From Dissostichus eleginoides (taxonomy: Eukaryota): DNA of 64,000 bases. Shown here piece by piece: positions 1 to 64,000 of this stretch. The translations under genes were made by a program, and so were the position numbers. Positions within the stretch are counted from its first letter, which is position 1, and each line of letters begins with the position of its first letter. The stretch covers positions 26,420,913 through 26,484,912 of the forward strand of contig CM062274.1 in the NCBI GenBank assembly GCA_031216635.1, given 5' to 3'. The notes beneath the pieces were generated by a model. It saw nothing but the letters and a program-made list of their open reading frames with translations, did no database searches and was not told where the DNA came from.

Positions 1-3000
1 TTTGAACTCCACTCTCCATGTTGTATGTATTTTTTGTGCATATGATCACCCTGAAAATGTCAACTGAAAGTAACACATCGTTATCTGGTTTTATGTAATT
101 CCCATTAGTTCAATTTTTTTTTTTTCCAGAGCATGTTACACACCTTGGTGTAATGTTTTCTTATCACCTCGGTTGCAATTTCCAAACAATACACTGTATC
201 TTTTAAATCAGTAAGGGATTGCTGCCCTCTTTGGCCAATATTGACCTTGGAGTTTGATATTAATACCACATCAGTGCTGTCTATGGACCTAATAGGGCCG
301 AGTCTGATGATGAATGAGCACTCAGTACTGACCTATAAGGGGTACGACACAATGGAGACTAAAAAAAGGAAACTAACATTTCAGCTCCCTTACCAACATA
401 GCTTTAGGTGCTTTCCCACCTAACCTGTTTCCCAAAGTAAGCTTACATTTTATTGCATTTGTCAATTCGATACCAGTGGGTGATTTTAGCGTCAATTTAA
501 CAATTCAATACTATTAATATGAAGTAGGATCATTGTTTCCAGACTGTGCTGTTGTTTGGGATGTTGGGATAGATTTAAATATATGACATTTTTAGTTTGT
601 GTTTTTCTTAAATCATTTTAGACATTCAATGTGTAGGGTGAGACACACCATTTGTATTTGTTTGCACTTTGTAGGGTGAAATTTGAATGTTTAAAAGTTG
701 TACTGACCAATTTACCCCTAAACAAGCAATACAAAATGTAAACTCAGAAAGCAAAACGGTTTGATTGTGGGATCTCAAGCATTGATTGTTCTTCATGCAT
801 TGCGTGAAAATGACTTTAACAAAGGTGTGTTCAGCTTGCGTTGTGTCCTTCTCCATGTCCCACCCTTTTTAACGACACACACCTATTTTTATCCGGCTTT
901 AACCCGTACGTCATTATTCACGACATATGAGGTCCAGTTGCAATCTTGATAATAAATAATTTCTAAAGTGAGCTCTTTGGGACAACCGGAGGAAATAAAT
1001 AAAACCAAACAGCGGAGTAAAGTGCTGGATAAGAATAGATAGGGTAGCAGCGAGATTGCATCCATCAAAACTATTAAACAAACTGTCAGTCCATCCTTGT
1101 GTTCATTCATTTGTGATAAGTTACTCTAAATAATTGATAACACATGATTAAGTGCGTCTTATAATTGTGCTCTTATATATTTATTATAAGCTTCAGAAAA
1201 CCTGTCGAAAAAAGGGTGTACACTTTCAAAGTCATCATATTTTGGGGGCACCTGAACTAAACCTGAAATAACTCTGAGCAAGAATGTGTTTTTATGAAAG
1301 AGGAGGGATAAGCCTGTGAGTGTCTGCAAGGACTTCAGTTGGACAGAAAGCAAAATAAATGAAAGTGCCTTAATGTGTGTTACAGTGAAAAACAGGCCGA
1401 ATCGATTCGGCTGAAGTGAAACGCCAGGCGGTTTCACACCAAACCACTGGGTTATTCTTCAGGGTCTGTTTATACTGTTTGAGCCGTGAAAGAACAAAAA
1501 CAACTTGGTCCGGAGTGCCGCTTTTATTCAGCCCGAGTTAGGAGGATAGATGAACTAAATATCTTGTGGCAATCAATGAGTATCGATCAATCCCCTGAAA
1601 TGCTTTTATTTCAGGCATGCTATGGACCAAAGTGAAAAGTGGTTTGTAGTTAATGGAGAGAAAGTGTAGAAATAGGATACTGTGCTCTATGAAGCTGCTT
1701 TGTTTTCCTAATGACCTCTCTGAAATGTCAATGCTGTTTTGGTTAATGAAACAGGAAATAAAAGAGGACATTCTTCAAAGGCTCACGGTTGAGGCTCAAA
1801 TCTATTTTTCAAAACAAACCCATTTTCCGAAATGTAATTCAACAAAATATTCCCCTATCAAATATCCTTTAGTATTTTGTTTTCTTTGCGCAGAGACCAA
1901 CAGCCAGATGTCTTGAATTTAAACAGTTATATTGTATTATACAGTCGATTTCATTTATTGTAGTACAATCTGCACATTTGTACTTTAACGTCTTATTTTT
2001 AACGTCTTATTTTTTTCTTTCTATGTTTAGAAATATATTTGATTTGATTTTATTCTATCTTTTGTTTTACATTCATGCTTTAACTTTTCTTCTTTTTATT
2101 ATTGCAACTATCAACATTTTCCCGGGATAAATAAAGTATTCGGATTCAGATCAAGACAATATTAACATTTAGCAACATTTCTTAATTTATTTTCCCTCTG
2201 TATGGTGAAAATAATCCGTAATATGGGCGGCATTATGTTTTCTACAAAATGGAGAGATTTTCTATTGCAAATGAGTGGTAACTGCATGTAATGTCTTCTT
2301 TTTAAACCAAAAAGATATAGTATACAGCTCAAACAACTGTGCAAATGTATTGTATTTAATCACATTGCTCCTTTGATTGTATATGCAATCAAACCACCTC
2401 TAAAATTTGCCTCAGATTCACCTTGAGTGAAATAACCAAAGGATGGCACCTTTTAAGACGCTATTTAGTATGAATTGTGGAGAAGTTCTCTAGAAATTGG
2501 CCAGAAAAAATGACAAACAGATGAAATTAAGTAACAGCCAGTTTAGGTTTTTCTTTTATCTAAACTATATTGTTTTCGTTATTGAGCATTTGAAGTGCAT
2601 TTTTAATCTGTGATTTGGTCAATGTTTGTTGTGGTACAATATGTAATCAACACCAAGACCAAATGGTCCACTAATATAGAATTCAGGTTCAGTTATTATT
2701 TAAAAGACTGTAACATTAACACAGAAGCATTGCAAATAGAAGCTGTAGCAATGTAAATCAATCTAGCGGCTGATATATTAGATCAGTAGCGTAACCAGAG
2801 GATGGTGCATGGTGAGAGCAGCATGAAATTAGATTTCAGGAAGGCAGCACCAGTGAAAGTGTCTGGCTTCAGTCACAATCTCTGAAAGCAGAAAGAAATA
2901 TGAGGAACATTCACCTTGTAGGACATCTTTCCGAGGCTTTAGCTTTATGAGTTGTCAAGGGAAAGAAAGGAAAGACAGAAAAAACTCTTTGGACAAGGTC

Positions 3001-3825
3001 TGATCTCATCTACCTGAAAGCATGGCTTTTTTACTATCAATCAAAATACTTTATAATCCAAGGGGGAATTTACGCTTTGTGACGGTTGAACCATATTATT
3101 ATATTTTATTGAGAGATTAGAAAGTTTAGTTTAATTTTTTCAAGAAGATGAAACAAAGTAAGACATAATGAAATGGGACACCCTGTTAAGCTATCTGAAA
3201 AAATTGGTATTAAATATAAGTTACCTTTCACATTATCTTAGTTTGAAAAGTACATTTGGATTGAAAAAGGATTTTATTGACTTAAAATTGACCGTATTGC
3301 TTCTGCTCAGATAAAATACTCCAAACCACGGTTTACCAATGGCTGGAACTGCGACAACAATTGATAACCTAAAACAAATGGCAGCACTGATCGAGGTTTA
3401 CTGTAACGGTCCAAGTCTGTTCACAGTTTCTTACGCACTTTAAGTCCTTAAACAATGCCAGAATAGCCCAACTTGTTCCCGTTTGTTTTCACTTCCAGTC
3501 TGTCTTCTTCTGTTGATTTCTCTGACGTCCAACGCTCTGTCTTTTACCCTCTTTCCTTCTCTCCCTTCATCCTCCTTAGCAACGGTCATTATTTTGCTTG
3601 CAGCGGTGTGTTATCGAGTATTAACAACCTCTCAAATGTCCAAATTGACCAATTGAAATCGAGTATTCAACTAAGCCTTGTAATAAACTGAGGTAACCGA
3701 ACAACACAGAATGTGGTGCCTGTACCACAAAGTGAGATAATTGGGTTGACAAACTCTGCTTTTATAGGAGTAGATCACCATGGTTACCAGAGTATATCAC
3801 CATGGTTACCGGGGAAATATTGCAC

Positions 3826-4290
3826 AGTGGACGGGTGGCGCAGTGGTCTGTGCGTCTGATCATCAGATCAAGGGGGCGTTGGGGAACTCCAGTTCGAAAC
3901 CCGCTCCCGCCGCCACTGCGTCAGGCCGTTGTGTCCTTGGGCAAGACACTTCACCCGAATGTGCTCCTGTGGGTATTGTCCACAGTACATGTATGATATC
4001 AATGTGTACTTGTAAAAACACCTGATGACTTTGAGGTGTGAAGATGGGCGGTGTGATGCAGTGCGCTGTGCAATGATGATCAGATCAAGGGGGTGAAACC
4101 CGCCGCCGCTGCATCTGTAAAGCCGTTGTGTCCTTGGGCAAGACACTTCACCTGAACTGCTCCTGTGGGTATTGTCCACCGTAGATGACCATTACATGTA
4201 TGTATGATCTGTATGTGTAATGTGTATTTGTAAAGCGCTTTGAGAGTCATTGATAAAGTCCTATAATAAATATAAGGATTATTATTACAG
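3826..4290 (+). mobile_element. tRNA-derived SINE, dimeric (full unit + 5'-truncated unit)
   Basis: tRNA-like head ggcgcagtggtctg...agttcgaaaccc (A/B boxes). Body gggcaagacacttcacc...ctcctgtgggtattgtccac. Tail tgtaaagcgctttgag...ataataaatat. The second copy at 4075-4290 repeats the body and tail. Confidence 0.7.
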
Positions 4291-6976
4291 TTAGCCTGCT
4301 ACCAGAACAAGCTAACTTCAGAGGATGTGCTCAAAACCTGCCAACATATGGACTACTTTCTACCTAAAGGTGGATTTGGTTTGCAGTAGGTCAGTCATCC
4401 ACCCTGAAGAAAATAGACAGACATGATAAAACTCAAGGCTCCAATATTCACTAAACCACTAAAACAAAGTGAAAAGGAATTGCTTCTTCTCCGCAAAGTT
4501 GCCTTGACTTTTTTCATTTTAGTGATGGCTGCTGGAACAATGCTGTTTTAATGCTGCTTTGTCTAGAAGGTAAAAGCTGAAATCCACTCTGCAGAAGGTA
4601 AAAATAGTTTTTTTTAATGTAAACGTATTAGATATAGGTATAGAAATGTAAGATATAACTCCTCACAACATCTGACAGAGTCGTGGCTGGTTAAAATCTC
4701 CTGGAGCCTGTAACTGTAACAGAGACATACTGGATGAGATGGGCTGATTTTCCCACTTGCTCTGACTCATATTTGTACAGAGGATTACAAATAAGGGCGA
4801 AAGCACACATGGGAGCTAGGCGAGGAGCAAACTTAGTCAAACAGAATCCAATTTACTGTAACCTATAGTTTAAAAGACAGCCCAAAATGTTAAACTAGGT
4901 TAAAACATTGCAAAAAGCTCACTAGGTAAAATAAAGTGTTTTCATTTGTTTAAAGCAGAGAATAAAACAACAAATTGAAGTACCAATATATTTATTTCCT
5001 TCTAAGTTCCAAGTAAGTTTAGGCGAACCTCCCCAACACACTTTTTGAACATTAAAGCATATCAAAATGTCACAGTAGAGGCAAAAAATACAAATATAAA
5101 CCTGTAAATGAGCAGAATAGGGCCCCTTTAAGTACCGATCACTAACAATACACAGATATTTTATAGATAGTCAAATCATAATGCTGTTCAAGACACTCTA
5201 TACTGTACGTAATGGCAATTATATCTGCATTTTATTGCCATAGTCTCTCAATTCTTACATTGTTGAGGCTTCTTCTCTATGTGATTGCACCTCAGGGAAA
5301 TAAACACAGTATAACACCTTGCGTCTTTTATTAGAAAAGTAATCTGCACATTGTAAAATATAACATGATGATTATAAAAGCAACATGTCAGAAAGACCTC
5401 ATCACTTCTTTTCCTCTCCGTGTTTTGACAGTCTGAAATTACTTTTTATGTACACGTATTCATAACGAATTGTTCTTTACACATAACAGCAAAGAAATAT
5501 GCACTCCATATCAAACAAATGTATAGCCTTTGCTTTACTTTAATATGTATTAGATATATAATGTCTCTAGAGTTTTTTTACTACTATAGCTTAGTTTAAT
5601 TATAATAATTAACCTTTCAATATCAATTTTGAAGTTGATTTTTACACCACATGTATCTACAGTACGTCTAATTAAATATCATATTTAATTAATGGTGTTG
5701 AGGATATCATGTGTGTTTAACAAGTTTGCCTCTACTAGATTAACTCAACTGGATTAGAAAAAAAACTGAGAAAACAGAACCATTTAATAACCAGCTTTGT
5801 TTTACCAGTTACCTTGTTTGGGAAGTAACAGATTACATGTAATGGGATTACGTAATGAGACAAAAAAAAGGTCATTCTCTTACAGTTACATTAAGAAAAT
5901 ACGTAATTAGATAACTGTTACGTTTTCCAAAAGATGGGGATTCAAATGTTACTAAACATCTAAAAATGAGAATATTGGGTGAACCTACGGTACGGCCTGA
6001 ATACGCTTCATGGTTTCTCCCAACCATGGCACTTATTCATAACTGCCAATATTAAGCCAGATAACCAAACAAAGAGCCAGGCTATACATGGTAATGGCAC
6101 TAGGTCCGAGTTAACTGCAGAACAAAGATCAATGCAACGGAAAAAAAAGTATAACATTGTTGAAATATTTAGTTTAGTCGTATAATCGCTTTCCAGTTCT
6201 CCAATGTTAACTACAGTTATTGACAGTCTGTTAATTAATGGGACGCATATTGCCAACATTTATGAAGTGAACTGCTTTCAGACCCACAGGCGAGGCAAAC
6301 TGTATCGAGTTTTGTTTATTATGTCAGGAGCCATTAATTTGCTGCCAGCTTTATATTGAATATGTTATCAGAAACCTGGCAAGCGAGAGAGAGCGAAGAC
6401 AAAATGAGCCAATTTAATACTGTTTGGCAAGCGGAGTCAGATTTTACCGCTCGCTGGGCTTTTGTTTGACTGGAAATCTCTGAAATGAATTTGAGGGACC
6501 TCATTTTCCTGAGGTGTTTGCACCTGTACCTTAATTTTATCTACTGTGCTTTCATTAGTGCTCCATGATGCAGAACTGCAATTGGCGTGGGATAATTTTC
6601 TGTTTTCTGATAAGGAAGCTCATTGTCTGTTAACATGCTCTGAGTCCAAGGCAAACGCTTTTCAGTTATAAATGACAAACTCGATTTCAGCTCACGTAAA
6701 CATTCCTTTCAATTCAAGCTAATGGTGGATAGAGGTCACGATAATTTTATGAAATAGATGCTTAAAGGGAACCTATTATGCAAATGTTCAGGTTCATATT
6801 TATATTTTGTGTCTCTACTGTGACATGTTTACATGCTTTAATGTTCAAAAAGGTCTTTATTTGTTTCATTCTGAGGAGAAATATAAGGAATGTCCCACCT
6901 CTTAGTCTATCATGAACATTGTGTTGGAGCACTACCATGGTTACATAGTGATGTCACTATGTTACAGAGGTAAACA

Positions 6977-7033
6977 GTGTGTGTGAGTGTGTGTGTGTGT
7001 CTGTGTGTGTGTGTGTCTGTGTGTGTGTGTGTG
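6977..7033. repeat. (GT)n microsatellite, interrupted
   Basis: gtgtgtgagtgtgtgtgtgtgtctgtgtgtgtgtgtgtctgtgtgtgtgtgtg. Confidence 0.9.
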
Positions 7034-8268
7034 ATGACCGATTATGATCCTATATAGTTTTATCCAGAAAAGCATTGTGTGCCTGTTTGCAGATTCTGTG
7101 CTTTCATTCTTCAGCCAAAGGTTAAATATAGGAAGAATTGTCTGAATCAGTCCTCATCATCCATCTTGGCCGGACACTGTGTGTGTTTCCTTTAAAGTGC
7201 CAGTGAAGTGCATTTTTTTGCGCCAAAATGAAATGGCAGTTTCATTTCTTACATATAATTGTACCTGTTCATGGCTAAAATAATTTTTTAGGAAGTGCGA
7301 GGGACGAGATAAACATCGCAAATTTTTCATCCCGTGAACGGCCGTCTGAGCCTACCGCTGCTGCAGACGATAGCGGCTGTGACGTCACAAGATGGGCCCA
7401 GTTGTGATTGTAAACATGGCGGAGCCTTCGGAAAGTGATACTGGTGCGAGAGAAATGAGTGATTTTGACAGCTTTTCGGACAGGATAGATGAGGAAAGTG
7501 GCCATGGAAGTCAATTTAGTTGAGGACAATATTTTGTCATAGATCTAGAGTAGATCTACACACAGGATTGGCCATCACCTGATCATACATTCATCTGTTC
7601 ATAGCATGATGCAACATTCATGTTCACATGCAGTGTTGTGCTAGTTACTGAAAACCAGTAACTAGTTACAATTACTAGTTACTTCACTACTTACACCAAA
7701 AAGTAATGCGTTACTGTGAAAAGTAACTTTTTAGTTACTTAAAAAAGGGCACCCATTAATGCCCTTATACTGTAGCCTTCATTTCAGTACTGTTATTGCA
7801 TCGGAGAATAATACAACCTGTTGATCAACTTGACATGCATTTGCATCACTGAACTCTGCTAAGCAATGTGGTCTATACAAACACAAACACAAAGATATGT
7901 TTCAAAGTGCCAATCCAGCCGCTGTTGCTTAGGTGGAGGTGGAGTGGCGTCGGATGAGTCTGGGTCTGTGGTCTTAGCTACTAGCTTCGTCCCAGCATGT
8001 TGTTTCTGCAGATGTTTCAACAGATTTTAATTGCTGTTTTGGGCAGTCGATAGGATCTTTGACCCGCCAAGACACAACTTACATTTAACTAAAACGTTCT
8101 TTTCTTTGTGCTCGACAAAAGTGAAATAGTGAGAATATCTCCAGGCGGAGAAACTCGACTTGAGCTCTGCCGCCGCCATGATAGTCTTGTTAGTAAACAC
8201 AAACACAGTGGCCTGTATTTTTCATAAACAATCTACGAATCTACGAAACAATGACACCAGCCACTCAC

Positions 8269-8386
8269 CTTCATCTTTTGGGAACAGAAACATCGCCACT
8301 TCGGCAGAATTGACATTACCACAGCCAGCGGCAATGCATCGCTTCCCGTGTGTTTTTCCTCCCTTTTTCTTCACTGTCGCCTCCAT
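8269..8386 (-). CDS. THAP-domain first coding exon (candidate)
   Basis: Minus-strand translation MEATVKKKGGKTHGKRCIAAGCGNVNSAEVAMFLFPKDE(G) has the THAP C-x4-C...F.FPKD...EW signature (compare THAP1 CSAYGCKN...FHKFPL). It ends at a strong donor AAG|GTGAGT (+ strand ccactcac). The upstream part of ORF 8222..8683 is not conserved-looking. Downstream exons were not located. Confidence 0.4.
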
Positions 8387-8721
8387 TGTCAAGTTTCCTC
8401 GATTGGCAATCACTTCCAGTCGACTGCGAAACACTTTCCAATAAAATACTCGCTCAAAAACGTTGGTAAATTCCACTTTGAAACAGAGACAAAATGAACG
8501 GTGGTGAATGTAAACACTTCGGCTGAGCCCATCTTCTGACGTCACGCAGTAGATCGCAAGCCACGCCCACGAAGGCGGAGGTTTCCCAGCGGAAAATTCC
8601 AACTCGTCAAATTCGTTGCTATTCCAACATCTTTGATATGGGTTCCAATGGACAATTTTGGTCATTACTATACTTATTAGCATAACAGATCATGCACCGG
8701 CGCACACTTCACTGGGTCTTT

Positions 8722-9345
8722 AAGGCCTCTACACACCGGCCCGACTTTGGGAGTCAGAGGCCGTCCGAAGCCGTCAGAGGCAGTCGGGCATTCGCGTCGC
8801 ACTACTCAGGTTGGTGTGTTGTCTCTTTACGGCACATTTTCAACCCTCCCGCCTCCTCCCGCGGGAGGCCAAAGAACGGACAAATCAATAACTCTGATTG
8901 GCTGTTCAGCTTAGCTAATCAGTGCATCAGAAGTGAAGCGGAAGTGAGGGACCAAAACAAACGATAAGAAGGCACACACAGACGGCTAATCTTCCTCATT
9001 TTCATCTCACCCGGACGCAAGAGTTTCTTTTTTATCATGACAGCATGGAATGAAGAAAGTGAAGACCAACTGATCAACTGCTTATATTACTAAGTCTGTT
9101 CTTCTTCTCTCGGTGTATAAAACGCAGTCTGTCTTCCGGTTGTTGCCTCTTTTGAATGACGAATACACACTACCGCCGCCTGCTGGTAAGGAGAGTTATT
9201 GCCACTCGTCGGCTGAAGTATTTGCGGTGTGTTCGTAGGCGGGCGGCTTTATCCGACGAAGCCAACGAAGCCCGACGTAGCTGACGTAAAAGTCGGGACG
9301 CCTTCGGTACGCGTTCTTTGGTCTCAGGTTGGTGTGTAGAGACCT
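8722..9345 (+). mobile_element. Candidate TIR element (AAGG(C/T)CTCTACACACC termini) with promoter-like interior
   Basis: 5' aaggcctctacacaccggcc and 3' ggttggtgtgtagagacctt. An internal near-copy of the 3' end lies at 8806-8835. The interior has CCAAT (ctgattggctg) and CpG-rich blocks. Confidence 0.4.
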
Positions 9346-10639
9346 TTACAGCACTTGTGCGGGGGAAATGGAAATGGATGTCAACAAGGATTTAAAACTG
9401 AACCTGCAGCACTTGTTCCCAGCTTCCTTAACGACCTCTACTTCAAAACATAAAAGGTTTCCCTTTTGGTTGCAACACCTCCTCTGTCTCCTTCTCTCTG
9501 GGAGCAGTGCAAGCTAAAAAATATTAATGCTGACTGTTATGATCATTGTACTGTGCAAAGCAATCTGCTGCAGGCCTGGAGAATGCAGAAACAAACATAA
9601 GGACTGTTTGTCTTTCTATATGTCTGTATGGATCATGGCAGGATAAATCTGTTAGGGGCCCTGGGAACAAAATATGCTGCAGGGGGTGTATTGTGTGCAA
9701 ATTGTGTGTGTACACAGTTTCTGGAACAATAGTGTGTGATTATGTGATTAAACACGACTAATTGCATTACTTATGCATCATCTGGGCACAATATAAACTA
9801 ACATAATCAACGTCATTATCACGCTATCAAAACTAGACTTCGACATGGTGCTGTATCATAAAGTAACGGCCCTAAACACCTGCAGTCTCACAAAAAATAT
9901 GTGGTTCTGGTGCATTGACTTGTTGGCAAACAACGAGCTAACATGCAAGCCAAGATGCTAGCGCTAGTCCCAAAAGCTCCACATGAATATATAAATGAAT
10001 AAAGCTTTTTTGTTCTATCTTCCGTCTCTGTACCGAGCTTGAGCGGGGATAAAAGCTCAGTTAGGGAGCTCATTAGCTCAGCCATTAATGGACAATAACT
10101 TCACAAACGATGTATTTGTATCATCAAGTCCTGTCTCATAAGTGTCTAGAAATGTTCGTTTTTTCCTGGAGCAGTTTATCCTCCAACAGAGGAGGTTAGA
10201 TTAAAGTGGATGCTGCAACACAGCTAATAAACCAGAGTAATAGCTTCTTCCATTTTGGACGCTAACATCAGAGGAAGAGAGAAAGATAGCAGACAGGTGG
10301 CAGAGAACAAGGAGATGCATAAAAAGAGGAGACAGAGTAGGAGAAGAAAGGACGAGTGAGGGAGTTTGCTTAGCTTTTTAGCATTAATTGAGTCAATCTG
10401 GAGGGTAAATGTCTAATGTTTTAGATGTTGACTAGAGTTATTTGCAGGGAAATGTAAACTCATGTGTGGCTCCTAAAAAAAGGAATGTGAGAGGGATACA
10501 ATCCTCAAACTATCCATTATCTTCTGCATCTGTGGTCAGAGTATATGGTGTGAGCCACAGGAGCCAGAGCTCCTCCTACAGGCAGGTTTGGGCTCTGCAG
10601 CGCTGCATGTGGGAAATGTAAAGGCAGATGCATGTAGGC

Positions 10640-11120
10640 AGTGGTGTAAGAAGTACTCAGATATCTTACTAGTAAAATAGCAACACTCAATTGAACAATG
10701 CTCTGTTTCAAGTGAAAGTTCAGCGATCAAAGAAGTAAGCTAAAGTATTGTCATTCAAAAGTACCAGAAGTAAAAGTTATTGGTAATAAAGGACCATTTC
10801 CGAATATATCAAATTACTGAATGATGACTATTGGTGCACTAATGTGTTCATAAGATCTGCTAAATGTGGAGCTAATTTGACTGACTTCTGGATACCTTGA
10901 CCTATAATCATATGTCAAAGTGTAATTATTAGTTGATTCATGTTTTGTATTAGCTAGCAAACGGAAACTGTAAAGCAACTAAAGCTGTCAAATATATAAA
11001 TTGAGTAAAAAGTAGCATAAAATGTAAATACTGTAAAAATGATATTTAAGTACATTACTTGAGCAAGTTTACTTTATGTGAGCACTGATGGAAGAAGTAC
11101 TCAGATCCAAGACAATGCAC
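10640..11120 (+). mobile_element. hAT/Tol2-like element remnants (subterminal AAGTACTCAG / TACTTGAG motifs)
   Basis: cagtggtgtaagaagtactcagatatcttac resembles the Tol2 terminus CAGAGGTGTAAAGTACTTGAGTAA. Repeated gaagtactcag/tacttgagcaag motifs follow. Similar motifs occur at 15250-15300, 45040-45095 and 49060-49110. Confidence 0.4.
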
Positions 11121-12717
11121 ATGAGTATTGAAATATTCAAGACGTGTACAATTATAACGTAAATATGAATGATGGGGATCAAATTAAAAACAGTAAAGTG
11201 CAGCAGAACAATTTATTAATGTTAATTCTATCAATCAGCTTCACATAAGGTTGTGATGGTTCCTACATCCACAAAACACAAGTCATCATTTGCTTTGCCT
11301 GTCGGTCGTCAGGTCACTGCAGTCAACTCTGATTATCCACACGGTCCTGATGTAGCAGATTAGCTGCTTTTTTCTAAATTAATCCCTCAATTGTTGGTTA
11401 TTTATTTATTATGCTCACGCTTATTCAATGTCATAGACAAAAACTGTAGGTCCAAGGGGCTTTTAAACAAAATATTAAAGGATGAAATCCATTAATAATG
11501 GCCATAATACATAAGCATAAACTAGGCTTAGGGGGTAGCTTTTAAATTCATCTTTAAAGATATCAACACTTTCAGCTGCTCATAGACCCTCCGGCAGGCT
11601 GTTCTAATAGCTCGAAGCACAAAAACTAAAAGCTTTTGCTTTTTGGAACAACTTGTGTGAGGGGACCTGGGGGCTTGTTTCATCAAAAATGCAGCCTACA
11701 ATTTGCAACATGAGATAATACCCTCCTATTATACTGTTCAGAACAAATTCAATATTCGGGATGCATGCATGAGCATGCAAGGAAAGTGTAGTGCTTGAAA
11801 ACATTTTCCACAATTTGCGAGTGGCAATCTTTTGCAAACTGCACACCCTGGGTTACACTTTGCAGGCATGTTAGACAAATCAGCTGGTTCAAGGCTACTG
11901 TGTGTAGTGCTTTATAAACTGGTCATATTATTTCAAAGAAGCAATATAAAACTGAAAGGCAACCCCTCTGTAAAGACTTTAAAATGCTTGCTCTCCATTT
12001 GGTCTCAAACAACACTCAGCAGGCCGCACACTTCTGAATCAATTGTTACTGATTCATGACTGAAGCTCGAGTGCTACATGCCAGACAGCTAAGATATCAC
12101 AGCTGGAATATGAATGAATGTCTTGACAATGTTCCTTCAGTAAACACATCCCGAAAACTGCTGTGCAAACTCAAAGGGAAGCGTAAAGTAATGAGAAAGT
12201 AATGACTCATATCTCCATTCAGCCTTTCCTCTGAATAAAGCGGACTCACTGTGTCACTTCTAAAAGGCTACTCGTAGACAGCTTAGATGGCGAGTTAGAA
12301 AAGGGCAGAATATCAAAGCCAACATGCGATCAGCTTTCTCTAAAGTAGTTCTAAAATTAAACGCATGGAGACACGACTCAAACTGAGGTGCTGTCTGCAG
12401 CAGCTGGAAGAGTCAAGGGGAAATAGCTAAGGTATCATTAGTAAATGAACAGTTTTGATCTTTATGAAAAGAAATTCCCGCAGGCTGCAGAGAATTATTA
12501 AGGGTTGGGAAGGTTTATCTAAGAGTAAAATTATACTTGGAATACAATGATTTCAAAGCCTCCTATCCTTGTGTCTGAGAGTGATTCAGAATATTCTTTT
12601 CTTTTATCATTGATCCTCTCATCTCTCTGCAGATTTTCAGAAGCTTTGGAGGTTTCTGGTACCTGATGACGCAACCGCTGGCAGACAGAAATGGCATCTG
12701 TGAAAATCCCCACTGGG

Positions 12718-12721
<4 letters not shown>

Positions 12722-12792
<71 letters not shown>
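12722..12792. repeat. (GT)n microsatellite
   Basis: Uninterrupted gt dinucleotide run of ~35 units. Confidence 0.95.
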
Positions 12793-12793
<1 letters not shown>

Positions 12794-15403
12794 ATTCGGA
12801 GTTGATTTCATCCTGTTCTTTGACGGTTAGCAATCACAGGGCGGAAGGGAGCTCTGATTGTGATGAACCTGCTTCCTGCTGTTCTCTCTGTCAATCCAAT
12901 CGCTGTGTTTCCTTTCCAGCGGGATGACTACGGTCCAGTTTGCTGTCCACAAATGTTCTTGGACACAAATACTGCCACTTCTTTAGTGCCTCACACTGCC
13001 AATGTTTGCCAGGCCGGTGGCGTTATATATTTTCCTGGGCCAATATCCTGTCACAAAGCCCTACAGTATTGGGATGAGTGCTGCACAGATCAACATACAT
13101 TAACTCTAGTTACAGTTTTTGTTTTTGGTGCTGCCATGTTGTGCTTTCGAGCTCTGTCAATGCAATTAGCTTAGTCAAGCAGACAAATTAACTTGGGGTA
13201 GAAAAGTAATTATGTTAGAAAAGGGCAACTGGGCTTGCTTCGGGCATCAGAGTGACTTCTGGTATTCATAAAGGAACATTAGGATCCTGTGGACGTCATT
13301 AAATCCATCCTCCACAAAACCATCTTGTGTTAAAATAATCAGTCTGACCATTTCTACATCCAATCTGTAGCCGACAGAACCCAAAGGACTCTCCTCAGCA
13401 GCTGAAATCTGTCAGCAGTGACTAATTATAGAGGGTAAGGTGTGGGGATGTCCAAATCCTGAAATAGGAAAGAAAATGTGTGAGCAATGCTTAATAATCT
13501 AGTTTAAAGATTCAAATTAACAGCAGCACTACGCAGAAATCTAACTTTCAAATGTTGAATAATGCTTGTTTCTTTCTGGATATAACTGGTTAGTTATTGA
13601 AAAAAAAGTATTCTCATTCTACTTAACACAGCACAGGAAAAACAGCTATGTTCACATGCCCCCTTGTGGATCACATCTGTCACATATTAATTTTATGGCA
13701 TAGTTTGACACCTTATTAATAAGTAAAATGTCTACCATGGATCTGTTTGGAGCCCCCTTTCTGGGACTGTTAATAAATGCATTGTTGCTCCGTTGGTTTA
13801 TTTAAAAAACCCAGTGTTTATCATCATTTAGTTCTTGTGCAACATGAAGCCTCTTATAAATGTTGAATTAATGTAGTTGTTTTAAGCTTATATAGATTGT
13901 TGGACATCAGTCTCAATTCTAAAGTGCCATCTGAGTTTTCCTTAAGTAAAAATCTCTTTATCTGCATTTGCTATTTTGGATCTTCAGTCATTCTGTGTAG
14001 CTTTTTGGCCAAATGAACCAGCCTGGGTGGAATTAACAATCAAACATAAAAACGAATTACTGTATATTGAGTCATCTCTGTGTGTGACTAGCACCAGGCT
14101 GCTCTGTATCTGCATCACTGCTTTTGCAAACTGTGTTACCATCATCTGGTTTCATATTATTTATATTTCACGTCACTGCAGGAGGTTCAGGCAGTCATAC
14201 ATCTCTGTAGTTCTGTGTTTTTAATAACTTTGTTTGGTTGGTGGTGGGTCAGTGCCTTCTGTCTTTGAGGAACCAATTTCCTCTGCCGATCTGTGAGATA
14301 AAGATTAATTTAAATTCTGATATTTGAATAGATGTTTAAACTGGGAACGTGTGTTTCAACTAATGTACCCATCGTTAAATAATTATATTTCAGCAGTGTG
14401 TGAACAATAGGCTATATAAGTAGTAGTATTCGCCAAATTAAATGTTCCCAACTTGTGTGTAAGTGGGCTTTTTAACCCCTCTGAATAACACTTTATAAGA
14501 ATTTTTGTGAACTCAAATAAATAAGGTCCAGGGAAAAAACATCAAGCTGTTAAATCCTCATTTATATACCAGAATACAAACATAAAACAGCACTCATACA
14601 CAAGTGCTTAGAGTCCACAGCTAAATATTCTGTGAAATATGTTTTAGCATGGTGAACAGGGCTGGGCAGCATAGTGAAATTAACTTTGTCATACTTGTTT
14701 TGTTTGTAGCAGAACTCTTCATCCAGAGGAGGGCAGCATTTTGTCCGTGTTAAAAATAGCTCAGCCCATGTGGATAACTGGAAATTTTAGTGTTTAACCA
14801 GGAAGTCAGCCACAGATTACCTCTGTCAAGTTACAGACACTGACCCTGACATTACTTCTGATTTTCCTTTCAAAGTAAAAGTCTTACAGAAAAGGATTGC
14901 AGCAAATTTCTCAGTGCCTAAAAGAAAGAAATTAAGACTATTGCACAAATCGTCAGAATATTCTTTTAAATCACAAAGAAGCAGATTTTTGGGACATGCT
15001 ACTTAAATGTAATGTATGCTATTTCTTTCTGTAACAAGCACTGGGACACTAGCCAAATAAAAGACAAGTGTCTTATCAGTAGGGGACATACGGGTATTAG
15101 ATGATAAAGATATTTAACTCTTTACATTCACCTTCACATGTAGTTGAATTCACAAACAACAGAAACGTTGTTTGTATTATTTGCATTTAATGCTAAACAT
15201 TATAATAGTGAGAATTAGTTTGGGTAAAAACTATGATGGTGAAGGTATATTTTATAAAGTACTGTACTTAAGTATATGTTGACATATTTGTACTTGACTT
15301 CAGTATATCTATTCTATTCTTTTATAGACATTTTATATTGCATGGTATCGATTTACTTTTTAAATGTACATGATATGACACATTGCTGTACTACTCTGAC
15401 TCT

Positions 15404-15466
15404 ACCCATATCATACTCTACCCATATCATACTCTACCCATATCATACTCTACCCATATCATTATA
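15404..15466. repeat. 16-bp minisatellite (cccatatcatactcta)x4
   Basis: Four tandem copies of cccatatcatactcta. Confidence 0.9.
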
Positions 15467-16496
15467 CTCCACATTGACCAGACTACATAAAAATGCTATC
15501 TTTTGATAAAAACTGAAAAATATATTTTGTTATAATAAAATAACACTGTGTAACACTAACAACCCAAATCATTCTGATAATTACATTTCACTGGTAATAC
15601 TTCTGTTCTTTTACTTATGCAACAATAATGAATATCGGAAACGTACAGAGTATTTTTTTATTAGGATATATCTTCTTTTACAACGCCTAAGTAAATACAC
15701 CTGAGTATCACTTCTTCCTCCACTGGGTTTAACGCTATACAGTCTATGGTTTAACGTCAATGTCACAACCTTTATTTTGAAAACACAAGCACACCGGAAG
15801 TTAAAACGGTGTGCTGCTAGCATTATGCTAACCTGTGCGCAGCAGTGACAGCTCTGTATTTCTCAACACTCCTCTTATCCCAGAACTAAAGTCAACCTGG
15901 ACTTTCTGACCACACCTGCAGAAGTATCGCCTGGATGTTAACAGTTAAGTAAACCTCAGTTACTTTATTTAACTAGATGTTGCATAACGCATTCTGTGAA
16001 CTAAGTGTATTGCTAGCTTTGTTGTACTTTTATATGCAAATGTCATGGAGAGCTAATTAAGCAATTTTCATAGTAAACATTAAAACCATATATACTTTGT
16101 TGTTTTAACTTAGTATTATTCGTTTTATAGTACAAGTTATTATATGCAAATAACACTTCTTAAGTAACGCCAATTGTGTTAAAGTGCATCCAGATGCATT
16201 CAGTTTCTGATATAATCATTGTGGCATGTTTTGCATCTTTTTAATGCCCTCATTTTTTTATTTGTTTTAGCTTAGGGCAATACTTCCGGTTTGCTTCTCA
16301 GCAATTTCTTTTTTTCCGTGTGCGCCAGTGTGGGTGTGTCCCACTGTACATACTGTCCCGTTATGGTCTCACGTTGAAGTTTACAACATATATATTGACA
16401 TTTCAACTGCACTAAAAGTATTAAGCAGATGGAAAACATTGTATTTATATGATTCATTTCCCATTAAGTATTGTGGTGTGTTCTCTCCTCACAGGC

Positions 16497-16660
16497 ATGG
16501 CTGTGTTTGAGAACTGCTCTGTGTTGTTTGAGCTGAAAGCTTTGCCTTACAAGGAGAAGAAGGAGCTGAAATCAGCAATAACAGAGAATGGAGGCAACAT
16601 TTCCTTTGTTGTCAATAAAAAGGTCGAGGGTGTGATCACTTCCTATACTGCCAGGCTATG
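16497..16660 (+). CDS. parp4: parp4 coding exon 1 (ATG, BRCT domain N-terminus)
   Basis: Acceptor ctcctcacag|GC precedes the ATG at 16497. Translation MAVFENCSVLFELKALPYKEKKELKSAITENGGNISFVVNKKVEGVITSYTARL resembles the human PARP4 N-terminus (MVMGIFANCIFCLKVKYLP...KENGGKFSF). Donor ctatg|gtcttt ends the exon in phase 2. The donor choice is the weakest call in the gene. Confidence 0.65.
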
Positions 16661-16839
16661 GTCTTTTGATTAAAAACGAAATATCTTCCTCCAACATGAT
16701 TAATGTACATAAAGCTTGCATGTTTAAACTGTGTCCTTGTGTTGCAATGTTAAAGAACAATCATATATTGCTCTCTGCCTACATTTCCCACAGTGCTCTC
16801 TGATAGTGACCAATGATGTATCAACCTGAGCTCCAACAG

Positions 16840-17018
16840 GCTGCGTAGCATCCAGAAATACCAAACGCCTGTGGTCAGGGTGGAATATGTGAACAGCTGT
16901 CTGGAGAAGGGAGTTCTTCTGCCTGTGGATGAATACAAGCTGGACATTTCCTCTCCCTCTGTGTTCTCTCCTCCTCTTCCCCCCTCCTCACCAAGGCGTA
17001 GTCCAATCTCACATCAAG
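16840..17018 (+). CDS. parp4: parp4 exon 2 (BRCT)
   Basis: Translation LRSIQKYQTPVVRVEYVNSCLEKGVLLPVDEYKLDISSPSVFSPPLPPSSPRRSPISHQ, donor caag|gtatta. The acceptor is ambiguous (aacag|g at 16840, or ctgag|c at 16831). All other frames hit stop codons. Confidence 0.6.
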
Positions 17019-18259
17019 GTATTATCAGCATAGGTAGTAATTGTTAACAAAAAGCATGTATACTAAGCACATGTTATATGCAACAAAACATTACACTTAA
17101 ACAGGATTCGAAAATTGGCTGCACACAGAACTGATTAGGTTTTGGTGGTCAGATGTCACGTTCACTGTGACCTCACACAACCCTTTTTTATCTTCCTAAT
17201 TAATATGCTTATTATGACAATTTCCCACAAATGTGTAATTGGATAAAACTAGGAAGTGATGGCATTTTATACAGACATGGATGCAACTTTACTGGTTGCA
17301 TAATGCATAAAACCTTTAGGGAGTAATTCTAGTTTTTCTTTTAATGTAGACACAATGTTTTAAACAACATAAATACCCTTTATTAGGTCACCTTTTAAGG
17401 TCCACTAGAAGTAAAGTAGTATATCATGATTCCATGGGATCCTTGAAACTTTCAAATTAGCAAGACAAAATAAAGGCCTTGAATCTTTGTTTTTTTGCTG
17501 TCCAGAAACACTGCAACCATAAATGCTTATAGCAACAGTCGAAGATAAAATAAAATCAGTTATTGTGGATTCTCACTTTATAATATGATGTACTGCAGCT
17601 TACTTGATCCCCATTGGACAATAATGTATTGTTACTGCAGCAGTGAATGGAAGATGGTGAAGGCCATAGACCCCTAACTCTGATATTTGGGAATGCACCT
17701 TATTTACGTGTTGGTCTATAAAGCTTTTACATTACATTTGCGTTGTTTTAAAATGTGCAGTGTGGGTTTTTATGCACTGTATATGTATACAGAGGTGAAG
17801 GACTGTAATATAACAATGATTACTTTTTCCGGTTTACTGTCTCTTCCGGAAACTAACTCAATCAGAATCATGGACTCCACCCGGTTCCAACACAACGATG
17901 ACTCATGATTCCTCTGAGTCGTTTATCTGCTCTCAGGAACAGACACAAGTCGGAGCTTATTGTCGATCAATTGTTATGTCCTCCCACTTCAGTTTCCACC
18001 TTGATAGATGGACATTGTGATTAAAAAGTACAGTTGAGACTCAGTCAGCAGGTTTATCTTCATAGCAGCCTTTTCTTTAATAACCTGCAGCAGTGTTGTA
18101 AATCAAGAGCTTTGTGAAGTGTTTTCATAGGAACCCACAATGCTTACATAGCCTGTGTGTACTCAGGTTTAAATGCATACCAGTTCTAATGCTTTTATTG
18201 CAGAACAAGTAAAGTGAGGTGTCGTTCATGTGTATTTTCTTGTGTCTTTTGTATTTTAG

Positions 18260-18344
18260 TGTCCAAAGTACCATCAAGCAACACCGAGCTCTCTAAGAGG
18301 CAAGAGACTTCAGGGAAGAGCAGAAACATCTTGGAAAAGTTCAG
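18260..18344 (+). CDS. parp4: parp4 exon 3
   Basis: Acceptor gtattttag|tg, donor ttcag|gtgtga. Translation VSKVPSSNTELSKRQETSGKSRNILEKF is phase-consistent with exons 2 and 4. Confidence 0.7.
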
Positions 18345-18885
18345 GTGTGAACATCGACCCTTCTCAAGAAGTTTGTTGTATTAACCCTGCGGTATCAGTG
18401 ATGAAGCTGAACATGACATAGTTACATCAAACAGATGGTTAAAGGTTCAGTCATGCAGACCTTTTGTTATGATTGTAAATATGTGTGACCTTTGCACTGC
18501 TGAGACCTTTATCAAGCTGATCGGTGACCTATTCCTGTATCTCTTAGCAGTTCCTGATCCTTCAGACAAATAATTCAAAGATAGTATTGTTACAGAGAAT
18601 AGCTTTGTACACTCACAGGCTCAACACATTTTGTCACCTGAGTATGCAGCTCACGAAGAATAATTTGCATGAATAAATAGAAAACTGTCCTTCTTTTAAA
18701 TCTCAATGTTCTCCATGTGAAGATGCATTTGTTGCTGCTCCCATACTTTGTCACATGGTGGTAGGAACAACTGGATGAAAAACACCACAAGAGTTCAAAC
18801 ATTAGGTCGACATTTCTGCAAAAATGTGTATTCCCTAATAACATGTATGCATGAATTCATCTTCATTTTCAATTACATTCCACAG

Positions 18886-18964
18886 AATTTATACTGAAAC
18901 TGATACGACTCTTCCGAAGTACCCGGATCATTTTCAAGTGGCAAAGTATTCAATCTTTGAAAAG
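18886..18964 (+). CDS. parp4: parp4 exon 4
   Basis: Translation RIYTETDTTLPKYPDHFQVAKYSIFEK matches human ...PQDFEVAKYNTLEK. Acceptor tccacag|, donor gaaaag|gtaaag. Confidence 0.8.
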
Positions 18965-19047
18965 GTAAAGCTGCAGTTTATTTTTAGCTTTTCTTATACT
19001 GCTTCTACAGTAAATATGTATTGTTAATATTATACATTTCGCTCCAG

Positions 19048-19152
19048 ATAAACAGCAGGACGTGGTGTGTGCTGGAGCTTCAGAGTTACAGAGGAGAGAC
19101 AGGATGCCGGTACCGGGTGGTCAGGTACTGGAAGGACGATATCGGAGCCAAG
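19048..19152 (+). CDS. parp4: parp4 exon 5
   Basis: Translation INSRTWCVLELQSYRGETGCRYRVVRYWKDDIGAK. Acceptor gctccag|, donor gccaag|gtatga. Confidence 0.8.
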
Positions 19153-19798
19153 GTATGAATTATTATACATCACTGCTTTGCTGAGCTAATAAATGACTTT
19201 ATTTACTTTTTAGACATAGATGAATTTCATTCAACTTCATACACTGCACGCAATTCATATCACCATTTTTTATTTCTAAACTTCCTGCCTTCCCTTCATT
19301 TTTTAAGCTGTTTGTAATGATATAGTAATTGACTGTTTCCCTAGACATACTACATTATTTAAATATTAGTTTTGAGTTGCTATACATGTTATTTGACCAG
19401 TGAATCTGTTTCTCTGTTATTCAACGTTTTCTTTCATGTTGCTTTTAACTCACAGATTAAAATGCTGGACATTTCATTTTTCTGGCTTTATGACCCATTT
19501 ATAATATCTTCTCCTTTATGTCTTAAAACATGCTGTCTATTGTAATATGATGTTAAAGTTGACTGAAGTTAAAGAATCTGAAAAACTGAAGAGACCACCA
19601 GCAGAGTAAACATCAGCGAACCACAACAAATCAATTCCAGCAATCACCAGGAGACTAAGATGGGCACTTTTTTTATAACATGTCACATTACATAAAGTAC
19701 CATAAAATCAACATTTGGGACTCGAATCAGACTTCAGTTATAGAGTAACTTGAACATTGTAAAAACATCAAAACCAATGCCTGTGTTTGTGCTAACAG

Positions 19799-19957
19799 AA
19801 TGCGGCGGTGAGGGATATGCTGGTGCATCTGTCCACCTCAGAGGAAGCTCTGGAGGTCTACAAGACCCTGAGAGAGACCCTGCAGGCTGATGGTCTGCAG
19901 CTAAGGAACAACACCCCCCCACAGGCCCCAGACCTCGGCTCCGACCCCCTCCAGCTG
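19799..19957 (+). CDS. parp4: parp4 exon 6
   Basis: Translation NAAVRDMLVHLSTSEEALEVYKTLRETLQADGLQLRNNTPPQAPDLGSDPLQL. Acceptor gctaacag|, donor cagctg|gtggga. Confidence 0.8.
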
Positions 19958-19974
19958 GTGGGACATTACATTTA

Positions 19975-20130
19975 ATTTCATTTGGCAGATGCTTTTATCC
20001 AAAGCGACTTACAATGAGTGCATTCAACCAGGAGGGTACAGAGCAACAAGAATCATGTAGGTATTAGTTTGAACTATGCCAAACCATTCGAAGTGCTAGT
20101 ACATTATTACAATATGTATAGAGATTCATT
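19975..20130 (-). mobile_element. SINE tail fragment (gcttttatccaaagcgacttaca motif, reverse orientation)
   Basis: cagatgcttttatccaaagcgacttacaat is the reverse complement of the 59500-59530 SINE tail motif gtaagtcgctttggataaaagcg. Confidence 0.45.
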
Positions 20131-20754
20131 GGCCGAGGTGCAGTCGAAAAAGGTGTGTTTTCACTTACCCTTTACTTTATTTAAACCTTTAAGAAATTGA
20201 TATGATAAACAATAAAGCTGCCGACAGTAAGTAGAAGGATACTATTCTGTTCCTCTTGAACGGTATTTCTTTCACAATTAAATGTATTGCACCAGCATGT
20301 GGTGGATAAATGTAATAAGTTATGTTTATTTATACAATAATACATGCAAAGTCAATGAATTAACATCATTCCCTGTCAATATGCAACATTATTACACATT
20401 ACAAAACTATTTAAAGGGTAAATAATTATTCATTTCATAGAAAAAAATCCCAATAATAAAAATGACAGTACAAAGTACATTAGATTACACAATTGTCTTG
20501 ATTTTTAAATACCTAGCCTTCATAAAATACAAAACTGTCTTTGTTTAAAATGAAATGAGAGGTGTTTTAGAGACTCTACTCCAAGCTTTATTGCAGCTTA
20601 CATTTTCATGGTACAGATGTTCCTAATATACATCAGTGTATCTTAGTTAGCAGCGTTCTGAGTTTGTTAGGGTGAGTCACTGCTTCTGGACATTTGTGTA
20701 GCTGAATCTAATGAGCTGTTGATTTGATTTGCATGTTCCTTGTTTTACTGACAG

Positions 20755-20892
20755 CTGCTGCTGGAGGAGAAGCTGAACACAGGAAGCTTATCACAGGAAG
20801 TGGGAGTGTTTGTGGAGCTGCTGTGGACCGAGGCCCTGGGCTGCCTCGGCAACATCCTCACAGTCCCCATCAACAAGCTCAGCCTCAACGAT
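20755..20892 (+). CDS. parp4: parp4 exon 7 (PARP regulatory helical domain)
   Basis: Translation LLLEEKLNTGSLSQEVGVFVELLWTEALGCLGNILTVPINKLSLND aligns with human ALLLEEVMNSSTLSQEVSDLVEMIWAEALGHLEHMLLKPVNRISLND. Donor aacgat|gtaagc. Confidence 0.9.
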
Positions 20893-21035
20893 GTAAGCTC
20901 CTCTCTGTGGATCGTGCTGCTGTCAGACTACTGAGAGAAACATCAGCTGCCCCATCAGCCTTATTTGTTTGACCTTCCCGGAAAGACAGTCTAATGATGC
21001 ATCTCATTACAATTATTCTTGTGCTCCGTGTCTCG

Positions 21036-21042
21036 TGTGTGC

Positions 21043-21076
<34 letters not shown>
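21036..21076. repeat. (GT)n microsatellite abutting the parp4 exon 8 acceptor
   Basis: tgtgtgcgtctgtgtgtgtgtgtgtgtgtgtgtgtgtag|gtt. Confidence 0.9.
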
Positions 21077-21247
21077 GTTAGCAGGGTGGAGGGCTTGTTG
21101 CTCCAGGCTCAGAGGAAGCTGAAGGAGTCAGATTATAATGAGGTTGCGTCTCTTATTGATGAGGTTTACACCCTGCTGCCGCACAAAGAGCCATGCCCCT
21201 TTCCTCCCACTGCCAAGTTCATCTCTCAGAAACTGGATCTCTGTCAG
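21077..21247 (+). CDS. parp4: parp4 exon 8
   Basis: Translation VSRVEGLLLQAQRKLKESDYNEVASLIDEVYTLLPHKEPCPFPPTAKFISQKLDLCQ (human VSKAEGILLL...LIPHKG...ADLCQ). The acceptor follows a (GT)n tract directly: gtgtgtgtag|gtt. Confidence 0.88.
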
Positions 21248-21946
21248 GTAACACTGAACTCACACACAATCACTAACACAAACACTAAGACATGTATAGG
21301 CAAGGCAAGGCAAGTTTATTTATATAGCACCTTTCAGCACATGGCAATTCAAAGTGCTTTACAAAATAAAATAAAAGACATTTAAGAAGAAATACAGCAG
21401 AAATATAGACAGCTTGAAGCAAATAATTATGAATTGTAAGGCCACATGCTGTCTTTTTCCTAAATACAGTATCCGTTGGTGTGTTCACAAACATAGCCAA
21501 AAACCCTGTTGATGAGTGTGCTGTTGATGGACTTTTACAATGACGTCATTGAAAAACATTGATGTACAGTATGTCTGGGTTGGATTTCTTTTGTATACTA
21601 ATTACATAAATGGTACTTAAGCAAGAAGTATATAATAAATACTTTTTAAAGTTAGTTTATATCATGGTGATCCTTATAAACACTGATAAGTCAGGGTGTC
21701 CGCGGGGTCTTAAAAAGTATTAAAAGTTGATAAATCAATTCAGCGAAAATTAAGGCTATTAAAAAGTATTAAAAAGTGTTAAACGGCATTTTCCAAGGTA
21801 TTAAGAAGGTCCACAGCAACGACAACATGAAACACCCTTTAATTTACTGCAACGACATGTCGGGAAACCCCCTCAAGGCGGCCCCATGCATAGCGCGCTG
21901 TCAAATGCTGCTTCTTATTTTAAGTTTCGTTGCCTTGCTCTGCTCT

Positions 21947-21962
21947 GGGGGGGGGGGGGGGG
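21947..21962. repeat. G16 homopolymer
   Basis: Sixteen consecutive G (ctctgggggggggggggggagag). Confidence 0.9.
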
Positions 21963-23812
21963 AGAGTGTGTTGGGCACCACTGATGGGGATCAGAGCTGT
22001 CCGGTCCCACATGCTAAGTGCTAGCCAGAAAGTCGTGGCGTTTAAGTCCCGACTCTCCCGATGGCCAATCCGTGCCTCCCCTGACTGCACGTTGCTGACA
22101 CACACCGCTGCAGTGCAGACTCTCTGCACGGAGGAGCCACGGAGCAGCAGCGGAGTCCGGGCGATGCTGCTCCTCCAAGGAAGAGACACACGTTCACTAA
22201 GCCAGAAAAACGATATCCGGTCACAGAGATCTGCTATTTTAAAGTAAAGTCAACACATATCAACCCTAAATATAGTCTATATTAAGAACGAGAAAAGTCT
22301 TAACATATATATCATTTTTTGTAAACATATGACACATGTGCGAGGGTGATGACGTCAGAGCATCGTCCTATGTGGCTTAGCCCCGGCCCAATTTAAACCC
22401 TGGGTATTTGTGAGGGAGCTCCTATATGGCATTACCCCGCTGAAGCTCACCAAAGTTTAATATTTCATAGTTCAAAGTTTTGTCAATTGGTTTGTTTCTT
22501 GGTCAAATACTGGTTTCTGAGGAGTTTGACTGGAATGAAAGAGCACAACGTGTGTCTACAGAAGCAACAAAGCAGCATACTGCATTAAACCTGACCTTGA
22601 CGAGAGGTTGAAGTTCATGTGGAGAGGAGGCTCTCCTACTACTTTCTAATGGTTTATTTTTCTAATAAACCTTGCATTGGGTTGGTCACACAATTCATTC
22701 TCTTGTGCTTTGTTCTATCTGAATTATGATAAGGAGTTATCACAAACTGTTTAGTTGTGCTATCTTACAATCAATACTATATATAGTAAATGTGAGGTAA
22801 AGTGTGTTGCCAATGTAACCGGTTAGAACTCGAAGTTGCGATGAGGTCTTAAAATGTATGGAAAGGGTCTTAAAAGGTCTTAAATTTGACTTCAGGATTC
22901 CTGCATATACCCTGTAAGTACACAAAGAGTTGGCAGTTAAGATAATCATTAATTCTCATAATGATCAATACAACATTATTTGTTGTGACTGTCATGTTTT
23001 GTTTTCATTTGAGCGATAACAAGTTTGAACCTTCCTGGCTTCTGAAGCTATTTAGTTCGTCATTATTTAAATGTTCCATTTAACAGAGAAGTTATACACA
23101 ATAAAATGGTTAATATTTACATTTGAATTCATTGCATTTATTATAAAGTCATTCTGTGTTTACTAAATGATGTGACCCAATTTGGTTTATTTCGTTTTAA
23201 TCGACTCCAGTGTGTAGAACATTTTCACTGTTTGGCCACATATAGTAATTGATTTACTTTACATCAAATGTAGGAGCCAAATGTAGGGTCTCTGTGTGTT
23301 TTATTCATTATATGGAATGTTTGACTCATCAGTGGTGGGTTTGTTCACTGGAGCGTGGGCTGGAGTAAGTGGTGGTTTAACCTGCGATCACCTGCTCACT
23401 TGGGTTTAGAGGTGGGGAAGCAACATTTTCTGTTCACCGCATACTTTTTACCACAATGTCTACCTCATTTCCATTTCCATCACACTTCCACTTGCACTCG
23501 CCGTCGTATTCAAAGGAATTGGTTATGGATTGTATTTCATTTTTGTTTGTGGAAGAATACATTGTCAAACAAACCCATGGAGTAGAGCGGATATGTTCGT
23601 GCACGTCATACTAGTGTTTCTTCTCATGTTTTGCCCCTTGCAGCTTGTTTTTGACTAGCTAGAGCCACAATAGCAAATGTAAAAACATGAATTGTTTAAA
23701 CCTAAACAAATATTCTGAAATACACAGCATTCATTTTCATTCATAAACACAAGTCACCAGTGTCCCCTGTGCATATTCAGGTTAACTCATCATGATATCT
23801 TCCTTTGTCTAG

Positions 23813-23964
23813 TTAATCCGAGATGTTCTCAACGTGAGTGAAATGACCCTGAGGAGCCCCATGCCCTCCTGCCTGGGGAAGTACCGCGCTCTGAGGTGCA
23901 GCATTGAGGCGGCCCCCCCCGACACCCCCGAGCTTCAGGCTGTCACCTCCCTGCTGCAGGAAAG
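23813..23964 (+). CDS. parp4: parp4 exon 9
   Basis: Translation LIRDVLNVSEMTLRSPMPSCLGKYRALRCSIEAAPPDTPELQAVTSLLQE(R) (human LIRDMVNVCETNLSKPNPPSLAKYRALRCKIE). Acceptor ctttgtctag|, donor gaaag|gtagcg. Confidence 0.88.
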
Positions 23965-24935
23965 GTAGCGTAACACCTCAGAAATACTGGAGGAAGCCAT
24001 TCAGTGATGCATAGCTTCCAAACCACAAACACATACATCTATTCACAAGAAGGACTTGCAGATATAAATTCCCACCAACTGTTATTTATGTTCCTATTTC
24101 AGGCCGTTTATAGTCACAAATCTGATAAAATATATGAGCATCATCACGTAATTTAATAGTGAGTCTCATTCGGCTGGTTCTTCCCAATTGTAGCCATTTA
24201 TTTGTATTAAAGGTCCATCTGCAGCACTGAGGAGAAACATTATAGAATGAGCGCTGGGGGTGATGCCCCTCAGACCTCCATTTTTATCAATTTCCTGTCT
24301 TACTCAAAAGATATACAGAGTTTGCTATTATTGGACCATAAATCTGTGAATAGCACTGTATCTGCTTCGGAGGGTTTGCATTTTTAGCTCAGTAAAGACA
24401 CATCTGTATTCCACATCTGGTTTAAAACTATTATTCATGGTTTTATACATCAAACTCAAGCTTTTTTGCCACGACATACCTCCTCTTATATACTTTATTC
24501 TTCACTTTCAATCAAACACTACCCAATTCATTAAGTTAGATTTATAACTGTTAAATTATAGACAACACTTTGGGCAAAATCTAAAAAAGAGCCCAGTAAA
24601 TTTCCAGAAGAAGAGAGAGAGTTTGAGGGCACAGAATGCAGTTTCAATATTAATTAGCCTTTCCTCTTCTCGAGACATAAATAATACAGATAATACGTGT
24701 TCACCAAAGGCTTTGTATGAAGTAACCGGGACCATACCATTCAGATTAATTGTAAAGGAATATAAATAATAATAGTGTGTGTACGTTTAGAGGTAAAAGC
24801 CCAAGTGTGTTTTAAACCCTAATGGGGCCAGTAGTGTCCATCCATAAACACCTACAAATATGTTTTTGATACATAAATGTTTGTTTCCGTTGAGTTTGGG
24901 CTCTCACTTCCCATGTTCCTATCTGTTCTTTGCAG

Positions 24936-25067
24936 GAAGATGCAGATCAAACAGGTTCTGCGTGTCAGCCGAGGAGTGGAGCTCCAGACGTTTAAGAGTG
25001 AGTTTGGGAACGTGAGGCCCCTGCTGCACTCCTCCAGCCCCAGCAACTTTGTTGGAGTCCTGTCTCG
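24936..25067 (+). CDS. parp4: parp4 exon 10 (start of PARP catalytic domain)
   Basis: Translation KMQIKQVLRVSRGVELQTFKSEFGNVRPLLHSSSPSNFVGVLSR (human ...LSKLGNVRPLLHGSPVQNIVGILCRG). The donor ctcg|gtgagc runs straight into a (CA)n tract. Confidence 0.88.
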
Positions 25068-25070
25068 GTG

Positions 25071-25144
<74 letters not shown>
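25068..25144. repeat. (CA)n microsatellite starting inside the parp4 exon 10 donor
   Basis: ctcg|gtgagcacacacacaca... about 36 units. ORFs 24852..25145 and 24919..25143 are repeat-translation artifacts. Confidence 0.95.
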
Positions 25145-25145
<1 letters not shown>

Positions 25146-25409
25146 CTCTCTCCAGTACCTTTTGTATTTGTTAATCCTTCTGCTTGCGCTCCTACTTTGA
25201 AAAACATTAATGCCATGTAATGTTGATCATCTGTTTATACACGTTTGTGTTGTTCAAAACGTCCTCTGAATCCATGAATCCTTAATAACAGTTGATGAAA
25301 CTGTTTGTTAACAAAAAATAATACTATCTTCAAGTTCATCACAATCAGAGCTTCCTTCCGCTCTGTGATTGCTAACCTTCAAAGAACAGGATGAAAATCA
25401 ACTCTGAAT

Positions 25410-25411
<2 letters not shown>

Positions 25412-25456
<45 letters not shown>
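25412..25456. repeat. (CA)n microsatellite
   Basis: tcacacacacacac...acacgcgc. Confidence 0.9.
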
Positions 25457-26008
25457 GCATCCTGAGATTTATCTGTCAATTGTTGTTGGATAATCCCAGG
25501 TTTTCTTGCAAGGACACTGATAGAGATCATTTCTGAGACGAAAAAGTACTTGTTGATTTTTTAAATCCAGACTGACTTCTGTACGGAGGGTGTACCACCA
25601 AGAAAACATGATATACTGTTCTGACTTGAAATTAAAAAAAGGTTTACTTTTCCTGGGCTCTTTGGCTCTACATTTAATTAAAGGCAGTTTTGATGGATTT
25701 AGGGATAAATGAAGCTCATAGATCATAGTCTATGCTGTGTGTAACGTGAGTGTTATAGTTCCTTTGTGCAACCAGTTCAAATTGGATTCTGATGTTGGTT
25801 CCTTTTAAAGAATAATGCGAACAACTCCAAACAAGCAGTTCATCTGAATTGAGCGCTTAGACTCGCAGTGGAGCGTAGCTTTAGTAATGTGATATATTTG
25901 ATGATATTGTAATGCAGACAGGTACAGTTTAGTGAAGGTCTTCAAATGGACAACTAAGACATTTTATTTGGATTTTTTTTACTTTAACAATGTTTAACCT
26001 CTCTTTAG

Positions 26009-26107
26009 TGGTCTGCTGCCGCCCCGTGTCGGAGTGGAGCATCATGGGATTGAGAGAACAGACGCGGGTAATCTGGGCAGTGGAATCTATTTTAGTGATG
26101 ACCTGAA
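26009..26107 (+). CDS. parp4: parp4 exon 11 (PARP catalytic)
   Basis: Translation GLLPPRVGVEHHGIERTDAGNLGSGIYFSDDL (human GLLLPKVVEDRGVQRTDVGNLGSGIYFSDSL). Donor cctgaa|gtaagt. Confidence 0.9.
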
Positions 26108-26850
26108 GTAAGTGGAACATCTGAAATCAAGTTTGTTATGAAATATAAATCCTACTTCTATATACTACTCTTGAATTGCCTAAAACATTACCGAATGTAA
26201 TGAAACGATTGCGTCTATGAGAATTCATTGTATCTAAAACAGAGGTGTCCAAACTTTTTTCACCGAGGGCCACATACAGAAAAACATACGAAGGGCTGGG
26301 CCGCTCATTAGAGGTATATTACCTCGTAAGTTCAGTTATAAATAAGCAAAATCAATCAAATGTAGGTAAATGAAGCTTGTGAGTGTTGGCAGCTCATCCC
26401 TTAAAACAGAAGATTGATTATAATAAGGAGAAATAGAAGGGTGTATTTCATGCTTGTTATGTAAATAAGTCATTGGGCTTTTTCTTAACAACTAAGATAT
26501 GTTAGAAAATGTTTCCAACTTTAATTGACTGAATCCATTGAAAAGTGGTCTTATTAACACATGAAAACTACTGTGTAGTATATTTTTACATTTATCTTTA
26601 AGAAGTACAATACAAGACAAGCACAAGTTTCATTTGTGGACCATATTCCATTATACTTTTTTAATTTGCTGAGGGCCGATTCAAAATGGTCCGCGGGCCG
26701 CATTTGGCCCCCGGGACGTAGTTTGGACACCCCTGATCTAAAAGATGCTTTTCTAATGAGTCTTTGATCCTCATTTCATCCTATGGGGAACCAGATGGCA
26801 ACAACACACTCATCTGTAGTGAGACTGTTTTCCACTCTCCTTATCCACAG

Positions 26851-27034
26851 CACCAGTTTGAAATACTCCAAGCGCAGCGAGACAGACGGCTCTCGGCTGC
26901 TGTTGGTGTGTGATGTGGCGCTGGGTCAGTGCATGGACGTCCATAAGAAAGACCTCACCCTGACCGAGGCTCCGGAGGGATACGACAGCGTGCACGGGGT
27001 CCGCCGCACCCCCAACACTCACTCTGAGTTTGTG
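26851..27034 (+). CDS. parp4: parp4 exon 12 (PARP catalytic)
   Basis: Translation TSLKYSKRSETDGSRLLLVCDVALGQCMDVHKKDLTLTEAPEGYDSVHGVRRTPNTHSEFV (human STSIKYSHPGETDGTRLLLICDVALGKCMDLHEKDFSLTEAPPGYDSVHGV). Donor gtg|gtaggt. Confidence 0.9.
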
Positions 27035-27038
27035 GTAG

Positions 27039-27492
27039 GTGTTTTCATGCTAATTGTTAAGAAAATATCACTCGTAACCGGCTTGAGCTTCAATAATCAG
27101 GATACATGTATTTATTATCCTTGCAAGAATGGAAGTAGTCATCACATACAGAGGATACAGTATGGGACAAATAGTTCCCAGAACAGTGTCCTTCAGATGC
27201 TTTATACAAGAGAGGGTGTATTCAGTCACAAGATGCAGAATACCGGTTCAAAGCAGTATACAATGTTTAGTTTAGATTAGCTAAGATCCACGTAAGCAAT
27301 GATCATGCTTGTCATATGTCTATCTCCATAGAGGCTGAATCATCATGTTAATCACATAGCTGTCGTATTTCTAAAACAGTCCTGATGCTCTTCTAGGTAA
27401 TCACACATCCTGTTACGCACACAGCTACGTACGGCCTTTGTTATCATGCGCTACTCTGATATTGGAAGAGTACATTCAGTATTTTCCCAACA
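27039..27492 (+). mobile_element. MITE family C copy 1 (~450 bp, TIR GTGTT(A/G)GGAAAATA)
   Basis: Begins 4 bp after the exon-12 donor. About 90% identical to the reverse complement of 33477-33899. Confidence 0.65.
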
Positions 27493-28061
27493 CTAATGTA
27501 CATGAAATTAAAGCCTGTTTCTGCAGCTAAAATAGATTTTATTTCTTTATTTTCAAGACTGTGATACAGTTTATCAAATTAGATTTTAAGATGCTGAGTG
27601 AAATAAACAAAGACTGACTGTTTTGCACTATCAAAGCTTGTATTAAGAATCTTAGGAGATAAATGTGTATATGATTGTATAGATGTGTGTGCAAGTACGT
27701 AGTATGTATTGTTTGTCTGTTCATTATTGTAACAAAAACGAAAAACAACTAAAAGGATTTCAAATGTACTTTTGAATTATATATCATGTTTTCTACATAA
27801 TCTCCCTGAAAGAAAAAGTAAAACATATTTTTGGTGATTGTGGTTATAAATGTTATTTAGTGCTGTTGGATTAGAAGTTTTTGACCAAAGTTTCAAATGT
27901 TTTTGAAAAGATAACATATTTCTTTATTTTTAACCATATTCTTTGATATATTCTATAGAGATTTTAATAATTGTTATATACAAATAATTTCAAAGCTTTA
28001 AATAATCTTTACTTCTAAGTCTGTGTACACTGTAACATGTATACTTGTACTTGTGCTCCAG

Positions 28062-28224
28062 GACGATGAGTACGTGGTGTACAGTCCTGATCAGGTGAAA
28101 CTGAAGTTTGTGGTTCAGTTCAGCGTCGAGGGAGACGCACCGAAGGAGTTCAGTCCAAACATCAACATCTGCGCTGAGCCCTCTCCGGACCGAGATGAGA
28201 AGATAACTGAGAAACCTGACAATG
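28062..28224 (+). CDS. parp4: parp4 exon 13 (end of PARP catalytic)
   Basis: Translation DDEYVVYSPDQVKLKFVVQFSVEGDAPKEFSPNINICAEPSPDRDEKITEKPDN (human DDEFVVYKTNQVKMKYIIKFS). Donor aatg|gtatac. Confidence 0.88.
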
Positions 28225-28616
28225 GTATACTTCTCCTGAGGTCCAGCACTTTGAATATCTGATCTGATATACACACCCATATTGTTTTGAGGTGTATGTC
28301 ATGTTTTATTTCAGTTGAGGGATGATGAAAAAAAGTCTTGCTTCTTCCAGCTCCTAAAGACATTTTAAAACCACTTTGCTAATATTATATTGGTATTTGG
28401 GAACAACACAACTTTAATAAAGTAAAATCCCCCAATCCACTTAAATTAGGCAGCGTTTTACTTCAGACAGTAGGAAAGCTTTTCTCCCAAGATTAATGGA
28501 CAGGTCAGATTGGGAATGGAAATAAAGAGATCCACAGTGTTTTGCCATTGAAAGGATCAATGTTGTCATTACACTGCAATCAAACAAACATTGTGTGTGT
28601 CTTGGTTTGTGTGTAG

Positions 28617-28759
28617 ATAAGGAGCTCACGTTGGATGAAATTGAAATCTGTACTAACCCTCTGGACGACATGAAGTCCGGACTGATGGACAGCTCAGGTC
28701 AGCAGCTCCCTCTGCAGGCCGTCCACGTGAAGTGCAAATTGATGGATCTGCTCTCTCAG
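28617..28759 (+). CDS. parp4: parp4 exon 14 (VIT domain start)
   Basis: Translation DKELTLDEIEICTNPLDDMKSGLMDSSGQQLPLQAVHVKCKLMDLLSQ (human ...GNLVPLEDVHIKGRIIDTVAQ). Acceptor gtgtag|, donor ctcag|gtgaaa. Confidence 0.85.
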
Positions 28760-28964
28760 GTGAAAACAGACCAACTCACTCAGATTTTTTGTTCAGATAG
28801 ATGATCTATTGGTTGATTTGAATTAAACCTCGTAAAATGCATCAGACTACCATAGGAGAATATATCTTATTCTCATTGCTAAATGTACTGGATCTAAAAA
28901 AACACTGTTATACAAGTATCTAATCCGTAATTAAACTCAATTGTTCCTTCTGTCCTCTTTTCAG

Positions 28965-29096
28965 GTCATCATCTTCCAGAAATACACAAATCTGAGCTCT
29001 GTGCCCATCGAGGCAAAGTATGTCTTCCCCCTGGAGGATTCTGCAGCAGTGTGTGGATTTGAAGCTTTTATTAATGGGAAACATGTGGTGGGACAG
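28965..29096 (+). CDS. parp4: parp4 exon 15 (VIT)
   Basis: Translation VIIFQKYTNLSSVPIEAKYVFPLEDSAAVCGFEAFINGKHVVGQ is near-identical to human VIVFQTYTNKSHVPIEAKYIFPLDDKAAVCGFEAFINGKHIVGE. Confidence 0.93.
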
Positions 29097-29412
29097 GTAA
29101 CCTAACTTTACTTTCACAGATATTAGTCTTACCCTCTAGTTACTGTATTTATTTCTCATATAGACTTATTTTATTCATTAGATCATTTCTTAATGATTTA
29201 TCTAATTTATTAATATCTGGCAGTTTCTATGTGCTGGGGACCTGTACTTTACATTTATATCATAAAACTTACTGTGAACTGGAAAATAAACTATTTTATT
29301 AAACATATTTTGTCATTGTATTATGTCTAACAGCAAAACTCACCCACCAGTAAAATACAAATTCACTTTATGGATTTTTTGTCAAAACTATTTTGCCTTG
29401 TTTGTATCTCAG

Positions 29413-29499
29413 GTGAAAGAGAAAGAGACGGCACGCAGGGAGTACAAGCAGGCGATAAAGAAAGGACATGGAGCCTACCTCATGGACCAGGACGCCCCC
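29413..29499 (+). CDS. parp4: parp4 exon 16 (VIT)
   Basis: Translation VKEKETARREYKQAIKKGHGAYLMDQDAP (human IKEKEEAQQEYLEAVTQGHGAYLMSQDAP). Donor ccccc|gtatgt. Confidence 0.9.
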
Positions 29500-30047
29500 G
29501 TATGTTCACCCTCTGCATTCAAGATCTAAACAAAACAATCTCTGATTCTGAAATATTACTCTGATCAATCAATATAAAAGAAAGTGTTATTACCCCTTTT
29601 CACAACACCTTATTTACTTATCGAATCAATGCATGAAATTGGGTTGCAAAAGCCGGAAACGACTGGTTACAGAAGTGTTTTCGCTATTCTCTATTCGTTC
29701 AACATTATTATCAGTATTGCTTCATGAAGAGACACGGGACTCGCCCAAATTCTCTGATAAGTAACAATCATATTTACAAGCTTAAACTATTCCACTATAA
29801 CACTATATGTAATTTAGCATTGCAGAAGGCTGTAGAAACTACAATGCCCATGAGCCCCAGAACACCGTTGTTATGGAGAAAAAAAATGTGTTTCAGTTAT
29901 TTACAAACGCAGCCCCATTTATGTTCAGCCAAAGTTCACCCCAAAATTCAAAATACATCTTGGATATGTCTATCTCCCAAGAAATGAACCTTTAATGTAC
30001 ACACCTTGTTTCTTCTACTTTGTATCAACAGATTTTGATTGTTAGTG

Positions 30048-30560
30048 TTAAAGGTCACCTATTATGCAAAATCCACTTTTTCATGTCTCTTCTACATCAA
30101 CATGTGTCCCCTCTGTGTAAAGAGATCCTGAAAGTTTCAGGAAAAAAGATTCTCTCACTTTTTGTGCTGATCCATTTATATAAAAACCTGTCTGAAAATG
30201 AGCTGATCAGATTTGTGCCACTTTATGATGTCATAACGATGTTTTGGGTTGTGTAACCATTAGCCAATCACCAACCAGGTACCCCCCCCCATCCTTATCA
30301 CCTGAATCTCCTCCTAGAGCACCATTGTGTTCTTTTTAACCAAATATCTCTCAGAGGGGCGTGGGGAGGGGCTCCTTATTTTCATCTAAAGTAACAGACA
30401 GAGAATCAGCACTTTGGAAACAGGGCTGAAACAGAGGGGATTATGGGATGCTGCAATGATCTGTTTGGTGTTTGGAGCCAAACACTTCAGAGACAAGTTT
30501 TGTATACATCTGAGACCTATAATATATCGATGAAAAAGACTATAATAGGGGACCTTTAAA
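30048..30560 (+). mobile_element. MITE family B copy (TIR TTAAAGGTCACCTATTATGCAAAA)
   Basis: Starts ttaaaggtcacctattatgcaaaa and ends tataataggggacctttaaa, giving ~24-bp terminal inverted repeats. About 513 bp. Lies in parp4 intron 16. Confidence 0.7.
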
Positions 30561-30666
30561 TACTGTATTCAAGTAAAATGTATACAAAATGATTTTCCTC
30601 CAGAGGTGATTAAAATAGTTATTTCCACTTTGTATCTCTAACTCCTTCACTGTGTGCTCTCTGCAG

Positions 30667-30831
30667 GATGTGTTCACCATCAGTGTGGGCAATCTGCCGC
30701 CCAATGCGACCGTCCTCATTAAAGTCACGTTTGTGTCCGAGCTGGTCGTCACGGACGGGTTAATTTTCTTCCATCTCCCTGGGAGCGTGGCTCCATGGCA
30801 GGAGAGTGCGGCGCTCAACCAGACCACACAG
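30667..30831 (+). CDS. parp4: parp4 exon 17 (VIT)
   Basis: Translation DVFTISVGNLPPNATVLIKVTFVSELVVTDGLIFFHLPGSVAPWQESAALNQTTQ (human DVFTVSVGNLPPKAKVLIKITYITEL...ATVAPWQQDKALNE). Acceptor ctctgcag|, donor acacag|gtaaag. Confidence 0.9.
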
Positions 30832-32205
30832 GTAAAGGGAGGTCCAAATGTATACCCCAACAACAATACTCCACAAAGTAAAGTCTTAATTCACCCTTTC
30901 ACTCTTGCCTTCAACTCCTAATCCACTAACCCCTCGCCCTTATTCCACCTAGCTTAGCACTTTTTACTTTTGTTGTTATTTATTTTTCTTCTTTACTTGA
31001 TTGTAAAGTGCTTTGAGCACCAGGAAAAGCGCTATATAAATGTAATGTAGTATTATTATTATTATATTATTATTATTATTAATCTGAATGTTGTCTTAAG
31101 GTGCAACAACGATTCAATCAGAAGAGATGTTTTTGATGTAAGAATACATATGTATTGCCAGGAATACACAAATGAATGTAATGGAGTTTTGGCGATTAGG
31201 CCCCGTTATGCAGGAGTATCATTTGGGAGGGGAGAACCGATCCGATGAAACCCCCGGGGTCTAGACACTGGTGGTGGTGAATGGATAGTTGGGTTCGGTC
31301 TGAAGGGGAGTGGCTTAGCTTGACCCTGGATTCAGAGGGACAGGAGGTGAAAAAGGGGAGGAGGAGGGTTGCGGGTTGAGTCACCTGAAATGACAGCTGA
31401 CAGAGGGGGGAGAGCAGATTTAAAAAAGGGTTAGCGGAGCGCTATGATAGGCATGTGAGAATAGAGCGAAGTGATTGGTTAAGCTGGGGAGTGACGCCCC
31501 CGATCACTTAATGAGAGGAGAGAGAGTAGTGACGTAGACATAGTAAATGAATGAGTAAAGAAGGTCTTCCTGGTTGAACTTGCGCTGAGCTTCAAAAGTG
31601 CCTTAAAAGAGCGAAACAGCAAAAAAGAGTATAATACACACCCGAATAAGATAAGATGGACCTTTATCAATCCCGTGGGGAAATTCAGTAGTTTAACAGC
31701 AACAGATTAAAATTGGAAAACAGGATAGCACAGAATCACACAGATTGATACAATTAAGGATAAAATCAAAGATACAAATTAAAAATGGTAAATGACTATA
31801 AAATAAGAAATGAATTCAAATGAACATATATACATATTTAGTCATGTGTACATATTATTTACATGTGTGTTTGAAAACAATGTGTATTTTGCAATATATG
31901 CATGTGTTTTCATCAGTTTGAATTATTTACTTTTTTAGTATTTTTCTCCTTTTTTGTGGCTTGAAAGCAATTAAATATATAAGATATCAAATAAAGCGGG
32001 ACTTTTCATAGTCTTCCTTCATAAAGCTATCCTACGTCTGCATGAACCATTCAACAATGGAGAGATACAAATCGGAGGTGTTGCTGTTTTTATTGTTCAG
32101 TTTTTCCAGTTGTGTTTGTGTTCGTCTAACTTACTTATGTGCGGGGCTCTGCATTGAAAACTAAATACTGTTAATGTTCCTTGTTTGTCTTGCATTGATC
32201 AACAG

Positions 32206-32243
32206 GTCACTGTGGAGAAGGTGTGTGTGAAAGATGAGGCGAG
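32206..32243 (+). CDS. parp4: parp4 exon 18 (short)
   Basis: Translation VTVEKVCVKDEAR (human DTVEKICIKEIGT). Acceptor gatcaacag|, donor gcgag|gtgagc. Phase links exons 17 and 19. Confidence 0.75.
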
Positions 32244-32555
32244 GTGAGCTATGTTTTGTATTTTGACTATTTTAATGCACTTTAGCTTAATTGTAATCCT
32301 TCAATTTGACACCACCTTTTGTTCTGAATGTTTGTGAAAAAGCACACTGTCCATTAACTTGTTTATCCACAAATATTGCATCAATGACACTTTTGTCCGT
32401 TAATAATTTGTCATTATCTCAGTTAAACATTTGGATAGAGAAATAAGTTGTGTTTTTCATCGTTGCCTCTTTGTCCTTCTTACTGTGTTTTTGTAATGTA
32501 GACTTTAATGTACATCACATTAAAGGCTTTGCTCAATCTGTTGTTTATTTCTCAG

Positions 32556-32637
32556 AGAGTTCACCCTGGACATGTCGATTGAGATGCCGAATGAGATCAC
32601 AAAGCTGCGTTGCATCAGCCATAAAGTCAAGATCAAG
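32556..32637 (+). CDS. parp4: parp4 exon 19
   Basis: Translation EFTLDMSIEMPNEITKLRCISHKVKIK (human SFSLTMSIEMPYVIEFIFSDTHELKQK). Donor atcaag|gtaatc. Confidence 0.85.
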
Positions 32638-32827
32638 GTAATCTGTGTTTGACATTTGTTTGGGATTTTTTAGACATTGTTACATGGCTGTCAGTTATCG
32701 TCTCTGTCTTACTGTGTTCCTCCACACATCAAGAAATAACAAATATTGTACACTTCTATAGAAATAGCATGTATTCTCTTGACTTGATGCGTTTGGAAAT
32801 GCAGACAAAAGTGTACCAAAAATATGT

Positions 32828-33070
32828 AAAATGCCTTAAAGGTGGGGTAGGTAAGTTTGAGAAACCGGCTCGAGATACACTTTTTGTTATATTCCATGGA
32901 ATGCTCTTAACATCCCGATAGCAATGAATATCTTAAGTGCTTTGACAAAAAATCGTTCGTGTGTGTTGGAGGAGGGGCTCTGTAAGGAAGTGGCAGATTT
33001 TTTCAGGTTGTGTATTTTCAAATTCTAGCGCACTCGAGCTGGTTTCTCCAAAATTACCTACCCCACCTTT
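32828..33070 (+). mobile_element. MITE family A copy (TIR AAAGGTGGGGTAGGTAA..., internally deleted)
   Basis: aaaggtggggtaggtaagtttgagaaaccggctcgag ... ctcgagctggtttctccaaaattacctaccccaccttt. Long palindromic termini. Confidence 0.65.
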
Positions 33071-33476
33071 AATGCTAAATTGTTTGGCATTTTGATCATG
33101 TAGCCGTACATTGCACAACCTGGATAATGAAAAGTAAAATGTCTACGTATGTAATTCTACTATTGGGGTTGTCATTTCTACCTCACTCTAGTGCTGAAAT
33201 GATGCCAGAGTTTTTTATAATTAACAATATCTTGATTTAGCTAAATAGTTTTCATCTCCAAATCTCCCTGGCACAGCTTCAATAAAATACCTTGTTTTTT
33301 TATCATACCAAAATTAGTTTTGTCTTTATCTGCTAATCAGACTGCATAAATGTACAGTTTTTGTATCGGATTACGCAGATTTGTCATTATGTTGGAGGTA
33401 TCTTACACTAAATATTTGACTCGTCGTTACTATGTTTGATAGTATAGTCCATAATAAAATAAAATGATTTCTTTAT

Positions 33477-33899
33477 GTTGGGATAATACTGAATGTACTC
33501 TTCCAATATCAGAGTACACATGATAACAAAGGCCCTACGTAACTGTGTACATGACAGGATGTATGATTACCTAGAAGAGCATCAGGACTGTTTTAGGCAT
33601 ATGACAGCTATGTGATTAACATGATGATTCAGCTTCTATGGAGATAGACATATGACAAGCATGATCATTTCTGACGTGGAGCTAATCTGAACTAAACATT
33701 GAATACTGCTTTCTATTCCTCCATCTTGTGACTGTGTAACTCCCTCTCTTGTATATAAGCATGTGAAGGACACTTTTCAGGGGAACTATTTGTCCCAAAT
33801 GCTCTGTATGTGATGACTACTTCCATTATTACAAGGATAATTAATACATGTATCCTGACATTGAAGCTCAAGCCGGTGACGAGTGATATTTTCCTAACA
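33477..33899 (-). mobile_element. MITE family C copy 2 (inverted orientation)
   Basis: gttgggataatactgaatgtactcttccaatatcagag ... gtgatattttcctaacac is the reverse complement of copy 1. Lies in parp4 intron 19, ~60 bp upstream of exon 20. Confidence 0.65.
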
Positions 33900-33960
33900 C
33901 TTTATGATCTTCATGTGTATCCTTTTTTCTTTTCTGTGTGTTTGTGTGATATTCCCACAG

Positions 33961-34098
33961 AAAACCGACTGTAAGGCAGTGTTGAGCGTGCTGCCAGGAG
34001 AGGTCATGGGTCCAGTTGGCTTCATGCTGTCCGTCACTCTGTCAGAGGTCCACCTGCCCAGGATGTGGGTGGAGAAACACCCCGACAAGGACAGCCAG
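33961..34098 (+). CDS. parp4: parp4 exon 20
   Basis: Translation KTDCKAVLSVLPGEVMGPVGFMLSVTLSEVHLPRMWVEKHPDKDSQ (human RTDCKAVISTMEGSS...LPRMWVEKHPEKESE). Confidence 0.9.
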
Positions 34099-34124
34099 GT
34101 CTGCATGTCTGTCTGCATGCATTC

Positions 34125-34705
34125 CTCTCTTTATCTCTCTCTGGAGCCAAGGCAGAACGTATACAAGTTAGCGCTGAGCTTCAGTCTGCAACGTTCAAAA
34201 CAACAGATAGAGCCAGACATCTAGGTGTCGTCATGGACTCTGACCTGAGTTTCAACAGTCACATTAAAACAGTTACTAAATCAGCCTACTATCACCTAAA
34301 GAACATATTAGGATTAAAAGACTAATGTCACAGCAGGATTTGGAAAAACTTGTCCATGCTTTTATCTTCAGCAGACTTGACTACTGTAATGGTGTCTTCA
34401 CAGGTCTCACTAAAAAATCCATTAGAAAGCTGCAGCTGATTCAGAACGCCGCTGCTCGAGTCCTCACTAACACTAAGAAAGTACTTTTAAATCCAGGCTG
34501 AAGACTTTTCTCTTTGCCGCTCTTTTAATTGAACTATTCATATCTTAAACTGCACTGTAACTTTTATTCATGTATTTTGTCTTTTAATGTTTATTTTATT
34601 ATCTTTGCTTTTTAATGACTGTTTTTAAATGCCATTTTCTTAATGTCTTTCATTTTGTAAAGCACTTTGAATTGCCTTGTGTTGAAAGGTGCTATATAAA
34701 TAAAC
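34125..34705 (+). mobile_element. Non-LTR retrotransposon 3' fragment (teleost-common repeat)
   Basis: Translated remnant ...DSDLSFNSHIKTVTKSAYYHLKNI...LIHAFI.SRLDYCN...KLQLIQNAAARVLT, then tail gtaaagcactttgaattgccttgtgttgaaaggtgctatataaataaa. The same tail occurs at 21285-21365 (-), 51440-51840 (+), 30985-31085 and 4225-4290. Confidence 0.55.
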
Positions 34706-34774
34706 TTGTCTTGCCTTGCCTCTCTTCATCTCCCTCTGTCTCTTTGTTTAAACATCTCTCACTTTCTCCTCTAG

Positions 34775-34964
34775 GCCAGCATGTTAGTTTTCTATCCAGA
34801 CTTTGAAGTGAACTCCGAGCGTGAATCTGATGAACTCGTCTTGCTGCTCGACACGTCGGAGTCCATGAAGGGAGAGTCTCTCATCTTGGCCCAGAAAATC
34901 GCCCTGAAGGTCCTCAGACAAATCGATAACAAAACCAAACTCAATGTCATTTTATTTGGCACAG
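34775..34964 (+). CDS. parp4: parp4 exon 21 (vWA domain start)
   Basis: Translation ASMLVFYPDFEVNSERESDELVLLLDTSESMKGESLILAQKIALKVLRQIDNKTKLNVILFGT (human ACMLVFQPDLDV...VIICLDCSSSMEGVTFLQAKQIALHAL...KVNIIQFGTG). Contains the vWA MIDAS-like D-x-S-x-S motif. Coordinates cross-checked against ORF 34781..35002. Confidence 0.9.
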
Positions 34965-35391
34965 GTCAGTTTGAATGTGTATTCATTTTGGGTAAAAATT
35001 GATAAAGCAATACGGGGAAGTACAAGTTAGAAAGGTGAGACAATGTTAAACTATCTCACCATTAATGAGTAAGCTAAAAGTAATTTGACTGAATCAAATA
35101 AATGAAATAAAAGATGAATAAGTTATGTAATAAAACTGCAAGGCACAAGCCATGACACTGCTTTGGTTTTGATAATATGTTATTTACTCTTACATTCATT
35201 AGTGCTTCAGCACTTCCTCTCACGTCATCCAACATTTCAAGTACAAGAAAACTGCTTTTAGGGACTTTCCGTCTGAAGTCAACTCTTATTTTACATAAAA
35301 GTCTCCTCTTATTCCAAACTCAGTTCAACCAATAGATTATAATTTTAGCGAAAGTATAATGTGTTTTTTTTTCTGTGTGTTTGTCTGTCAG

Positions 35392-35462
35392 ATCACAAAG
35401 ACGCTTTCCTCACAGCACGGCCGCTCTTTGAAGCTCAACCGGCAGCAGAAACATTTATCAAG
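35392..35462 (+). CDS. parp4: parp4 exon 22 (vWA)
   Basis: Translation DHKDAFLTARPLFEAQPAAETFIK. Acceptor gtctgtcag|, donor atcaag|gtgagt. Phase links exons 21 and 23. Confidence 0.75.
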
Positions 35463-36154
35463 GTGAGTCTTTGGTTCATTAATATAACATAGAATGAAGG
35501 TTCATTCTATATATAGCTATATAACATTTTAATCTATAAAATGTATCTCACCTCTCTGTGTAATGTACTGTAGTATCGACTAAACCACCTTAAACGACTT
35601 ACCAATCACTGTACTGTAATAACATATTTTCAGTATACTACACTTGAGTTTTCGGCCATGACAGGAACTTGGTCCTGTGACACATGGACTCGATAAACTT
35701 GACTATTCCTTACAATATATTTCTCATATCTCTAAAATAAAACAGGAAACGATATTGAGAAGTATTGCCTTGGCAAAATTGGTCAGTGTAAGATGAATTT
35801 CTTATTTTAGTTTACGGCTTTCTATAACGACATACAGAATAATACTATATTAGATTTGAAAAGTAAACTAGTCATTGAAGAGACTTAAAAGTAATTCCAG
35901 AACATACTGGAAGGAACTGTTTTAGCTGTACACAAAACGTGTGCTGTTGTTTTTATCAAACAGGTCCGTTTTACACAGAACTTATTTTTTACAATATTCC
36001 AAAAGCCTATGGAGAAATCCCATTGCTTTTTTGTCGGGGGAACCCATGCTCAGCTTATTTCCAAGTCGGCCTACAAAAATACGTCATCACTGTACCACTC
36101 TATAAACCCGTTTCTGATTGAGATTCTCATTCCTCCTCCTCTCCCTGCCACCAG

Positions 36155-36342
36155 CTCTCCTCTCCAGTAGGGGGCAGCACTGAGCTGTGGCGGCCCCTGC
36201 GAGCTCTCAGCCTGCTGCCTCCGTCCCGCGGCGTCAGGAACCTGCTGCTGCTGTCGGACGGACACATCCAGAACGCAGAGCTCACCCTGCAGCTGCTCAG
36301 AGACAACGCCGAGCACAGCCGCCTCTTCACCTGCGGCCTCAG
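36155..36342 (+). CDS. parp4: parp4 exon 23 (vWA)
   Basis: Translation LSSPVGGSTELWRPLRALSLLPPSRGVRNLLLLSDGHIQNAELTLQLLRDNAEHSRLFTCGL (human ...GNTDFWKTLRYLSLLYPARGSRNILLVSDGHLQDESLTLQLVKRSRPHTRLFACGI). Confidence 0.9.
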
Positions 36343-36981
36343 GTCTCAAAGGGTCATAGGTCACAGGGGAGGGGGGTTTTCTCAGAAAGGAGAATACATT
36401 CCTGCGTTTTAAAGGTCCCCTATTATACTGTTTTTCATCAATATATTATAGGTCTCAGATATAAAATCTTATTTTACCTGCCCCTTCTTAAAAAAAATAA
36501 CAACAAACCAAATGAAATAACCATACGAACGTAAAATAAAAGCAACTATTCTTTCAGTCACAGTTGCTTACAAATACTGAAACATAAAACCAGAACACAA
36601 TCAAAAGTAAACTTCAGACTGTCTGATTACGCTTTCTTTATACATTTTCTTAAACATATTGATCTAGTTATATGATTGGAAATATGTCCTGACACCAGAG
36701 ACACAAAGACATAATGGCTGAGCTGTCTAACAACATAAGAATGAAAACAAAGTAAACACAAGTCTGAATGAAAATAGAACAGAAATGGGGGAATGTCCCT
36801 ACTAAGTGTGTAAGGAATCTCACTCTCCCTCATAACCACGACCGATACGGGTTGTAACTCTCTCAGCTTTAATGACAAAACTTGTTGTATTCAGCCTTGC
36901 CTTGCTTTGCACACTGAGGTTCTTTTTCACAACAGACATTTTAAAGTTGCTGTTTTTTTTATGTTTGTTCGGTCATTTCAG

Positions 36982-37081
36982 CCCGACAGCCAATCGGCAC
37001 ATGCTCAGAGCCCTGGCTCAGGCCGGGGGCGGAGCCTTTGAGTTCTTCGACACAAAAACCAAACATAACTGGACAGATAAG
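36982..37081 (+). CDS. parp4: parp4 exon 24 (vWA)
   Basis: Translation SPTANRHMLRALAQAGGGAFEFFDTKTKHNWTDK (human GSTANRHVLRILSQCGAGVFEYFNAKSKHSWRKQ). Confidence 0.9.
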
Positions 37082-37565
37082 GTAGGACTGACTAGCTTTA
37101 CATTTTATTATAACACATTATTGGACTTTTTTACCCAATGCAAAACATGAATTTGAATCTGATGATCTCCATATGTGTTGAAAGTATCCACATGTTTCCC
37201 AAGAGGACCTAACACGTGTAATGTTGTAAAATGGGCCGACAGACTTTCACATTGAGAAAGAAATTGTTTTATTCATGTGTTAACCCTTTGTTAACTCTTC
37301 ACCCTTCAGTAAAGGGAACGGAGAACTTCCACATCAACACATTGTGCAATATAAATACCATTACCATCATTACAAAACACTCGCTGCTATATAACATGTG
37401 CAATATTATTATTATTAACAATGTGCTATGATAAACGTGCAATTAGGGTTGCACTACTAATTACTGGTTATATTGACATAAATTATGTGACCGTCTATGT
37501 TTCATGTAGATATTTAATTGCTCTTTATAAATAAAGTCTTATCTTATCTTTGATTTTGGCGGAAG

Positions 37566-37736
37566 GTTGCATCTCAGCTGCATCGTATGGCGTCTCCCAG
37601 CTGCAGTTCAGTGTCAGTGAAGTGGCAGCAGTTCAACCCGACAGCGCCCCCTCCTGTTCAAGCTCCCAAGCAGCTCCACGCTCTGTTCAATGATTGCCAC
37701 ACCCTGGTGTACGGCTTTGTGCCGCACTGCACTCAG
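37566..37736 (+). CDS. parp4: parp4 exon 25
   Basis: Translation (VASQ)LHRMASPSCSSVSVKWQQFNPTAPPPVQAPKQLHALFNDCHTLVYGFVPHCTQ (human ...RLCSPSCHSVSVKWQQLNPDVPEALQAPAQVPSLFLNDRLLVYGFIPHCTQ). An alternative in-frame acceptor lies at 37578 (atctcag|ctg). Confidence 0.85.
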
Positions 37737-37743
37737 GTACACA

Positions 37744-38258
37744 CTTAAAGGTCCCCTATTATACTGTTTTTCATCAATATATTATAGGTCTCAGATATAT
37801 ACAAAACATGTCTCTGAAGTGTTTGGCTCCAAACACCAAACAGATCATTGCAGCATCCCATAATCCCCTCTGTTTCAGCCCTGTTTCAAAAGTGCTGATT
37901 CTCTGTCTGTGTCTTTAGATGAAAATAAGGAGCCCCTCCCCACGCCCCTCTGAGAGATATTTGGTTAAAAAGAACACAATGGTGCTCTAGGAGGAGATTC
38001 AGGTGATAAGGTGGGGGGGGGGGTTACCTTGGTTGGTGATTGGCTAATGGTTTCACAAGCAAAAAATCATTATGACATCATAAAGTGGCCAAAATCTGAT
38101 CAGTTCATTTTCAGACATATTTTTATATAAATAGATCAGGACAAAAAGAGAGATAATCTTTTTTCCTGAAACTTTCAGAGTCTCTTTACACAGAGGGGAC
38201 ACATGTTGATGTAGAAGAGACATGAAAAAGTGCATTTTGCATAATAGGTGACCTTTAA
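37744..38258 (-). mobile_element. MITE family B copy, inverted relative to 30048-30560
   Basis: Starts ttaaaggtcccctattatactg and ends cattttgcataataggtgacctttaa. Internal sequence is co-linear with copy A in reverse complement (ORFs 30020..30256 and 38053..38382 translate alike). Lies in parp4 intron 25. Partial copies at 36408-36468 and 49268-49430. Related termini at 6766-6900 and 57345-57480. Confidence 0.7.
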
Positions 38259-39195
38259 TATACACGACTGGAAACAGCTTACTTTGCTTAGCCCAGGGGT
38301 CTGCAACCTTTTTGACCAAAAGAGCCATTTTGCTCCCTTTTCCAACAATTCTTTTTGTCTGGAGCCGCAAAACATATTTCATAGCTTGATAGCTTATAAA
38401 GTTGGATTTATTGTTATATCACAGACAAAAACTACATTTTTTTTTGCATTTATTATTTATTACATTATATAAAACTCTTAACCTCTAATAAGAAACAAAG
38501 AACTCCTATAAGGAGAATTAAAAAAAATACACAGGCCTACTTTAAAATAAAATAAACACAGCACTTGGGGAGTCCTCTGCACATTTGAAGGAAAGAAAAT
38601 AGAATTAAAATTGACCCACTTTGAAATAAATAAAACATAGCTGCACCCTAAAAAGAGTTAACTGATTGAATTATGACTGAAGATCGTCAGCTGTCTTCCT
38701 CTTCCGTTTTTCTCCTTGATACGTAAAGGCTGCAGCACCTTTGATGACTTCTCTCCACATATCAAACATACCGGTAAACCAGCATCGTGCCGGGGGTCAG
38801 GTTATTCACCTGTAAGAAAAGCCGCTGGCGCGGGACCGTAGCAGGATATGACGCATATTTTAGTTGACCTAATTAAAACCGTTTTGTTTTTTATTTATGT
38901 GTCACAGTATCACCTCAAAATACAAGATACGAAACATTTTCAGCCATGCAACAAAATGTAAATAGTCCTACAAATACTTTTATTTCCTACTTATTTTTGT
39001 CTAAGCTCAAGGGAGCCAGAGCAGAGGGCTTAAAGAGCCGCATGCAGCTCGAGAGCCGCAGGTAGCCGACCCCTGGCTTAGCCTATAAAATATTAAAAAC
39101 TTGATATGAACACAATAGGGCAAAAATATTTTAAAAGCTTCAATATTATCCAGCATTTTTCCTTGATAAATGACTCAAATAATGACTTATCACAG

Positions 39196-39276
39196 GCCAC
39201 CCTGCTCGGAAATCTCAGCGGTCAGGAGCTCCAAACCATGGTTTCAACCAGTGAGCTGCAGAAGACCAGAGGCACA
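39196..39276 (+). CDS. parp4: parp4 exon 26
   Basis: Translation ATLLGNLSGQELQTMVSTSELQKTRGT (human ATLCALIQEKEFRTMVSTTELQKTTGT). The donor ggcaca|gtaaga runs straight into (CA)n. Confidence 0.9.
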
Positions 39277-39281
39277 GTAAG

Positions 39282-39332
<51 letters not shown>
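39277..39332. repeat. (CA)n microsatellite starting at the parp4 exon 26 donor
   Basis: ggcaca|gtaagaacacacacacaca... Confidence 0.95.
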
Positions 39333-39334
<2 letters not shown>

Positions 39335-39616
39335 CACTCTCCAGTCCCTTTTGTATTTGTTAATCCTTCTGCTTGCACTTCTACTTTGAAAAACATTAAT
39401 GCCATGTAACGTTGATCGTCTGTTTATACACGTTTTGTGTTGTTCAAAACGTCCTCTGAATCCATGAATCCTGAATAACAGTTGATGAAACTGTTTGTTA
39501 ACAAAAAATTATACCATCTTACATAATTGCACTCATCTTAACTAGTTGACCCTGCAGACACTGATGCAGGTTGTTGTTGATTATAGATTATGATGTGTAT
39601 TAATGTGTGTGTTCAG

Positions 39617-39695
39617 TTTCTTCACAAGCTCACTGCGAGGGCCCTCATCAGGGATTACGAAGACGGAAGCCTGGATACCAATGAAGCCGAACATG

Positions 39696-39697
<2 letters not shown>
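39617..39697 (+). CDS. parp4: parp4 exon 27
   Basis: Translation FLHKLTARALIRDYEDGSLDTNEAEHE (human MIHKLAARALIRDYEDGILHENETSHE). The donor catgag|gtgtgt is the first repeat unit of a ~190 bp (GT)n tract. Confidence 0.9.
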
Positions 39698-39775
<78 letters not shown>

Positions 39776-39809
39776 TGTGTGTGTGTGTGTGGTGGTGTGT
39801 GTGTGTGTG

Positions 39810-39887
<78 letters not shown>
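39698..39887. repeat. Long compound (GT)n microsatellite starting at the parp4 exon 27 donor
   Basis: catgag|gtgtgtgtgt... about 190 bp with a few ggt/gtt interruptions. ORFs 39590-39981 on both strands are artifacts. Confidence 0.95.
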
Positions 39888-39890
<3 letters not shown>

Positions 39891-39962
39891 CAAAAGAAAC
39901 CTGCATCGCTTTAGACGTCTAGTCCCAGCTCCAGGTGTTAAACTGGACCTTTTTTGTTTCAG

Positions 39963-40058
39963 GGAAAGAAAGCGGAGCTGAAGCGCTTCATCATCCAGTT
40001 AAGCAAAGAGTTCTCCATCCTGTCTCAGTTCACCAGCTTTGTGGCCATCGAGGAAAGG
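39963..40058 (+). CDS. parp4: parp4 exon 28
   Basis: Translation GKKAELKRFIIQLSKEFSILSQFTSFVAIEER (human MKKQTLKSLIIKLSKENSLITQFTSFVAVEKR). Confidence 0.9.
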
Positions 40059-40159
40059 GTTTGTTAAATGAAAAACATTATTTATTTATATTTGTCCACC
40101 TTTCCAGCCCAGATTTGAAGGTTTTGTAGCACCCAACCATCCCCTCTACCTTGTTTTAG

Positions 40160-40318
40160 GACTCAGAACAACCAGAGGAAGGCTTTACAGACATCCCAAA
40201 GCTACTCGCCGAGGAAGATGTGGACTTCCTCCCCTACATGGGCTGGATTTCTCCTCAGGACAGTGAAGAGGAGGACTCTGAGGATTATTTGGAAAGGAGG
40301 AGGTCCAAATGCTTAATG
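40160..40318 (+). CDS. parp4: parp4 exon 29
   Basis: Translation DSEQPEEGFTDIPKLLAEEDVDFLPYMGWISPQDSEEEDSEDYLERRRSKCLM (human DENESPFPDIPKVSELIAKEDVDFLPYMSWQ). Donor aatg|gtaaagtcac. Confidence 0.88.
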
Positions 40319-40420
40319 GTAAAGTCACATTGTGCAATCAGGGGACAAGAAAAAAGCATCTTTACTTGTTATGATTTACTAATTGACAATATCCTTTCTG
40401 CCTTCGTCTCTCCGTTGTAG

Positions 40421-40480
40421 GAGTTTGGGTTCCAAGCAACCGCTGAGGATGACTCTGAAGAGATCTCTGATTGCTTAATG
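40421..40480 (+). CDS. parp4: parp4 exon 30 (duplicated mini-exon)
   Basis: Translation EFGFQATAEDDSEEISDCLM, with acceptor ccgttgtag| and donor aatg|gtaaagtcac. It belongs to a tandem exon+intron unit duplication, so its inclusion in mature mRNA is uncertain. Confidence 0.65.
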
Positions 40481-40582
40481 GTAAAGTCACATTGTTTAAT
40501 CGGGGGACAAGAAAAAGGCATCTTTACTTGTTATGATTTACTAATAGACAATATCCTTTCTGCCTTCGTCTCTCCGTTGTAG

Positions 40583-40873
40583 GAGTTTGGGTTCGAAGTG
40601 ACCGCTGAGGATGACTCTGGGGATGCTAAGGATGAGTCTGAGGATGAGTCTGAGGATGCTAAGGATGAGTCTGAGGATGAGTCTGAGGATGAGTCTAAGG
40701 ACTTGTCTAAGGATGAGTCTGAGGATGAGTTTGGGGATGCTAAGGATGAGTTTAAGGATGCTAAGGATGAGTCTGAGGATGCTAAGGATGAGTCTAAGGA
40801 TGCTAAGGATGAGTCTGAGGATGAGTCTGAGCCTCTGGTTGGATTAAAAAGTGATCCAATAATCCAAATGAAG
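40583..40873 (+). CDS. parp4: parp4 exon 31 (acidic octapeptide-repeat exon)
   Basis: Translation EFGFEVTAEDDSGDAKDESEDESEDAKDESEDESEDESKDLSKDESEDEFGDAKDEFKDAKDESEDAKDESKDAKDESEDESEPLVGLKSDPIIQMK. It carries 24-bp (DESEDAKD-type) repeats. The frame is confirmed by ORF 40598..40948. Confidence 0.8.
40617..40840 (+). repeat. parp4: Coding 24-bp tandem repeat (acidic DESEDAKD-like octapeptides) inside parp4 exon 31
   Basis: gatgagtctgaggatgctaag-type units repeated ~9 times with variants (gac ttg tct aag, gat gag ttt ggg/aag). Confidence 0.85.
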
Positions 40874-41453
40874 GTAATGTCACATTGCATTTACTATAAT
40901 AATGAGGAAACAAAAGCGTTTGCTTGTTGTTATTTGAAGATGCCCTAAAATCCCAAACTTCCCTCCAGAGGGAATTTCTCTGAAAAATAAAGCATTTTTT
41001 GTACATTTAAGCATGTAAACAGACAGGAGAGGCACAAAATACAAATATGAACCTGAAAATGAGGATAATATGTCCTCTTTAATAAATAACACTTTAACAA
41101 GTTGCATTTGTCTCCCTTTGTGCTTTGTATGATAGGGGACTTATTCCCGTAAAATGTTCAGCAACAAATTGCTGCTTCACATTTGCTATTTTAAAGTGAC
41201 AATAAATGCATCGCTTTCAGATAGAGCTGTTATTTGTAATGCATTGACTGTGTTAAAACTAAACAAAAACATACCAATTGGCAGGTTAACAAATCCTTAA
41301 TGAGTGTCCTCGTGTGGCGTCACTCACATGTTATTAGAGAGGCAGGACAATGCAATACTGCAACATTAATTTTTGTTTGAAAAAAATTCAATTGTCCAGT
41401 TATCATTTGTAAGAAAAAGGTTTTGACTTTTTTATTGTTTCTGTGTTTTTTAG

Positions 41454-43351
41454 CATGGGTCCTCTCTGAGAAGAAGAGGGGACGTGGACAGATCGGCACC
41501 TTCAGCAGCGTGTGAACCCCCCATGCGTGATTTTGAAGTAGCACTACATTCTTTTGAAATGCATCAATTGGATGAAGAATTGCATTTGGATTCAGACTGC
41601 TCATTTCATCCTCCATCATCTCCTCCTTTCCACATGAAGGAACTCACCCAAAAACGTTCTTTCCGTGCGCCTCTCCCTCTGATCAGTGGTCTTCCAAGCC
41701 GCTCATTTCATCCTCATGGACTAATGGCAGCAGAAGTTCCCAGACGCCACGTCATCATGTTCGGTGCAACGCAAGCTGCAACTGACTCAGATGTGTCGAT
41801 GAAGATGAGCGATGATGGGCCTGAACCTCCTGTGACAGGGAAAGCATTTTCATTCTCAAGACAGAAAAAAGCACTCTCCTATTCTGCTCATTCACTTCAA
41901 TGCCAGTCAACCTCTCAAGACCCTCCAGCTCCCCCTCCTCCTACTCTTGGTCCAGCTCCTCCGCTAGCTGAAATTTTACTTGGCACTAATGCCATGTCGG
42001 ATCAGGTCAGTGAGTCACTGGTGGGACGCGCTTTCGGGAACAGAGCGCTATCAGCTTCCTATCAAACAGGAACCTCCTCTGGTCTCTGGGATGCAGGATT
42101 GTTTGCACCCCAGGAACGCAGCTCGAGTTTTGGATCTCCTGTGAAAGGTCAGTCAGGAGGGTTTTCCAGTAGTGCAGCATCTTTATTCTCCTCAGATCAA
42201 AGACAAAAAGGAAGCTTATTTTCTGATGAACTTGAAAGGGCAGGCTTTGGTCTCATGGGTTGTGCGCTTGAAGAAGAACCCGTTAGACAAGATCAGCCAA
42301 TGAAAGATGCCCCTCCTGTTTCACTTGATGAAGCATCAGATGTCGATGTAGAGCGACGTATGCACAAATCCACAGGTAGACCATTAGCAATGCTTGAAGA
42401 AGATGATCCCTCATGTGGAAGTTCTTGGGGAGGACTGGTCCACATGAAGGAACTCGCCCAAAAATCTCCTCTTCGTGTGCCACTCCCTCCGGGTGGTCGT
42501 CAAATTCCCTCATTTCATCCTCGAGAACAAATGGCAGCAGAAGTTCCCCAACGCCACAGCATCATGAACGGTGCAACGCGAGCTGCAACTGATTCAGATG
42601 TGATGATGATGATGAACGACCGTGCGCCTGAACCTCCTGTCACAGGGAAAGCATTTTCATACAGAAATGCACTGTCCTATTCTGCACATTCACTTCAACG
42701 CCAGTCCACCTCTCGAGACCCTCCAGCTCCCCCTCCTCCTACTCTTGGTTCAGCTCCTCCGCTAGCTGAAAGTTTACTTGGCACTAATGCCATGCCGGAT
42801 CAGGTCAGTGAGCAAATGGAATCACAAGCTCTCAGGATCAGAGCGCTATCACCTTCCTATCAAACAGGAATCTCCTCTGGTCTCTGGTCTGGACTCCAAA
42901 GCAGCTTGAGTTGTCCCACCTTTCCAGGTGCTATGAATATCCATGTCGGTGCGTCTGATTTGGATATGACAACTGAATGTGCGACTGAATCTCCTGTGAA
43001 AGGTCAGCCAGGAGGGTTTTCCAGGAGTGCATCATCTTTATTCTCCACAGCTCAGCTCTTATTTTCTGATGAACAAGAAATGGCAGGCTTTGGTCTCAGG
43101 GGTTGTGCGCTTGAAGGAAAACCCATTAGACAAGATCAGCCAATGAAAGATGCCCCTCCTGTTCCACTTGATGAAGCATCAGGTGTCCATGTAGAGCGAC
43201 GTAGGCACAAATCCAGAGGTAGAGCATTAGCAATGCCTGAAGAAGATGATCCCTCATGTGGAAGTTCTTGGGGAGGACTGCTCCCGCGTAAACGTGGGAT
43301 TGGTTTTTTAAAGGCCTCCAGGATGCGTCAATCAGCTGATCAACCATTTGA
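41454..43351 (+). CDS. parp4: parp4 exon 32 (1.9 kb exon with two ~270-aa tandem repeats; S/P-rich)
   Basis: Open frame 41454-43352 (ORF 41484..43355). Acceptor gtgttttttag|cat is in phase with exon 31. Two ~810 bp tandem copies (FHMKELTQK...SCGSSWGGL / VHMKELAQK...SCGSSWGGL). The proposed donor tttga|gtgagt at 43352 overlaps an in-frame TGA. Confidence 0.78.
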
Positions 43352-43682
43352 GTGAGTCCCCAAACGTTTTTTTGTTTTAATAGATAAGCTCCTACTAAGA
43401 AAACTGTGATAACTATTGAATAATAGTTGTTGACAAAAAATGCTCTACTTATTTATAATTTTTTTAAAGGCTTTGGTTGACAAAATTAACATAGATGAAT
43501 TCATCTGCATGTTAACTGAAAAGTATTGTTGTAAATCCTCTGATTATGTACATGTATGCATGTGGGAAAAAAAGTCAGTATATGTGTGTATTTATGTTTA
43601 CATTCTTTGATTTATGTGTGTTTTTTAATACACAACATCCAGTGTTCTCTAAGAGTGTCCTGTTGTGATCATGTCGTTTCAG

Positions 43683-43749
43683 GAGGAAGTCAGCAGACCC
43701 TGAAGCGCTGAAGCTCAGATGGACAGAGATCTTCCAAATGCAGCATTCG
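43683..43749 (+). CDS. parp4: parp4 exon 33
   Basis: Translation (E)RKSADPEALKLRWTEIFQMQHS. Acceptor tcgtttcag|, donor attcg|gtaaga. It is in frame only with the 43352 donor of exon 32. Confidence 0.75.
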
Positions 43750-44128
43750 GTAAGAAAATATCAAAATGAACGTATTGTTCTCGAGTACCTTTTCTTTTCC
43801 TGCTGACAGGATACAATGACAGCCCTTTGAATGGTTTATCAATTCTGATCCTTTGATCATTTCTGTGTGAAACCCATTTGGGATGATTAGCTGTCGGAAG
43901 GCTGCTTTGCACTTCTTGTTAAAACACTGTAACTATAGCGATACAGCGGTTAGAGATATGTTTACTGACAGCGGGGCAAATTTGGGTTTCAAAAGCAATC
44001 TTATGCAACGTGGCGATGTTCGGTATTATCGTACAAGCATTTTGGAAAAATACTTTAGATGCTTTTAAAAGTACTAATACCTAACTGTGGAAATACTCCA
44101 CTCCTTATCATGCACTCAAACCCTTACT

Positions 44129-44511
44129 TAAAGGTAGGGTAGGTAAGAATGGAGAAACCAGCTTGAGTGCGCTAGAATTTGAAAGTACACAACCGAAAGA
44201 AATCTGCCCCTTCCTTCAGACTTCCTTACAGAGCCCCTCCAACACACACGAACGCGCACATGACCAATGAGGGCACGAGATAAGTTTGTGCACAGATGGA
44301 AGGCTGACAGGCAGGTAGGCCATCCAGTTATTTTAGCCGGGCCGGCTCAGATGATTGGTCGTGCTTTTTACAGCGCACGGCTTCCAAGATGAAATATTTG
44401 TATGTATTTATTGTCAAAGCATTTAATTTATTCATTGCTATCGGGATGTTAAGAGCATTCCATGGAATATAACAAAAAGTGTTTCTGAAGTGAATTACCT
44501 ACCCCACCTTT
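44129..44511 (-). mobile_element. MITE family A copy (full, ~385 bp)
   Basis: aaaggtagggtaggtaagaatggagaaaccagcttgagtgcgctag ... gaattacctaccccacctttaag. In parp4 intron 33. Orientation opposite to copies 1 and 3. Confidence 0.65.
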
Positions 44512-45221
44512 AAGTAAAAGTATATAAACATTATCAGTAAAATGCATTAGTTAATCGTAAGTAAAAGTTTGCAATGAAATATATCATCAGTGAGTGTTTT
44601 ACTATTAAATGGTGTTTTTTGGATGTATTTATTGCTGCAGTAATGCTTATGTTATTGTGCTGCTGCAGATGGTTAAGGTTATATGTACATTGCAGGTCCT
44701 TTACATACAAGTTGAATCTACAGCAATTCATTATATTCTATAAGATTATGTTTGTAGCTTTGTCGCTGTCCTGCAGAACCATGTATCTCTGAACATTTAA
44801 AAAAACGATGTGATCATACATTTTTCTGCTGATCCAAAAGGCTTTTTTCATTATTTATTCACATTAGGAAGTATGATATATTTTTCAACACATAAAGGGA
44901 ACACCTATCCTTCATCAGATTATCACAAACACATCTTAAGATGCATGGTTTTAAACTGGAGAGGAAGGGAATGAAAATTGGTGATCTGAAATCTATTTGC
45001 TGCATAAAAGGGAAATACTCAAATTCAAATTTAAGGTACTTTTATTAAACGTAAATACAGTACTGGAGTAAATGTACTTGGTTGAGTTCCACAACTCTGT
45101 ACATTACACATATAACCTTTTGCACCTTTTTCTATTTCTATTTTTTTTTTTTAGCTGGCACTTTAACCATGGGGGCGTAATTACTACTTTATGAATTTGT
45201 GACATTTTATTTGTGTTTCAG

Positions 45222-45324
45222 GAGGGTTACTGGCAGTTCACCGCAGAGCTGGGTGAGCTGATCAATTTGGATGTGGACCTATTCGCCAACGTGTTCCTGA
45301 AAAACAAAGGCATCCAGTCTCTGG
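45222..45324 (+). CDS. parp4: parp4 exon 34 (MVP-interacting region)
   Basis: Translation EGYWQFTAELGELINLDVDLFANVFLKNKGIQSLG (human EDGFWKLTPELGLILNLNTNGLHSFLKQKGIQSLG). Confidence 0.88.
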
Positions 45325-46204
45325 GTGAGGACTCTCAGAAACAGATGCAGCCTTTAGAGTGGGAATAGATTTGTCATTTCAGATCATTTCCACATCTTTC
45401 TGTGGCCAAAAGATTGGGTTTACACGTGGAGATAGAAGTATCATCGCCGAATAGTGCCAACATGTTCTTATTAAGTTTAATATAACCTTCCAAGCACTAT
45501 AATATTAACCAATCAGACGAGAATGTCCTATTTGTATTCATGAGTTTTTAGTTTTTAAATCATTAAGATGAGTTTCAAAATAACCTGTTAATGACTAAGT
45601 CTCTTTCCTTGTCAAAATATAAGAAAAAACACTTTGATTCAAAATATAACTCCTCTCTTTGGGGGTTCTATTAAAAGGTATTTACCAGTGAAAAGTTTAA
45701 TATTGAATGTAAAATCAGTATTCAAAGTAAGTAAGTTGCGAGAGCCATTACCAGTGTTAAAACTCAAGGGAGAAGAGAACAATAACCTCAAAACTGACAC
45801 ATTTTAGTGTGTGAAAAGGGAGACAATTGCAAACAATTATCATGCCATGCCTCTGCTTTGTAGAGACTTCAATCAAAAGCCACATTTTCCACTTTTCAGC
45901 ACAAGTATATTTCATGATAGTTTGGGTTATATTTGTCCAGGGTTTGAGATTAACATCTGCTTCACAATGGAGATGTAAGAGATGTTTTTGTGGGGCTCCA
46001 AGTGGAAAAATACACTTAAAAAAATGCAACTGTGACATCTCTGTCCACAATAAATGTGCCTGTCTTTCAGTTTTCATTGAGGACTCTCGCATAGTTGCAC
46101 TGCTTTTTCTTTTTTAAGTCTTACAGATATCTCAGCCATGATGATGAGTTTGTTTCCCACGGATGTTAAAAGCATGTACTGTACTTGTCTGTGTGTGTGT
46201 TTAG

Positions 46205-46337
46205 GTGTGAAGGCCCATGCAGACATCCTGAAGCTGGTGGCGACTCTGCTGGTTCTGCAGCTGATGAGAGAGGAGAAGATAGAGGAGGGCAAACTGCTCC
46301 GCACCCTCTTCTGCCTGGACGACTCCCCTCTGCCCAG
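46205..46337 (+). CDS. parp4: parp4 exon 35 (MVP-interacting region)
   Basis: Translation VKAHADILKLVATLLVLQLMREEKIEEGKLLRTLFCLDDSPLPR (human VKGRECLLDLIATMLVLQFIRTRLEKEGIVFKSLMKMDDPSISR). Confidence 0.88.
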
Positions 46338-47290
46338 GTCTGTCCAAAACTTAATCGAACAACATGAAGATCCTGAATAAAAACACCTAAACTGATTCAA
46401 AGCTTAAAGGCTTACACTGCAACCAAAGTACAAAGGTGTGAAAAGAGGAAATGTAACAGGAAGAGAAACACATCACAACACAACAAAGCATTTATCTCTC
46501 GAATCATAACCTTGAGATGCCCATTGACTTTAAACACTTAAATATGTTGTTCTCATTTGCAAAATATTCAATATTTATTGCAATGTTCTTCTCTGGGTGA
46601 TTAATTTTTTTGGTAAATGTTTTTATTGATTTTCTTTCTTTTGACAAAAGCAAGTGATACAGATTCAGTAAGGATATATACACATACACATGCTAACAAA
46701 TCTTAATTTCAATCCCACCACTCTCCCACCCACCACCCATTAACCCATTGAGTTACAGGATACAGAGCCCTTTAACAGTAAATACAGTGTTTTCATAATT
46801 ACACTAGTTCAAGGGGGGCAAAGAAGGAAGAAAAAAAAAAAAGCACAGAGATAAACACAAAGAAAGAAAATTATAATAATGATAATGGAATAGAAAGAGA
46901 AAGAGAAAAATTATGAATCATAATATATAAATATATATTAAATGCTCACCACTCAATCCAACCTTATTCTTTATCAAGTGGATCTTGTAAGGAGTCATAG
47001 AAGTCCAGAAAGGGTTTCCATGTTCTAATAAAGGTGTTAAGGAGCCCCTGAGTAAGAACTTAATTTTCTCTAACTGTAAGAAGTACATAACATCTTTGAC
47101 CCACTGAGAAAAGGATGGAGGGGAATGTTGCTTCCATTTTAGAAGAATCAAACGTCTCGCAAGAAGTGTAGAAAAGGCTATAACTACATGGGCACTGTTT
47201 GGTAGGGTCTGGGTGATTTTTTGAGACTAGCTGTCACTCTATCCAGAGTGGCAACCTGTTTTCATATCGACTTTCTTCTTCTTCCTCCAG

Positions 47291-47561
47291 GCCTGAGCGT
47301 TGGGAGGAGGTGAAGAGGGCGGTGGACTGGGTCTGCTGGGCGGACCGGCAGTACCCGTGTGTCTACAGCCGGCTGGAGTTTGGATTCAGCTGGGAGTCCT
47401 CCACCCGCCAGCTGCTGGGCTTCGAAGGCCTCCCTCCCTTCTCCGCTCTCAGGGGGCTGAACCTGCAGAAGACCGTCCCCAGGTCCTGGTCCACTGAGCA
47501 GGATAGTGAGAGGGAGGTTCATACCCCTTTGCCTTTTTATGGGGATTACATAATCTATTAG
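47291..47561 (+). CDS. parp4: parp4 terminal coding exon 36 (stop TAG 47559-47561)
   Basis: Translation (R)PERWEEVKRAVDWVCWADRQYPCVYSRLEFGFSWESSTRQLLGFEGLPPFSALRGLNLQKTVPRSWSTEQDSEREVHTPLPFYGDYIIY* (human NIPWAFEAIKQASEWVRRTEGQYPSICPRLELGNDWDSATKQLLGLQPIS). Frame matches ORF 47310..47561. Confidence 0.82.
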
Positions 47562-50057
47562 ATGTATTTGTAGCCCTTTTATTGTCAGTGTGTTTACATG
47601 TTCTTAAATAGGTAGATAAAATTGGCTTACTGCAGACCGGATTTATTCAACTTAAACTGCTTCGGGCGGATGTCTACATATCGCCTTTTCTGCACATCAG
47701 CATCTTTTTTCAAATGTATTCCAATAAGGCGATAGCTTATACTGTTTTACACCGTGGGAAGAGTTGCACCCCTCGTCTTTCTTCTGACCGTTCCACCGTT
47801 TTGGTCAAGTTGAAAATATTTAAACTATTAAAGACGCTGTTGACGTCACTGTAGGAAATGACTGTCTCACTGTCAGATAGTAACCATCATAACAACGACC
47901 AAAGAGCCTGTTTGTTGGAGCAGATCTGCCGGTGAGTGTGTCGCCTATATCGTACCATACACATATCATCCTCCTCACTCTAAAGCTGAAAGCTGTGACG
48001 CTCAATCACACAAAATGTGAGAACAAGCATCCTCCTGTTTGTTCTCATAGACACAATGTCAAACAAATACATAGCAAAAATCGATAATAAAATCCAAGGG
48101 GTGAGGCTAGTCTGTCACACAACAATGGTGATACAGTGTCAAGATCTTGCTGTCATAGAAACAACAAAACAACCCTTGGAGCGTTATGTGGACACGCCCT
48201 TATTCGGGGGAAAGAGGATTTAAAGGCTAGATTACATTTCATGGCCATGTACACTGATAGTTATCATCTTGTTCACTTGCATGCAAGTCCACAACAATGC
48301 CTTCAGACAGAGATAGCATCATTGTGACCAGTGATCAAAGGGAAGGTCACGTATGGGTAGCAGTGTATTTGCATGTTTGTAATCATCCCCTCCCAAATAG
48401 TCAAAGTCTACTTCCTCTAAATATTTTACTGGTAAATGTAGTCACAGCTGTCTTCCCACAGTTGAACACACAGTCACATGTTATTATAAAATAAGGAAGC
48501 GGTGCCTTTGTGCCCAAAAAGGGTCAGTTTCTTGGAAACATCTTTGACTGACCTGCTGAATGTGTGTGTTGCTTCTCTGAGTAACCTTGTACATGTGAAT
48601 CTTTATTTGTCTTGTGTTTCATTTATAACTGCTGAAGCACCTTTTGATTATTTTAGTGTAGGATATAGGATATTCTTTCACAGTATATGCAGTTTTATAT
48701 CATGGTAGCGGTATAAATCAGGGTACAGTATAGTATTGTTCTGTAAATTCAATAAGAAGTGGATTAAAACAACCTGTTTTTGGATTATTTTCCTCTTTTA
48801 TTTGGAACTACAATATTAACAAAATCAACCGACTCACGAGAGACAAAGCCAAATACTCAAAACCTTTAAAATTCTGAATGTGAAACACGTTTTAAGGTTA
48901 AACGGTGCAAATAACTTTGACTTTGAAATACATATCAGTCTGACTTCAGTCAATGCAATATGAAGCACCATAAACATCCCACAAGTTTTAATTTCAATAT
49001 ATACCAAAAGAATATATCATTTCATATCATGTTTCATTCAAAAAAGTAAAGTAAAACTCCCTTTTTTTGAAGTACATTACAGTACTCGAGTAAATGTGTA
49101 CATTTTATATAGCTAGATCAGGAAATGGCAACTTTTTTATACAAGATAACACTTATTATAAAAATATGGTGGGTGTATTACATGTTCTCTGACAAGATAA
49201 AGCTCTTGCACACAACAACTTGCTGTTATCAGATAAAAAGCAGCTTTACCACTTCCCATTTTTTCTTAAAGGTCCCCTATCATGCAAAATGCACCTTTGA
49301 TGTCTTTTATACACACATATGTGTCCCCGGTGTGTAAGGAGACTCACAAAGTGTCAGAAAATACAACCCTTTCTCTTTTCCTCCGTACCCAAATCTCTAA
49401 AAATGGGGGTACAACGGAGCTGATCCAGATGTGCTGCGGTCATGACGGACATTACTGAAATGTGGGCTGGCTTTACACCCACGGCCCTATCAGAAACGTC
49501 GCTATCAGAAACAATGCCCGACTATTTTGGAAGTAATATGATCAATGTTTACATTAGCAAGCATCGCTAACACTCAGAGCTAACACTACTGGAGAGAGTA
49601 TGTGTAAAGAAGCAGGATATAAAAAGGTACTCCCCACTATATGTGTTTGTAATCATGAACAAAAATAAAATCTTTCAGTTCCCCAGTTGTCTTCATTTGT
49701 TTTCTTGTGTTTATCAGCATTGATTTAAGATCCCTGCTTTCACAACGATGTCAGCTAATACTCTTTTAAACTTGTCAAAGAGAGCTCTACGGGATCAGTA
49801 CATCTTGAATGTTATTAAACTTCATGGGTTGTTAAGACCATATGTCTCTATTTAACACAATGGACTCTATTATAACACTTATTTCAATGTGCTTCGAGAA
49901 TACTATGTTTTAATCATGGTAATGTCAATAAAGCTGATTTAAATTTGTCTTGACTCTCAGCGTTAGAAAAAAATAGCATTTCCTTATATATGTATATTGT
50001 TTTTTAGATAGATAATTATCTGGTACAGCAATAGGAAAATACTCTTAACACTTGAGA

Positions 50058-50155
50058 GTTGTGACTTCCTCAAAAAGAGACATTTTTTAGAAATTGAAAC
50101 CAACCAACACACTTTCCTCAGTCACATACTTCAATACTTGACATTCCCATGAGCG
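50058..50155 (+). promoter_or_regulatory. Proximal promoter of lectin gene 1 (PU.1/ETS box + ISRE-like GAAATTGAAACC)
   Basis: gtgacttcctcaaaaagag is the reverse complement of a PU-box (CTTTTTGAGGAAGT). GAAATTGAAACC at ~50090 matches the ISRE/IRF consensus GAAANNGAAAC. A second GGAA lies at 50113. The block is conserved in the paralog upstream region 61477-61600. Confidence 0.5.
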
Positions 50156-50225
50156 ATGGAGGAAATCTATCTCAACCTTGACGATGTCAAACCCCTAAGC
50201 TCAAGATCATCAACAAAACAAGAAG
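50156..50225 (+). CDS. C-type lectin gene 1, exon 1 (cytoplasmic tail)
   Basis: Translation MEEIYLNLDDVKPLSSRSSTKQE, ATG at 50156, donor gaag|gtaagg. The paralogous exon sits at 61601. Confidence 0.8.
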
Positions 50226-50297
50226 GTAAGGGTCAGTCAGACAGAGTGAGCTGTGGATTTTGGATTTATTATACTCCCTGGTTTTCTCTGTGTTCAG

Positions 50298-50387
50298 GTC
50301 CCAGCAGATTTCCCCCAGCGTCTGTTCTCGGTCTGGGGCTGCTGGTTGTTTTCCTGCTGGCTGGACTCATCGGCCTCGCTGTCCACC
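50298..50387 (+). CDS. C-type lectin gene 1, exon 2 (transmembrane segment)
   Basis: Translation GPSRFPPASVLGLGLLVVFLLAGLIGLAVH is a hydrophobic signal-anchor typical of type II C-type lectin receptors. Donor cacc|gtgagt. Confidence 0.8.
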
Positions 50388-50605
50388 GTGAGTCTTATTT
50401 TTAATATATATATTATATTAGTTTCATAAGTCATTTTGAACGTGTGATTTTAAGGAGCAATATTCTGCTCTGAAAGATGCACATTTGACCAAAACATCTA
50501 TTGTTTTTCTATTTTTCTCCTAGGGCGAAAGTAGATAACATTCACTTTGGTTTGTGTCAGTCGGATTGCATCAGGTAATTTAAGAAACATCTTTTTTCAT
50601 TTCAG

Positions 50606-50793
50606 ACCATAACTCAGTAGGTGGCGCAGCTGCAGATCTCTCCGCTGTCAAAGCAAACCTGACGTTTGACGTGAGCGTCTCCAGGCCAGAGATCAGCTGC
50701 TCTACTCAGTGACTGAAGAGAGAGACAGACTGAATGCCAACCTCACTGAAAAGACCAGAGAGGTTGACAGGCTTCAGAGTTTGTCCAAACAGA
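50606..50793 (+). CDS. C-type lectin gene 1, neck exon (frame-inconsistent; possible internal acceptor at 50710)
   Basis: Homologous to the lectin-2 neck exon, with a single ...LQARDQL...NANLTEKTREVDRLQSLSKQ unit. Using the canonical acceptor cattcag|acc gives an in-frame TGA at 50710. Only the internal acceptor ctactcag|tg restores the frame shared with the donor caga|gtgagt. Confidence 0.5.
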
Positions 50794-51439
50794 GTGAGTG
50801 CTTTTCTATGACGGTTTTGCACAGGGCTGGGCAATATGGATTATATCAATTGTCATGATATTTTTGAGCAAATACCTCAATATTGCATCGATATTCTAAG
50901 GTTGGCAATTGCTCCTTTGAAATAATAACATGAGCGTACCAGAGAATGTCATTGGAAATGTTATAATGTGATTGAACAAAGATATAATGCAAACTTAAAA
51001 AGGTCAAAGACAAAAGATGTTACACTCTACAATGATGTCTTCATACTAGCGTGTTGTCTTTTCATAAAAATATGAAAAGATAACATGCCAACTTACTATA
51101 TGATGAAATCCAAAGTTCAACAAACTTATCTATTATTGTTGGACAATATCAATATATTGCCAAACCCTTCTGCATAAAAGTGTAGAACACCTTATTTTAC
51201 TCTCAGCACCTTTTCTTCACTCTCTGTTAATTTAATCATACATTTTTTTTATGTGTACAGCCCTTTAAAAAAAATCTTAGTAACATCATTTTAAAAGCTA
51301 AAAAGCTTCAGTCCCATCACTTCACATAATTATAAGATTGTGAATAACTAAATATCTCTTTATTAGGATGTTTTAAAAATGTTGACACCTTGTATTCTGC
51401 ACATTTTTAACTGCTCTCTTTTTATAGGTTCTGTCCCTG

Positions 51440-51840
51440 AAACTGCGCTGGTTCAGCCATTTCTAAAAAAGCCCTCACTTGATTCCCCATTCTTAAACAT
51501 TTTAGACATATTTCCAAGCTCCCATTTTTAGATAAAGTTTTAGAAAAAACTGTAGCAGAATAATTGTTAGCTTTTATCAATGACAACAATATTTTAGAGA
51601 AATTCTAATCTGGCTTTAGAAAAATTCATAGTACTGAAACGGCTCTTTTTGAAGTTTTTAATGACTTGTGTGATTTTATTTGTAGGCTTATTATATTTAT
51701 TTTCTATGTGTTTTTATGTTTACATGCTGTTGTTTAATTATCTAGCTCACCGTGTATTTTTATGTTAGAGCACTTTGTAACTGTGTTTTGAAAGGTGCTA
51801 TATAAATAAAGTGTATTATTATTATTATTATTATTTATAT
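51440..51840 (+). mobile_element. Second copy of the non-LTR 3' fragment family (in lectin-1 intron)
   Basis: Ends ...ttagagcactttgtaactgtgttttgaaaggtgctatataaataaagtgtattattattattattattt (tail + (TTA)n). Confidence 0.45.
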
Positions 51841-52222
51841 GGTGATCTACAAGATATATTTCCCAGGAATGTTTTTTATATCATCTTCCTTTTTTGATGT
51901 CATGTCAGTCAAAATTACCGCCTTTATTGCAGTATTTTTTTACTTGATTCATTAAGCAATTGGACTTATAGTACCGAGTAAGGAATCATAACAGACTCTT
52001 AAAATGATGCAGAGTGAGAGAAGTTTTATCCTTTGTCCCATGCAATGATACCGGTCTATCAGAATAGATCTTGGCTACCATCAACAATGCTTATTGAATA
52101 TGTATTTTTCAAAATCACACAAGGGACAAGAATGCTCTAAGAGTTGAATATTTCAGCAAGGAGTCAACTAAATCTTACAACTCAAAAGAAGGTAATAAGG
52201 CATGTCTTGTGTTTTTTTGCAG

Positions 52223-52365
52223 AGAAAACGTGTCCTGCAGGATGGAGGATGGTCGGTTGTGTCTGTTATCTCCTCTCTACGGGGAAAGCTTCATGGGAAC
52301 AAAGCAGACAAAACTGCAGAGCCAGAGGAGCAGATCTGGTGATCGTAGACAGTAATGAAGAACAG
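52223..52365 (+). CDS. C-type lectin gene 1, CTLD exon A
   Basis: Translation KKTCPAGWRMVGCVCYLLSTGKASWEQSRQNCRARGADLVIVDSNEEQ (CTLD CPxGW...CY...W..S...C...GA.L..I.S.EEQ). Frame matches ORF 52144..52437. Confidence 0.85.
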
Positions 52366-53939
52366 GTAATGTGTGCTGCTTTAACAATTTATTGTTTTAC
52401 TTATCTGAATCATATACAGAATATAAAGGTTCTTTAATTGAATAGGTGCCAATGTATATTGAATAATTAAAATTAACAAAACTTTGATTTTATATTTTTT
52501 ATATGGTGGTTTTATCTATCATTTAGCTTATTTATTACTTATCTACTTCACAGCTGTGTGTTATCGTTACTGGCTTTTATGCACAATGAGTTATTTTACT
52601 TTTGATACTTCAAGTTTATTTTTATGCTAATACTTTAGTGTTTAAGTACAAATGTTCCCAAAGATGACCACACCCCTTTGTACTACACTGCGTTCAATTG
52701 TGTTTTTATTGCATGCTTTTATGTGTATCTTTCATACGTATCATTTAGATTAGATTACAAAAATGAAATGTATGATTTATGTGTAACGACTGAATGAACA
52801 CCAGTAGAGGACTCAATAGTGTTGTGTTCAAAATTCCAGGAAAGACAGACAACTTCTAAGTTTAACTATTTATTATAAGAGAGCAAAATATATATATTCA
52901 CTTGGCCAAGGACTCCGTCACGTCATAGAAATCACAGGCAGCAAAGCTGTAATCTGTAACCTTGGTTTAGACTTTGGCTCTCTCTTGTTGGTACACAGAC
53001 TCAGATAAGGTCTCTTGGCAACACGACCTTCCAATCAGCATTCGGCCGGCCGGCGAAGTCCCTCCCTATACTATCCGCTATCCTAGTAATTTGTTTTCAC
53101 TAAAGCTGCTTTGCAGGCATATAGTGGAATCCTTCATTTACACTGCTTCCTAGCTATGCGTGGGTGCGAAGCTCCCATACAACTCGAGGCCGGAGCGATG
53201 TCCTGTGTATGAATAACTCTTTGTATGCTTCCAGTGTCTGCACCTGACCTTGCTACTCTGTATTGCAGGCTAAAACTTTCTTATGTGACTTTTCCCTTCG
53301 TTTCCTATACAATCCATCAAACCTTGGGATTGGTGATTTTGTCTATTTATTCCAAAGTCACATCAACATAAAATGAGCACAATAAGCTTATAATGTAATA
53401 ATAAGAATCAGTCTTTCTAATGTTATACAAAAATAGACTCCACAATAGCACGACTCAGGGACAGAGGCTTAGGTTGCAAAAAGGTCTTTATAGCAGAGGC
53501 TCGGCACACGGGAGATCAGTCAGTAAGGCAACCAAAACAGGTGAGGATTAGGCAGGAACAGGGTCAGGACACGAAGCTGGGTCAGGTACACGTGGAAACA
53601 AGATACTAGTAGGAATAAACACTGCTGGAATGCTAGGAATAACAAAGACGAACTGGCACTGAGGGGAATGTGGACGCAGACTAAATAGACAGGGGGAGGG
53701 ATGATAATGGGGCACAGGTGAGGCTAATTAGGGATGGGAAGCAGGTGGAGTTCAATCAAGGGCAAGAAAGCTGAAACTGAAATGAGAGAAACAAAATAAA
53801 AACAGGAATACTGTAATAACAAAAACATCAACATGCTGGCTAGGGCCTTACATTATGTCTGAGTTAGTTAGAAGGGAATAGTTATCCGAATGTCGATGTT
53901 GATCCCTGTAAACTTCATTTATAATATGTTTAAGACTAA

Positions 53940-54128
53940 GGCCCGTCCACACGGAGAAGAAACCAAGACGAAACCGATTTCGAACTGAAGTCGTTTTCAA
54001 AAAAGTCTTCCGTCCAAACGAAACCGCTCGAAACCGCTGGAGAGGCTGTAGTACATATGCCGGGCCTGTAAGTGGCGCTGTACTTCCGCCACAAAATACA
54101 CCAAAAGCAGCGAATAAGACCGATGATG

Positions 54129-54174
<46 letters not shown>

Positions 54175-54566
54175 CATTATTGTTGCTGATGGTTGTGGTA
54201 GAGGAGCTGTAGATTTTTCACTAACATCTGTATCATGGTCGGTAGCGTCTGGAGCATGAATGCAACCCTGTGATCCGCCATTGTTGTTGTTGTTGGCGAA
54301 ACGCATCAGCAATGACGCGGGGTGAGCAGGAGAGGTGGGGAGAGGCGGGGCTATGGCGTCATCGATTCAGGAAATGATCGTATAGGGCGTATACACGGAG
54401 CTGCAAGCGTTTCGTCTCCAGACTTACCCACTTTGGGAGCCGTTTTCAAAGTGTATCGGTTTCGGGCTCCGAAGCCGCGGCTCCGTTTCGGCTTCGTGTG
54501 GACAAACCGTCTACGATAAAGAACTTTAGCGGATGCAACTGAAATCGTCTCCGTGTGGATGGGGCC
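53940..54566 (+). mobile_element. TIR element (GGCCCGTCCACACGGAGA termini) containing (ATT)n
   Basis: 5' ggcccgtccacacggagaag ... 3' tctccgtgtggatggggcc are perfect ~17-bp inverted termini. Internal (ATT)14 at 54130-54172. In lectin-1 intron 4. Confidence 0.65.
54130..54172. repeat. (ATT)n microsatellite
   Basis: (att)x14 inside the TIR element 53940-54566. Confidence 0.95.
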
Positions 54567-54608
54567 TAAGACATCAGGACCTTTTATATTAATATTTTTC
54601 TTTTACAG

Positions 54609-54712
54609 AAGTTCATGACCAGCATGATCAAGGAACCAACTTGGATTGGGTTGAATGACATAGACCAAGAGGGGACCTGGAAATGGGTCGATGGATCTCT
54701 ACTGACTCAGAA
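54609..54712 (+). CDS. C-type lectin gene 1, CTLD exon B
   Basis: Translation [34 protein letters not shown] (WIGL.D...EG.W.WVDGS). Acceptor ttttacag|, donor cagaa|gtaagg. Confidence 0.85.
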
Positions 54713-55856
54713 GTAAGGCATAGTTGATATTATAGGTGCCTTCATACTATAGCTGTGCGTTACATGGCTTTTTTGTATGACTGTCTAAACATAATTATTA
54801 ATTGTTAATACTTTTCTGAATTTACGGAACCCAAGTCTAGAAACTGCTGATCATAACCATTCAACGTTTTTGTTGTATTTAAGAGAATAATGAAAGGGGT
54901 GTCTTAATAAAAATGAGGTGTGCTTCTTTTTTTTCTTGAATCAGCAATTTGCCCCAAAATAGAGGAAAGCAGGCAGTGAAAGTACATCAGAAGTGTGGGG
55001 GACTTCAACAAATTGACGAAACATGCATTGAACATTTGACCTTGGGAATAAAATTGGTGGGAAGCCAAAACTCCAAAGTAGATTTTACTAGAAATTAGGG
55101 GATGGGGGAAATAATTGATACAGCATAGTATCGCGATACTTTGCGTGGCGATATTGTATAGATATACGGACGCCAAGTATCGATATTTTATTATATAAAC
55201 TGTAGCATATCCCTCGGAAAGATGGTCGTACACTTGACTGATGATTTCAAATGTATTGAAAACTCCAAAAACCAACGTAAGAGCTACACAAAGAAACAAA
55301 ACAACAAATACACTTAGGCTACATCCATATGAGCATGACTTTAGAATACCATTAAACAAGAGAACTTCAAATAGTTAGCAAAGTTATAATACATAAACGA
55401 ATTAAGACACAAACCACATTTTTATATTACAGTTAACACTAACCTTGTGCCTCTTCGGGGGGTGCTAATACTTAAATGTAAACTTTATCTTTGATATCGC
55501 CGTATTTAAAGGTTGGTATCTCTGTTAATATCTGTACTTTATCTCCGTTCTTTTCCAACGTCAAGTTTTTGCTTTGGGAACAGTAACTTCCTGCTAATAG
55601 CGCAAAGTCGCCTTCAAAATAAAAGCATGTCTATATAAAACAGGAAGTTACGTTAAGACATGTATACAATTGCAATGAAAGCAACAAAAACAATGCCATC
55701 TCCTTTTCAGGTTCAATGAACACAAATTAGGTTATTTACATAAACTATTCATATTGCAAATACATTTTTTAAAGGGAAGACGGACATGGATATGCAATAT
55801 ATCGTATCGCAATACTTAGCATATCGTAGAACCGCAATACTTTCGTATCGTGTCTT

Positions 55857-56243
55857 AAAGGTGGGGTAGGTAATTCGCTTCAGAAACACTTTTTGTTATA
55901 TTCCATGGAATGCTCTTAACATCCGATAGCAATGAATATATTAAATGCTTTGACAATAAACACATTAAAAAATGTCATCTGTGGAAGCCGTGGCGCTGCA
56001 AAAAGCACGACCAATCATCTGAGCCGGCCCGGCCAAAATAACTGGATGGCCTACCTGCCTGTCAGCCTTCCATCTGTGCACAAACTTATCTCGTGCTCTC
56101 ATTGGTCATGTGCGCGTTCGTGTGTGTTGGAGGAGGGGCTCTGTAAGGAAGTCTGAAGGAAGGGGCAGATTTTTTTCGACTGCGTACTTTCAAATTCTAG
56201 CGCACTCGAGCTGGTTTCTCCATTCTTACCTACCCTACCTTTA
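55857..56243 (+). mobile_element. MITE family A copy (in lectin-1 intron 5)
   Basis: aaaggtggggtaggtaattcgcttcag ... ctcgagctggtttctccattcttacctaccctaccttt. Flanked by tatcgcgata / (GTATC)n-like palindromic repeats at 55100-55200, 55800-55856 and 56245-56290. Confidence 0.6.
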
Positions 56244-56599
56244 AGTATCGCGATAGTATCGTATCGTATCGTATCGCGGGGAGCCTGGTGATTCCCACCC
56301 CTGCTAGAAATACATAAAGCTGCATTTATGATGTTTTGGCATCATGTGGAAGCTGTGGATTGCTTGATTGGAATCAGAAGTAAAGGTCTGTGTTTCGATG
56401 CCCAGCCCATACAATTAACATGTTGTTGTGTTGATGTGTTATTGAACCCCACAAGCAATTGGCATAACCAAATGTGTGGGGATTTTGGTCTCTTTGAGCA
56501 TGGGTGTAAATGGGTGAATGCTATATGTAAAAAGCATTTAAATGCAGTTCAAGTTGGGGGGAGGTATCCTCAAAAACTAACTTTTGTATGACTTCCTAG

Positions 56600-56753
56600 G
56601 TACTGGGGAAAGCCACCTGATAATGGTAATGGTGATCCTAAGTGGGGTGAAGAGGACTGTGCATGTCTTGTAAATAACTGGAATGGTGAAAACAACTGGA
56701 ATGATCTGCGGTGTACTACCCCTCTGCAATGGATCTGTGAAAAAATACTGTAG
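56600..56753 (+). CDS. C-type lectin gene 1, CTLD exon C (stop TAG 56751-56753)
   Basis: Translation YWGKPPDNGNGDPKWGEEDCACLVNNWNGENNWNDLRCTTPLQWICEKIL*, with the WND and conserved Cys. There is no canonical EPN/QPD triplet. Confidence 0.85.
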
Positions 56754-57680
56754 CTTGTGTCTGTGAGGCAGTGGGTTTGTCTTCCCATTGGAAGGTTGTG
56801 GGTCCGATCCCAGCTCCTGCCGTCCTCAAGTCGATGTATCCCACTTAACCCCAGATTAATCCCTTATGAATGTTAGCTTCCTTGAGCTGGTGGCATTTAG
56901 TTTGGCTGCCCCTGCCTATGAATATGAGAGGATGCTAGATATGTACAGTATATACAGTATGTATGCTTTGAGGAGTTGTAAAGATTGGATAAGCAATATA
57001 TAAAATGCTATCAATTTACCAATACATTTTTTACTACTTTTACAATTGATGCAAAATGACTTCAAAAGTGCTTTTGTATTTGCTAAACTGTATATATAGA
57101 GAAAGAGAGTCTACATCAACAAGTGGTTGGAGGTCAGGAATGAAGTTATTGGTTTGAGTTTTGGCCAAATGTGACTGCTTGTTACTGGGAATATTAACCA
57201 TGGGAAATTAGGATGTTTAGCATGTTTTATACATGCTCATGATCATCATATGCAATTAAAAAAAAGCTACATATTGTACCGCTTATATGCTATGAAATAA
57301 TAAACGTTGTCCTGAAATGCATTTATTAGGATAATAAAGTTGACTTTAGCTGTTCCAATCACAAGTTCATATTTGTATTTTTTGCCTCTACTGTGACATG
57401 TTTCCATGCTTTAATGTTCAAAAAGCTCTTTATTTTTCTCATACTGCCTGTGCTGCAGCACCTCTTTTCACCCTCTGTCTGAAACCAGAGCCCAGTCTGC
57501 TCTGATTGGTTAGCTAGCCGGCTCCGTTGTGATTGGATATGACATTGTATGCACCTGTCCTCTGGTTGAACTCCTGATACCAAGGGTGACGTGGGAAGGT
57601 TGCTTACGTAGGACAAAGCAAATAAATACGCACAGACAAGGCGTCCTCGTGGGCCGGCATGACCAGATGCTCAGAAGGTT

Positions 57681-58850
57681 ATGGATAACCTCGCATCACT
57701 AACCGCCAACATAGCACAGATGGGACATCAACTCAACCTGGTTTCAACTCATCTTACTCCGCCTGCTCCTGAGGATCCAGCTCCCCCACAAGAGTTAGCA
57801 CCGGTTCCAGCCCAGCCCGCTCTCCCTTCACGTGAGCCAAATATTCCCACTCCAGAGCGGTACGCAGGTGCCTTAGGGACATGTAAGTCTTTCTTAATGC
57901 AGTGTTCTCTTGTCTTTGAGCAGCAGCCGTCTACTTATGCTAACGACAGAGCTAAGATTTGTTATATGATAGGTTTACTTACGGGTAGCGCCCTAGCCTG
58001 GGCATCAGCTGTATGGGAGAGTCAGTCCAACCTTTGTAATTCTTATCCAGAGTTTGCAGAGGAAATGAAGAAAGCATTCCACCACCCCGTCAGCGGTAGG
58101 GACGCTACTAAACGCCTCCTCTCACTGCGACAGGGCTCCCGTAGTGTAGCCGAATACTCAGTGGAATTTAGGACCTTAGCTGCAGAGGCGGGTGGAATGA
58201 CACAGCGCTTCAAGGGGTTTTTCCAACAGGGCTAACTGATTCTGTTAAGGATGAGTTAGCAGTGAGGGACGAATCAGCTAACTTGGATGAGTTGGTCTCC
58301 CTAGCCATAAGACTGGATAACCGCCTTAGGGAGCGACGTAGGGAAAGAGCCAGCCGATCTCCTGGGTCACTCCCCTCTCGCCCTGTCTCGTCTCCTCTCG
58401 CAAGATTCAGGTCGGAAACTTTCCCAAGTCCCAGTGCCCCATCTGAATTATTTTCTCCTCTCCTGTCTTCAGAGGAACCGATGCAGCTAGGCAGAGCCCG
58501 ACTCACTCCCCAAGAACGTCTCCGGAGAATAAGAGAAGGACTTTGTGTCTACTGTGCTCACTCCGGTTCGTGGACAAATGCCCCCAGCGCCCAAAAGAGG
58601 GTGCTCGCCAGTAAAGGTGGGGATACTGGTGAGCAAGGCTGTTTCTTCCTCAACCCCCCAGACCTGCAAGCCACTTGGAGCCACACTGTTGTTAAACCAA
58701 CAGTCTCTCACTCTGCCTGCCCTAGTGGACTCTGGGGCTGATGAGAGCTTTTTGGATGCCCAACTGTGGCTCTGCAGCAGGTTTACTCGACATTGTCGCC
58801 GTTTCTCAATGTCGAGTAAACCTGCTGCAGAGCCACTATTTCAAGTATAG
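57681..58850 (+). mobile_element. Ty3/gypsy-type LTR retrotransposon fragment (gag + start of protease, frameshifted)
   Basis: ORF 57681..58235 is a retrotransposon Gag-like sequence (…[18 protein letters not shown]…). ORF 58262..58741 contains a zinc-knuckle-like [11 protein letters not shown] 58545..58850 contains the aspartic protease motif [10 protein letters not shown]. The three run in different frames and truncate before RT, so the element is decayed. Confidence 0.7.
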
Positions 58851-59336
58851 GACTGTTTAAATGTATGTTAAATGCCCAGCATTCGGCGCCACTCGATGAC
58901 GTAGTGTACTTGAAATAGTGGCTCTGCAGCAGGTATACTCGACATTGAGAAACGGCCTGAGTCTCCATGAACCACGTTACGATCAAGCATTTTGGACTTC
59001 CGCTGTCGCAACTCTTCTATCTATACGGCGCTGCGTCCACATAGCTATAGTGAAATAATATAATCGAAAACATTAAGCCTCTTTGATTTAATAATCGGAG
59101 CTGAAACCTCTCTGCCATCTCATATAATACTAACTTCCTTATTTATCTTTGAATAATAATAACATAAAAATAAAGACGACTATACTACGGTCCTTCGGTC
59201 CTGATATTAGCACCTGCAGGCAGGCTCCATGGGCCTGTCAGCTCCGGACAGCGCAAAATGCGTATATGAAGTGCTACGTCATGAACGCAATAAATCATAC
59301 CCTCGTGGGGGCGCGCTCATGTGATTGGCTTAGAAT

Positions 59337-59555
59337 GGGGGCGGCTGTGGCTCAGTGGATAGAGATAGATAGAGTGCTGGACTTCGAATCAGGGGGTAGC
59401 AAGATCGAGTCCCACTGCAGTCAATATGTCATTGTGTCCCTGGGCAAGACACTTCACCCCAAATTGCTCCTGTGGGGATTGTCCACAGTACTGAATGTGT
59501 GTAAGTCGCTTTGGATAAAAGCGTATAACAAATGACATGTAATGTAATGTAATGG
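59337..59555 (+). mobile_element. tRNA-derived SINE (same family as 3826-4290)
   Basis: ggcggctgtggctcagtgg (A box), cttcgaatcaggg (B box), gggcaagacacttcacc...ctcctgtggggattgtccacagta, tail gtaagtcgctttggataaaagcgtat + (GTAAT)n. Confidence 0.7.
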
Positions 59556-60056
59556 AGGAAACATCTGATTGGCTATAGATAGAACAAATTACAAGTACGA
59601 ATCGTGTGACTGTCAGGGGACTCTTCAAAAACCCACACACGAATGCACAGCAATCCATGCACAGAAAGTGGGTTGTGTTTGCAGGTGCAGCGGTTTTAAA
59701 CGGAAAACAAATATGTGTTGATCAAAAATACATATGCAAAACTTTTTTCTGTGTTTGTATTTTATTTACATGTATATAAAAAGGGACACATTTGTGTGTG
59801 CATTGAAAAACACAAGTGTGAATCCGGAAATACAAGTGTGACTCCTTCTGTGTGCATGTGTGTATTATGAGACTGTTCTGAGCCCATACAACAGTGAGGA
59901 AAAAACAACTCGTACCTCGCAGACCACACAGACCTGGGTGTCTGAACGGATGCCATAGAGGTCCTATTCCTTGCGGCGGCATCTTTGACACGAGAGTTGG
60001 CCTCCTCCCACAGCACAGTCTCCGATGCGTGTGTTGGTAGCTTGGCACGCTACATC

Positions 60057-60061
60057 CCTCT

Positions 60062-60100
<39 letters not shown>

Positions 60101-60160
60101 TTCATTTATTCATTTATTTATTTATTTATTTATTTATTTATTCATTTATTCATTTATTTA
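60057..60160. repeat. (ATTT)n microsatellite with TTCATTTA variants
   Basis: tttatttatttattt... about 25 units. Confidence 0.95.
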
Positions 60161-60758
60161 ACAGGGACAGTGCACATTAATTAACATTGCTGTAAATGTG
60201 CCAGAGTTAGCCAAGAGGCTATTTTTCGTCTGTAGTCCCTGGACAGATTTTACAGTCAACCAAAAACACATTTCATTTTAAACAAGTAAATACAATCAAA
60301 TTAAAACATGCAACATACAGTACTGGAATACTTAAATAAAACAATTAAAAGACAGAACAATAAAACAAAACAAATAAAACAAAACAAAAGAACATGATAA
60401 AACACAGACAGTGGGTTGTAAGGTGCAGAAGATTGTGTCAGTGTTGGCAGAGCTGATTCCTCACTAACCAGGTTTTGAGTTTGGATTTAAATAAACTGAA
60501 TGTAGTCTGGTCTCTGATTGTAGAGCAGCTTTAACAGAAAATGATGACTGACCGAAATAACTTTTTCTGAGTGGAATAATGCAATCTCCTCTCTCTGCAC
60601 CTCTTGTTATCCTAGTTGCAGTTGTGTGTATGTTAATAAACTGTCTAAGAGGAGGTGAGGTAAGGCCGTTGACAATCTTGTAAAAAAGGCAAGCATTTGC
60701 ATGTTTAATTAGGTTTTCCCAGCTCAACAAGTTGTGCGTATGTTGGTAGCTTGGCATG

Positions 60759-61064
60759 CTACTTCCTCTCTGCAACAACAGTCGGACGGAGGTTGTCGTC
60801 GGGTTCCGGGATACGCTTGCAGTGGCTGGCGTGGATCCAAGGAATCTTTCCGGCAACCTTCACGGCGGTCTTGGTGATGAGGAGAATGTGGAACGGACCC
60901 TGGAACCGTTGCTGCTTCCAGTGTTTCCTCCTGAAGTCTTTGATCACTACCCAGTCACCGGGCTTGTGGTGTTGTGGCGCATCAGCTGGCGTCGGCAGTA
61001 CGGCTTTCACCTGAGAGTGGATAGCTGAGAGGGAGACTGAAAGACTTATACAGTAGTTCAACAA
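60759..61064 (-). mobile_element. Retroelement integrase C-terminal fragment
   Basis: Minus-strand ORF ...PGDWVVIKDFRRKHWKQQRFQGPFHILLITKTAVKVAGKIPWIHASHCKRI is the GDWV/SH3-like integrase C-terminal domain typical of gypsy/retroviral integrases. The motif gttggtagcttggca(c/t)gctac is duplicated at 60033-60060 and 60737-60765. Confidence 0.6.
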
Positions 61065-61474
61065 AAGGTAACTTAAAGTGTCTCAACTTTCAGAAACTAA
61101 CATTACATTAACAGAATAATATTCTTTAAATCTGTGCCAGTTTGTCTTGTGCCTTGTGCCATCAAGAGAGCCAGCTTTTCACACCAAAAAATATTTGTAG
61201 CTGCTTTCACAATGATGACATGCTATTCTCTTTTTATTAACCAGTAAAATAGATCTTTACAGGATCAGAATATTTTGAATATTATTAATCTTTGTGGCTT
61301 TGTAAGATTATATGTCTCTATTTAACACAATGGACATGATTATCACACATGTTTCAGTCTTAAATCTGTATTGTCAATGTGCTTTGGCAATAGTATGTTT
61401 TTAATATGGTCATATCAATAAAGTTAATATTTCCTGATATTCTTTTTTTTTATATATATATATATATATAAAAT

Positions 61475-61600
61475 GATGTGTCACTTCCTCAAAAAGATAA
61501 AGCATTTAGAAATTCAAACCAGCAACCACACTTTTCCCGGTCACATACTTCAGGATACTTGCTGCAGAGCTGACCTTCTAGGAAAGAGTTGGCATGAGCA
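61475..61600 (+). promoter_or_regulatory. Proximal promoter of lectin gene 2 (conserved PU.1/ETS box, degenerate ISRE)
   Basis: tgtcacttcctcaaaaaga and gaaattcaaacc lie in the same order and spacing as upstream of gene 1. The ISRE second half-site is G>C substituted. A (TA)n at 61452-61472 sits immediately upstream. Confidence 0.45.
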
Positions 61601-61670
61601 ATGGAGGAAATCTATGCCAATGTTGACGATGTCATATCCCTAAGCTCAAGATCATCAACAATACAAGAAG
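61601..61670 (+). CDS. C-type lectin gene 2, exon 1 (cytoplasmic tail)
   Basis: Translation MEEIYANVDDVISLSSRSSTIQE is the paralog of 50156-50225 and sits in the same promoter context. Confidence 0.8.
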
Positions 61671-61743
61671 GTAAGAGTGTCAGTCAGAGTGCACTGTGGA
61701 TTTTGGATTTATTGTATTACTCCCTGGTCTTCTCTGTGTTCAG

Positions 61744-61833
61744 GTCCCAGGAGATTTCCCCCAGCGTCTGTTCTCGGTCTGGGGCTGCTGGGTGTTTTCC
61801 TGCTGGCTGGACTCATCGGCCTCGCTGTCCACT
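61744..61833 (+). CDS. C-type lectin gene 2, exon 2 (transmembrane)
   Basis: Translation GPRRFPPASVLGLGLLGVFLLAGLIGLAVH, donor cact|gtgagt. Confidence 0.8.
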
Positions 61834-62040
61834 GTGAGTCTTTCTTTTAATACGTTTAATAATGTCATTTTGAACGTGTGATTTTCAAGAGTAATATTCT
61901 GCTCTGAAAGATGCACATTTGACCAAAACATCTATCGTCTTTCTACTTTTCTCCAAGGGCCAAATTAGGAAAACATTGACCATGGTTTGTGTCAGTATGA
62001 TTGCATCAGGTAATTTAAGAAACATCTATTTTCATTCCAG

Positions 62041-62328
62041 ACCATAACTCAGTAGGTGTTGCAGCTGAGCATCTCCAGGCCAGAGATCAGCTGATCAACC
62101 AGCTGAAGGCCAACCTCACTGAGCGTCTCCAGGCCAGAGATCAGCTGATCAACCACCTGAATGTAAACCTGACTGAGCGTCTCCAGGCCAGAGATCAGCT
62201 GATCAACCAGCTCAATGTAAACCTCACTGAGCGTCTCCAGGCCAGAGATCAGCTGATCAACCAGCTGAAGGCCAACCTCACCGAAAAGACCAGAGAGGTG
62301 GACAGGCTTCAGAGTTTGATGGACAAGG
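62041..62328 (+). CDS. C-type lectin gene 2, neck exon with 4 x 18-aa repeats
   Basis: Translation YHNSVGVAAEH + (LQARDQLINQLKANLTER)x4 variants + ...KTREVDRLQSLMDK. Phase-consistent with flanking exons. Confidence 0.8.
62083..62298 (+). repeat. Coding 54-bp tandem repeat x4 (lectin-2 neck)
   Basis: ctccaggccagagatcagctgatcaacc(a/c)(g/c)ctgaa(g/t)g(c/t)(c/a)aacct(c/g)ac(t/c)gag(cgt/aag) x4. Each unit encodes LQARDQLINQL(K/N)(A/V)NLTE(R/K). Confidence 0.9.
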
Positions 62329-63055
62329 GTGAGTGCTTCATGTGGGGTTTTGCATCGGGCTCGGTATGTATATGTAAGATATCAATTATCATAATATGTT
62401 TTACAAAATACCTCGATATTGATAGTCTAAGGCTGACTATTGATCCTTTCATAAAATAGTTACACAATGACACTTTTTCATTAATGATAATCATGAATTA
62501 GTTTTTAATGACTTAGTTGTGAATGATTTCATTTATAGTTTGTTTTATTTTTCTTCAGCCACCATATTTATATTTCTCTGTAAACTATGCTTATGGCCAG
62601 TTTCCTTGTCTAAATACTTTAATATAAGCAATAGGAAGAAGAACTTAGAGGTAGTTTGTTCCAGATATTTGCAGCATAATAATAAAAAAGGATAACAAGG
62701 TTTCAAACCAATTTAGAACTGTTGCCGAAAGTCAGACCCAGTTTTCCAGTCGGTCTAGAAACTAACACCGAGATGTTGCCACTGTCTGTGTTTAAGTGGA
62801 TGTCATTGAAGACTTTAACAAGATCAGTCTCAGTGCTGTGGTGCCTGACTAGATCACATCGAAACAGTTATTTAAATCCCAAAAAAGAGAAGTAGTTGCT
62901 CTGCAATGAAATATGTGATCTCTTTTGATCCCTCTAAAAATGCTTGATAAATATTTTTTTTCATTATTATTACAAAAGTGACATATAATGCACTCAAGAG
63001 TTCCATATTCCAGCAGTTAAAGCAGTAAATCAACAAGATCTTAACACTTTTACAG

Positions 63056-63198
63056 AGAAAACGTGTCCTGCAGGATGGAGGAAGTTTGGTTGTTCCTGTT
63101 ATCTCCTCTCTACTGAGAAAGCTTCTTGGGAACAAAGCAGAGACAACTGCAGAGCCAGAGGAGCAGATCTGGTGATCGTAGACAGTAAGGAAGAACAG
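63056..63198 (+). CDS. C-type lectin gene 2, CTLD exon A
   Basis: Translation EKTCPAGWRKFGCSCYLLSTEKASWEQSRDNCRARGADLVIVDSKEEQ. Confidence 0.85.
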
Positions 63199-63416
63199 GT
63201 AATGTGTGCTGCTCTAACACTTGTGATTGTATAACTCCCTGCTTTTATCAATCAATAATGTTTTTATTGTACATATACTAGCAAATGTGTCTATCAGCTA
63301 TAATGATTACGTCACAACAATGGTGTTAATTACATATTTCTGAGCTAATAAAAAGGGAAAAGTTATCTGAATGGTGATGTCCATCCAAGTAAACTGCATT
63401 TTTAATATGTGAACAG

Positions 63417-63529
63417 GAATTCATCTCTAGCATGAAGATGAAGGAACAAACTTGGATTGGTTTGAGTGACAGAGAAGAGGAGGGGACCTGGAAATGGGTG
63501 GATGGATCTCCACTGACCCTGACTCTGAC
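63417..63529 (+). CDS. C-type lectin gene 2, CTLD exon B
   Basis: Translation [38 protein letters not shown]. Acceptor gtgaacag|, donor ctgac|gtaagg. Confidence 0.8.
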
Positions 63530-63772
63530 GTAAGGCTTTACTTTGGTTTAAATACAGACGCTGGTTTATGTTGTGACCTTTCTAAATGTTTCACATGTTT
63601 CTGTAATGGGAGTTAACACAACACACAGGATGCATTTAAACGTAGGGTGTCTGCCCCTTTCACCAGAAGATTCATTTGGGTATTAAGAAAAGAACATGGC
63701 TGTATTACTTATAGTTATTTGTATTTGATGTCCAATCTTTTAGTTATCTTGTTTTCCTGTAATACCTGTTAG

Positions 63773-63894
63773 GTTTTGGAACGGAGGAGAGCCTAATATT
63801 GGCGAGAGACTGTGCAGAATTGTATCCTTACACCAATGGGTGGAACGACCAGTCCTGTCGGGACAATGTGCATTCGATCTGTGAGAAAGATTAA
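63773..63894 (+). pseudogene. C-type lectin gene 2, last CTLD exon with apparent 1-bp deletion (frameshift)
   Basis: The in-phase reading gives FWNGGEPNIGERLCRIVSLHQWVERPVLSGQCAFDL*. The +1 frame from ~63814 gives canonical DCAELYPYTNGWNDQSCRDNVHSICEKD*. Compared with paralog 56645-56660 (ggtgaagaggactgtgca), this exon reads ggcgagagactgtgca, one G short. Confidence 0.55.
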
Positions 63895-64000
63895 CATTGG
63901 TGTCTGTTTGGATCCTAAACATGCAATCATGCTTTTACAATTTAGTTTAAATCGAGTTATTTAAAACTATACAAAATGTCTGATTTCATGAATAATAATT

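Follow-up and report, generated by a model that had tools for sequence, protein, structure and literature searches.

The coincidence of a stop codon with the 5′ splice site of a phase-2 intron is an already known phenomenon. In the phase-2 introns of Yarrowia lipolytica, the split codon is completed by the first G of the intron and the T-G-A at positions +2 to +4 forms the next codon, so that the donors GTGAGT and GTAAGT create an in-frame stop in every phase-2 intron (PMC2911113). The predicted outcome of retention is a premature stop followed by nonsense-mediated decay (NMD), a generic surveillance of unspliced messengers (PMC2911113). Retention may also yield a product: the truncated isoform NKG2D-TR is reported to arise through retention of KLRK1 intron 4 (bioRxiv 10.64898/2026.08.21.746301). 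In human PARP4, the MINT domain comprises residues 1562-1724 and binds repeats 3-5 of the major vault protein (MVP) inside the vault (PMC12280208).

The stretch analyzed here (the window) comprises 64,000 nucleotides of Dissostichus eleginoides (assembly GCA_031216635.1, contig CM062274.1, positions 26,420,913 to 26,484,912), and all coordinates are counted from its first letter. It holds a PARP4 gene whose large linker exon ends in a donor that overlaps an in-frame TGA, an arrangement in which the initial annotation saw a splice-or-stop switch. Position 43351/43352 is very probably the ordinary, constitutively used donor of a phase-2 GT-AG intron between the linker exon and the MINT exons of fish PARP4. 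This reading builds on the splice geometry, the in-frame joining to a conserved domain, orthologous junctions that are spliced in relatives and the lack of a canonical poly(A) signal. Exon and intron numbers 32 to 36 follow the initial annotation, the exons mapped in this analysis running from 21089 on.

The PARP4 Locus

The window has a GC content of 36-47%, (CA)n microsatellites, a GT-AG exon structure and matches to teleost proteins. PARP4 lies on the + strand, with its PARP/VIT/VWA exons from about 21 kb to 40 kb, followed by the 1.9-kb linker exon and four small C-terminal exons. Searches by tblastn with PARP4 fragments (PARP/VIT, P0073; VWA, P0062, P0063, and P0066) placed exons from 21089 to 40300 on the + strand, and the PARP catalytic, VIT and VWA domains thereby form one gene with the C-terminal MINT domain. 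These upstream exons and the PF26156 C-terminus described below bear out the identification of the gene as PARP4. The locus is 95-97% identical to those of D. mawsoni and T. bernacchii, and the order PARP4 followed by C-type lectin genes is common to the window, Lates and D. mawsoni. An Rfam scan of 41000-48000 on both strands returned no RNA family.

The lectin genes 3′ of PARP4 are present in at least two copies (50156-52437 and 61601-61931), with an N-terminus of transmembrane type (MEEIY.NLDDV...). In T. bernacchii, a lectin and the last PARP4 exon are joined in one model, P0049. An ORF resembling a retroelement gag is found at 57681-58741.

The segment that matters here is arranged as follows:

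41454 to 43351, + strand: large PARP4 linker exon (exon 32), open in frame throughout, acceptor ttttttag/CATGGG
43349 to 43357, + strand: 5′ splice site TGA/GTGAGT, phase 2, GT at 43352-43353, located from the sequence and from orthologous sites
43352 to 43682, + strand: intron 32, 331 nt, AT-rich, with seven in-frame stops
43353 to 43355, + strand: in-frame TGA at donor positions +2 to +4, which would terminate translation only if intron 32 stays in
43683 to 43749, + strand: exon 33, 67 nt, encoding (E)RKSADPEALKLRWTEIFQMQHS, the start of the MINT or MVP-interaction region; the contig L008 aligns from 43683 to 43750
45222 to 45324, + strand: exon 34, encoding EGYWQFTAELGELINLDVDLFANVFLKNKGIQSLG, donor in phase 1 (GTGAGG)
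46205 to 46337, + strand: exon 35, encoding VKAHADILKLVATLLVLQLMREEK...DDSPLP, donor in phase 2 (GTCTGT) with no immediate stop
47291 to 47561, + strand: coding part of the last exon (36), with TAG at 47559-47561 in the window

The Linker Exon

Four upstream exons (39963-40058, 40160-40318, 40421-40480 and 40583-40873), each ending in phase 0, lead in frame into exon 32, which begins at 41454; the donors after the last two lie at 40481 and 40874. Orthologous proteins of D. mawsoni (P0001) and T. bernacchii (P0061) cover the linker exon. It contains a tandem duplication of about 800-855 bp (41629-42441 and 42439-43284), which encodes two repeats of about 270 amino acids that are 84-93% identical and which also occurs in T. 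bernacchii and D. mawsoni. When 1.8 billion representatives were searched exhaustively with the last 300 codons of the exon, P0061 was the sole match, that is, one 50%-identity cluster; on such sequence comparison, the linker is lineage-specific. Between species the tail of exon 32 is 86-90% identical, less than the 92-93% of the adjoining intron, and this lower conservation suggests that selection on the PARP4 linker is relaxed or diversifying.

Further repeats surround this exon. A 162-bp unit, consisting of a small exon and its intron, is tandemly duplicated (40310-40457 and 40472-40619) and gives rise to the exons 40421-40480 and 40583-40873. The latter includes an array of 9/12/21-nt repeats (40572-40856) encoding an acidic tract of DESEDAK type. 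In T. bernacchii (L002 10340-10564), the NCBI model P0061 skips a stop-free, in-frame part of 225 nt in repeat 1 of the big exon (PPLAE/R/FSSSA). The boundaries of this segment are not GT-AG, and repeat 2 of T. bernacchii is without it. The omission may be an artefact of mapping between the repeats or an allelic deletion.

Geometry of the Donor and the Stop

The ORF 41484 to 43355 (623 aa) ends in ...SADQPFE followed by the stop, with GAG at 43350-43352 and TGA at 43353-43355. That this TGA closes the ORF and overlaps the donor had been noted in the initial annotation, and every coordinate matches the sequence. The acceptor reads ...CATGTCGTTTCAG/GAGG, with AG at 43681-43682 and exon 33 beginning at 43683; the pyrimidine-rich tract in front of the AG is CTGTTGTGATCATGTCGTTTCAG/G. 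Matches to a branch point are loose only (TTAAT at 54 nt and CTCTAAG at about 31 nt upstream). The GA at the end of exon 32 and the first G of exon 33 form GAG (E), and the frame runs on as RKSADPEALKLRW...

On the intron side the donor is perfect (GTGAGT, consensus at +3 to +6), but on the exon side TGA departs from MAG. With a simple position weight matrix it scores 1.3 bits, in the middle of the range (-4.0 to 4.4) of the 18 donors mapped in the gene, a set taken from the exons downstream of 21089 and from the junctions resolved outside 26075-28965 and 34979-36161. The donor is therefore decent, and the description "excellent" was apt for its intron side but overstated for the site as a whole.

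Use of the Junction in Related Fishes

The junction 43351/43683 is found in several relatives. The exact junction peptide, SADQPFE/RKSADPEAL, is present in D. mawsoni P0001 and in the T. bernacchii NCBI model P0061, and in both genomes the donor reads GA/GTGAGTCCC, identical to the window. Exon 33 is 100% identical in the T. bernacchii (L002) and D. mawsoni (L006) loci. Two intron-free contigs from public sequencing runs of related fishes, L008 (SRR16542756, 1088 bp) and L009 (SRR5997774, 1297 bp), carry an ORF that is continuous from the linker into the MINT domain. In L008 this single ORF leads from the linker straight into RKSADAEVLKLRW... and on to ...LLVH and the stop, so that the contig must stem from spliced RNA. 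When aligned to the window, L008 and L009 each fall into four blocks (43683-43750, 45221-45327, 46202-46342, and from 47287 onward), which correspond to the predicted exon boundaries. Owing to these blocks, the open frame and the junction peptides, the exon 33-36 chain and the use of the acceptor at 43683 are well supported, judged from relatives. The in-phase joining of the donor to exon 33, proposed in the initial annotation, agrees with the completed GAG codon, with the peptides of P0001 and P0061 and with the start of the contig blocks at 43683.

The conceptual spliced C-terminus matches 60 fish proteins with E-values down to 1e-136. All 60 are labelled PF26156 (PARP4 MVP-ID), an assignment that takes its authority from the precomputed Pfam labels of these matches, and exons 33-36 accordingly encode the conserved MVP-interaction domain, MINT, as had been proposed. 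A local Pfam scan of the spliced product found no family, nor did it for P0061, the local library being evidently without PF26156.

The end of the domain differs in the window. The last exon is 99% identical to that of D. mawsoni, and the run at 47477-47480 counts four C, as opposed to five in D. mawsoni and T. bernacchii. Because of this missing C, the conserved C-terminus ...KTVPQVLVH reads ...KTVPRSWSTEQDSEREVHTPLPFYGDYIIY before the stop in the window, the relatives terminating about 26 codons earlier (...QVLVH). The shorter run reflects either an error in assembling the homopolymer or a genuine frameshift that alters the last five residues of MINT.

Expected Frequency of a Stop at the Donor

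An intron that begins with GTAA or GTGA and interrupts a codon in phase 2 is read as N-N-G followed by TAA or TGA, placing a stop at +2 to +4. The vertebrate donor consensus is GTRAGT, which in phase 2 yields either of these codons. From approximate frequencies of vertebrate donor bases, the probability of a stop at +2 to +4 of a phase-2 intron was computed as about 0.74. The overlap at 43353 arises because T-G-A is part of the GTGAGT consensus in this phase. Five of the 18 mapped donors of the gene are in phase 2, and three of these five carry a stop at +2 to +4:

23966, + strand: TAG (donor GTAGCG)
25069, + strand: TGA (donor GTGAGC)
43353, + strand: TGA (donor GTGAGT)

The orthologous donor is in phase 2 and carries a stop in six of six teleosts, as TGA in the window, T. 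bernacchii, D. mawsoni, Lates and Scomber and as TAA in Megalops. Position and phase of the intron are common to T. bernacchii, D. mawsoni, Lates, Scomber and Megalops, the donor reading GTGAGT in the same phase in Lates and Scomber and GTAATT in Megalops. The gecko and cyprinid (Sinocyclocheilus) models have the intron that precedes the MINT exon at another position and in phase 0. Conservation of the stop for its own sake was considered and rejected: the TAA of Megalops results from GTAATT, which indicates that the donor consensus and not a particular stop is kept, and conservation of GTRA explains all cases. The coincidence of stop and donor is no more than chance would give.

Alternative Readings of the Site

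A regulated splice-or-stop switch, as advanced in the initial annotation, would have intron 32 retained, or the transcript polyadenylated within it, to produce a stable PARP4 ending in ...ADQPFE and hence a vault-free enzyme pool. The position suits such a product, as read-through would end at 43353-43355, precisely where the MINT region begins, and retention gives truncated functional isoforms in other genes, of which NKG2D-TR is a reported example. However, the donor consensus imposes the stop, which is present at most phase-2 donors; moreover, intron 32 has six in-frame stops beyond this TGA, so that the first adds nothing and no selection for it need be invoked. No AATAAA or ATTAAA was found in intron 32 (43352-43682), where 0.78 would be expected by composition; the search for a poly(A) signal suggested in the initial annotation thus yielded weak variants only (AATAGA, TTTAAA, and AATACA), the nearest canonical hexamer being an ATTAAA at 44604, in the next intron. 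Identity of the intron to D. mawsoni and T. bernacchii is 92-93%, not above the 95-97% of the locus, which also argues against a switch, although percomorphs share a conserved 3′ end of the intron. This conserved part consists of the last ~35 nt (43646-43682, TCTCTAAGAGTGTCCTGTTGTGATCATGTCGTTTCAG), shared with Lates and Scomber, with the remainder of the intron unalignable; it probably represents the branch point together with the pyrimidine tract that serve exon 33, only 67 nt long, and it could, beyond these, contain a regulatory element. The non-consensus exon side of the donor (T-G-A at -3 to -1) is a further point in favor of a switch and against the ordinary reading, since it could allow some inefficiency of splicing. 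Yet the fate of an unspliced messenger would be unfavorable. In an mRNA that retains intron 32 the TGA lies 630 nt upstream of the last exon junction, with three exon junctions downstream. Stops located more than 50-55 nt upstream of the last exon junction lead to NMD, and an mRNA retaining intron 32 is for this reason expected to be an NMD substrate instead of a stable isoform. The earlier claim that retention gives a PARP4 without its vault-targeting C-terminus holds in that read-through stops at once and leaves the domain out of the sequence, but not in that a stable isoform would follow. No protein ending in ...QPFE was present among the matches, a weak test, because isoforms disappear in 50% clusters and the indexed search had failed to return known positives; likewise, a homologue search with the exon-32 tail alone gave no matches, the known relatives P0001 and P0061 also being missed. 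With a stop dictated by the consensus, no poly(A) signal, an intron of unexceptional conservation and a position prone to NMD, the switch is not supported and is very unlikely. Its fullest form, in which retention of intron 32 in PARP4 of notothenioids and other percomorphs is regulated through the weak exon side of the donor and the conserved 3′ end, with the TGA at 43353-43355 ending a stable, vault-free BRCT-PARP-VIT-VWA-linker protein, is less likely again; if true, regulated retention would explain the separation of enzyme and MINT in several fish annotations.

These annotations also bear on the idea that the TGA at 43353-43355 is the true end of PARP4 and that the MINT exons form a separate transcription unit. 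Several of them give PARP4 products devoid of MINT, which counts against the ordinary reading as well, though their breaks lie upstream of 43351/43683. In Lates calcarifer, a gene of 1364 aa (BRCT, WGR-like, PARP, VIT, and VWA domains) is followed 200 bp later by a MINT gene of 331 aa; Megalops has genes of 898 and 357 aa, D. mawsoni PARP4 is in three fragments, and many short, MINT-only "PARP4-like" entries occur among the protein matches. All such breaks are nevertheless upstream of the orthologous junction, and every model that extends upstream of exon 33 splices across it. In Lates (L001 9600-10000), the break falls where the reading frame changes within the big exon, near 9700-9800 and beside a C-rich run. 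This break may reflect true fission of the gene or an indel in the assembly, and the model downstream of it has the orthologous junction spliced. The single ORF of contig L008 across the junction, the in-frame joining of the upstream exons to exon 32 in the window, and the Sardina, shark and gecko proteins that are continuous from VWA to MINT all stand against two units, and fission at this stop is extremely improbable. The split annotations are best explained by a repetitive, fast-evolving linker exon that is hard to annotate, together with possible assembly indels. That exons 33-36 were wrongly assigned and 43351/43683 is not used is hardly credible, given that transcript contigs of other species break exactly at the predicted exon boundaries and that the junction peptide is present in orthologous proteins. 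A MINT-only ORF from the intronic ATG at 43672-43674, comparable to the D. mawsoni model P0002, was considered as well and rejected; in the window that ORF runs in another frame and ends after 10 codons.

The Ordinary Reading and its Meaning

As an ordinary donor, 43351/43352 would belong to an intron that separates the large, fast-evolving linker exon from the four small exons encoding the vault-binding MINT domain. Its constitutive use in D. eleginoides would be expected from that in relatives. The TGA would be positions +2 to +4 of GTGAGT read in the frame of the exon, with no function beyond the generic one of most phase-2 introns: if the intron were left in, translation would halt at once and the mRNA, with three exon junctions downstream of the TGA, would be removed by NMD.

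A stop inside a GTGAGT or GTAAGT donor is to be expected at about three-quarters of phase-2 introns, several per large gene. Because it is so frequent, the overlap alone is useless as a flag for regulated isoform switching, and genome scans should filter such overlaps unless a poly(A) signal, an NMD-escaping position, conservation or transcripts accompany them. If the switch were true, it would be a genetically simple way to a pool of PARP4 free of vaults and would bear on the long-standing question of the role of PARP4 outside vaults. As the finding stands it matters little, and the value of the check is a negative one.

Comparison with Known Systems

The switch proposed in the initial annotation resembles the reported NKG2D-TR isoform in concept: in both, an unspliced intron would provide the stop and take away a C-terminal domain. 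The features of that type, namely a canonical poly(A) signal, an NMD-escaping position and raised conservation of the intron, were not found at the window site, which thus lacks the tested marks (signal, position, and conservation) of a regulated intron-retention or intronic-polyadenylation switch.

With human PARP4 the window shares the MINT domain (PF26156): by sequence comparison, exons 33-36 encode the homologous C-terminal helical domain, with intron 32 just upstream. The linker exon of the window differs from the human gene in being lineage-specific and internally duplicated. Compared with relatives, the last five codons of the window gene are frameshifted, and the position and phase of the intron are unlike those of the gecko and cyprinid models.

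The closest parallel is provided by the phase-2 introns of Y. lipolytica, in which the geometry is the same, the split codon being completed by the intronic G and T-G-A forming the next, and for which the same outcome of retention is predicted, a premature stop and then NMD (PMC2911113). The window differs from that case in that the gene is a vertebrate one, the intron measures 331 nt and six further in-frame stops do the same job. The site belongs, with the defining features that were tested, to the ordinary phase-2 GT-AG introns with a stop-encoding donor.

Follow-up and report, generated by a model that had tools for sequence, protein, structure and literature searches.

The 64-kb stretch of Patagonian toothfish (Dissostichus eleginoides) DNA analysed here, hereafter the window, raises the question of which receptors are encoded by the two lectin genes lying downstream of PARP4, whether their reading frames are intact and which elements may govern their expression. 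A first-pass annotation had described two CD209/CLEC4-like genes for type II C-type lectins, arranged in tandem directly 3' of parp4, and gene models, Pfam matches and relatives all agree with this description. The best explanation as a whole, to which a probability of roughly 80% is assigned, is that both genes, G1 (50156-56753) and G2 (61601-63894), are tandem paralogues which belong to the group II (CLEC4-type) C-type lectin receptors and, within these, to the 'CD209-like' branch of teleosts, as judged from sequence comparison, and hence are ordinary members of a large and well-known fish lectin family.

Both genes are located on the plus strand and consist of six exons, the common layout and its coordinates being found where they had been put initially. 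Exon-by-exon translation of G1 (exon lengths 70/90/188/143/104/154 nt) assigns the cytoplasmic tail MEEIYLNLDDVKPLSSRSSTKQE to exon 1 (50156-50225), a transmembrane segment without charged residue to exon 2 (50298-50387) and the neck to exon 3 (50606-50793), followed by the C-type lectin domain (CTLD), the first two parts of which were identified by translation and Pfam in exons 4 (52223-52365) and 5 (54609-54712), while exon 6 (56600-56753) contributes the third part with KPPDNGNGDPKWGEEDCA, WND and the stop codon. For G2 (70/90/288/143/113/122 nt) the tail MEEIYANVDDV... is found in exon 1 (61601-61670), the transmembrane segment in exon 2 (61744-61833), the neck in exon 3 (62041-62328) and the three CTLD parts in exons 4 (63056-63198), 5 (63417-63529) and 6 (63773-63894), the last including EPN at 63789-63797. 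The G2 neck is built from four 54-nt (18-aa) repeats ERLQARDQLINQLKANLT (62065-62281; TRF period 54, 4.0 copies, 92% matches), each of which holds an NLT sequon. Both genes thus possess the type II layout of tail, single transmembrane segment, neck and a C-terminal CTLD derived from three exons; exon translation identified LGLGLLVVFLLAGLIGLAV as hydrophobic segment, and the translations of the predicted transmembrane segments of G1 and G2 contain neither Arg nor Lys. The spacer between the genes harbours, outside of both, a Ty3/gypsy gag fragment on the plus strand (57681-58235; Pfam Retrotrans_gag and Ty3_capsid).

The upstream neighbour, PARP4 (vault PARP), extends over 16425-47558 on the same strand and 5' of both lectin genes, with Pfam matches on its exon ORFs documenting the order BRCT (16.4-17.0 kb), PARP catalytic domain (26.8-28.2 kb), VIT (30.6 kb) and VWA (34.8 kb). 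An uninterrupted ORF of 633 codons (1.9 kb, 41454-43352) was taken as a large PARP4 exon, the matches to it bearing PF26156, the PARP4 MVP-ID C-terminal domain, and the last coding exon lies within 47217-47558. The PARP4 3' exons are colinear with a 1965-aa gene located 5' of a Plectropomus CD209-like gene, and the adjacency of PARP4 and lectin is kept in Plectropomus and T. bernacchii. The synteny comparison that the first-pass annotation had proposed is consequently positive, and by sequence G1 appears as the conserved orthologue adjoining PARP4 across percomorph fishes.

Assignment to the family is based on the Pfam Lectin_C domain, which is matched by both genes (G1, E 7e-21; G2, E 2e-24). 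When the frames are repaired, profile positions 2-107 of Lectin_C (PF00059) are covered with 75 bits for G1 and 87 bits for G2, while G2 as assembled covers positions 2-92 only, with 65 bits. The nearest solved structures are the carbohydrate-recognition domains (CRDs) of Mincle, DC-SIGN, BDCA-2, Dectin-2 and DCIR (E 1e-33 to 1e-24), all of which belong to the CLEC4 group, and the top protein matches come from D. eleginoides, then Eleginops maclovinus, T. bernacchii and further notothenioids, with CD209-like or CLEC4E-like as names. Judged by sequence, the G2 subfamily is multi-copy in notothenioids, and its last exon, which encodes the sugar-binding loop, has been exchanged or has diversified from one species to another. 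As for G1, its T. bernacchii orthologue is intact (246 aa) and differs at 15 positions in 741 nt (5 synonymous, 10 non-synonymous), which yields a dN/dS of 0.57 resting on these 15 differences. The G1 binding loop reads (Q/K)PPDNGNGDPKWGEEDCA, with KPPD in place of the QPD or KPD of others, and WND is likewise found there; PPD is common to all notothenioid G1 orthologues and therefore does not indicate decay.

As assembled, neither reading frame is intact, a disruption of both ORFs that the initial gene description had missed. Comparison of G1 exon 3 with homologous exons revealed eight extra bases (GTTTGACG, plus strand, 50664-50671), which lead to a premature TGA (50710-50712) after 88 codons and are found neither in two T. 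bernacchii orthologue copies nor in three Eleginops paralogues when the homologous exons are compared. Without the insertion G1 encodes 246 aa, matching T. bernacchii P0022 in length and sharing 93% identity with it. In G2 exon 6 the frame is lost between EPN and DCAEL by a lesion within 63803-63809, hence in the GEEDC calcium/sugar-binding loop, and the gene as assembled ends with TGA at 63882-63884 and not with the family stop TAA at 63892-63894. On the grounds of these comparisons both lesions are considered derived, and G1 shows no further sign of decay.

Two readings of these lesions are about equally likely, each with a chance somewhat below even, namely recent or segregating null alleles on the one hand and assembly errors on the other. 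The assembly was built from PacBio Sequel CLR reads with FALCON-Unzip, Arrow and Pilon and reached a Merqury QV of 32.89, equivalent to about one error per 2 kb (PMC11569150); because of CLR data of this QV, pseudogenisation and assembly error are inseparable in this sequence. That both genes were recently inactivated, or segregate as nulls in Patagonian toothfish, is suggested by the 8-nt size of the G1 insertion, which is unlike the usual 1-nt homopolymer error of a CLR consensus, and by its appearance as a microhomology-type duplication (TGAC-GTT-TGAC) missing from five homologous exons of two species. Among the protein matches there is no D. eleginoides model for G1, the depositors' G2 model P0001 ends after exon 5 and so bypasses the shifted last exon, and further toothfish paralogue models are shortened or out of frame (P0002, P0004, P0071). 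Pseudogenes are moreover common in large tandem immune-lectin families. Against inactivation stand the lack of a second lesion in the 741 nt of G1, the coding sequence of which is 98% identical to that of T. bernacchii compared with ~94% for the flanking non-coding DNA, and the error rate itself, as well as the unreliability of short-read polishing among close paralogues. The same error rate lets ~0.8 errors be expected in 1.6 kb of coding sequence and thereby argues for assembly or polishing artefacts, both genes being intact and functional in the animal. This second reading is consistent with a gene-set BUSCO of only 84% as compared to 97.9% for the genome (PMC11569150), with the GA-rich run that holds the G2 lesion, with the perfect conservation of the rest of G1 and with apparent frame damage in many paralogue models of the same assembly, the C-termini of T. 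bernacchii P0007, P0008 and P0022 being complete. However, eight nucleotides are an unusual size for a consensus error, the 1.9-kb PARP4 ORF of the same window is unbroken, and exact look-ups with the repaired proteins returned no independent copy. Should the two frameshifts be genuine, a functional lectin would be made from neither gene in this fish, and only an exon-3-skipped, neck-less G1 isoform would stay in frame.

Turning to the upstream regions, the homology between the two genes that had been noted earlier is present (49734-49933 with 61201-61423 and 50060-50140 with 61479-61561, 79-84% identity), but it does not exceed the identity of introns 1-2 (88%) and hence reflects duplication and gives no evidence of constraint. 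The G1 proximal upstream region (50040-50155, plus strand) is probably in part 5'UTR, and the segment 50040-50160, ATG included, is 97.5-98.3% identical to two T. bernacchii G1 copies as compared to ~94% for the surrounding non-coding DNA. Within this region an ETS/PU box (gtgacttcctc, 50061-50071, GTGACTTCCTC on the plus strand) was identified, the core GAGGAAGT of which is on the minus strand at 50064-50071; its G2 counterpart (gtcacttcctc, 61480-61490, GTCACTTCCTC on the plus strand) has the same minus-strand core. Of 20 family first exons, 14 carry exact ACTTCCT 92-157 nt 5' of the ATG (background 0.03 per 170 nt), these being from notothenioids, Perca, Anabas, Plectropomus and one further species; the sample includes paralogues and is therefore not independent, independent support coming from four or five lineages only. 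Comparison of these first exons found neither PU box nor ISRE-like motif in the Eleginops G1-type promoters. The proposed PU box thus holds up, since paralogues as well as orthologues of several percomorph lineages keep it in the same position, and judged by this conservation it is regarded as a real footprint, to which we infer that a PU.1-type factor binds. At or just 3' of the start site, it would most likely organise initiation.

A role of the upstream blocks (PU box, GAAACC, GTCACAT and GCTGCAGAGCTGACC) in translation or stability of the mRNA, as 5'UTR and not as transcription factor sites, is considered unlikely. Three intronless family cDNA contigs with 5'UTRs of 56-104 nt do hold some of the blocks, and the longest of these 5'UTRs, from an orthologous contig, starts at the PU box and thus puts the box within the transcript. 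Yet the most conserved block is a perfect SPI/ETS core, and TATA-less myeloid promoters typically have their PU.1 sites near the start of transcription. Likewise, control of the human homologue DC-SIGN by PU.1 has been documented (Dominguez-Soto 2005, as cited in PMC3877075), with which the conserved box fits. As the conserved blocks are probably located in the 5'UTR, part of their conservation could nonetheless act at the RNA level.

The ISRE-like sites are to be judged differently from the PU box. They were found at the positions given by the first-pass annotation, which together with the PU boxes had combined them into a shared PU.1 plus ISRE-like promoter and a classic composite ETS-IRF element; of this the PU box is conserved, while the ISRE-like part occurs at chance level and is broken in G2. 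The G1 site (GAAATTGAAACC, plus strand, 50090-50101) is the sole match to GAAANNGAAAC in the window, where 1.0 is expected and at least one was obtained in 61 of 100 shuffles, and the G2 site (GAAATTCAAACC, plus strand, 61509-61520) is degenerate with its second GAAA broken. GAAANNGAAAC is retained in both T. bernacchii G1 copies and in two further notothenioid paralogues, and the C that breaks the G2 site recurs in three T. bernacchii G2-type copies, which carry GAAATTCAAAC. Conservation in orthologous promoters, which had been named as a test, does not extend to Perca, Anabas and Plectropomus, and among the family first exons the motif is found in notothenioids only. Sequence comparison therefore characterises the site as notothenioid-restricted, partly degenerate and of putative function, and it is probably located downstream of the start, inside the 5'UTR; on these grounds, together with the chance-level frequency, an ISRE-driven promoter was rejected. 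While G1 GAAATTGAAAC fits GAAANNGAAAC and an ETS core is nearby, a contiguous EICE (GGAANNGAAA, one strand) was rejected as well, given that ~20 nt separate the minus-strand ETS core from the IRF-like site, which is on the plus strand. That PU box and GAAATTGAAACC nevertheless form a functional ETS-IRF module, which renders the pair interferon-inducible and part of an antiviral neighbourhood co-regulated with PARP4, is improbable: the exact notothenioid matches, a PU-box spacing that is constant at ~24 nt within notothenioids and the conserved PARP4-lectin adjacency speak for it, but besides the findings just described both motifs are missing from the Eleginops G1-type promoters, co-regulation does not follow from adjacency alone, and the one teleost CD209 induction study considered used bacterial challenge and not interferon or poly(I:C) (PMC5618497). 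Interferon inducibility of the pair and its functional link to PARP4 are accordingly speculation.

Returning to the reading as CD209-like paralogues, each gene is predicted to encode a type II membrane protein in which a short tail is followed by a transmembrane helix free of charge, a neck of helical structure and a single Ca2+-dependent CRD, whereby the tail would bear the conserved tyrosine motif MEEIYxN[L/V] and the G2 neck four 18-residue N-glycosylatable repeats. By homology, these receptors would most likely be displayed as oligomers on myeloid cells and bind microbial or self glycans, with uptake or signalling proceeding via the tyrosine motif. Myeloid expression and phagocytosis were shown for tongue sole CD209 (CsCD209; PMC5618497), which is annotated to the same family, whereas the toothfish copies are both frame-disrupted in this assembly.

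Among the mammalian systems, the repaired G2 protein taken over its whole length finds its best single-CRD match in Mincle/CLEC4E (E 3e-33), and EPN is found in G2. In contrast, the transmembrane segments of G1 and G2 lack Arg or any other charge for FcRgamma pairing and the tail has its own tyrosine motif, so that an FcRgamma-coupled receptor of the Mincle/Dectin-2 type was rejected for want of a positive residue in the helix, and the GenBank name CLEC4E for G2 is a best-hit label and not orthology. Human CD209 differs in its genomic neighbourhood, CD209 and PARP4 being located at 19p13 and 13q12 and hence not adjacent, and the toothfish likeness to mammalian CD209 is one of best-hit similarity, with 1:1 orthology at most putative. 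As compared to DC-SIGN/CD209, the neck repeats of which comprise 23 residues in about 7.5 copies versus 18 residues in four copies in G2, the toothfish lectins lack a di-leucine motif, and the G1 loop carries PPD instead of EPN. Shared with DC-SIGN, and likewise with DC-SIGNR/CLEC4M, are the type II topology, a repeat-bearing helical neck and one CTLD of the long form, and shared with DC-SIGN are further an acidic cytoplasmic tail with a tyrosine motif and, as far as cited in PMC3877075, a PU.1-type site in the proximal promoter. G2 encodes an EPN of the DC-SIGN-like type, while its WND lies in the shifted frame and comes into register only once the frameshift is repaired. The repaired loop GEPN-IGEEDCAEL...GWND then aligns with GEPNNVGEEDCAEF...GWND, DC-SIGN chains being the top matches (E 2e-18), and the alignment with the CRD of human DC-SIGN (EPNNVGEEDCAEF...WND) spans the repaired exon 6 from end to end, the cysteines being in register together with EPN, EEDC and WND.

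The two forward-strand lectin genes that lie 3' of PARP4, G1 (50156-56753) and G2 (61601-63894), are ordinary members of a well-known and annotated lectin family; the earlier description of the pair needed correction. Six exons were identified in each, of 70, 90, 188, 143, 104 and 154 nt in G1 and of 70, 90, 288, 143, 113 and 122 nt in G2, with consensus GT-AG at all borders. Exon 1 encodes the cytoplasmic tail (MEEIYLNLDD... in G1, MEEIYANVDD... in G2), exon 2 an uncharged transmembrane helix, exon 3 a helical neck and exons 4-6 the C-type lectin domain, with Pfam E-values of 7e-21 (G1) and 2e-24 (G2); the G2 neck contains four copies of a 54-nt repeat encoding ERLQARDQLINQLKANLT, each with an NLT sequon. 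For PARP4, exon-sized ORFs were found on the forward strand in the order BRCT (16.4-17.0 kb), PARP catalytic (26.8-28.2 kb), VIT (30.6 kb) and VWA (34.8 kb); the matches of a 633-codon ORF (41454-43352) are proteins with the PARP4 MVP-ID C-terminal domain, and the last PARP4 coding exon falls within 47217-47558, about 2.6 kb 5' of the first lectin ATG. As this domain order and the MVP-ID matches constitute the PARP4 architecture, the position downstream of parp4 given in the first-pass annotation is correct, and exon models, Pfam and PARP4 architecture likewise bear out its anatomy of two tandem six-exon type II lectin genes. The window has a G+C content of about 38% and contains introns, microsatellites and transposon debris, a composition that fits expectation for a teleost. 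Within a PARP4 intron a UnaL2 LINE 3' element was located (19972-20022, reverse strand; Rfam RF00436, 57 bits), and immediately 5' of the 633-codon ORF an acidic low-complexity ORF, (DESEDESEDAKDESKD)n (40583-40945, forward strand), could be a lineage-specific PARP4 coding repeat or a microsatellite-like intronic repeat. Intron 4 of G1 houses a MITE of about 630 bp (53937-54568) that is shared by T. bernacchii; it is Harbinger-like, with terminal inverted repeats of 24 nt and TAA flanks, and has an (ATT)18 microsatellite inside. Transposon debris makes up the spacer between G1 and G2 (57681-61064): a gag fragment of Ty3/gypsy type (57681-58235), a hairpin with 50-nt arms (58766-58956), a tRNA-like SINE (about 59340-59530) that ARAGORN did not call, (TTTA)25 (60061-60160) and, on the reverse strand, an integrase-like C-terminal fragment (60759-61064) some 540 nt 5' of the G2 ATG. 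tRNA and Rfam scans of the region yielded nothing relevant.

As assembled, both lectin reading frames are broken. The G1 frame entering exon 3 meets a TGA at 50710-50712, 88 codons in, and exit from this exon needs another frame. G1 reads AACCTGAC-GTTTGACG-TGAGCG where the sequence is AACCTGAC-TGAGCG in both T. bernacchii orthologue copies and in three paralogues from Eleginops; since GTTTGACG is missing from these homologues, G1 carries an 8-nt insertion at 50664-50671, the removal of which yields a 246-aa protein equal in length to, and 93% identical with, the T. bernacchii protein P0022. In G2, the frame entering exon 6 (63773-63894) reads FWNGGEPNIGE and the remaining domain (DCAELYPYTNGWNDQSCRDNVHSICEKD, then a stop) lies in a different frame; at the sugar-binding loop homologues read GGCGAAGAGGACTGT (G-E-E-D-C) and G2 reads GGCGAGAGACTGT. 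As assembled, G2 ends at 63882-63884 and lacks WND as well as the two final conserved cysteines. Rescue by splicing was considered for both genes and rejected: in G1 the frame is not recovered with any other acceptor or donor, use of the GTGAG that arises from the insertion would give a 64-nt exon of wrong phase, and complete skipping of exon 3 is the only in-frame alternative for G1, while for G2 the sole in-frame alternative acceptor, at 63792, lacks a pyrimidine tract and no plausible site was found. The PPD of G1 in place of QPD was dropped as a sign of decay, being present in all notothenioid orthologues aligned. Look-ups for exact matches to the proteins, whether repaired, as assembled or exon-skipped, returned no independent copy.

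P0001 of GenBank ('C-type lectin domain family 4 member E [Dissostichus eleginoides]', 226 aa) is identical to the conceptual G2 product over exons 1-3, then runs 12 codons into intron 3 (GECFMWGFASGS) and reaches its stop via read-through of the exon 5 donor; this match marks the window as Patagonian toothfish DNA. The 'CLEC4E' model is mis-spliced and truncated, and for G1 no protein model seems to exist. Among toothfish paralogue models (P0002, P0004 and P0071 from D. eleginoides, P0046 from D. mawsoni) early ends, two-gene fusions or out-of-frame C-type lectin domain exons were observed. The damaged Dissostichus models point to either many pseudogenes in the lectin family or systematic indel errors in the assemblies.

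For the lesions of G1 and G2, assembly error and real inactivation were judged about equally probable. The chromosome-level toothfish assembly was generated using PacBio Sequel CLR, FALCON-Unzip, Arrow and Pilon and has a Merqury QV of 32.89, i.e., about one error per 2 kb, with BUSCO reaching only 84% for the gene set as compared to 97.9% for the genome (PMC11569150). About 0.8 errors are hence expected across the 1.6 kb of G1 and G2 coding sequence, which speaks for an artefact, as does the out-of-frame appearance of P0002, P0004 and P0071. Furthermore, G1 is otherwise pristine when compared with its T. bernacchii orthologue (15 differences in 741 nt, 5 synonymous and 10 non-synonymous, dN/dS 0.57), its exons 5-6 being 99-100% identical and the non-coding flanks about 94%. 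However, an 8-nt insertion flanked by microhomology is atypical of consensus error, and the nearby 1.9-kb PARP4 ORF, which served as the only control for indel errors as the PARP4 homology search gave just two partial proteins, is uninterrupted; both observations argue for real lesions. If real, the G1 lesion is very recent or polymorphic. The most far-reaching reading holds that the two CD209-like receptors beside PARP4 are a genuine and very recent loss in the sub-Antarctic Patagonian toothfish, one of them being the orthologue that stays in place next to PARP4 across percomorphs, that its Antarctic relatives keep and have duplicated the unit, and that the architecture with a PU.1 site at the start, common to non-notothenioid percomorphs, survives in dead copies; to this reading, which we consider rather unlikely, a probability of roughly 0.3 was assigned. 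A read-level check of both loci is required prior to counting them as genes or pseudogenes; an intact G2 would show GGCGAAGAGGAC or another in-frame version within 63795-63815.

Comparison among teleosts identified G1 as the conserved member, with counterparts 55-60% identical across percomorphs. In Plectropomus leopardus, the CD209-like protein P0072 is encoded 4.2 kb 3' of a gene of 1965 aa whose terminal exons are colinear with the PARP4 3' exons of the window, and over 46738-57536, which takes in the last PARP4 exon and G1, identity to a scaffold of T. bernacchii is about 94%; the adjacency to PARP4 is thus kept in both species and provides an anchor for orthologue naming in the CD209-like family. 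On this T. bernacchii scaffold (CADEHM010000365.1) the unit of last PARP4 exon, G1 and a G2-type gene occurs twice (L006 6951-23159 and 38370-56349), the further-upstream PARP4 exons missing between the copies, which indicates either a segmental duplication copying the PARP4 3' end only or an uncollapsed haplotig. This doubled unit may be the source of chimeric RefSeq models joining Lectin_C to the PARP4 C-terminal domain (P0029). The G2 subfamily has many copies in notothenioids. G2 exon 6 is of EPN type and that of the T. bernacchii copies (L006 34818-35419 and 3399-4015) of QPD type, with exon flanks about 92% identical, suggesting exon swapping or exon-level gene conversion, or else diversifying selection on the sugar-binding loop among paralogues.

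The first-pass annotation had further proposed a shared promoter with a composite PU.1 and interferon-response element. Upstream homology is present, G1 and G2 being 79-84% identical 5' of the ATG; as this is below the 88% of exons 1-2 and introns 1-2 together, the shared 'promoter' is simply part of the duplicated unit. The PU box (ACTTCCT, within 50061-50071 in G1 and 61480-61490 in G2) proved sound, as did the PARP4 synteny. Orthologous and paralogous loci from T. bernacchii, Eleginops, Perca, Anabas and Plectropomus were compared together with three RNA-seq contigs, as the first-pass annotation had suggested, and 14 out of 20 first exons had an exact sense-strand ACTTCCT 92-157 nt 5' of the ATG (background 0.03 per 170 nt). 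Of the six that lack it, two are cDNA contigs that do not extend as far as this position. Within a ten-sequence alignment, the PU box columns are the best-conserved stretch 5' of the ATG region, and since their surroundings are unalignable (e.g., Anabas versus notothenioids), the PU box is a true footprint. Over the whole region 50040-50160 (121 nt, ending just past the ATG), identity to T. bernacchii reaches 97.5-98.3%, a little more than the background of 94% and a weak hint of constraint. Human DC-SIGN is under PU.1 control (PMC3877075, citing Dominguez-Soto 2005), and tongue sole CD209 is expressed in myelomonocytes (PMC5618497); the footprint fits both. Through the conserved PU box, the myeloid expression of CD209-like lectins in fish can be put to a simple test.

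The ISRE-like site (G1 50090-50101, G2 61509-61520) fared differently. GAAANNGAAAC occurs once in the window versus 1.0 expected. Among the upstream regions compared, the full core is confined to G1, its two orthologues in T. bernacchii and two further paralogues from notothenioids; G2 and its three T. bernacchii counterparts carry the degenerate GAAATTCAAAC, Perca retains only GAAACC, nothing recognisable was found in Plectropomus and Anabas, and the Eleginops G1-type promoters have neither PU box nor ISRE-like motif. As the 104-nt 5'UTR of an intronless cDNA contig from a G1-type orthologue starts CTTGTGACTTCCTCAGAAGTTGAAACC, transcription begins no further downstream than the PU box, and the site of the ISRE-like motif probably falls inside the transcript. 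The Logan RNA-seq contigs L007 (1-110), L008 (1-60) and L009 (1-65) are intronless family cDNAs with 5'UTRs of 104, 56 and 60 nt; of the conserved upstream blocks, L007 holds the PU box, L007 and L009 hold GAAAC, and L007 and L008 hold GCTGCAGA. Since some 20 nt separate the PU box from the ISRE-like site and the two lie on different strands, they do not form an EICE. The reading as ISRE, composite element and antiviral neighbourhood is not supported; interferon responsiveness of G1-type copies is possible, its sole support here being one motif match.

By Pfam and PDB sequence matches the lectin fold is settled, the nearest single-domain relatives among solved structures being Mincle, DC-SIGN, BDCA-2, Dectin-2 and DCIR. 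The products would be oligomeric, neck-supported, Ca2+-dependent glycan receptors on myeloid cells, signalling or internalising via the N-terminal YxN[L/V] motif, with a PU.1-type factor probably positioning the start at a TATA-less promoter. MEEIYxN[L/V] (G1 50156-50185, G2 61601-61630) is near-invariant in the CD209-like family, E2 and Y5 being conserved in at least 90% of the family alignment A3, and resembles a YxN (Grb2-type) or hemITAM-like motif rather than an ITIM; the CLEC9A tail, for comparison, reads MHEEEIYTSL. The RefSeq names CD209-like A/C/E, CLEC4E-like, CLEC6A-like and CLEC10A-like are best-hit labels only, and the practical value of this work is corrective, its importance outside annotation being small. 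The Mincle/Dectin-2 type has a transmembrane arginine, whereas G1 and G2 do not, and the GenBank name 'CLEC4E' is therefore a best-hit label as well. For the C-terminal half of the repaired G2 product, the best alignment was obtained with human DC-SIGN, EPN, EEDC, WND and the cysteines being in register.

Follow-up and report, generated by a model that had tools for sequence, protein, structure and literature searches.

DC-SIGN (CD209), DC-SIGNR and Mincle (CLEC4E) are type II membrane lectins that combine a neck of tandem repeats with a long-form C-type lectin domain. The pairing of the cysteines and the roles of the Ca2+ and sugar ligands are well established for the C-type lectin fold, and the neck of DC-SIGN comprises 7.5 repeats of 23 amino acids. 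In mouse, the CD209 genes form a tandem DC-SIGN-like family in which some copies are disabled and their neighbours are intact; one member of the array, SIGNR6, is said to have been described as a pseudogene by Powlesland and colleagues in 2006. A similar arrangement is seen in a 64-kb stretch of Patagonian toothfish (Dissostichus eleginoides) DNA, hereafter the window, in which two C-type lectin genes lie in tandem on the + strand of AT-rich vertebrate DNA (39% GC). The downstream copy, gene 2, shares the architecture of the DC-SIGN group, and its lesion differs from that of mouse SIGNR6 in being known from one assembly only. Mincle and DC-SIGN are its best single-domain matches in the PDB (E = 4.5e-34 and 1e-30, respectively). 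With its reading frame repaired, the gene 2 domain is 47% identical to that of DC-SIGN, with EPN-IGEEDCAE aligned to EPNNVGEEDCAE, and it shares with the group the WIGLSD, EPN, EEDCAE and WND motifs as well as six cysteines. In contrast to the DC-SIGN neck, that of gene 2 is built from four 18-residue units, and the loop between EPN and the following cysteine is one residue shorter (EPN-IGEEDC in gene 2, EPNNVGEEDC in DC-SIGN). As assembled, gene 2 further departs from DC-SIGN by running out of frame past GEPNIGE.

Arrays of 'CD209 antigen-like protein' genes are also found in notothenioids, namely in T. bernacchii (RefSeq models P0007-P0023) and in a second D. eleginoides assembly (genes B-E). 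These genes have the same six-exon structure as gene 2, and the arrays resemble the window in their module order, a type-1 gene followed by a type-2 gene, with DNA identities of 92-96%. Gene 2 of the window differs in carrying the frame lesion and in having one AAT codon fewer. From 46.7 kb on, the window is collinear with a duplicated gene-1/gene-2 module in T. bernacchii.

Gene 2 (61601-63894, + strand) consists of six exons with GT-AG borders throughout. Exon 1 (61601-61670, +) encodes the cytoplasmic tail MEEIYANVDDVISLSSRSSTIQE (MEEIYANV...), which includes an acidic YxxV motif and matches the annotated protein P0001 at 100%. Exon 2 (61744-61833, +) encodes the transmembrane segment VLGLGLLGVFLLAGLIGLAV, a hydrophobic 20-mer assigned by eye from the sequence. 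Exon 3 (62041-62328, +; 288 nt) translates as the neck, in which Tandem Repeats Finder detects a 54-nt (18-aa) unit repeated 4.0 times in tandem at 62065-62281. The lectin domain starts in exon 4 (63056-63198, +; CPAGWRKFGCSCY...NCRARGADLVIVDSKEEQ) with Cys0, Cys0' and Cys1, continues through exon 5 (63417-63529, +), which opens with WIGLSD... and ends in phase 2, and closes in exon 6 (63773-63894, +), which follows an AG acceptor. The N-terminal tail, the single transmembrane segment and the repeat neck together predict a type II topology. Judged from its sequence, gene 2 is a fish CD209/CLEC4-like type II membrane lectin and a member of a tandem array. Its carbohydrate-recognition domain is predicted to be EPN-type and Ca2+-dependent.

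As assembled, the coding sequence of gene 2 measures 826 nt, one more than a multiple of three. Read in phase with exon 5, exon 6 holds the EPN codons (gag cct aat, 63789-63797, +) in the incoming frame, yields T-FWNGGEPNIGERLCRIVSLHQWVERPVLSGQCAFDL (that is, ...GEPNIGERLCRIV...AFDL) and terminates at a TGA (63882-63884, +), giving a product of 271 aa. An out-of-phase ORF at 63808-63894 (+), DCAELYPYTNGWNDQSCRDNVHSICEKD, contains Cys2, WND (63841-63849), Cys3 and Cys4 and ends at the conserved stop (63892-63894). The first-pass annotation had described a last lectin exon with its conserved C-terminus in a frame other than the incoming one. The gene model, the translation and the Pfam scores bear this out, and both its in-phase translation and its alternative frame were reproduced exactly for exon 6. 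Against a Pfam cut-off of 22.6 bits, gene 2 matches Lectin_C (PF00059) with 65.0 bits as assembled (profile positions 2-92) and with 85.9 bits once the frame is repaired (positions 2-107). Because the repair adds 21 bits and completes the profile, the resemblance to a textbook ending is not a matter of chance. All six cysteines (C1-C4, C2-C3 and the N-terminal pair) share one frame only after a repair of +2 or -1 nt, and as assembled EPN is in frame while WND is out of it.

The lesion site, GGCGAGAGACTGT (63801-63813, +), corresponds to GGYGAAGAGGACTGT (G-E-E-D-C) in the alignments with paralogues, and the frame switches between 63806 and 63808; the wider context as assembled is CCTAATATTGGCGAGAGACTGTGCAGAATTG. 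Set against the consensus of the paralogues, GGYGAAGAGGAC, the window sequence GGCGAGAGAC lacks one A of an AA and one G of a GG. Adding two nucleotides (e.g. GA) or removing one restores ...GEPNIGE(R)DCAELYPYTNGWNDQSCRDNVHSICEKD and the stop. The lesion had first been read as a 1-bp deletion that left the exon one G short, yet a single added G gives ...GEETVQNCILTPMGG..., in which the frame is still broken, since 826 nt call for +2 or -1. Likewise, the string gagagagactgt, put forward as the version with one extra G, in fact adds two bases, and the paralogue string used for comparison begins at 56646 rather than 56645 and has 18 nt against 16 nt in gene 2. The loss of one G from a GA run is thus unsupported as a mechanism: on balance the exon has changed by -2 or +1 nt, and its loop is in addition shortened in frame by 3 nt, as gene 2 is also one AAT codon short of P0006 and of gene B of the second assembly (EPNNIDEEDCAEL). 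The explanations offered in that annotation, namely a young pseudogene, an assembly indel or a lineage-specific change, are in our judgement the right ones.

The in-frame loop forms considered for gene 2 were GGCGAAGAGGAC, GGCGAGAGAGAC and GGCGAGGAC. A single contiguous deletion from the paralogue consensus was rejected, as no one deletion of 2 nt or of 5 nt yields the window sequence. The GAGAGAC of gene 2 is a subsequence of GAAGAGGAC and in turn contains GAGGAC as one; both GAAGAGGAC and GAGGAC are in-frame variants. Two routes would fit equally well. In one, two separate 1-nt losses would have occurred from GAAGAGGAC; in the other, an in-frame codon loss to GAGGAC would have been followed by the insertion of a single A.

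With the EPN-to-Cys loop either 2 nt short or 1 nt long, translation would exit the domain after GEPNIGE and would stop 10 nt ahead of the normal gene 2 stop. The 271-aa product as assembled retains Cys0, Cys0', Cys1, WIGLSD and EPN, and loses Cys2, WND, Cys3 and Cys4. Since these three cysteines and WND are absent, it would be predicted to form neither core disulfide nor a complete primary Ca2+/sugar site. Because the premature stop sits in the final exon, the transcript would not be expected to undergo nonsense-mediated decay. An AlphaFold2 model of the as-assembled domain, computed with no alignment supplied, has a mean pLDDT of 46 and is of low confidence throughout.

The stretch between EPN (or QPD) and the cysteine is the most length-variable part of the exon, spanning 15-36 nt among six paralogues and orthologues, and the remaining exon 6 alignment of the six sequences is gapless save for one 3-nt indel before WND. 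The lesion therefore lies where indels arise and persist naturally. The syntenic gene-2 copy of T. bernacchii has a different, QPD-type last exon (82% identity), which argues that exons have been exchanged among paralogues. In the same copy (L004 35185-35307), the loop reads GAG AGG ACA CAC TGT (ERTHC), so that the conserved GAGGAC stands in a different frame and is followed by four extra bases; the gene is annotated as functional (compare P0007). This loop looks like a compensated frameshift.

Gene 1 (50156-56753, +), the upstream tandem paralogue, is the orthologue of T. bernacchii P0020 (93% identity) and is of the KPPDN type. Its translation and that of gene 2 confirm the contrast drawn in the first-pass annotation between KPPDN in gene 1 and EPN in gene 2, which is the only EPN-type copy in the window. 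Gene 1 does not stand as the intact comparator for which it had been taken, as its exon 3 carries a frameshift of its own. An 8-nt insertion, GTTTGACG (50664-50671, +), is missing from both T. bernacchii copies (with the insertion CTGACGTTTGACGTGAGC, against CTGACTGAGC) and brings a TGA into frame about 40 nt further on. Together with the frame break in gene 2, it leaves both lectin genes of the window disrupted as assembled. The insertion is unlike a typical residual long-read error and suggests that the two-gene module is decaying. A protein search recovered no Dissostichus orthologue of gene 1, the sole Dissostichus match being the paralogue model P0002.

Several further elements accompany the two genes. 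Two Ty3/gypsy-type gag ORFs (57681-58741 and 59791-60898; Pfam Retrotrans_gag, Ty3_capsid) lie between them. Another insertion of about 1.1 kb, missing in the paralogous copies compared, is located 0.7 kb upstream of the gene 2 start codon and includes a (TTTA)n microsatellite (~60060-60160). PARP catalytic-domain fragments (Pfam PF00644, E = 3e-10) are present in the window at 26783-27280 (+) and 33641-33899 and in the second assembly at L003 1-1634 and 22934-26191. They adjoin the lectin modules in both assemblies with 92-94% identity and appear to be part of the duplicated lectin unit. An ORF of 623 aa at 41484-43355 (+) consists of two similar, Ser/Pro-rich halves; it gives no Pfam hit and finds no exact counterpart in the protein collection. 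At 47292-47483 (+), a 64-aa stretch with no Pfam match shares 96.9% identity with the C-terminal region of T. bernacchii P0032 ('C-type lectin domain family 6 member A-like'); the block in which this stretch lies, upstream of gene 1, is present in duplicate in T. bernacchii.

The second, independent D. eleginoides assembly, GCA_025770515.1, was produced from CLR data with Canu and Pilon (PMC10910785) and contains a tandem lectin array on JAOVFM010000009.1 (L001, L003). Its gene B (L003 3678-5971) is the closest copy to gene 2, with 95.8% identity over 3.1 kb, an identical N-terminus of 24 aa and a neck exon that is likewise 288 nt long. Gene B is fully open (828 nt, 275 aa) and its last exon is intact; gene C is open in exons 3-6, those examined. 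We regard gene B as a paralogue and not an allele, because its 2.5% substitutions exceed the 1.4% between orthologous DNA of D. mawsoni and D. eleginoides and its flanks are only 90% identical. A search among the neighbours of P0004, P0002, P0076 and P0046 found no true gene 2 allele in the second assembly or in D. mawsoni, only paralogues of 89-96% identity.

The last lectin gene of the array, beside a MITF/TFE-like gene, has lost 23 nt of exon 5 and with them the GLSDREEE part of the WIGLSD motif. This deletion is found in D. mawsoni (L005 ~11648-11652) and in the second D. eleginoides assembly (L006 ~11655-11659), and being common to both species it marks a genuine pseudogene that predates their split. 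The deposited models P0046 and P0076 mask this deletion. Over 16.8 kb of alignment between L005 and L006, the D. mawsoni sequence is the shorter one at 34 one-base gaps, against 13 in the reverse direction, which suggests unpolished long-read errors in that CLR assembly.

Neither published annotation of D. eleginoides models the CD209-like array correctly, the entries being truncated, fused or of the read-through kind. The best database match to gene 2 is P0001, annotated as 'C-type lectin domain family 4 member E' of Dissostichus eleginoides, which shows 100% identity with the window across exons 1 and 3 as well as 12 codons read through into intron 3. P0001 runs through the exon-5 donor into a TAA in intron 5 (63531-63533, +; ...LTLT), so exon 6 was left out by the annotators' EVM pipeline. 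Altogether, this model ignores two donors and splices to a cryptic acceptor within exon 4. In the second assembly, P0004 leaves out the first exon and the last exon of gene B (L003 3678-5971), both of them intact, and P0002 is a fusion of two genes with one last exon read out of frame. P0006, encoded in the first assembly on the same contig as P0001, joins exon 4 directly to exon 6 (...DSKKNR followed by FWNGGEPNNIDEEDCAEL...). This join would imply that AAGGAAG (AAGGAAGAACAG), where exon 4 ends, has lost 1 nt and that exon 5 is skipped, and P0006 would then represent a third frame lesion of the lectin family in that assembly. Apart from P0001, no protein in the database is more than 92% identical to gene 2. 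Twenty ORFs from both strands, taken around the site and from other parts of the window, were looked up exactly, and none is in a collection of 15 billion proteins; the first ten represented the as-assembled sequence and three hypothetical repairs.

We give about an even chance to the lesion being present in the fish itself, either as a very young pseudogene or as a segregating null allele of a lectin array undergoing birth and death; its germline nature and the order of the events are what we infer. The occurrence of a further frameshift pseudogene of the family in Dissostichus (the 23-nt exon-5 deletion), the 8-nt insertion in gene 1 next door, the position of the lesion in a hotspot for indels and the avoidance of exon 6 by the EVM model P0001 all count towards a real lesion. 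The assembly that contains the window, GCA_031216635.1, was built from PacBio Sequel I CLR data with FALCON-Unzip, Arrow and Pilon; its Merqury QV is 32.89, or about 1 error per 2 kb, and its BUSCO score is 97.9% for the genome and only 84% for the annotation (PMC11569150). The genome score implies few coding frameshift errors in unique sequence and counts in the same direction. Since the splice sites, the five other exons, and 28 conserved codons and the stop after the shift are all intact, a real pseudogene would have to be very recent.

Somewhat short of an even chance, and a serious contender, is an assembly artefact, in which the exon is intact in the fish and the out-of-frame loop stems from long-read consensus or short-read polishing. 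The lesion resembles known long-read frameshift artefacts, in which small deletions of homopolymer length affect repeated sequence of a short-read-polished CLR assembly (PMC8812927, PMC11569150). Two 2-nt homopolymers of a purine-rich run have each lost one base, at a place where the paralogues differ in length, and the rest of gene 2 is flawless. Errors in repeats survive short-read polishing (PMC8812927), and this locus consists of tandem copies that are 90-96% identical. The modest QV of this CLR assembly and the gap between its two BUSCO scores are compatible with such an origin, as is the distribution of lesions: all three copies examined in the first assembly have frame lesions (gene 1, gene 2 and, putatively, P0006), against the open reading frames of gene B and of exons 3-6 of gene C in the second. 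The artefact could have arisen if two in-frame alleles or paralogues set apart by a 3-nt indel in the purine run (GAAGAGGAC and GAGGAC) were merged into a consensus of intermediate length; GAGAGAC is their exact intermediate, and an unphased consensus of a heterozygous 3-nt indel would yield it. Alternatively, paralogue reads could have been mis-mapped during Pilon polishing. However, the commonest long-read error pattern does not look like this, as the homopolymers are only 2 nt long and the two changes lie 3 nt apart. Two independent CLR consensus errors so placed would be rare at ~89x coverage and would need a special mechanism. The window shows no deletion bias relative to T. bernacchii, its 1-nt deletions not being in excess (36 against 41 one-base gaps), nor relative to the second assembly, a comparison too weak to exclude errors at QV 33, and over 3 kb gene B and gene 2 differ by only two 1-nt indels outside the loop. 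The 8-nt insertion in gene 1 is also hard to blame on polishing and makes real decay at the locus plausible. The reads of the sequenced individual are those of SRP524971.

It is improbable, in our estimate, that the loop is a recurrent frameshift hotspot in which a second nearby indel sometimes rescues the frame, with the toothfish exon as an uncompensated intermediate; the ERTHC loop of T. bernacchii would be the rescued counterpart. Slightly less probable still is that gene 2 functions through the cryptic AG at 63805-63806 (+), the only alternative acceptor found, or another site: splicing exon 5 to 63807 does give an open frame (...LTLT-DCAEL...), but the product would drop FWNGGEPNIGE and thus EPN with the preceding strand, the 25 nt before this AG are purine-rich (ACGGAGGAGAGCCTAATATTGGCGAG) and have no pyrimidine tract, in contrast to the good tract of the normal acceptor 33 nt upstream, and such an architecture is seen in 0 of the 15 homologues inspected.

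The main value of these observations is practical, as notothenioid lectin repertoires can be miscounted from such assemblies and models. The only EPN-type copy of the window is either dead or mis-assembled, and both outcomes are routine. If the lesion is an artefact, it would illustrate cleanly how the consensus of a CLR assembly can fall out of frame in a coding loop of variable length. If the loop is indeed a hotspot, paired indels would create new sugar-binding-loop sequences in notothenioid CD209-like lectins. If the lesion is real, the Patagonian toothfish would have lost both genes of one CD209-like module, which would add a small data point on the turnover of immune genes among notothenioids.
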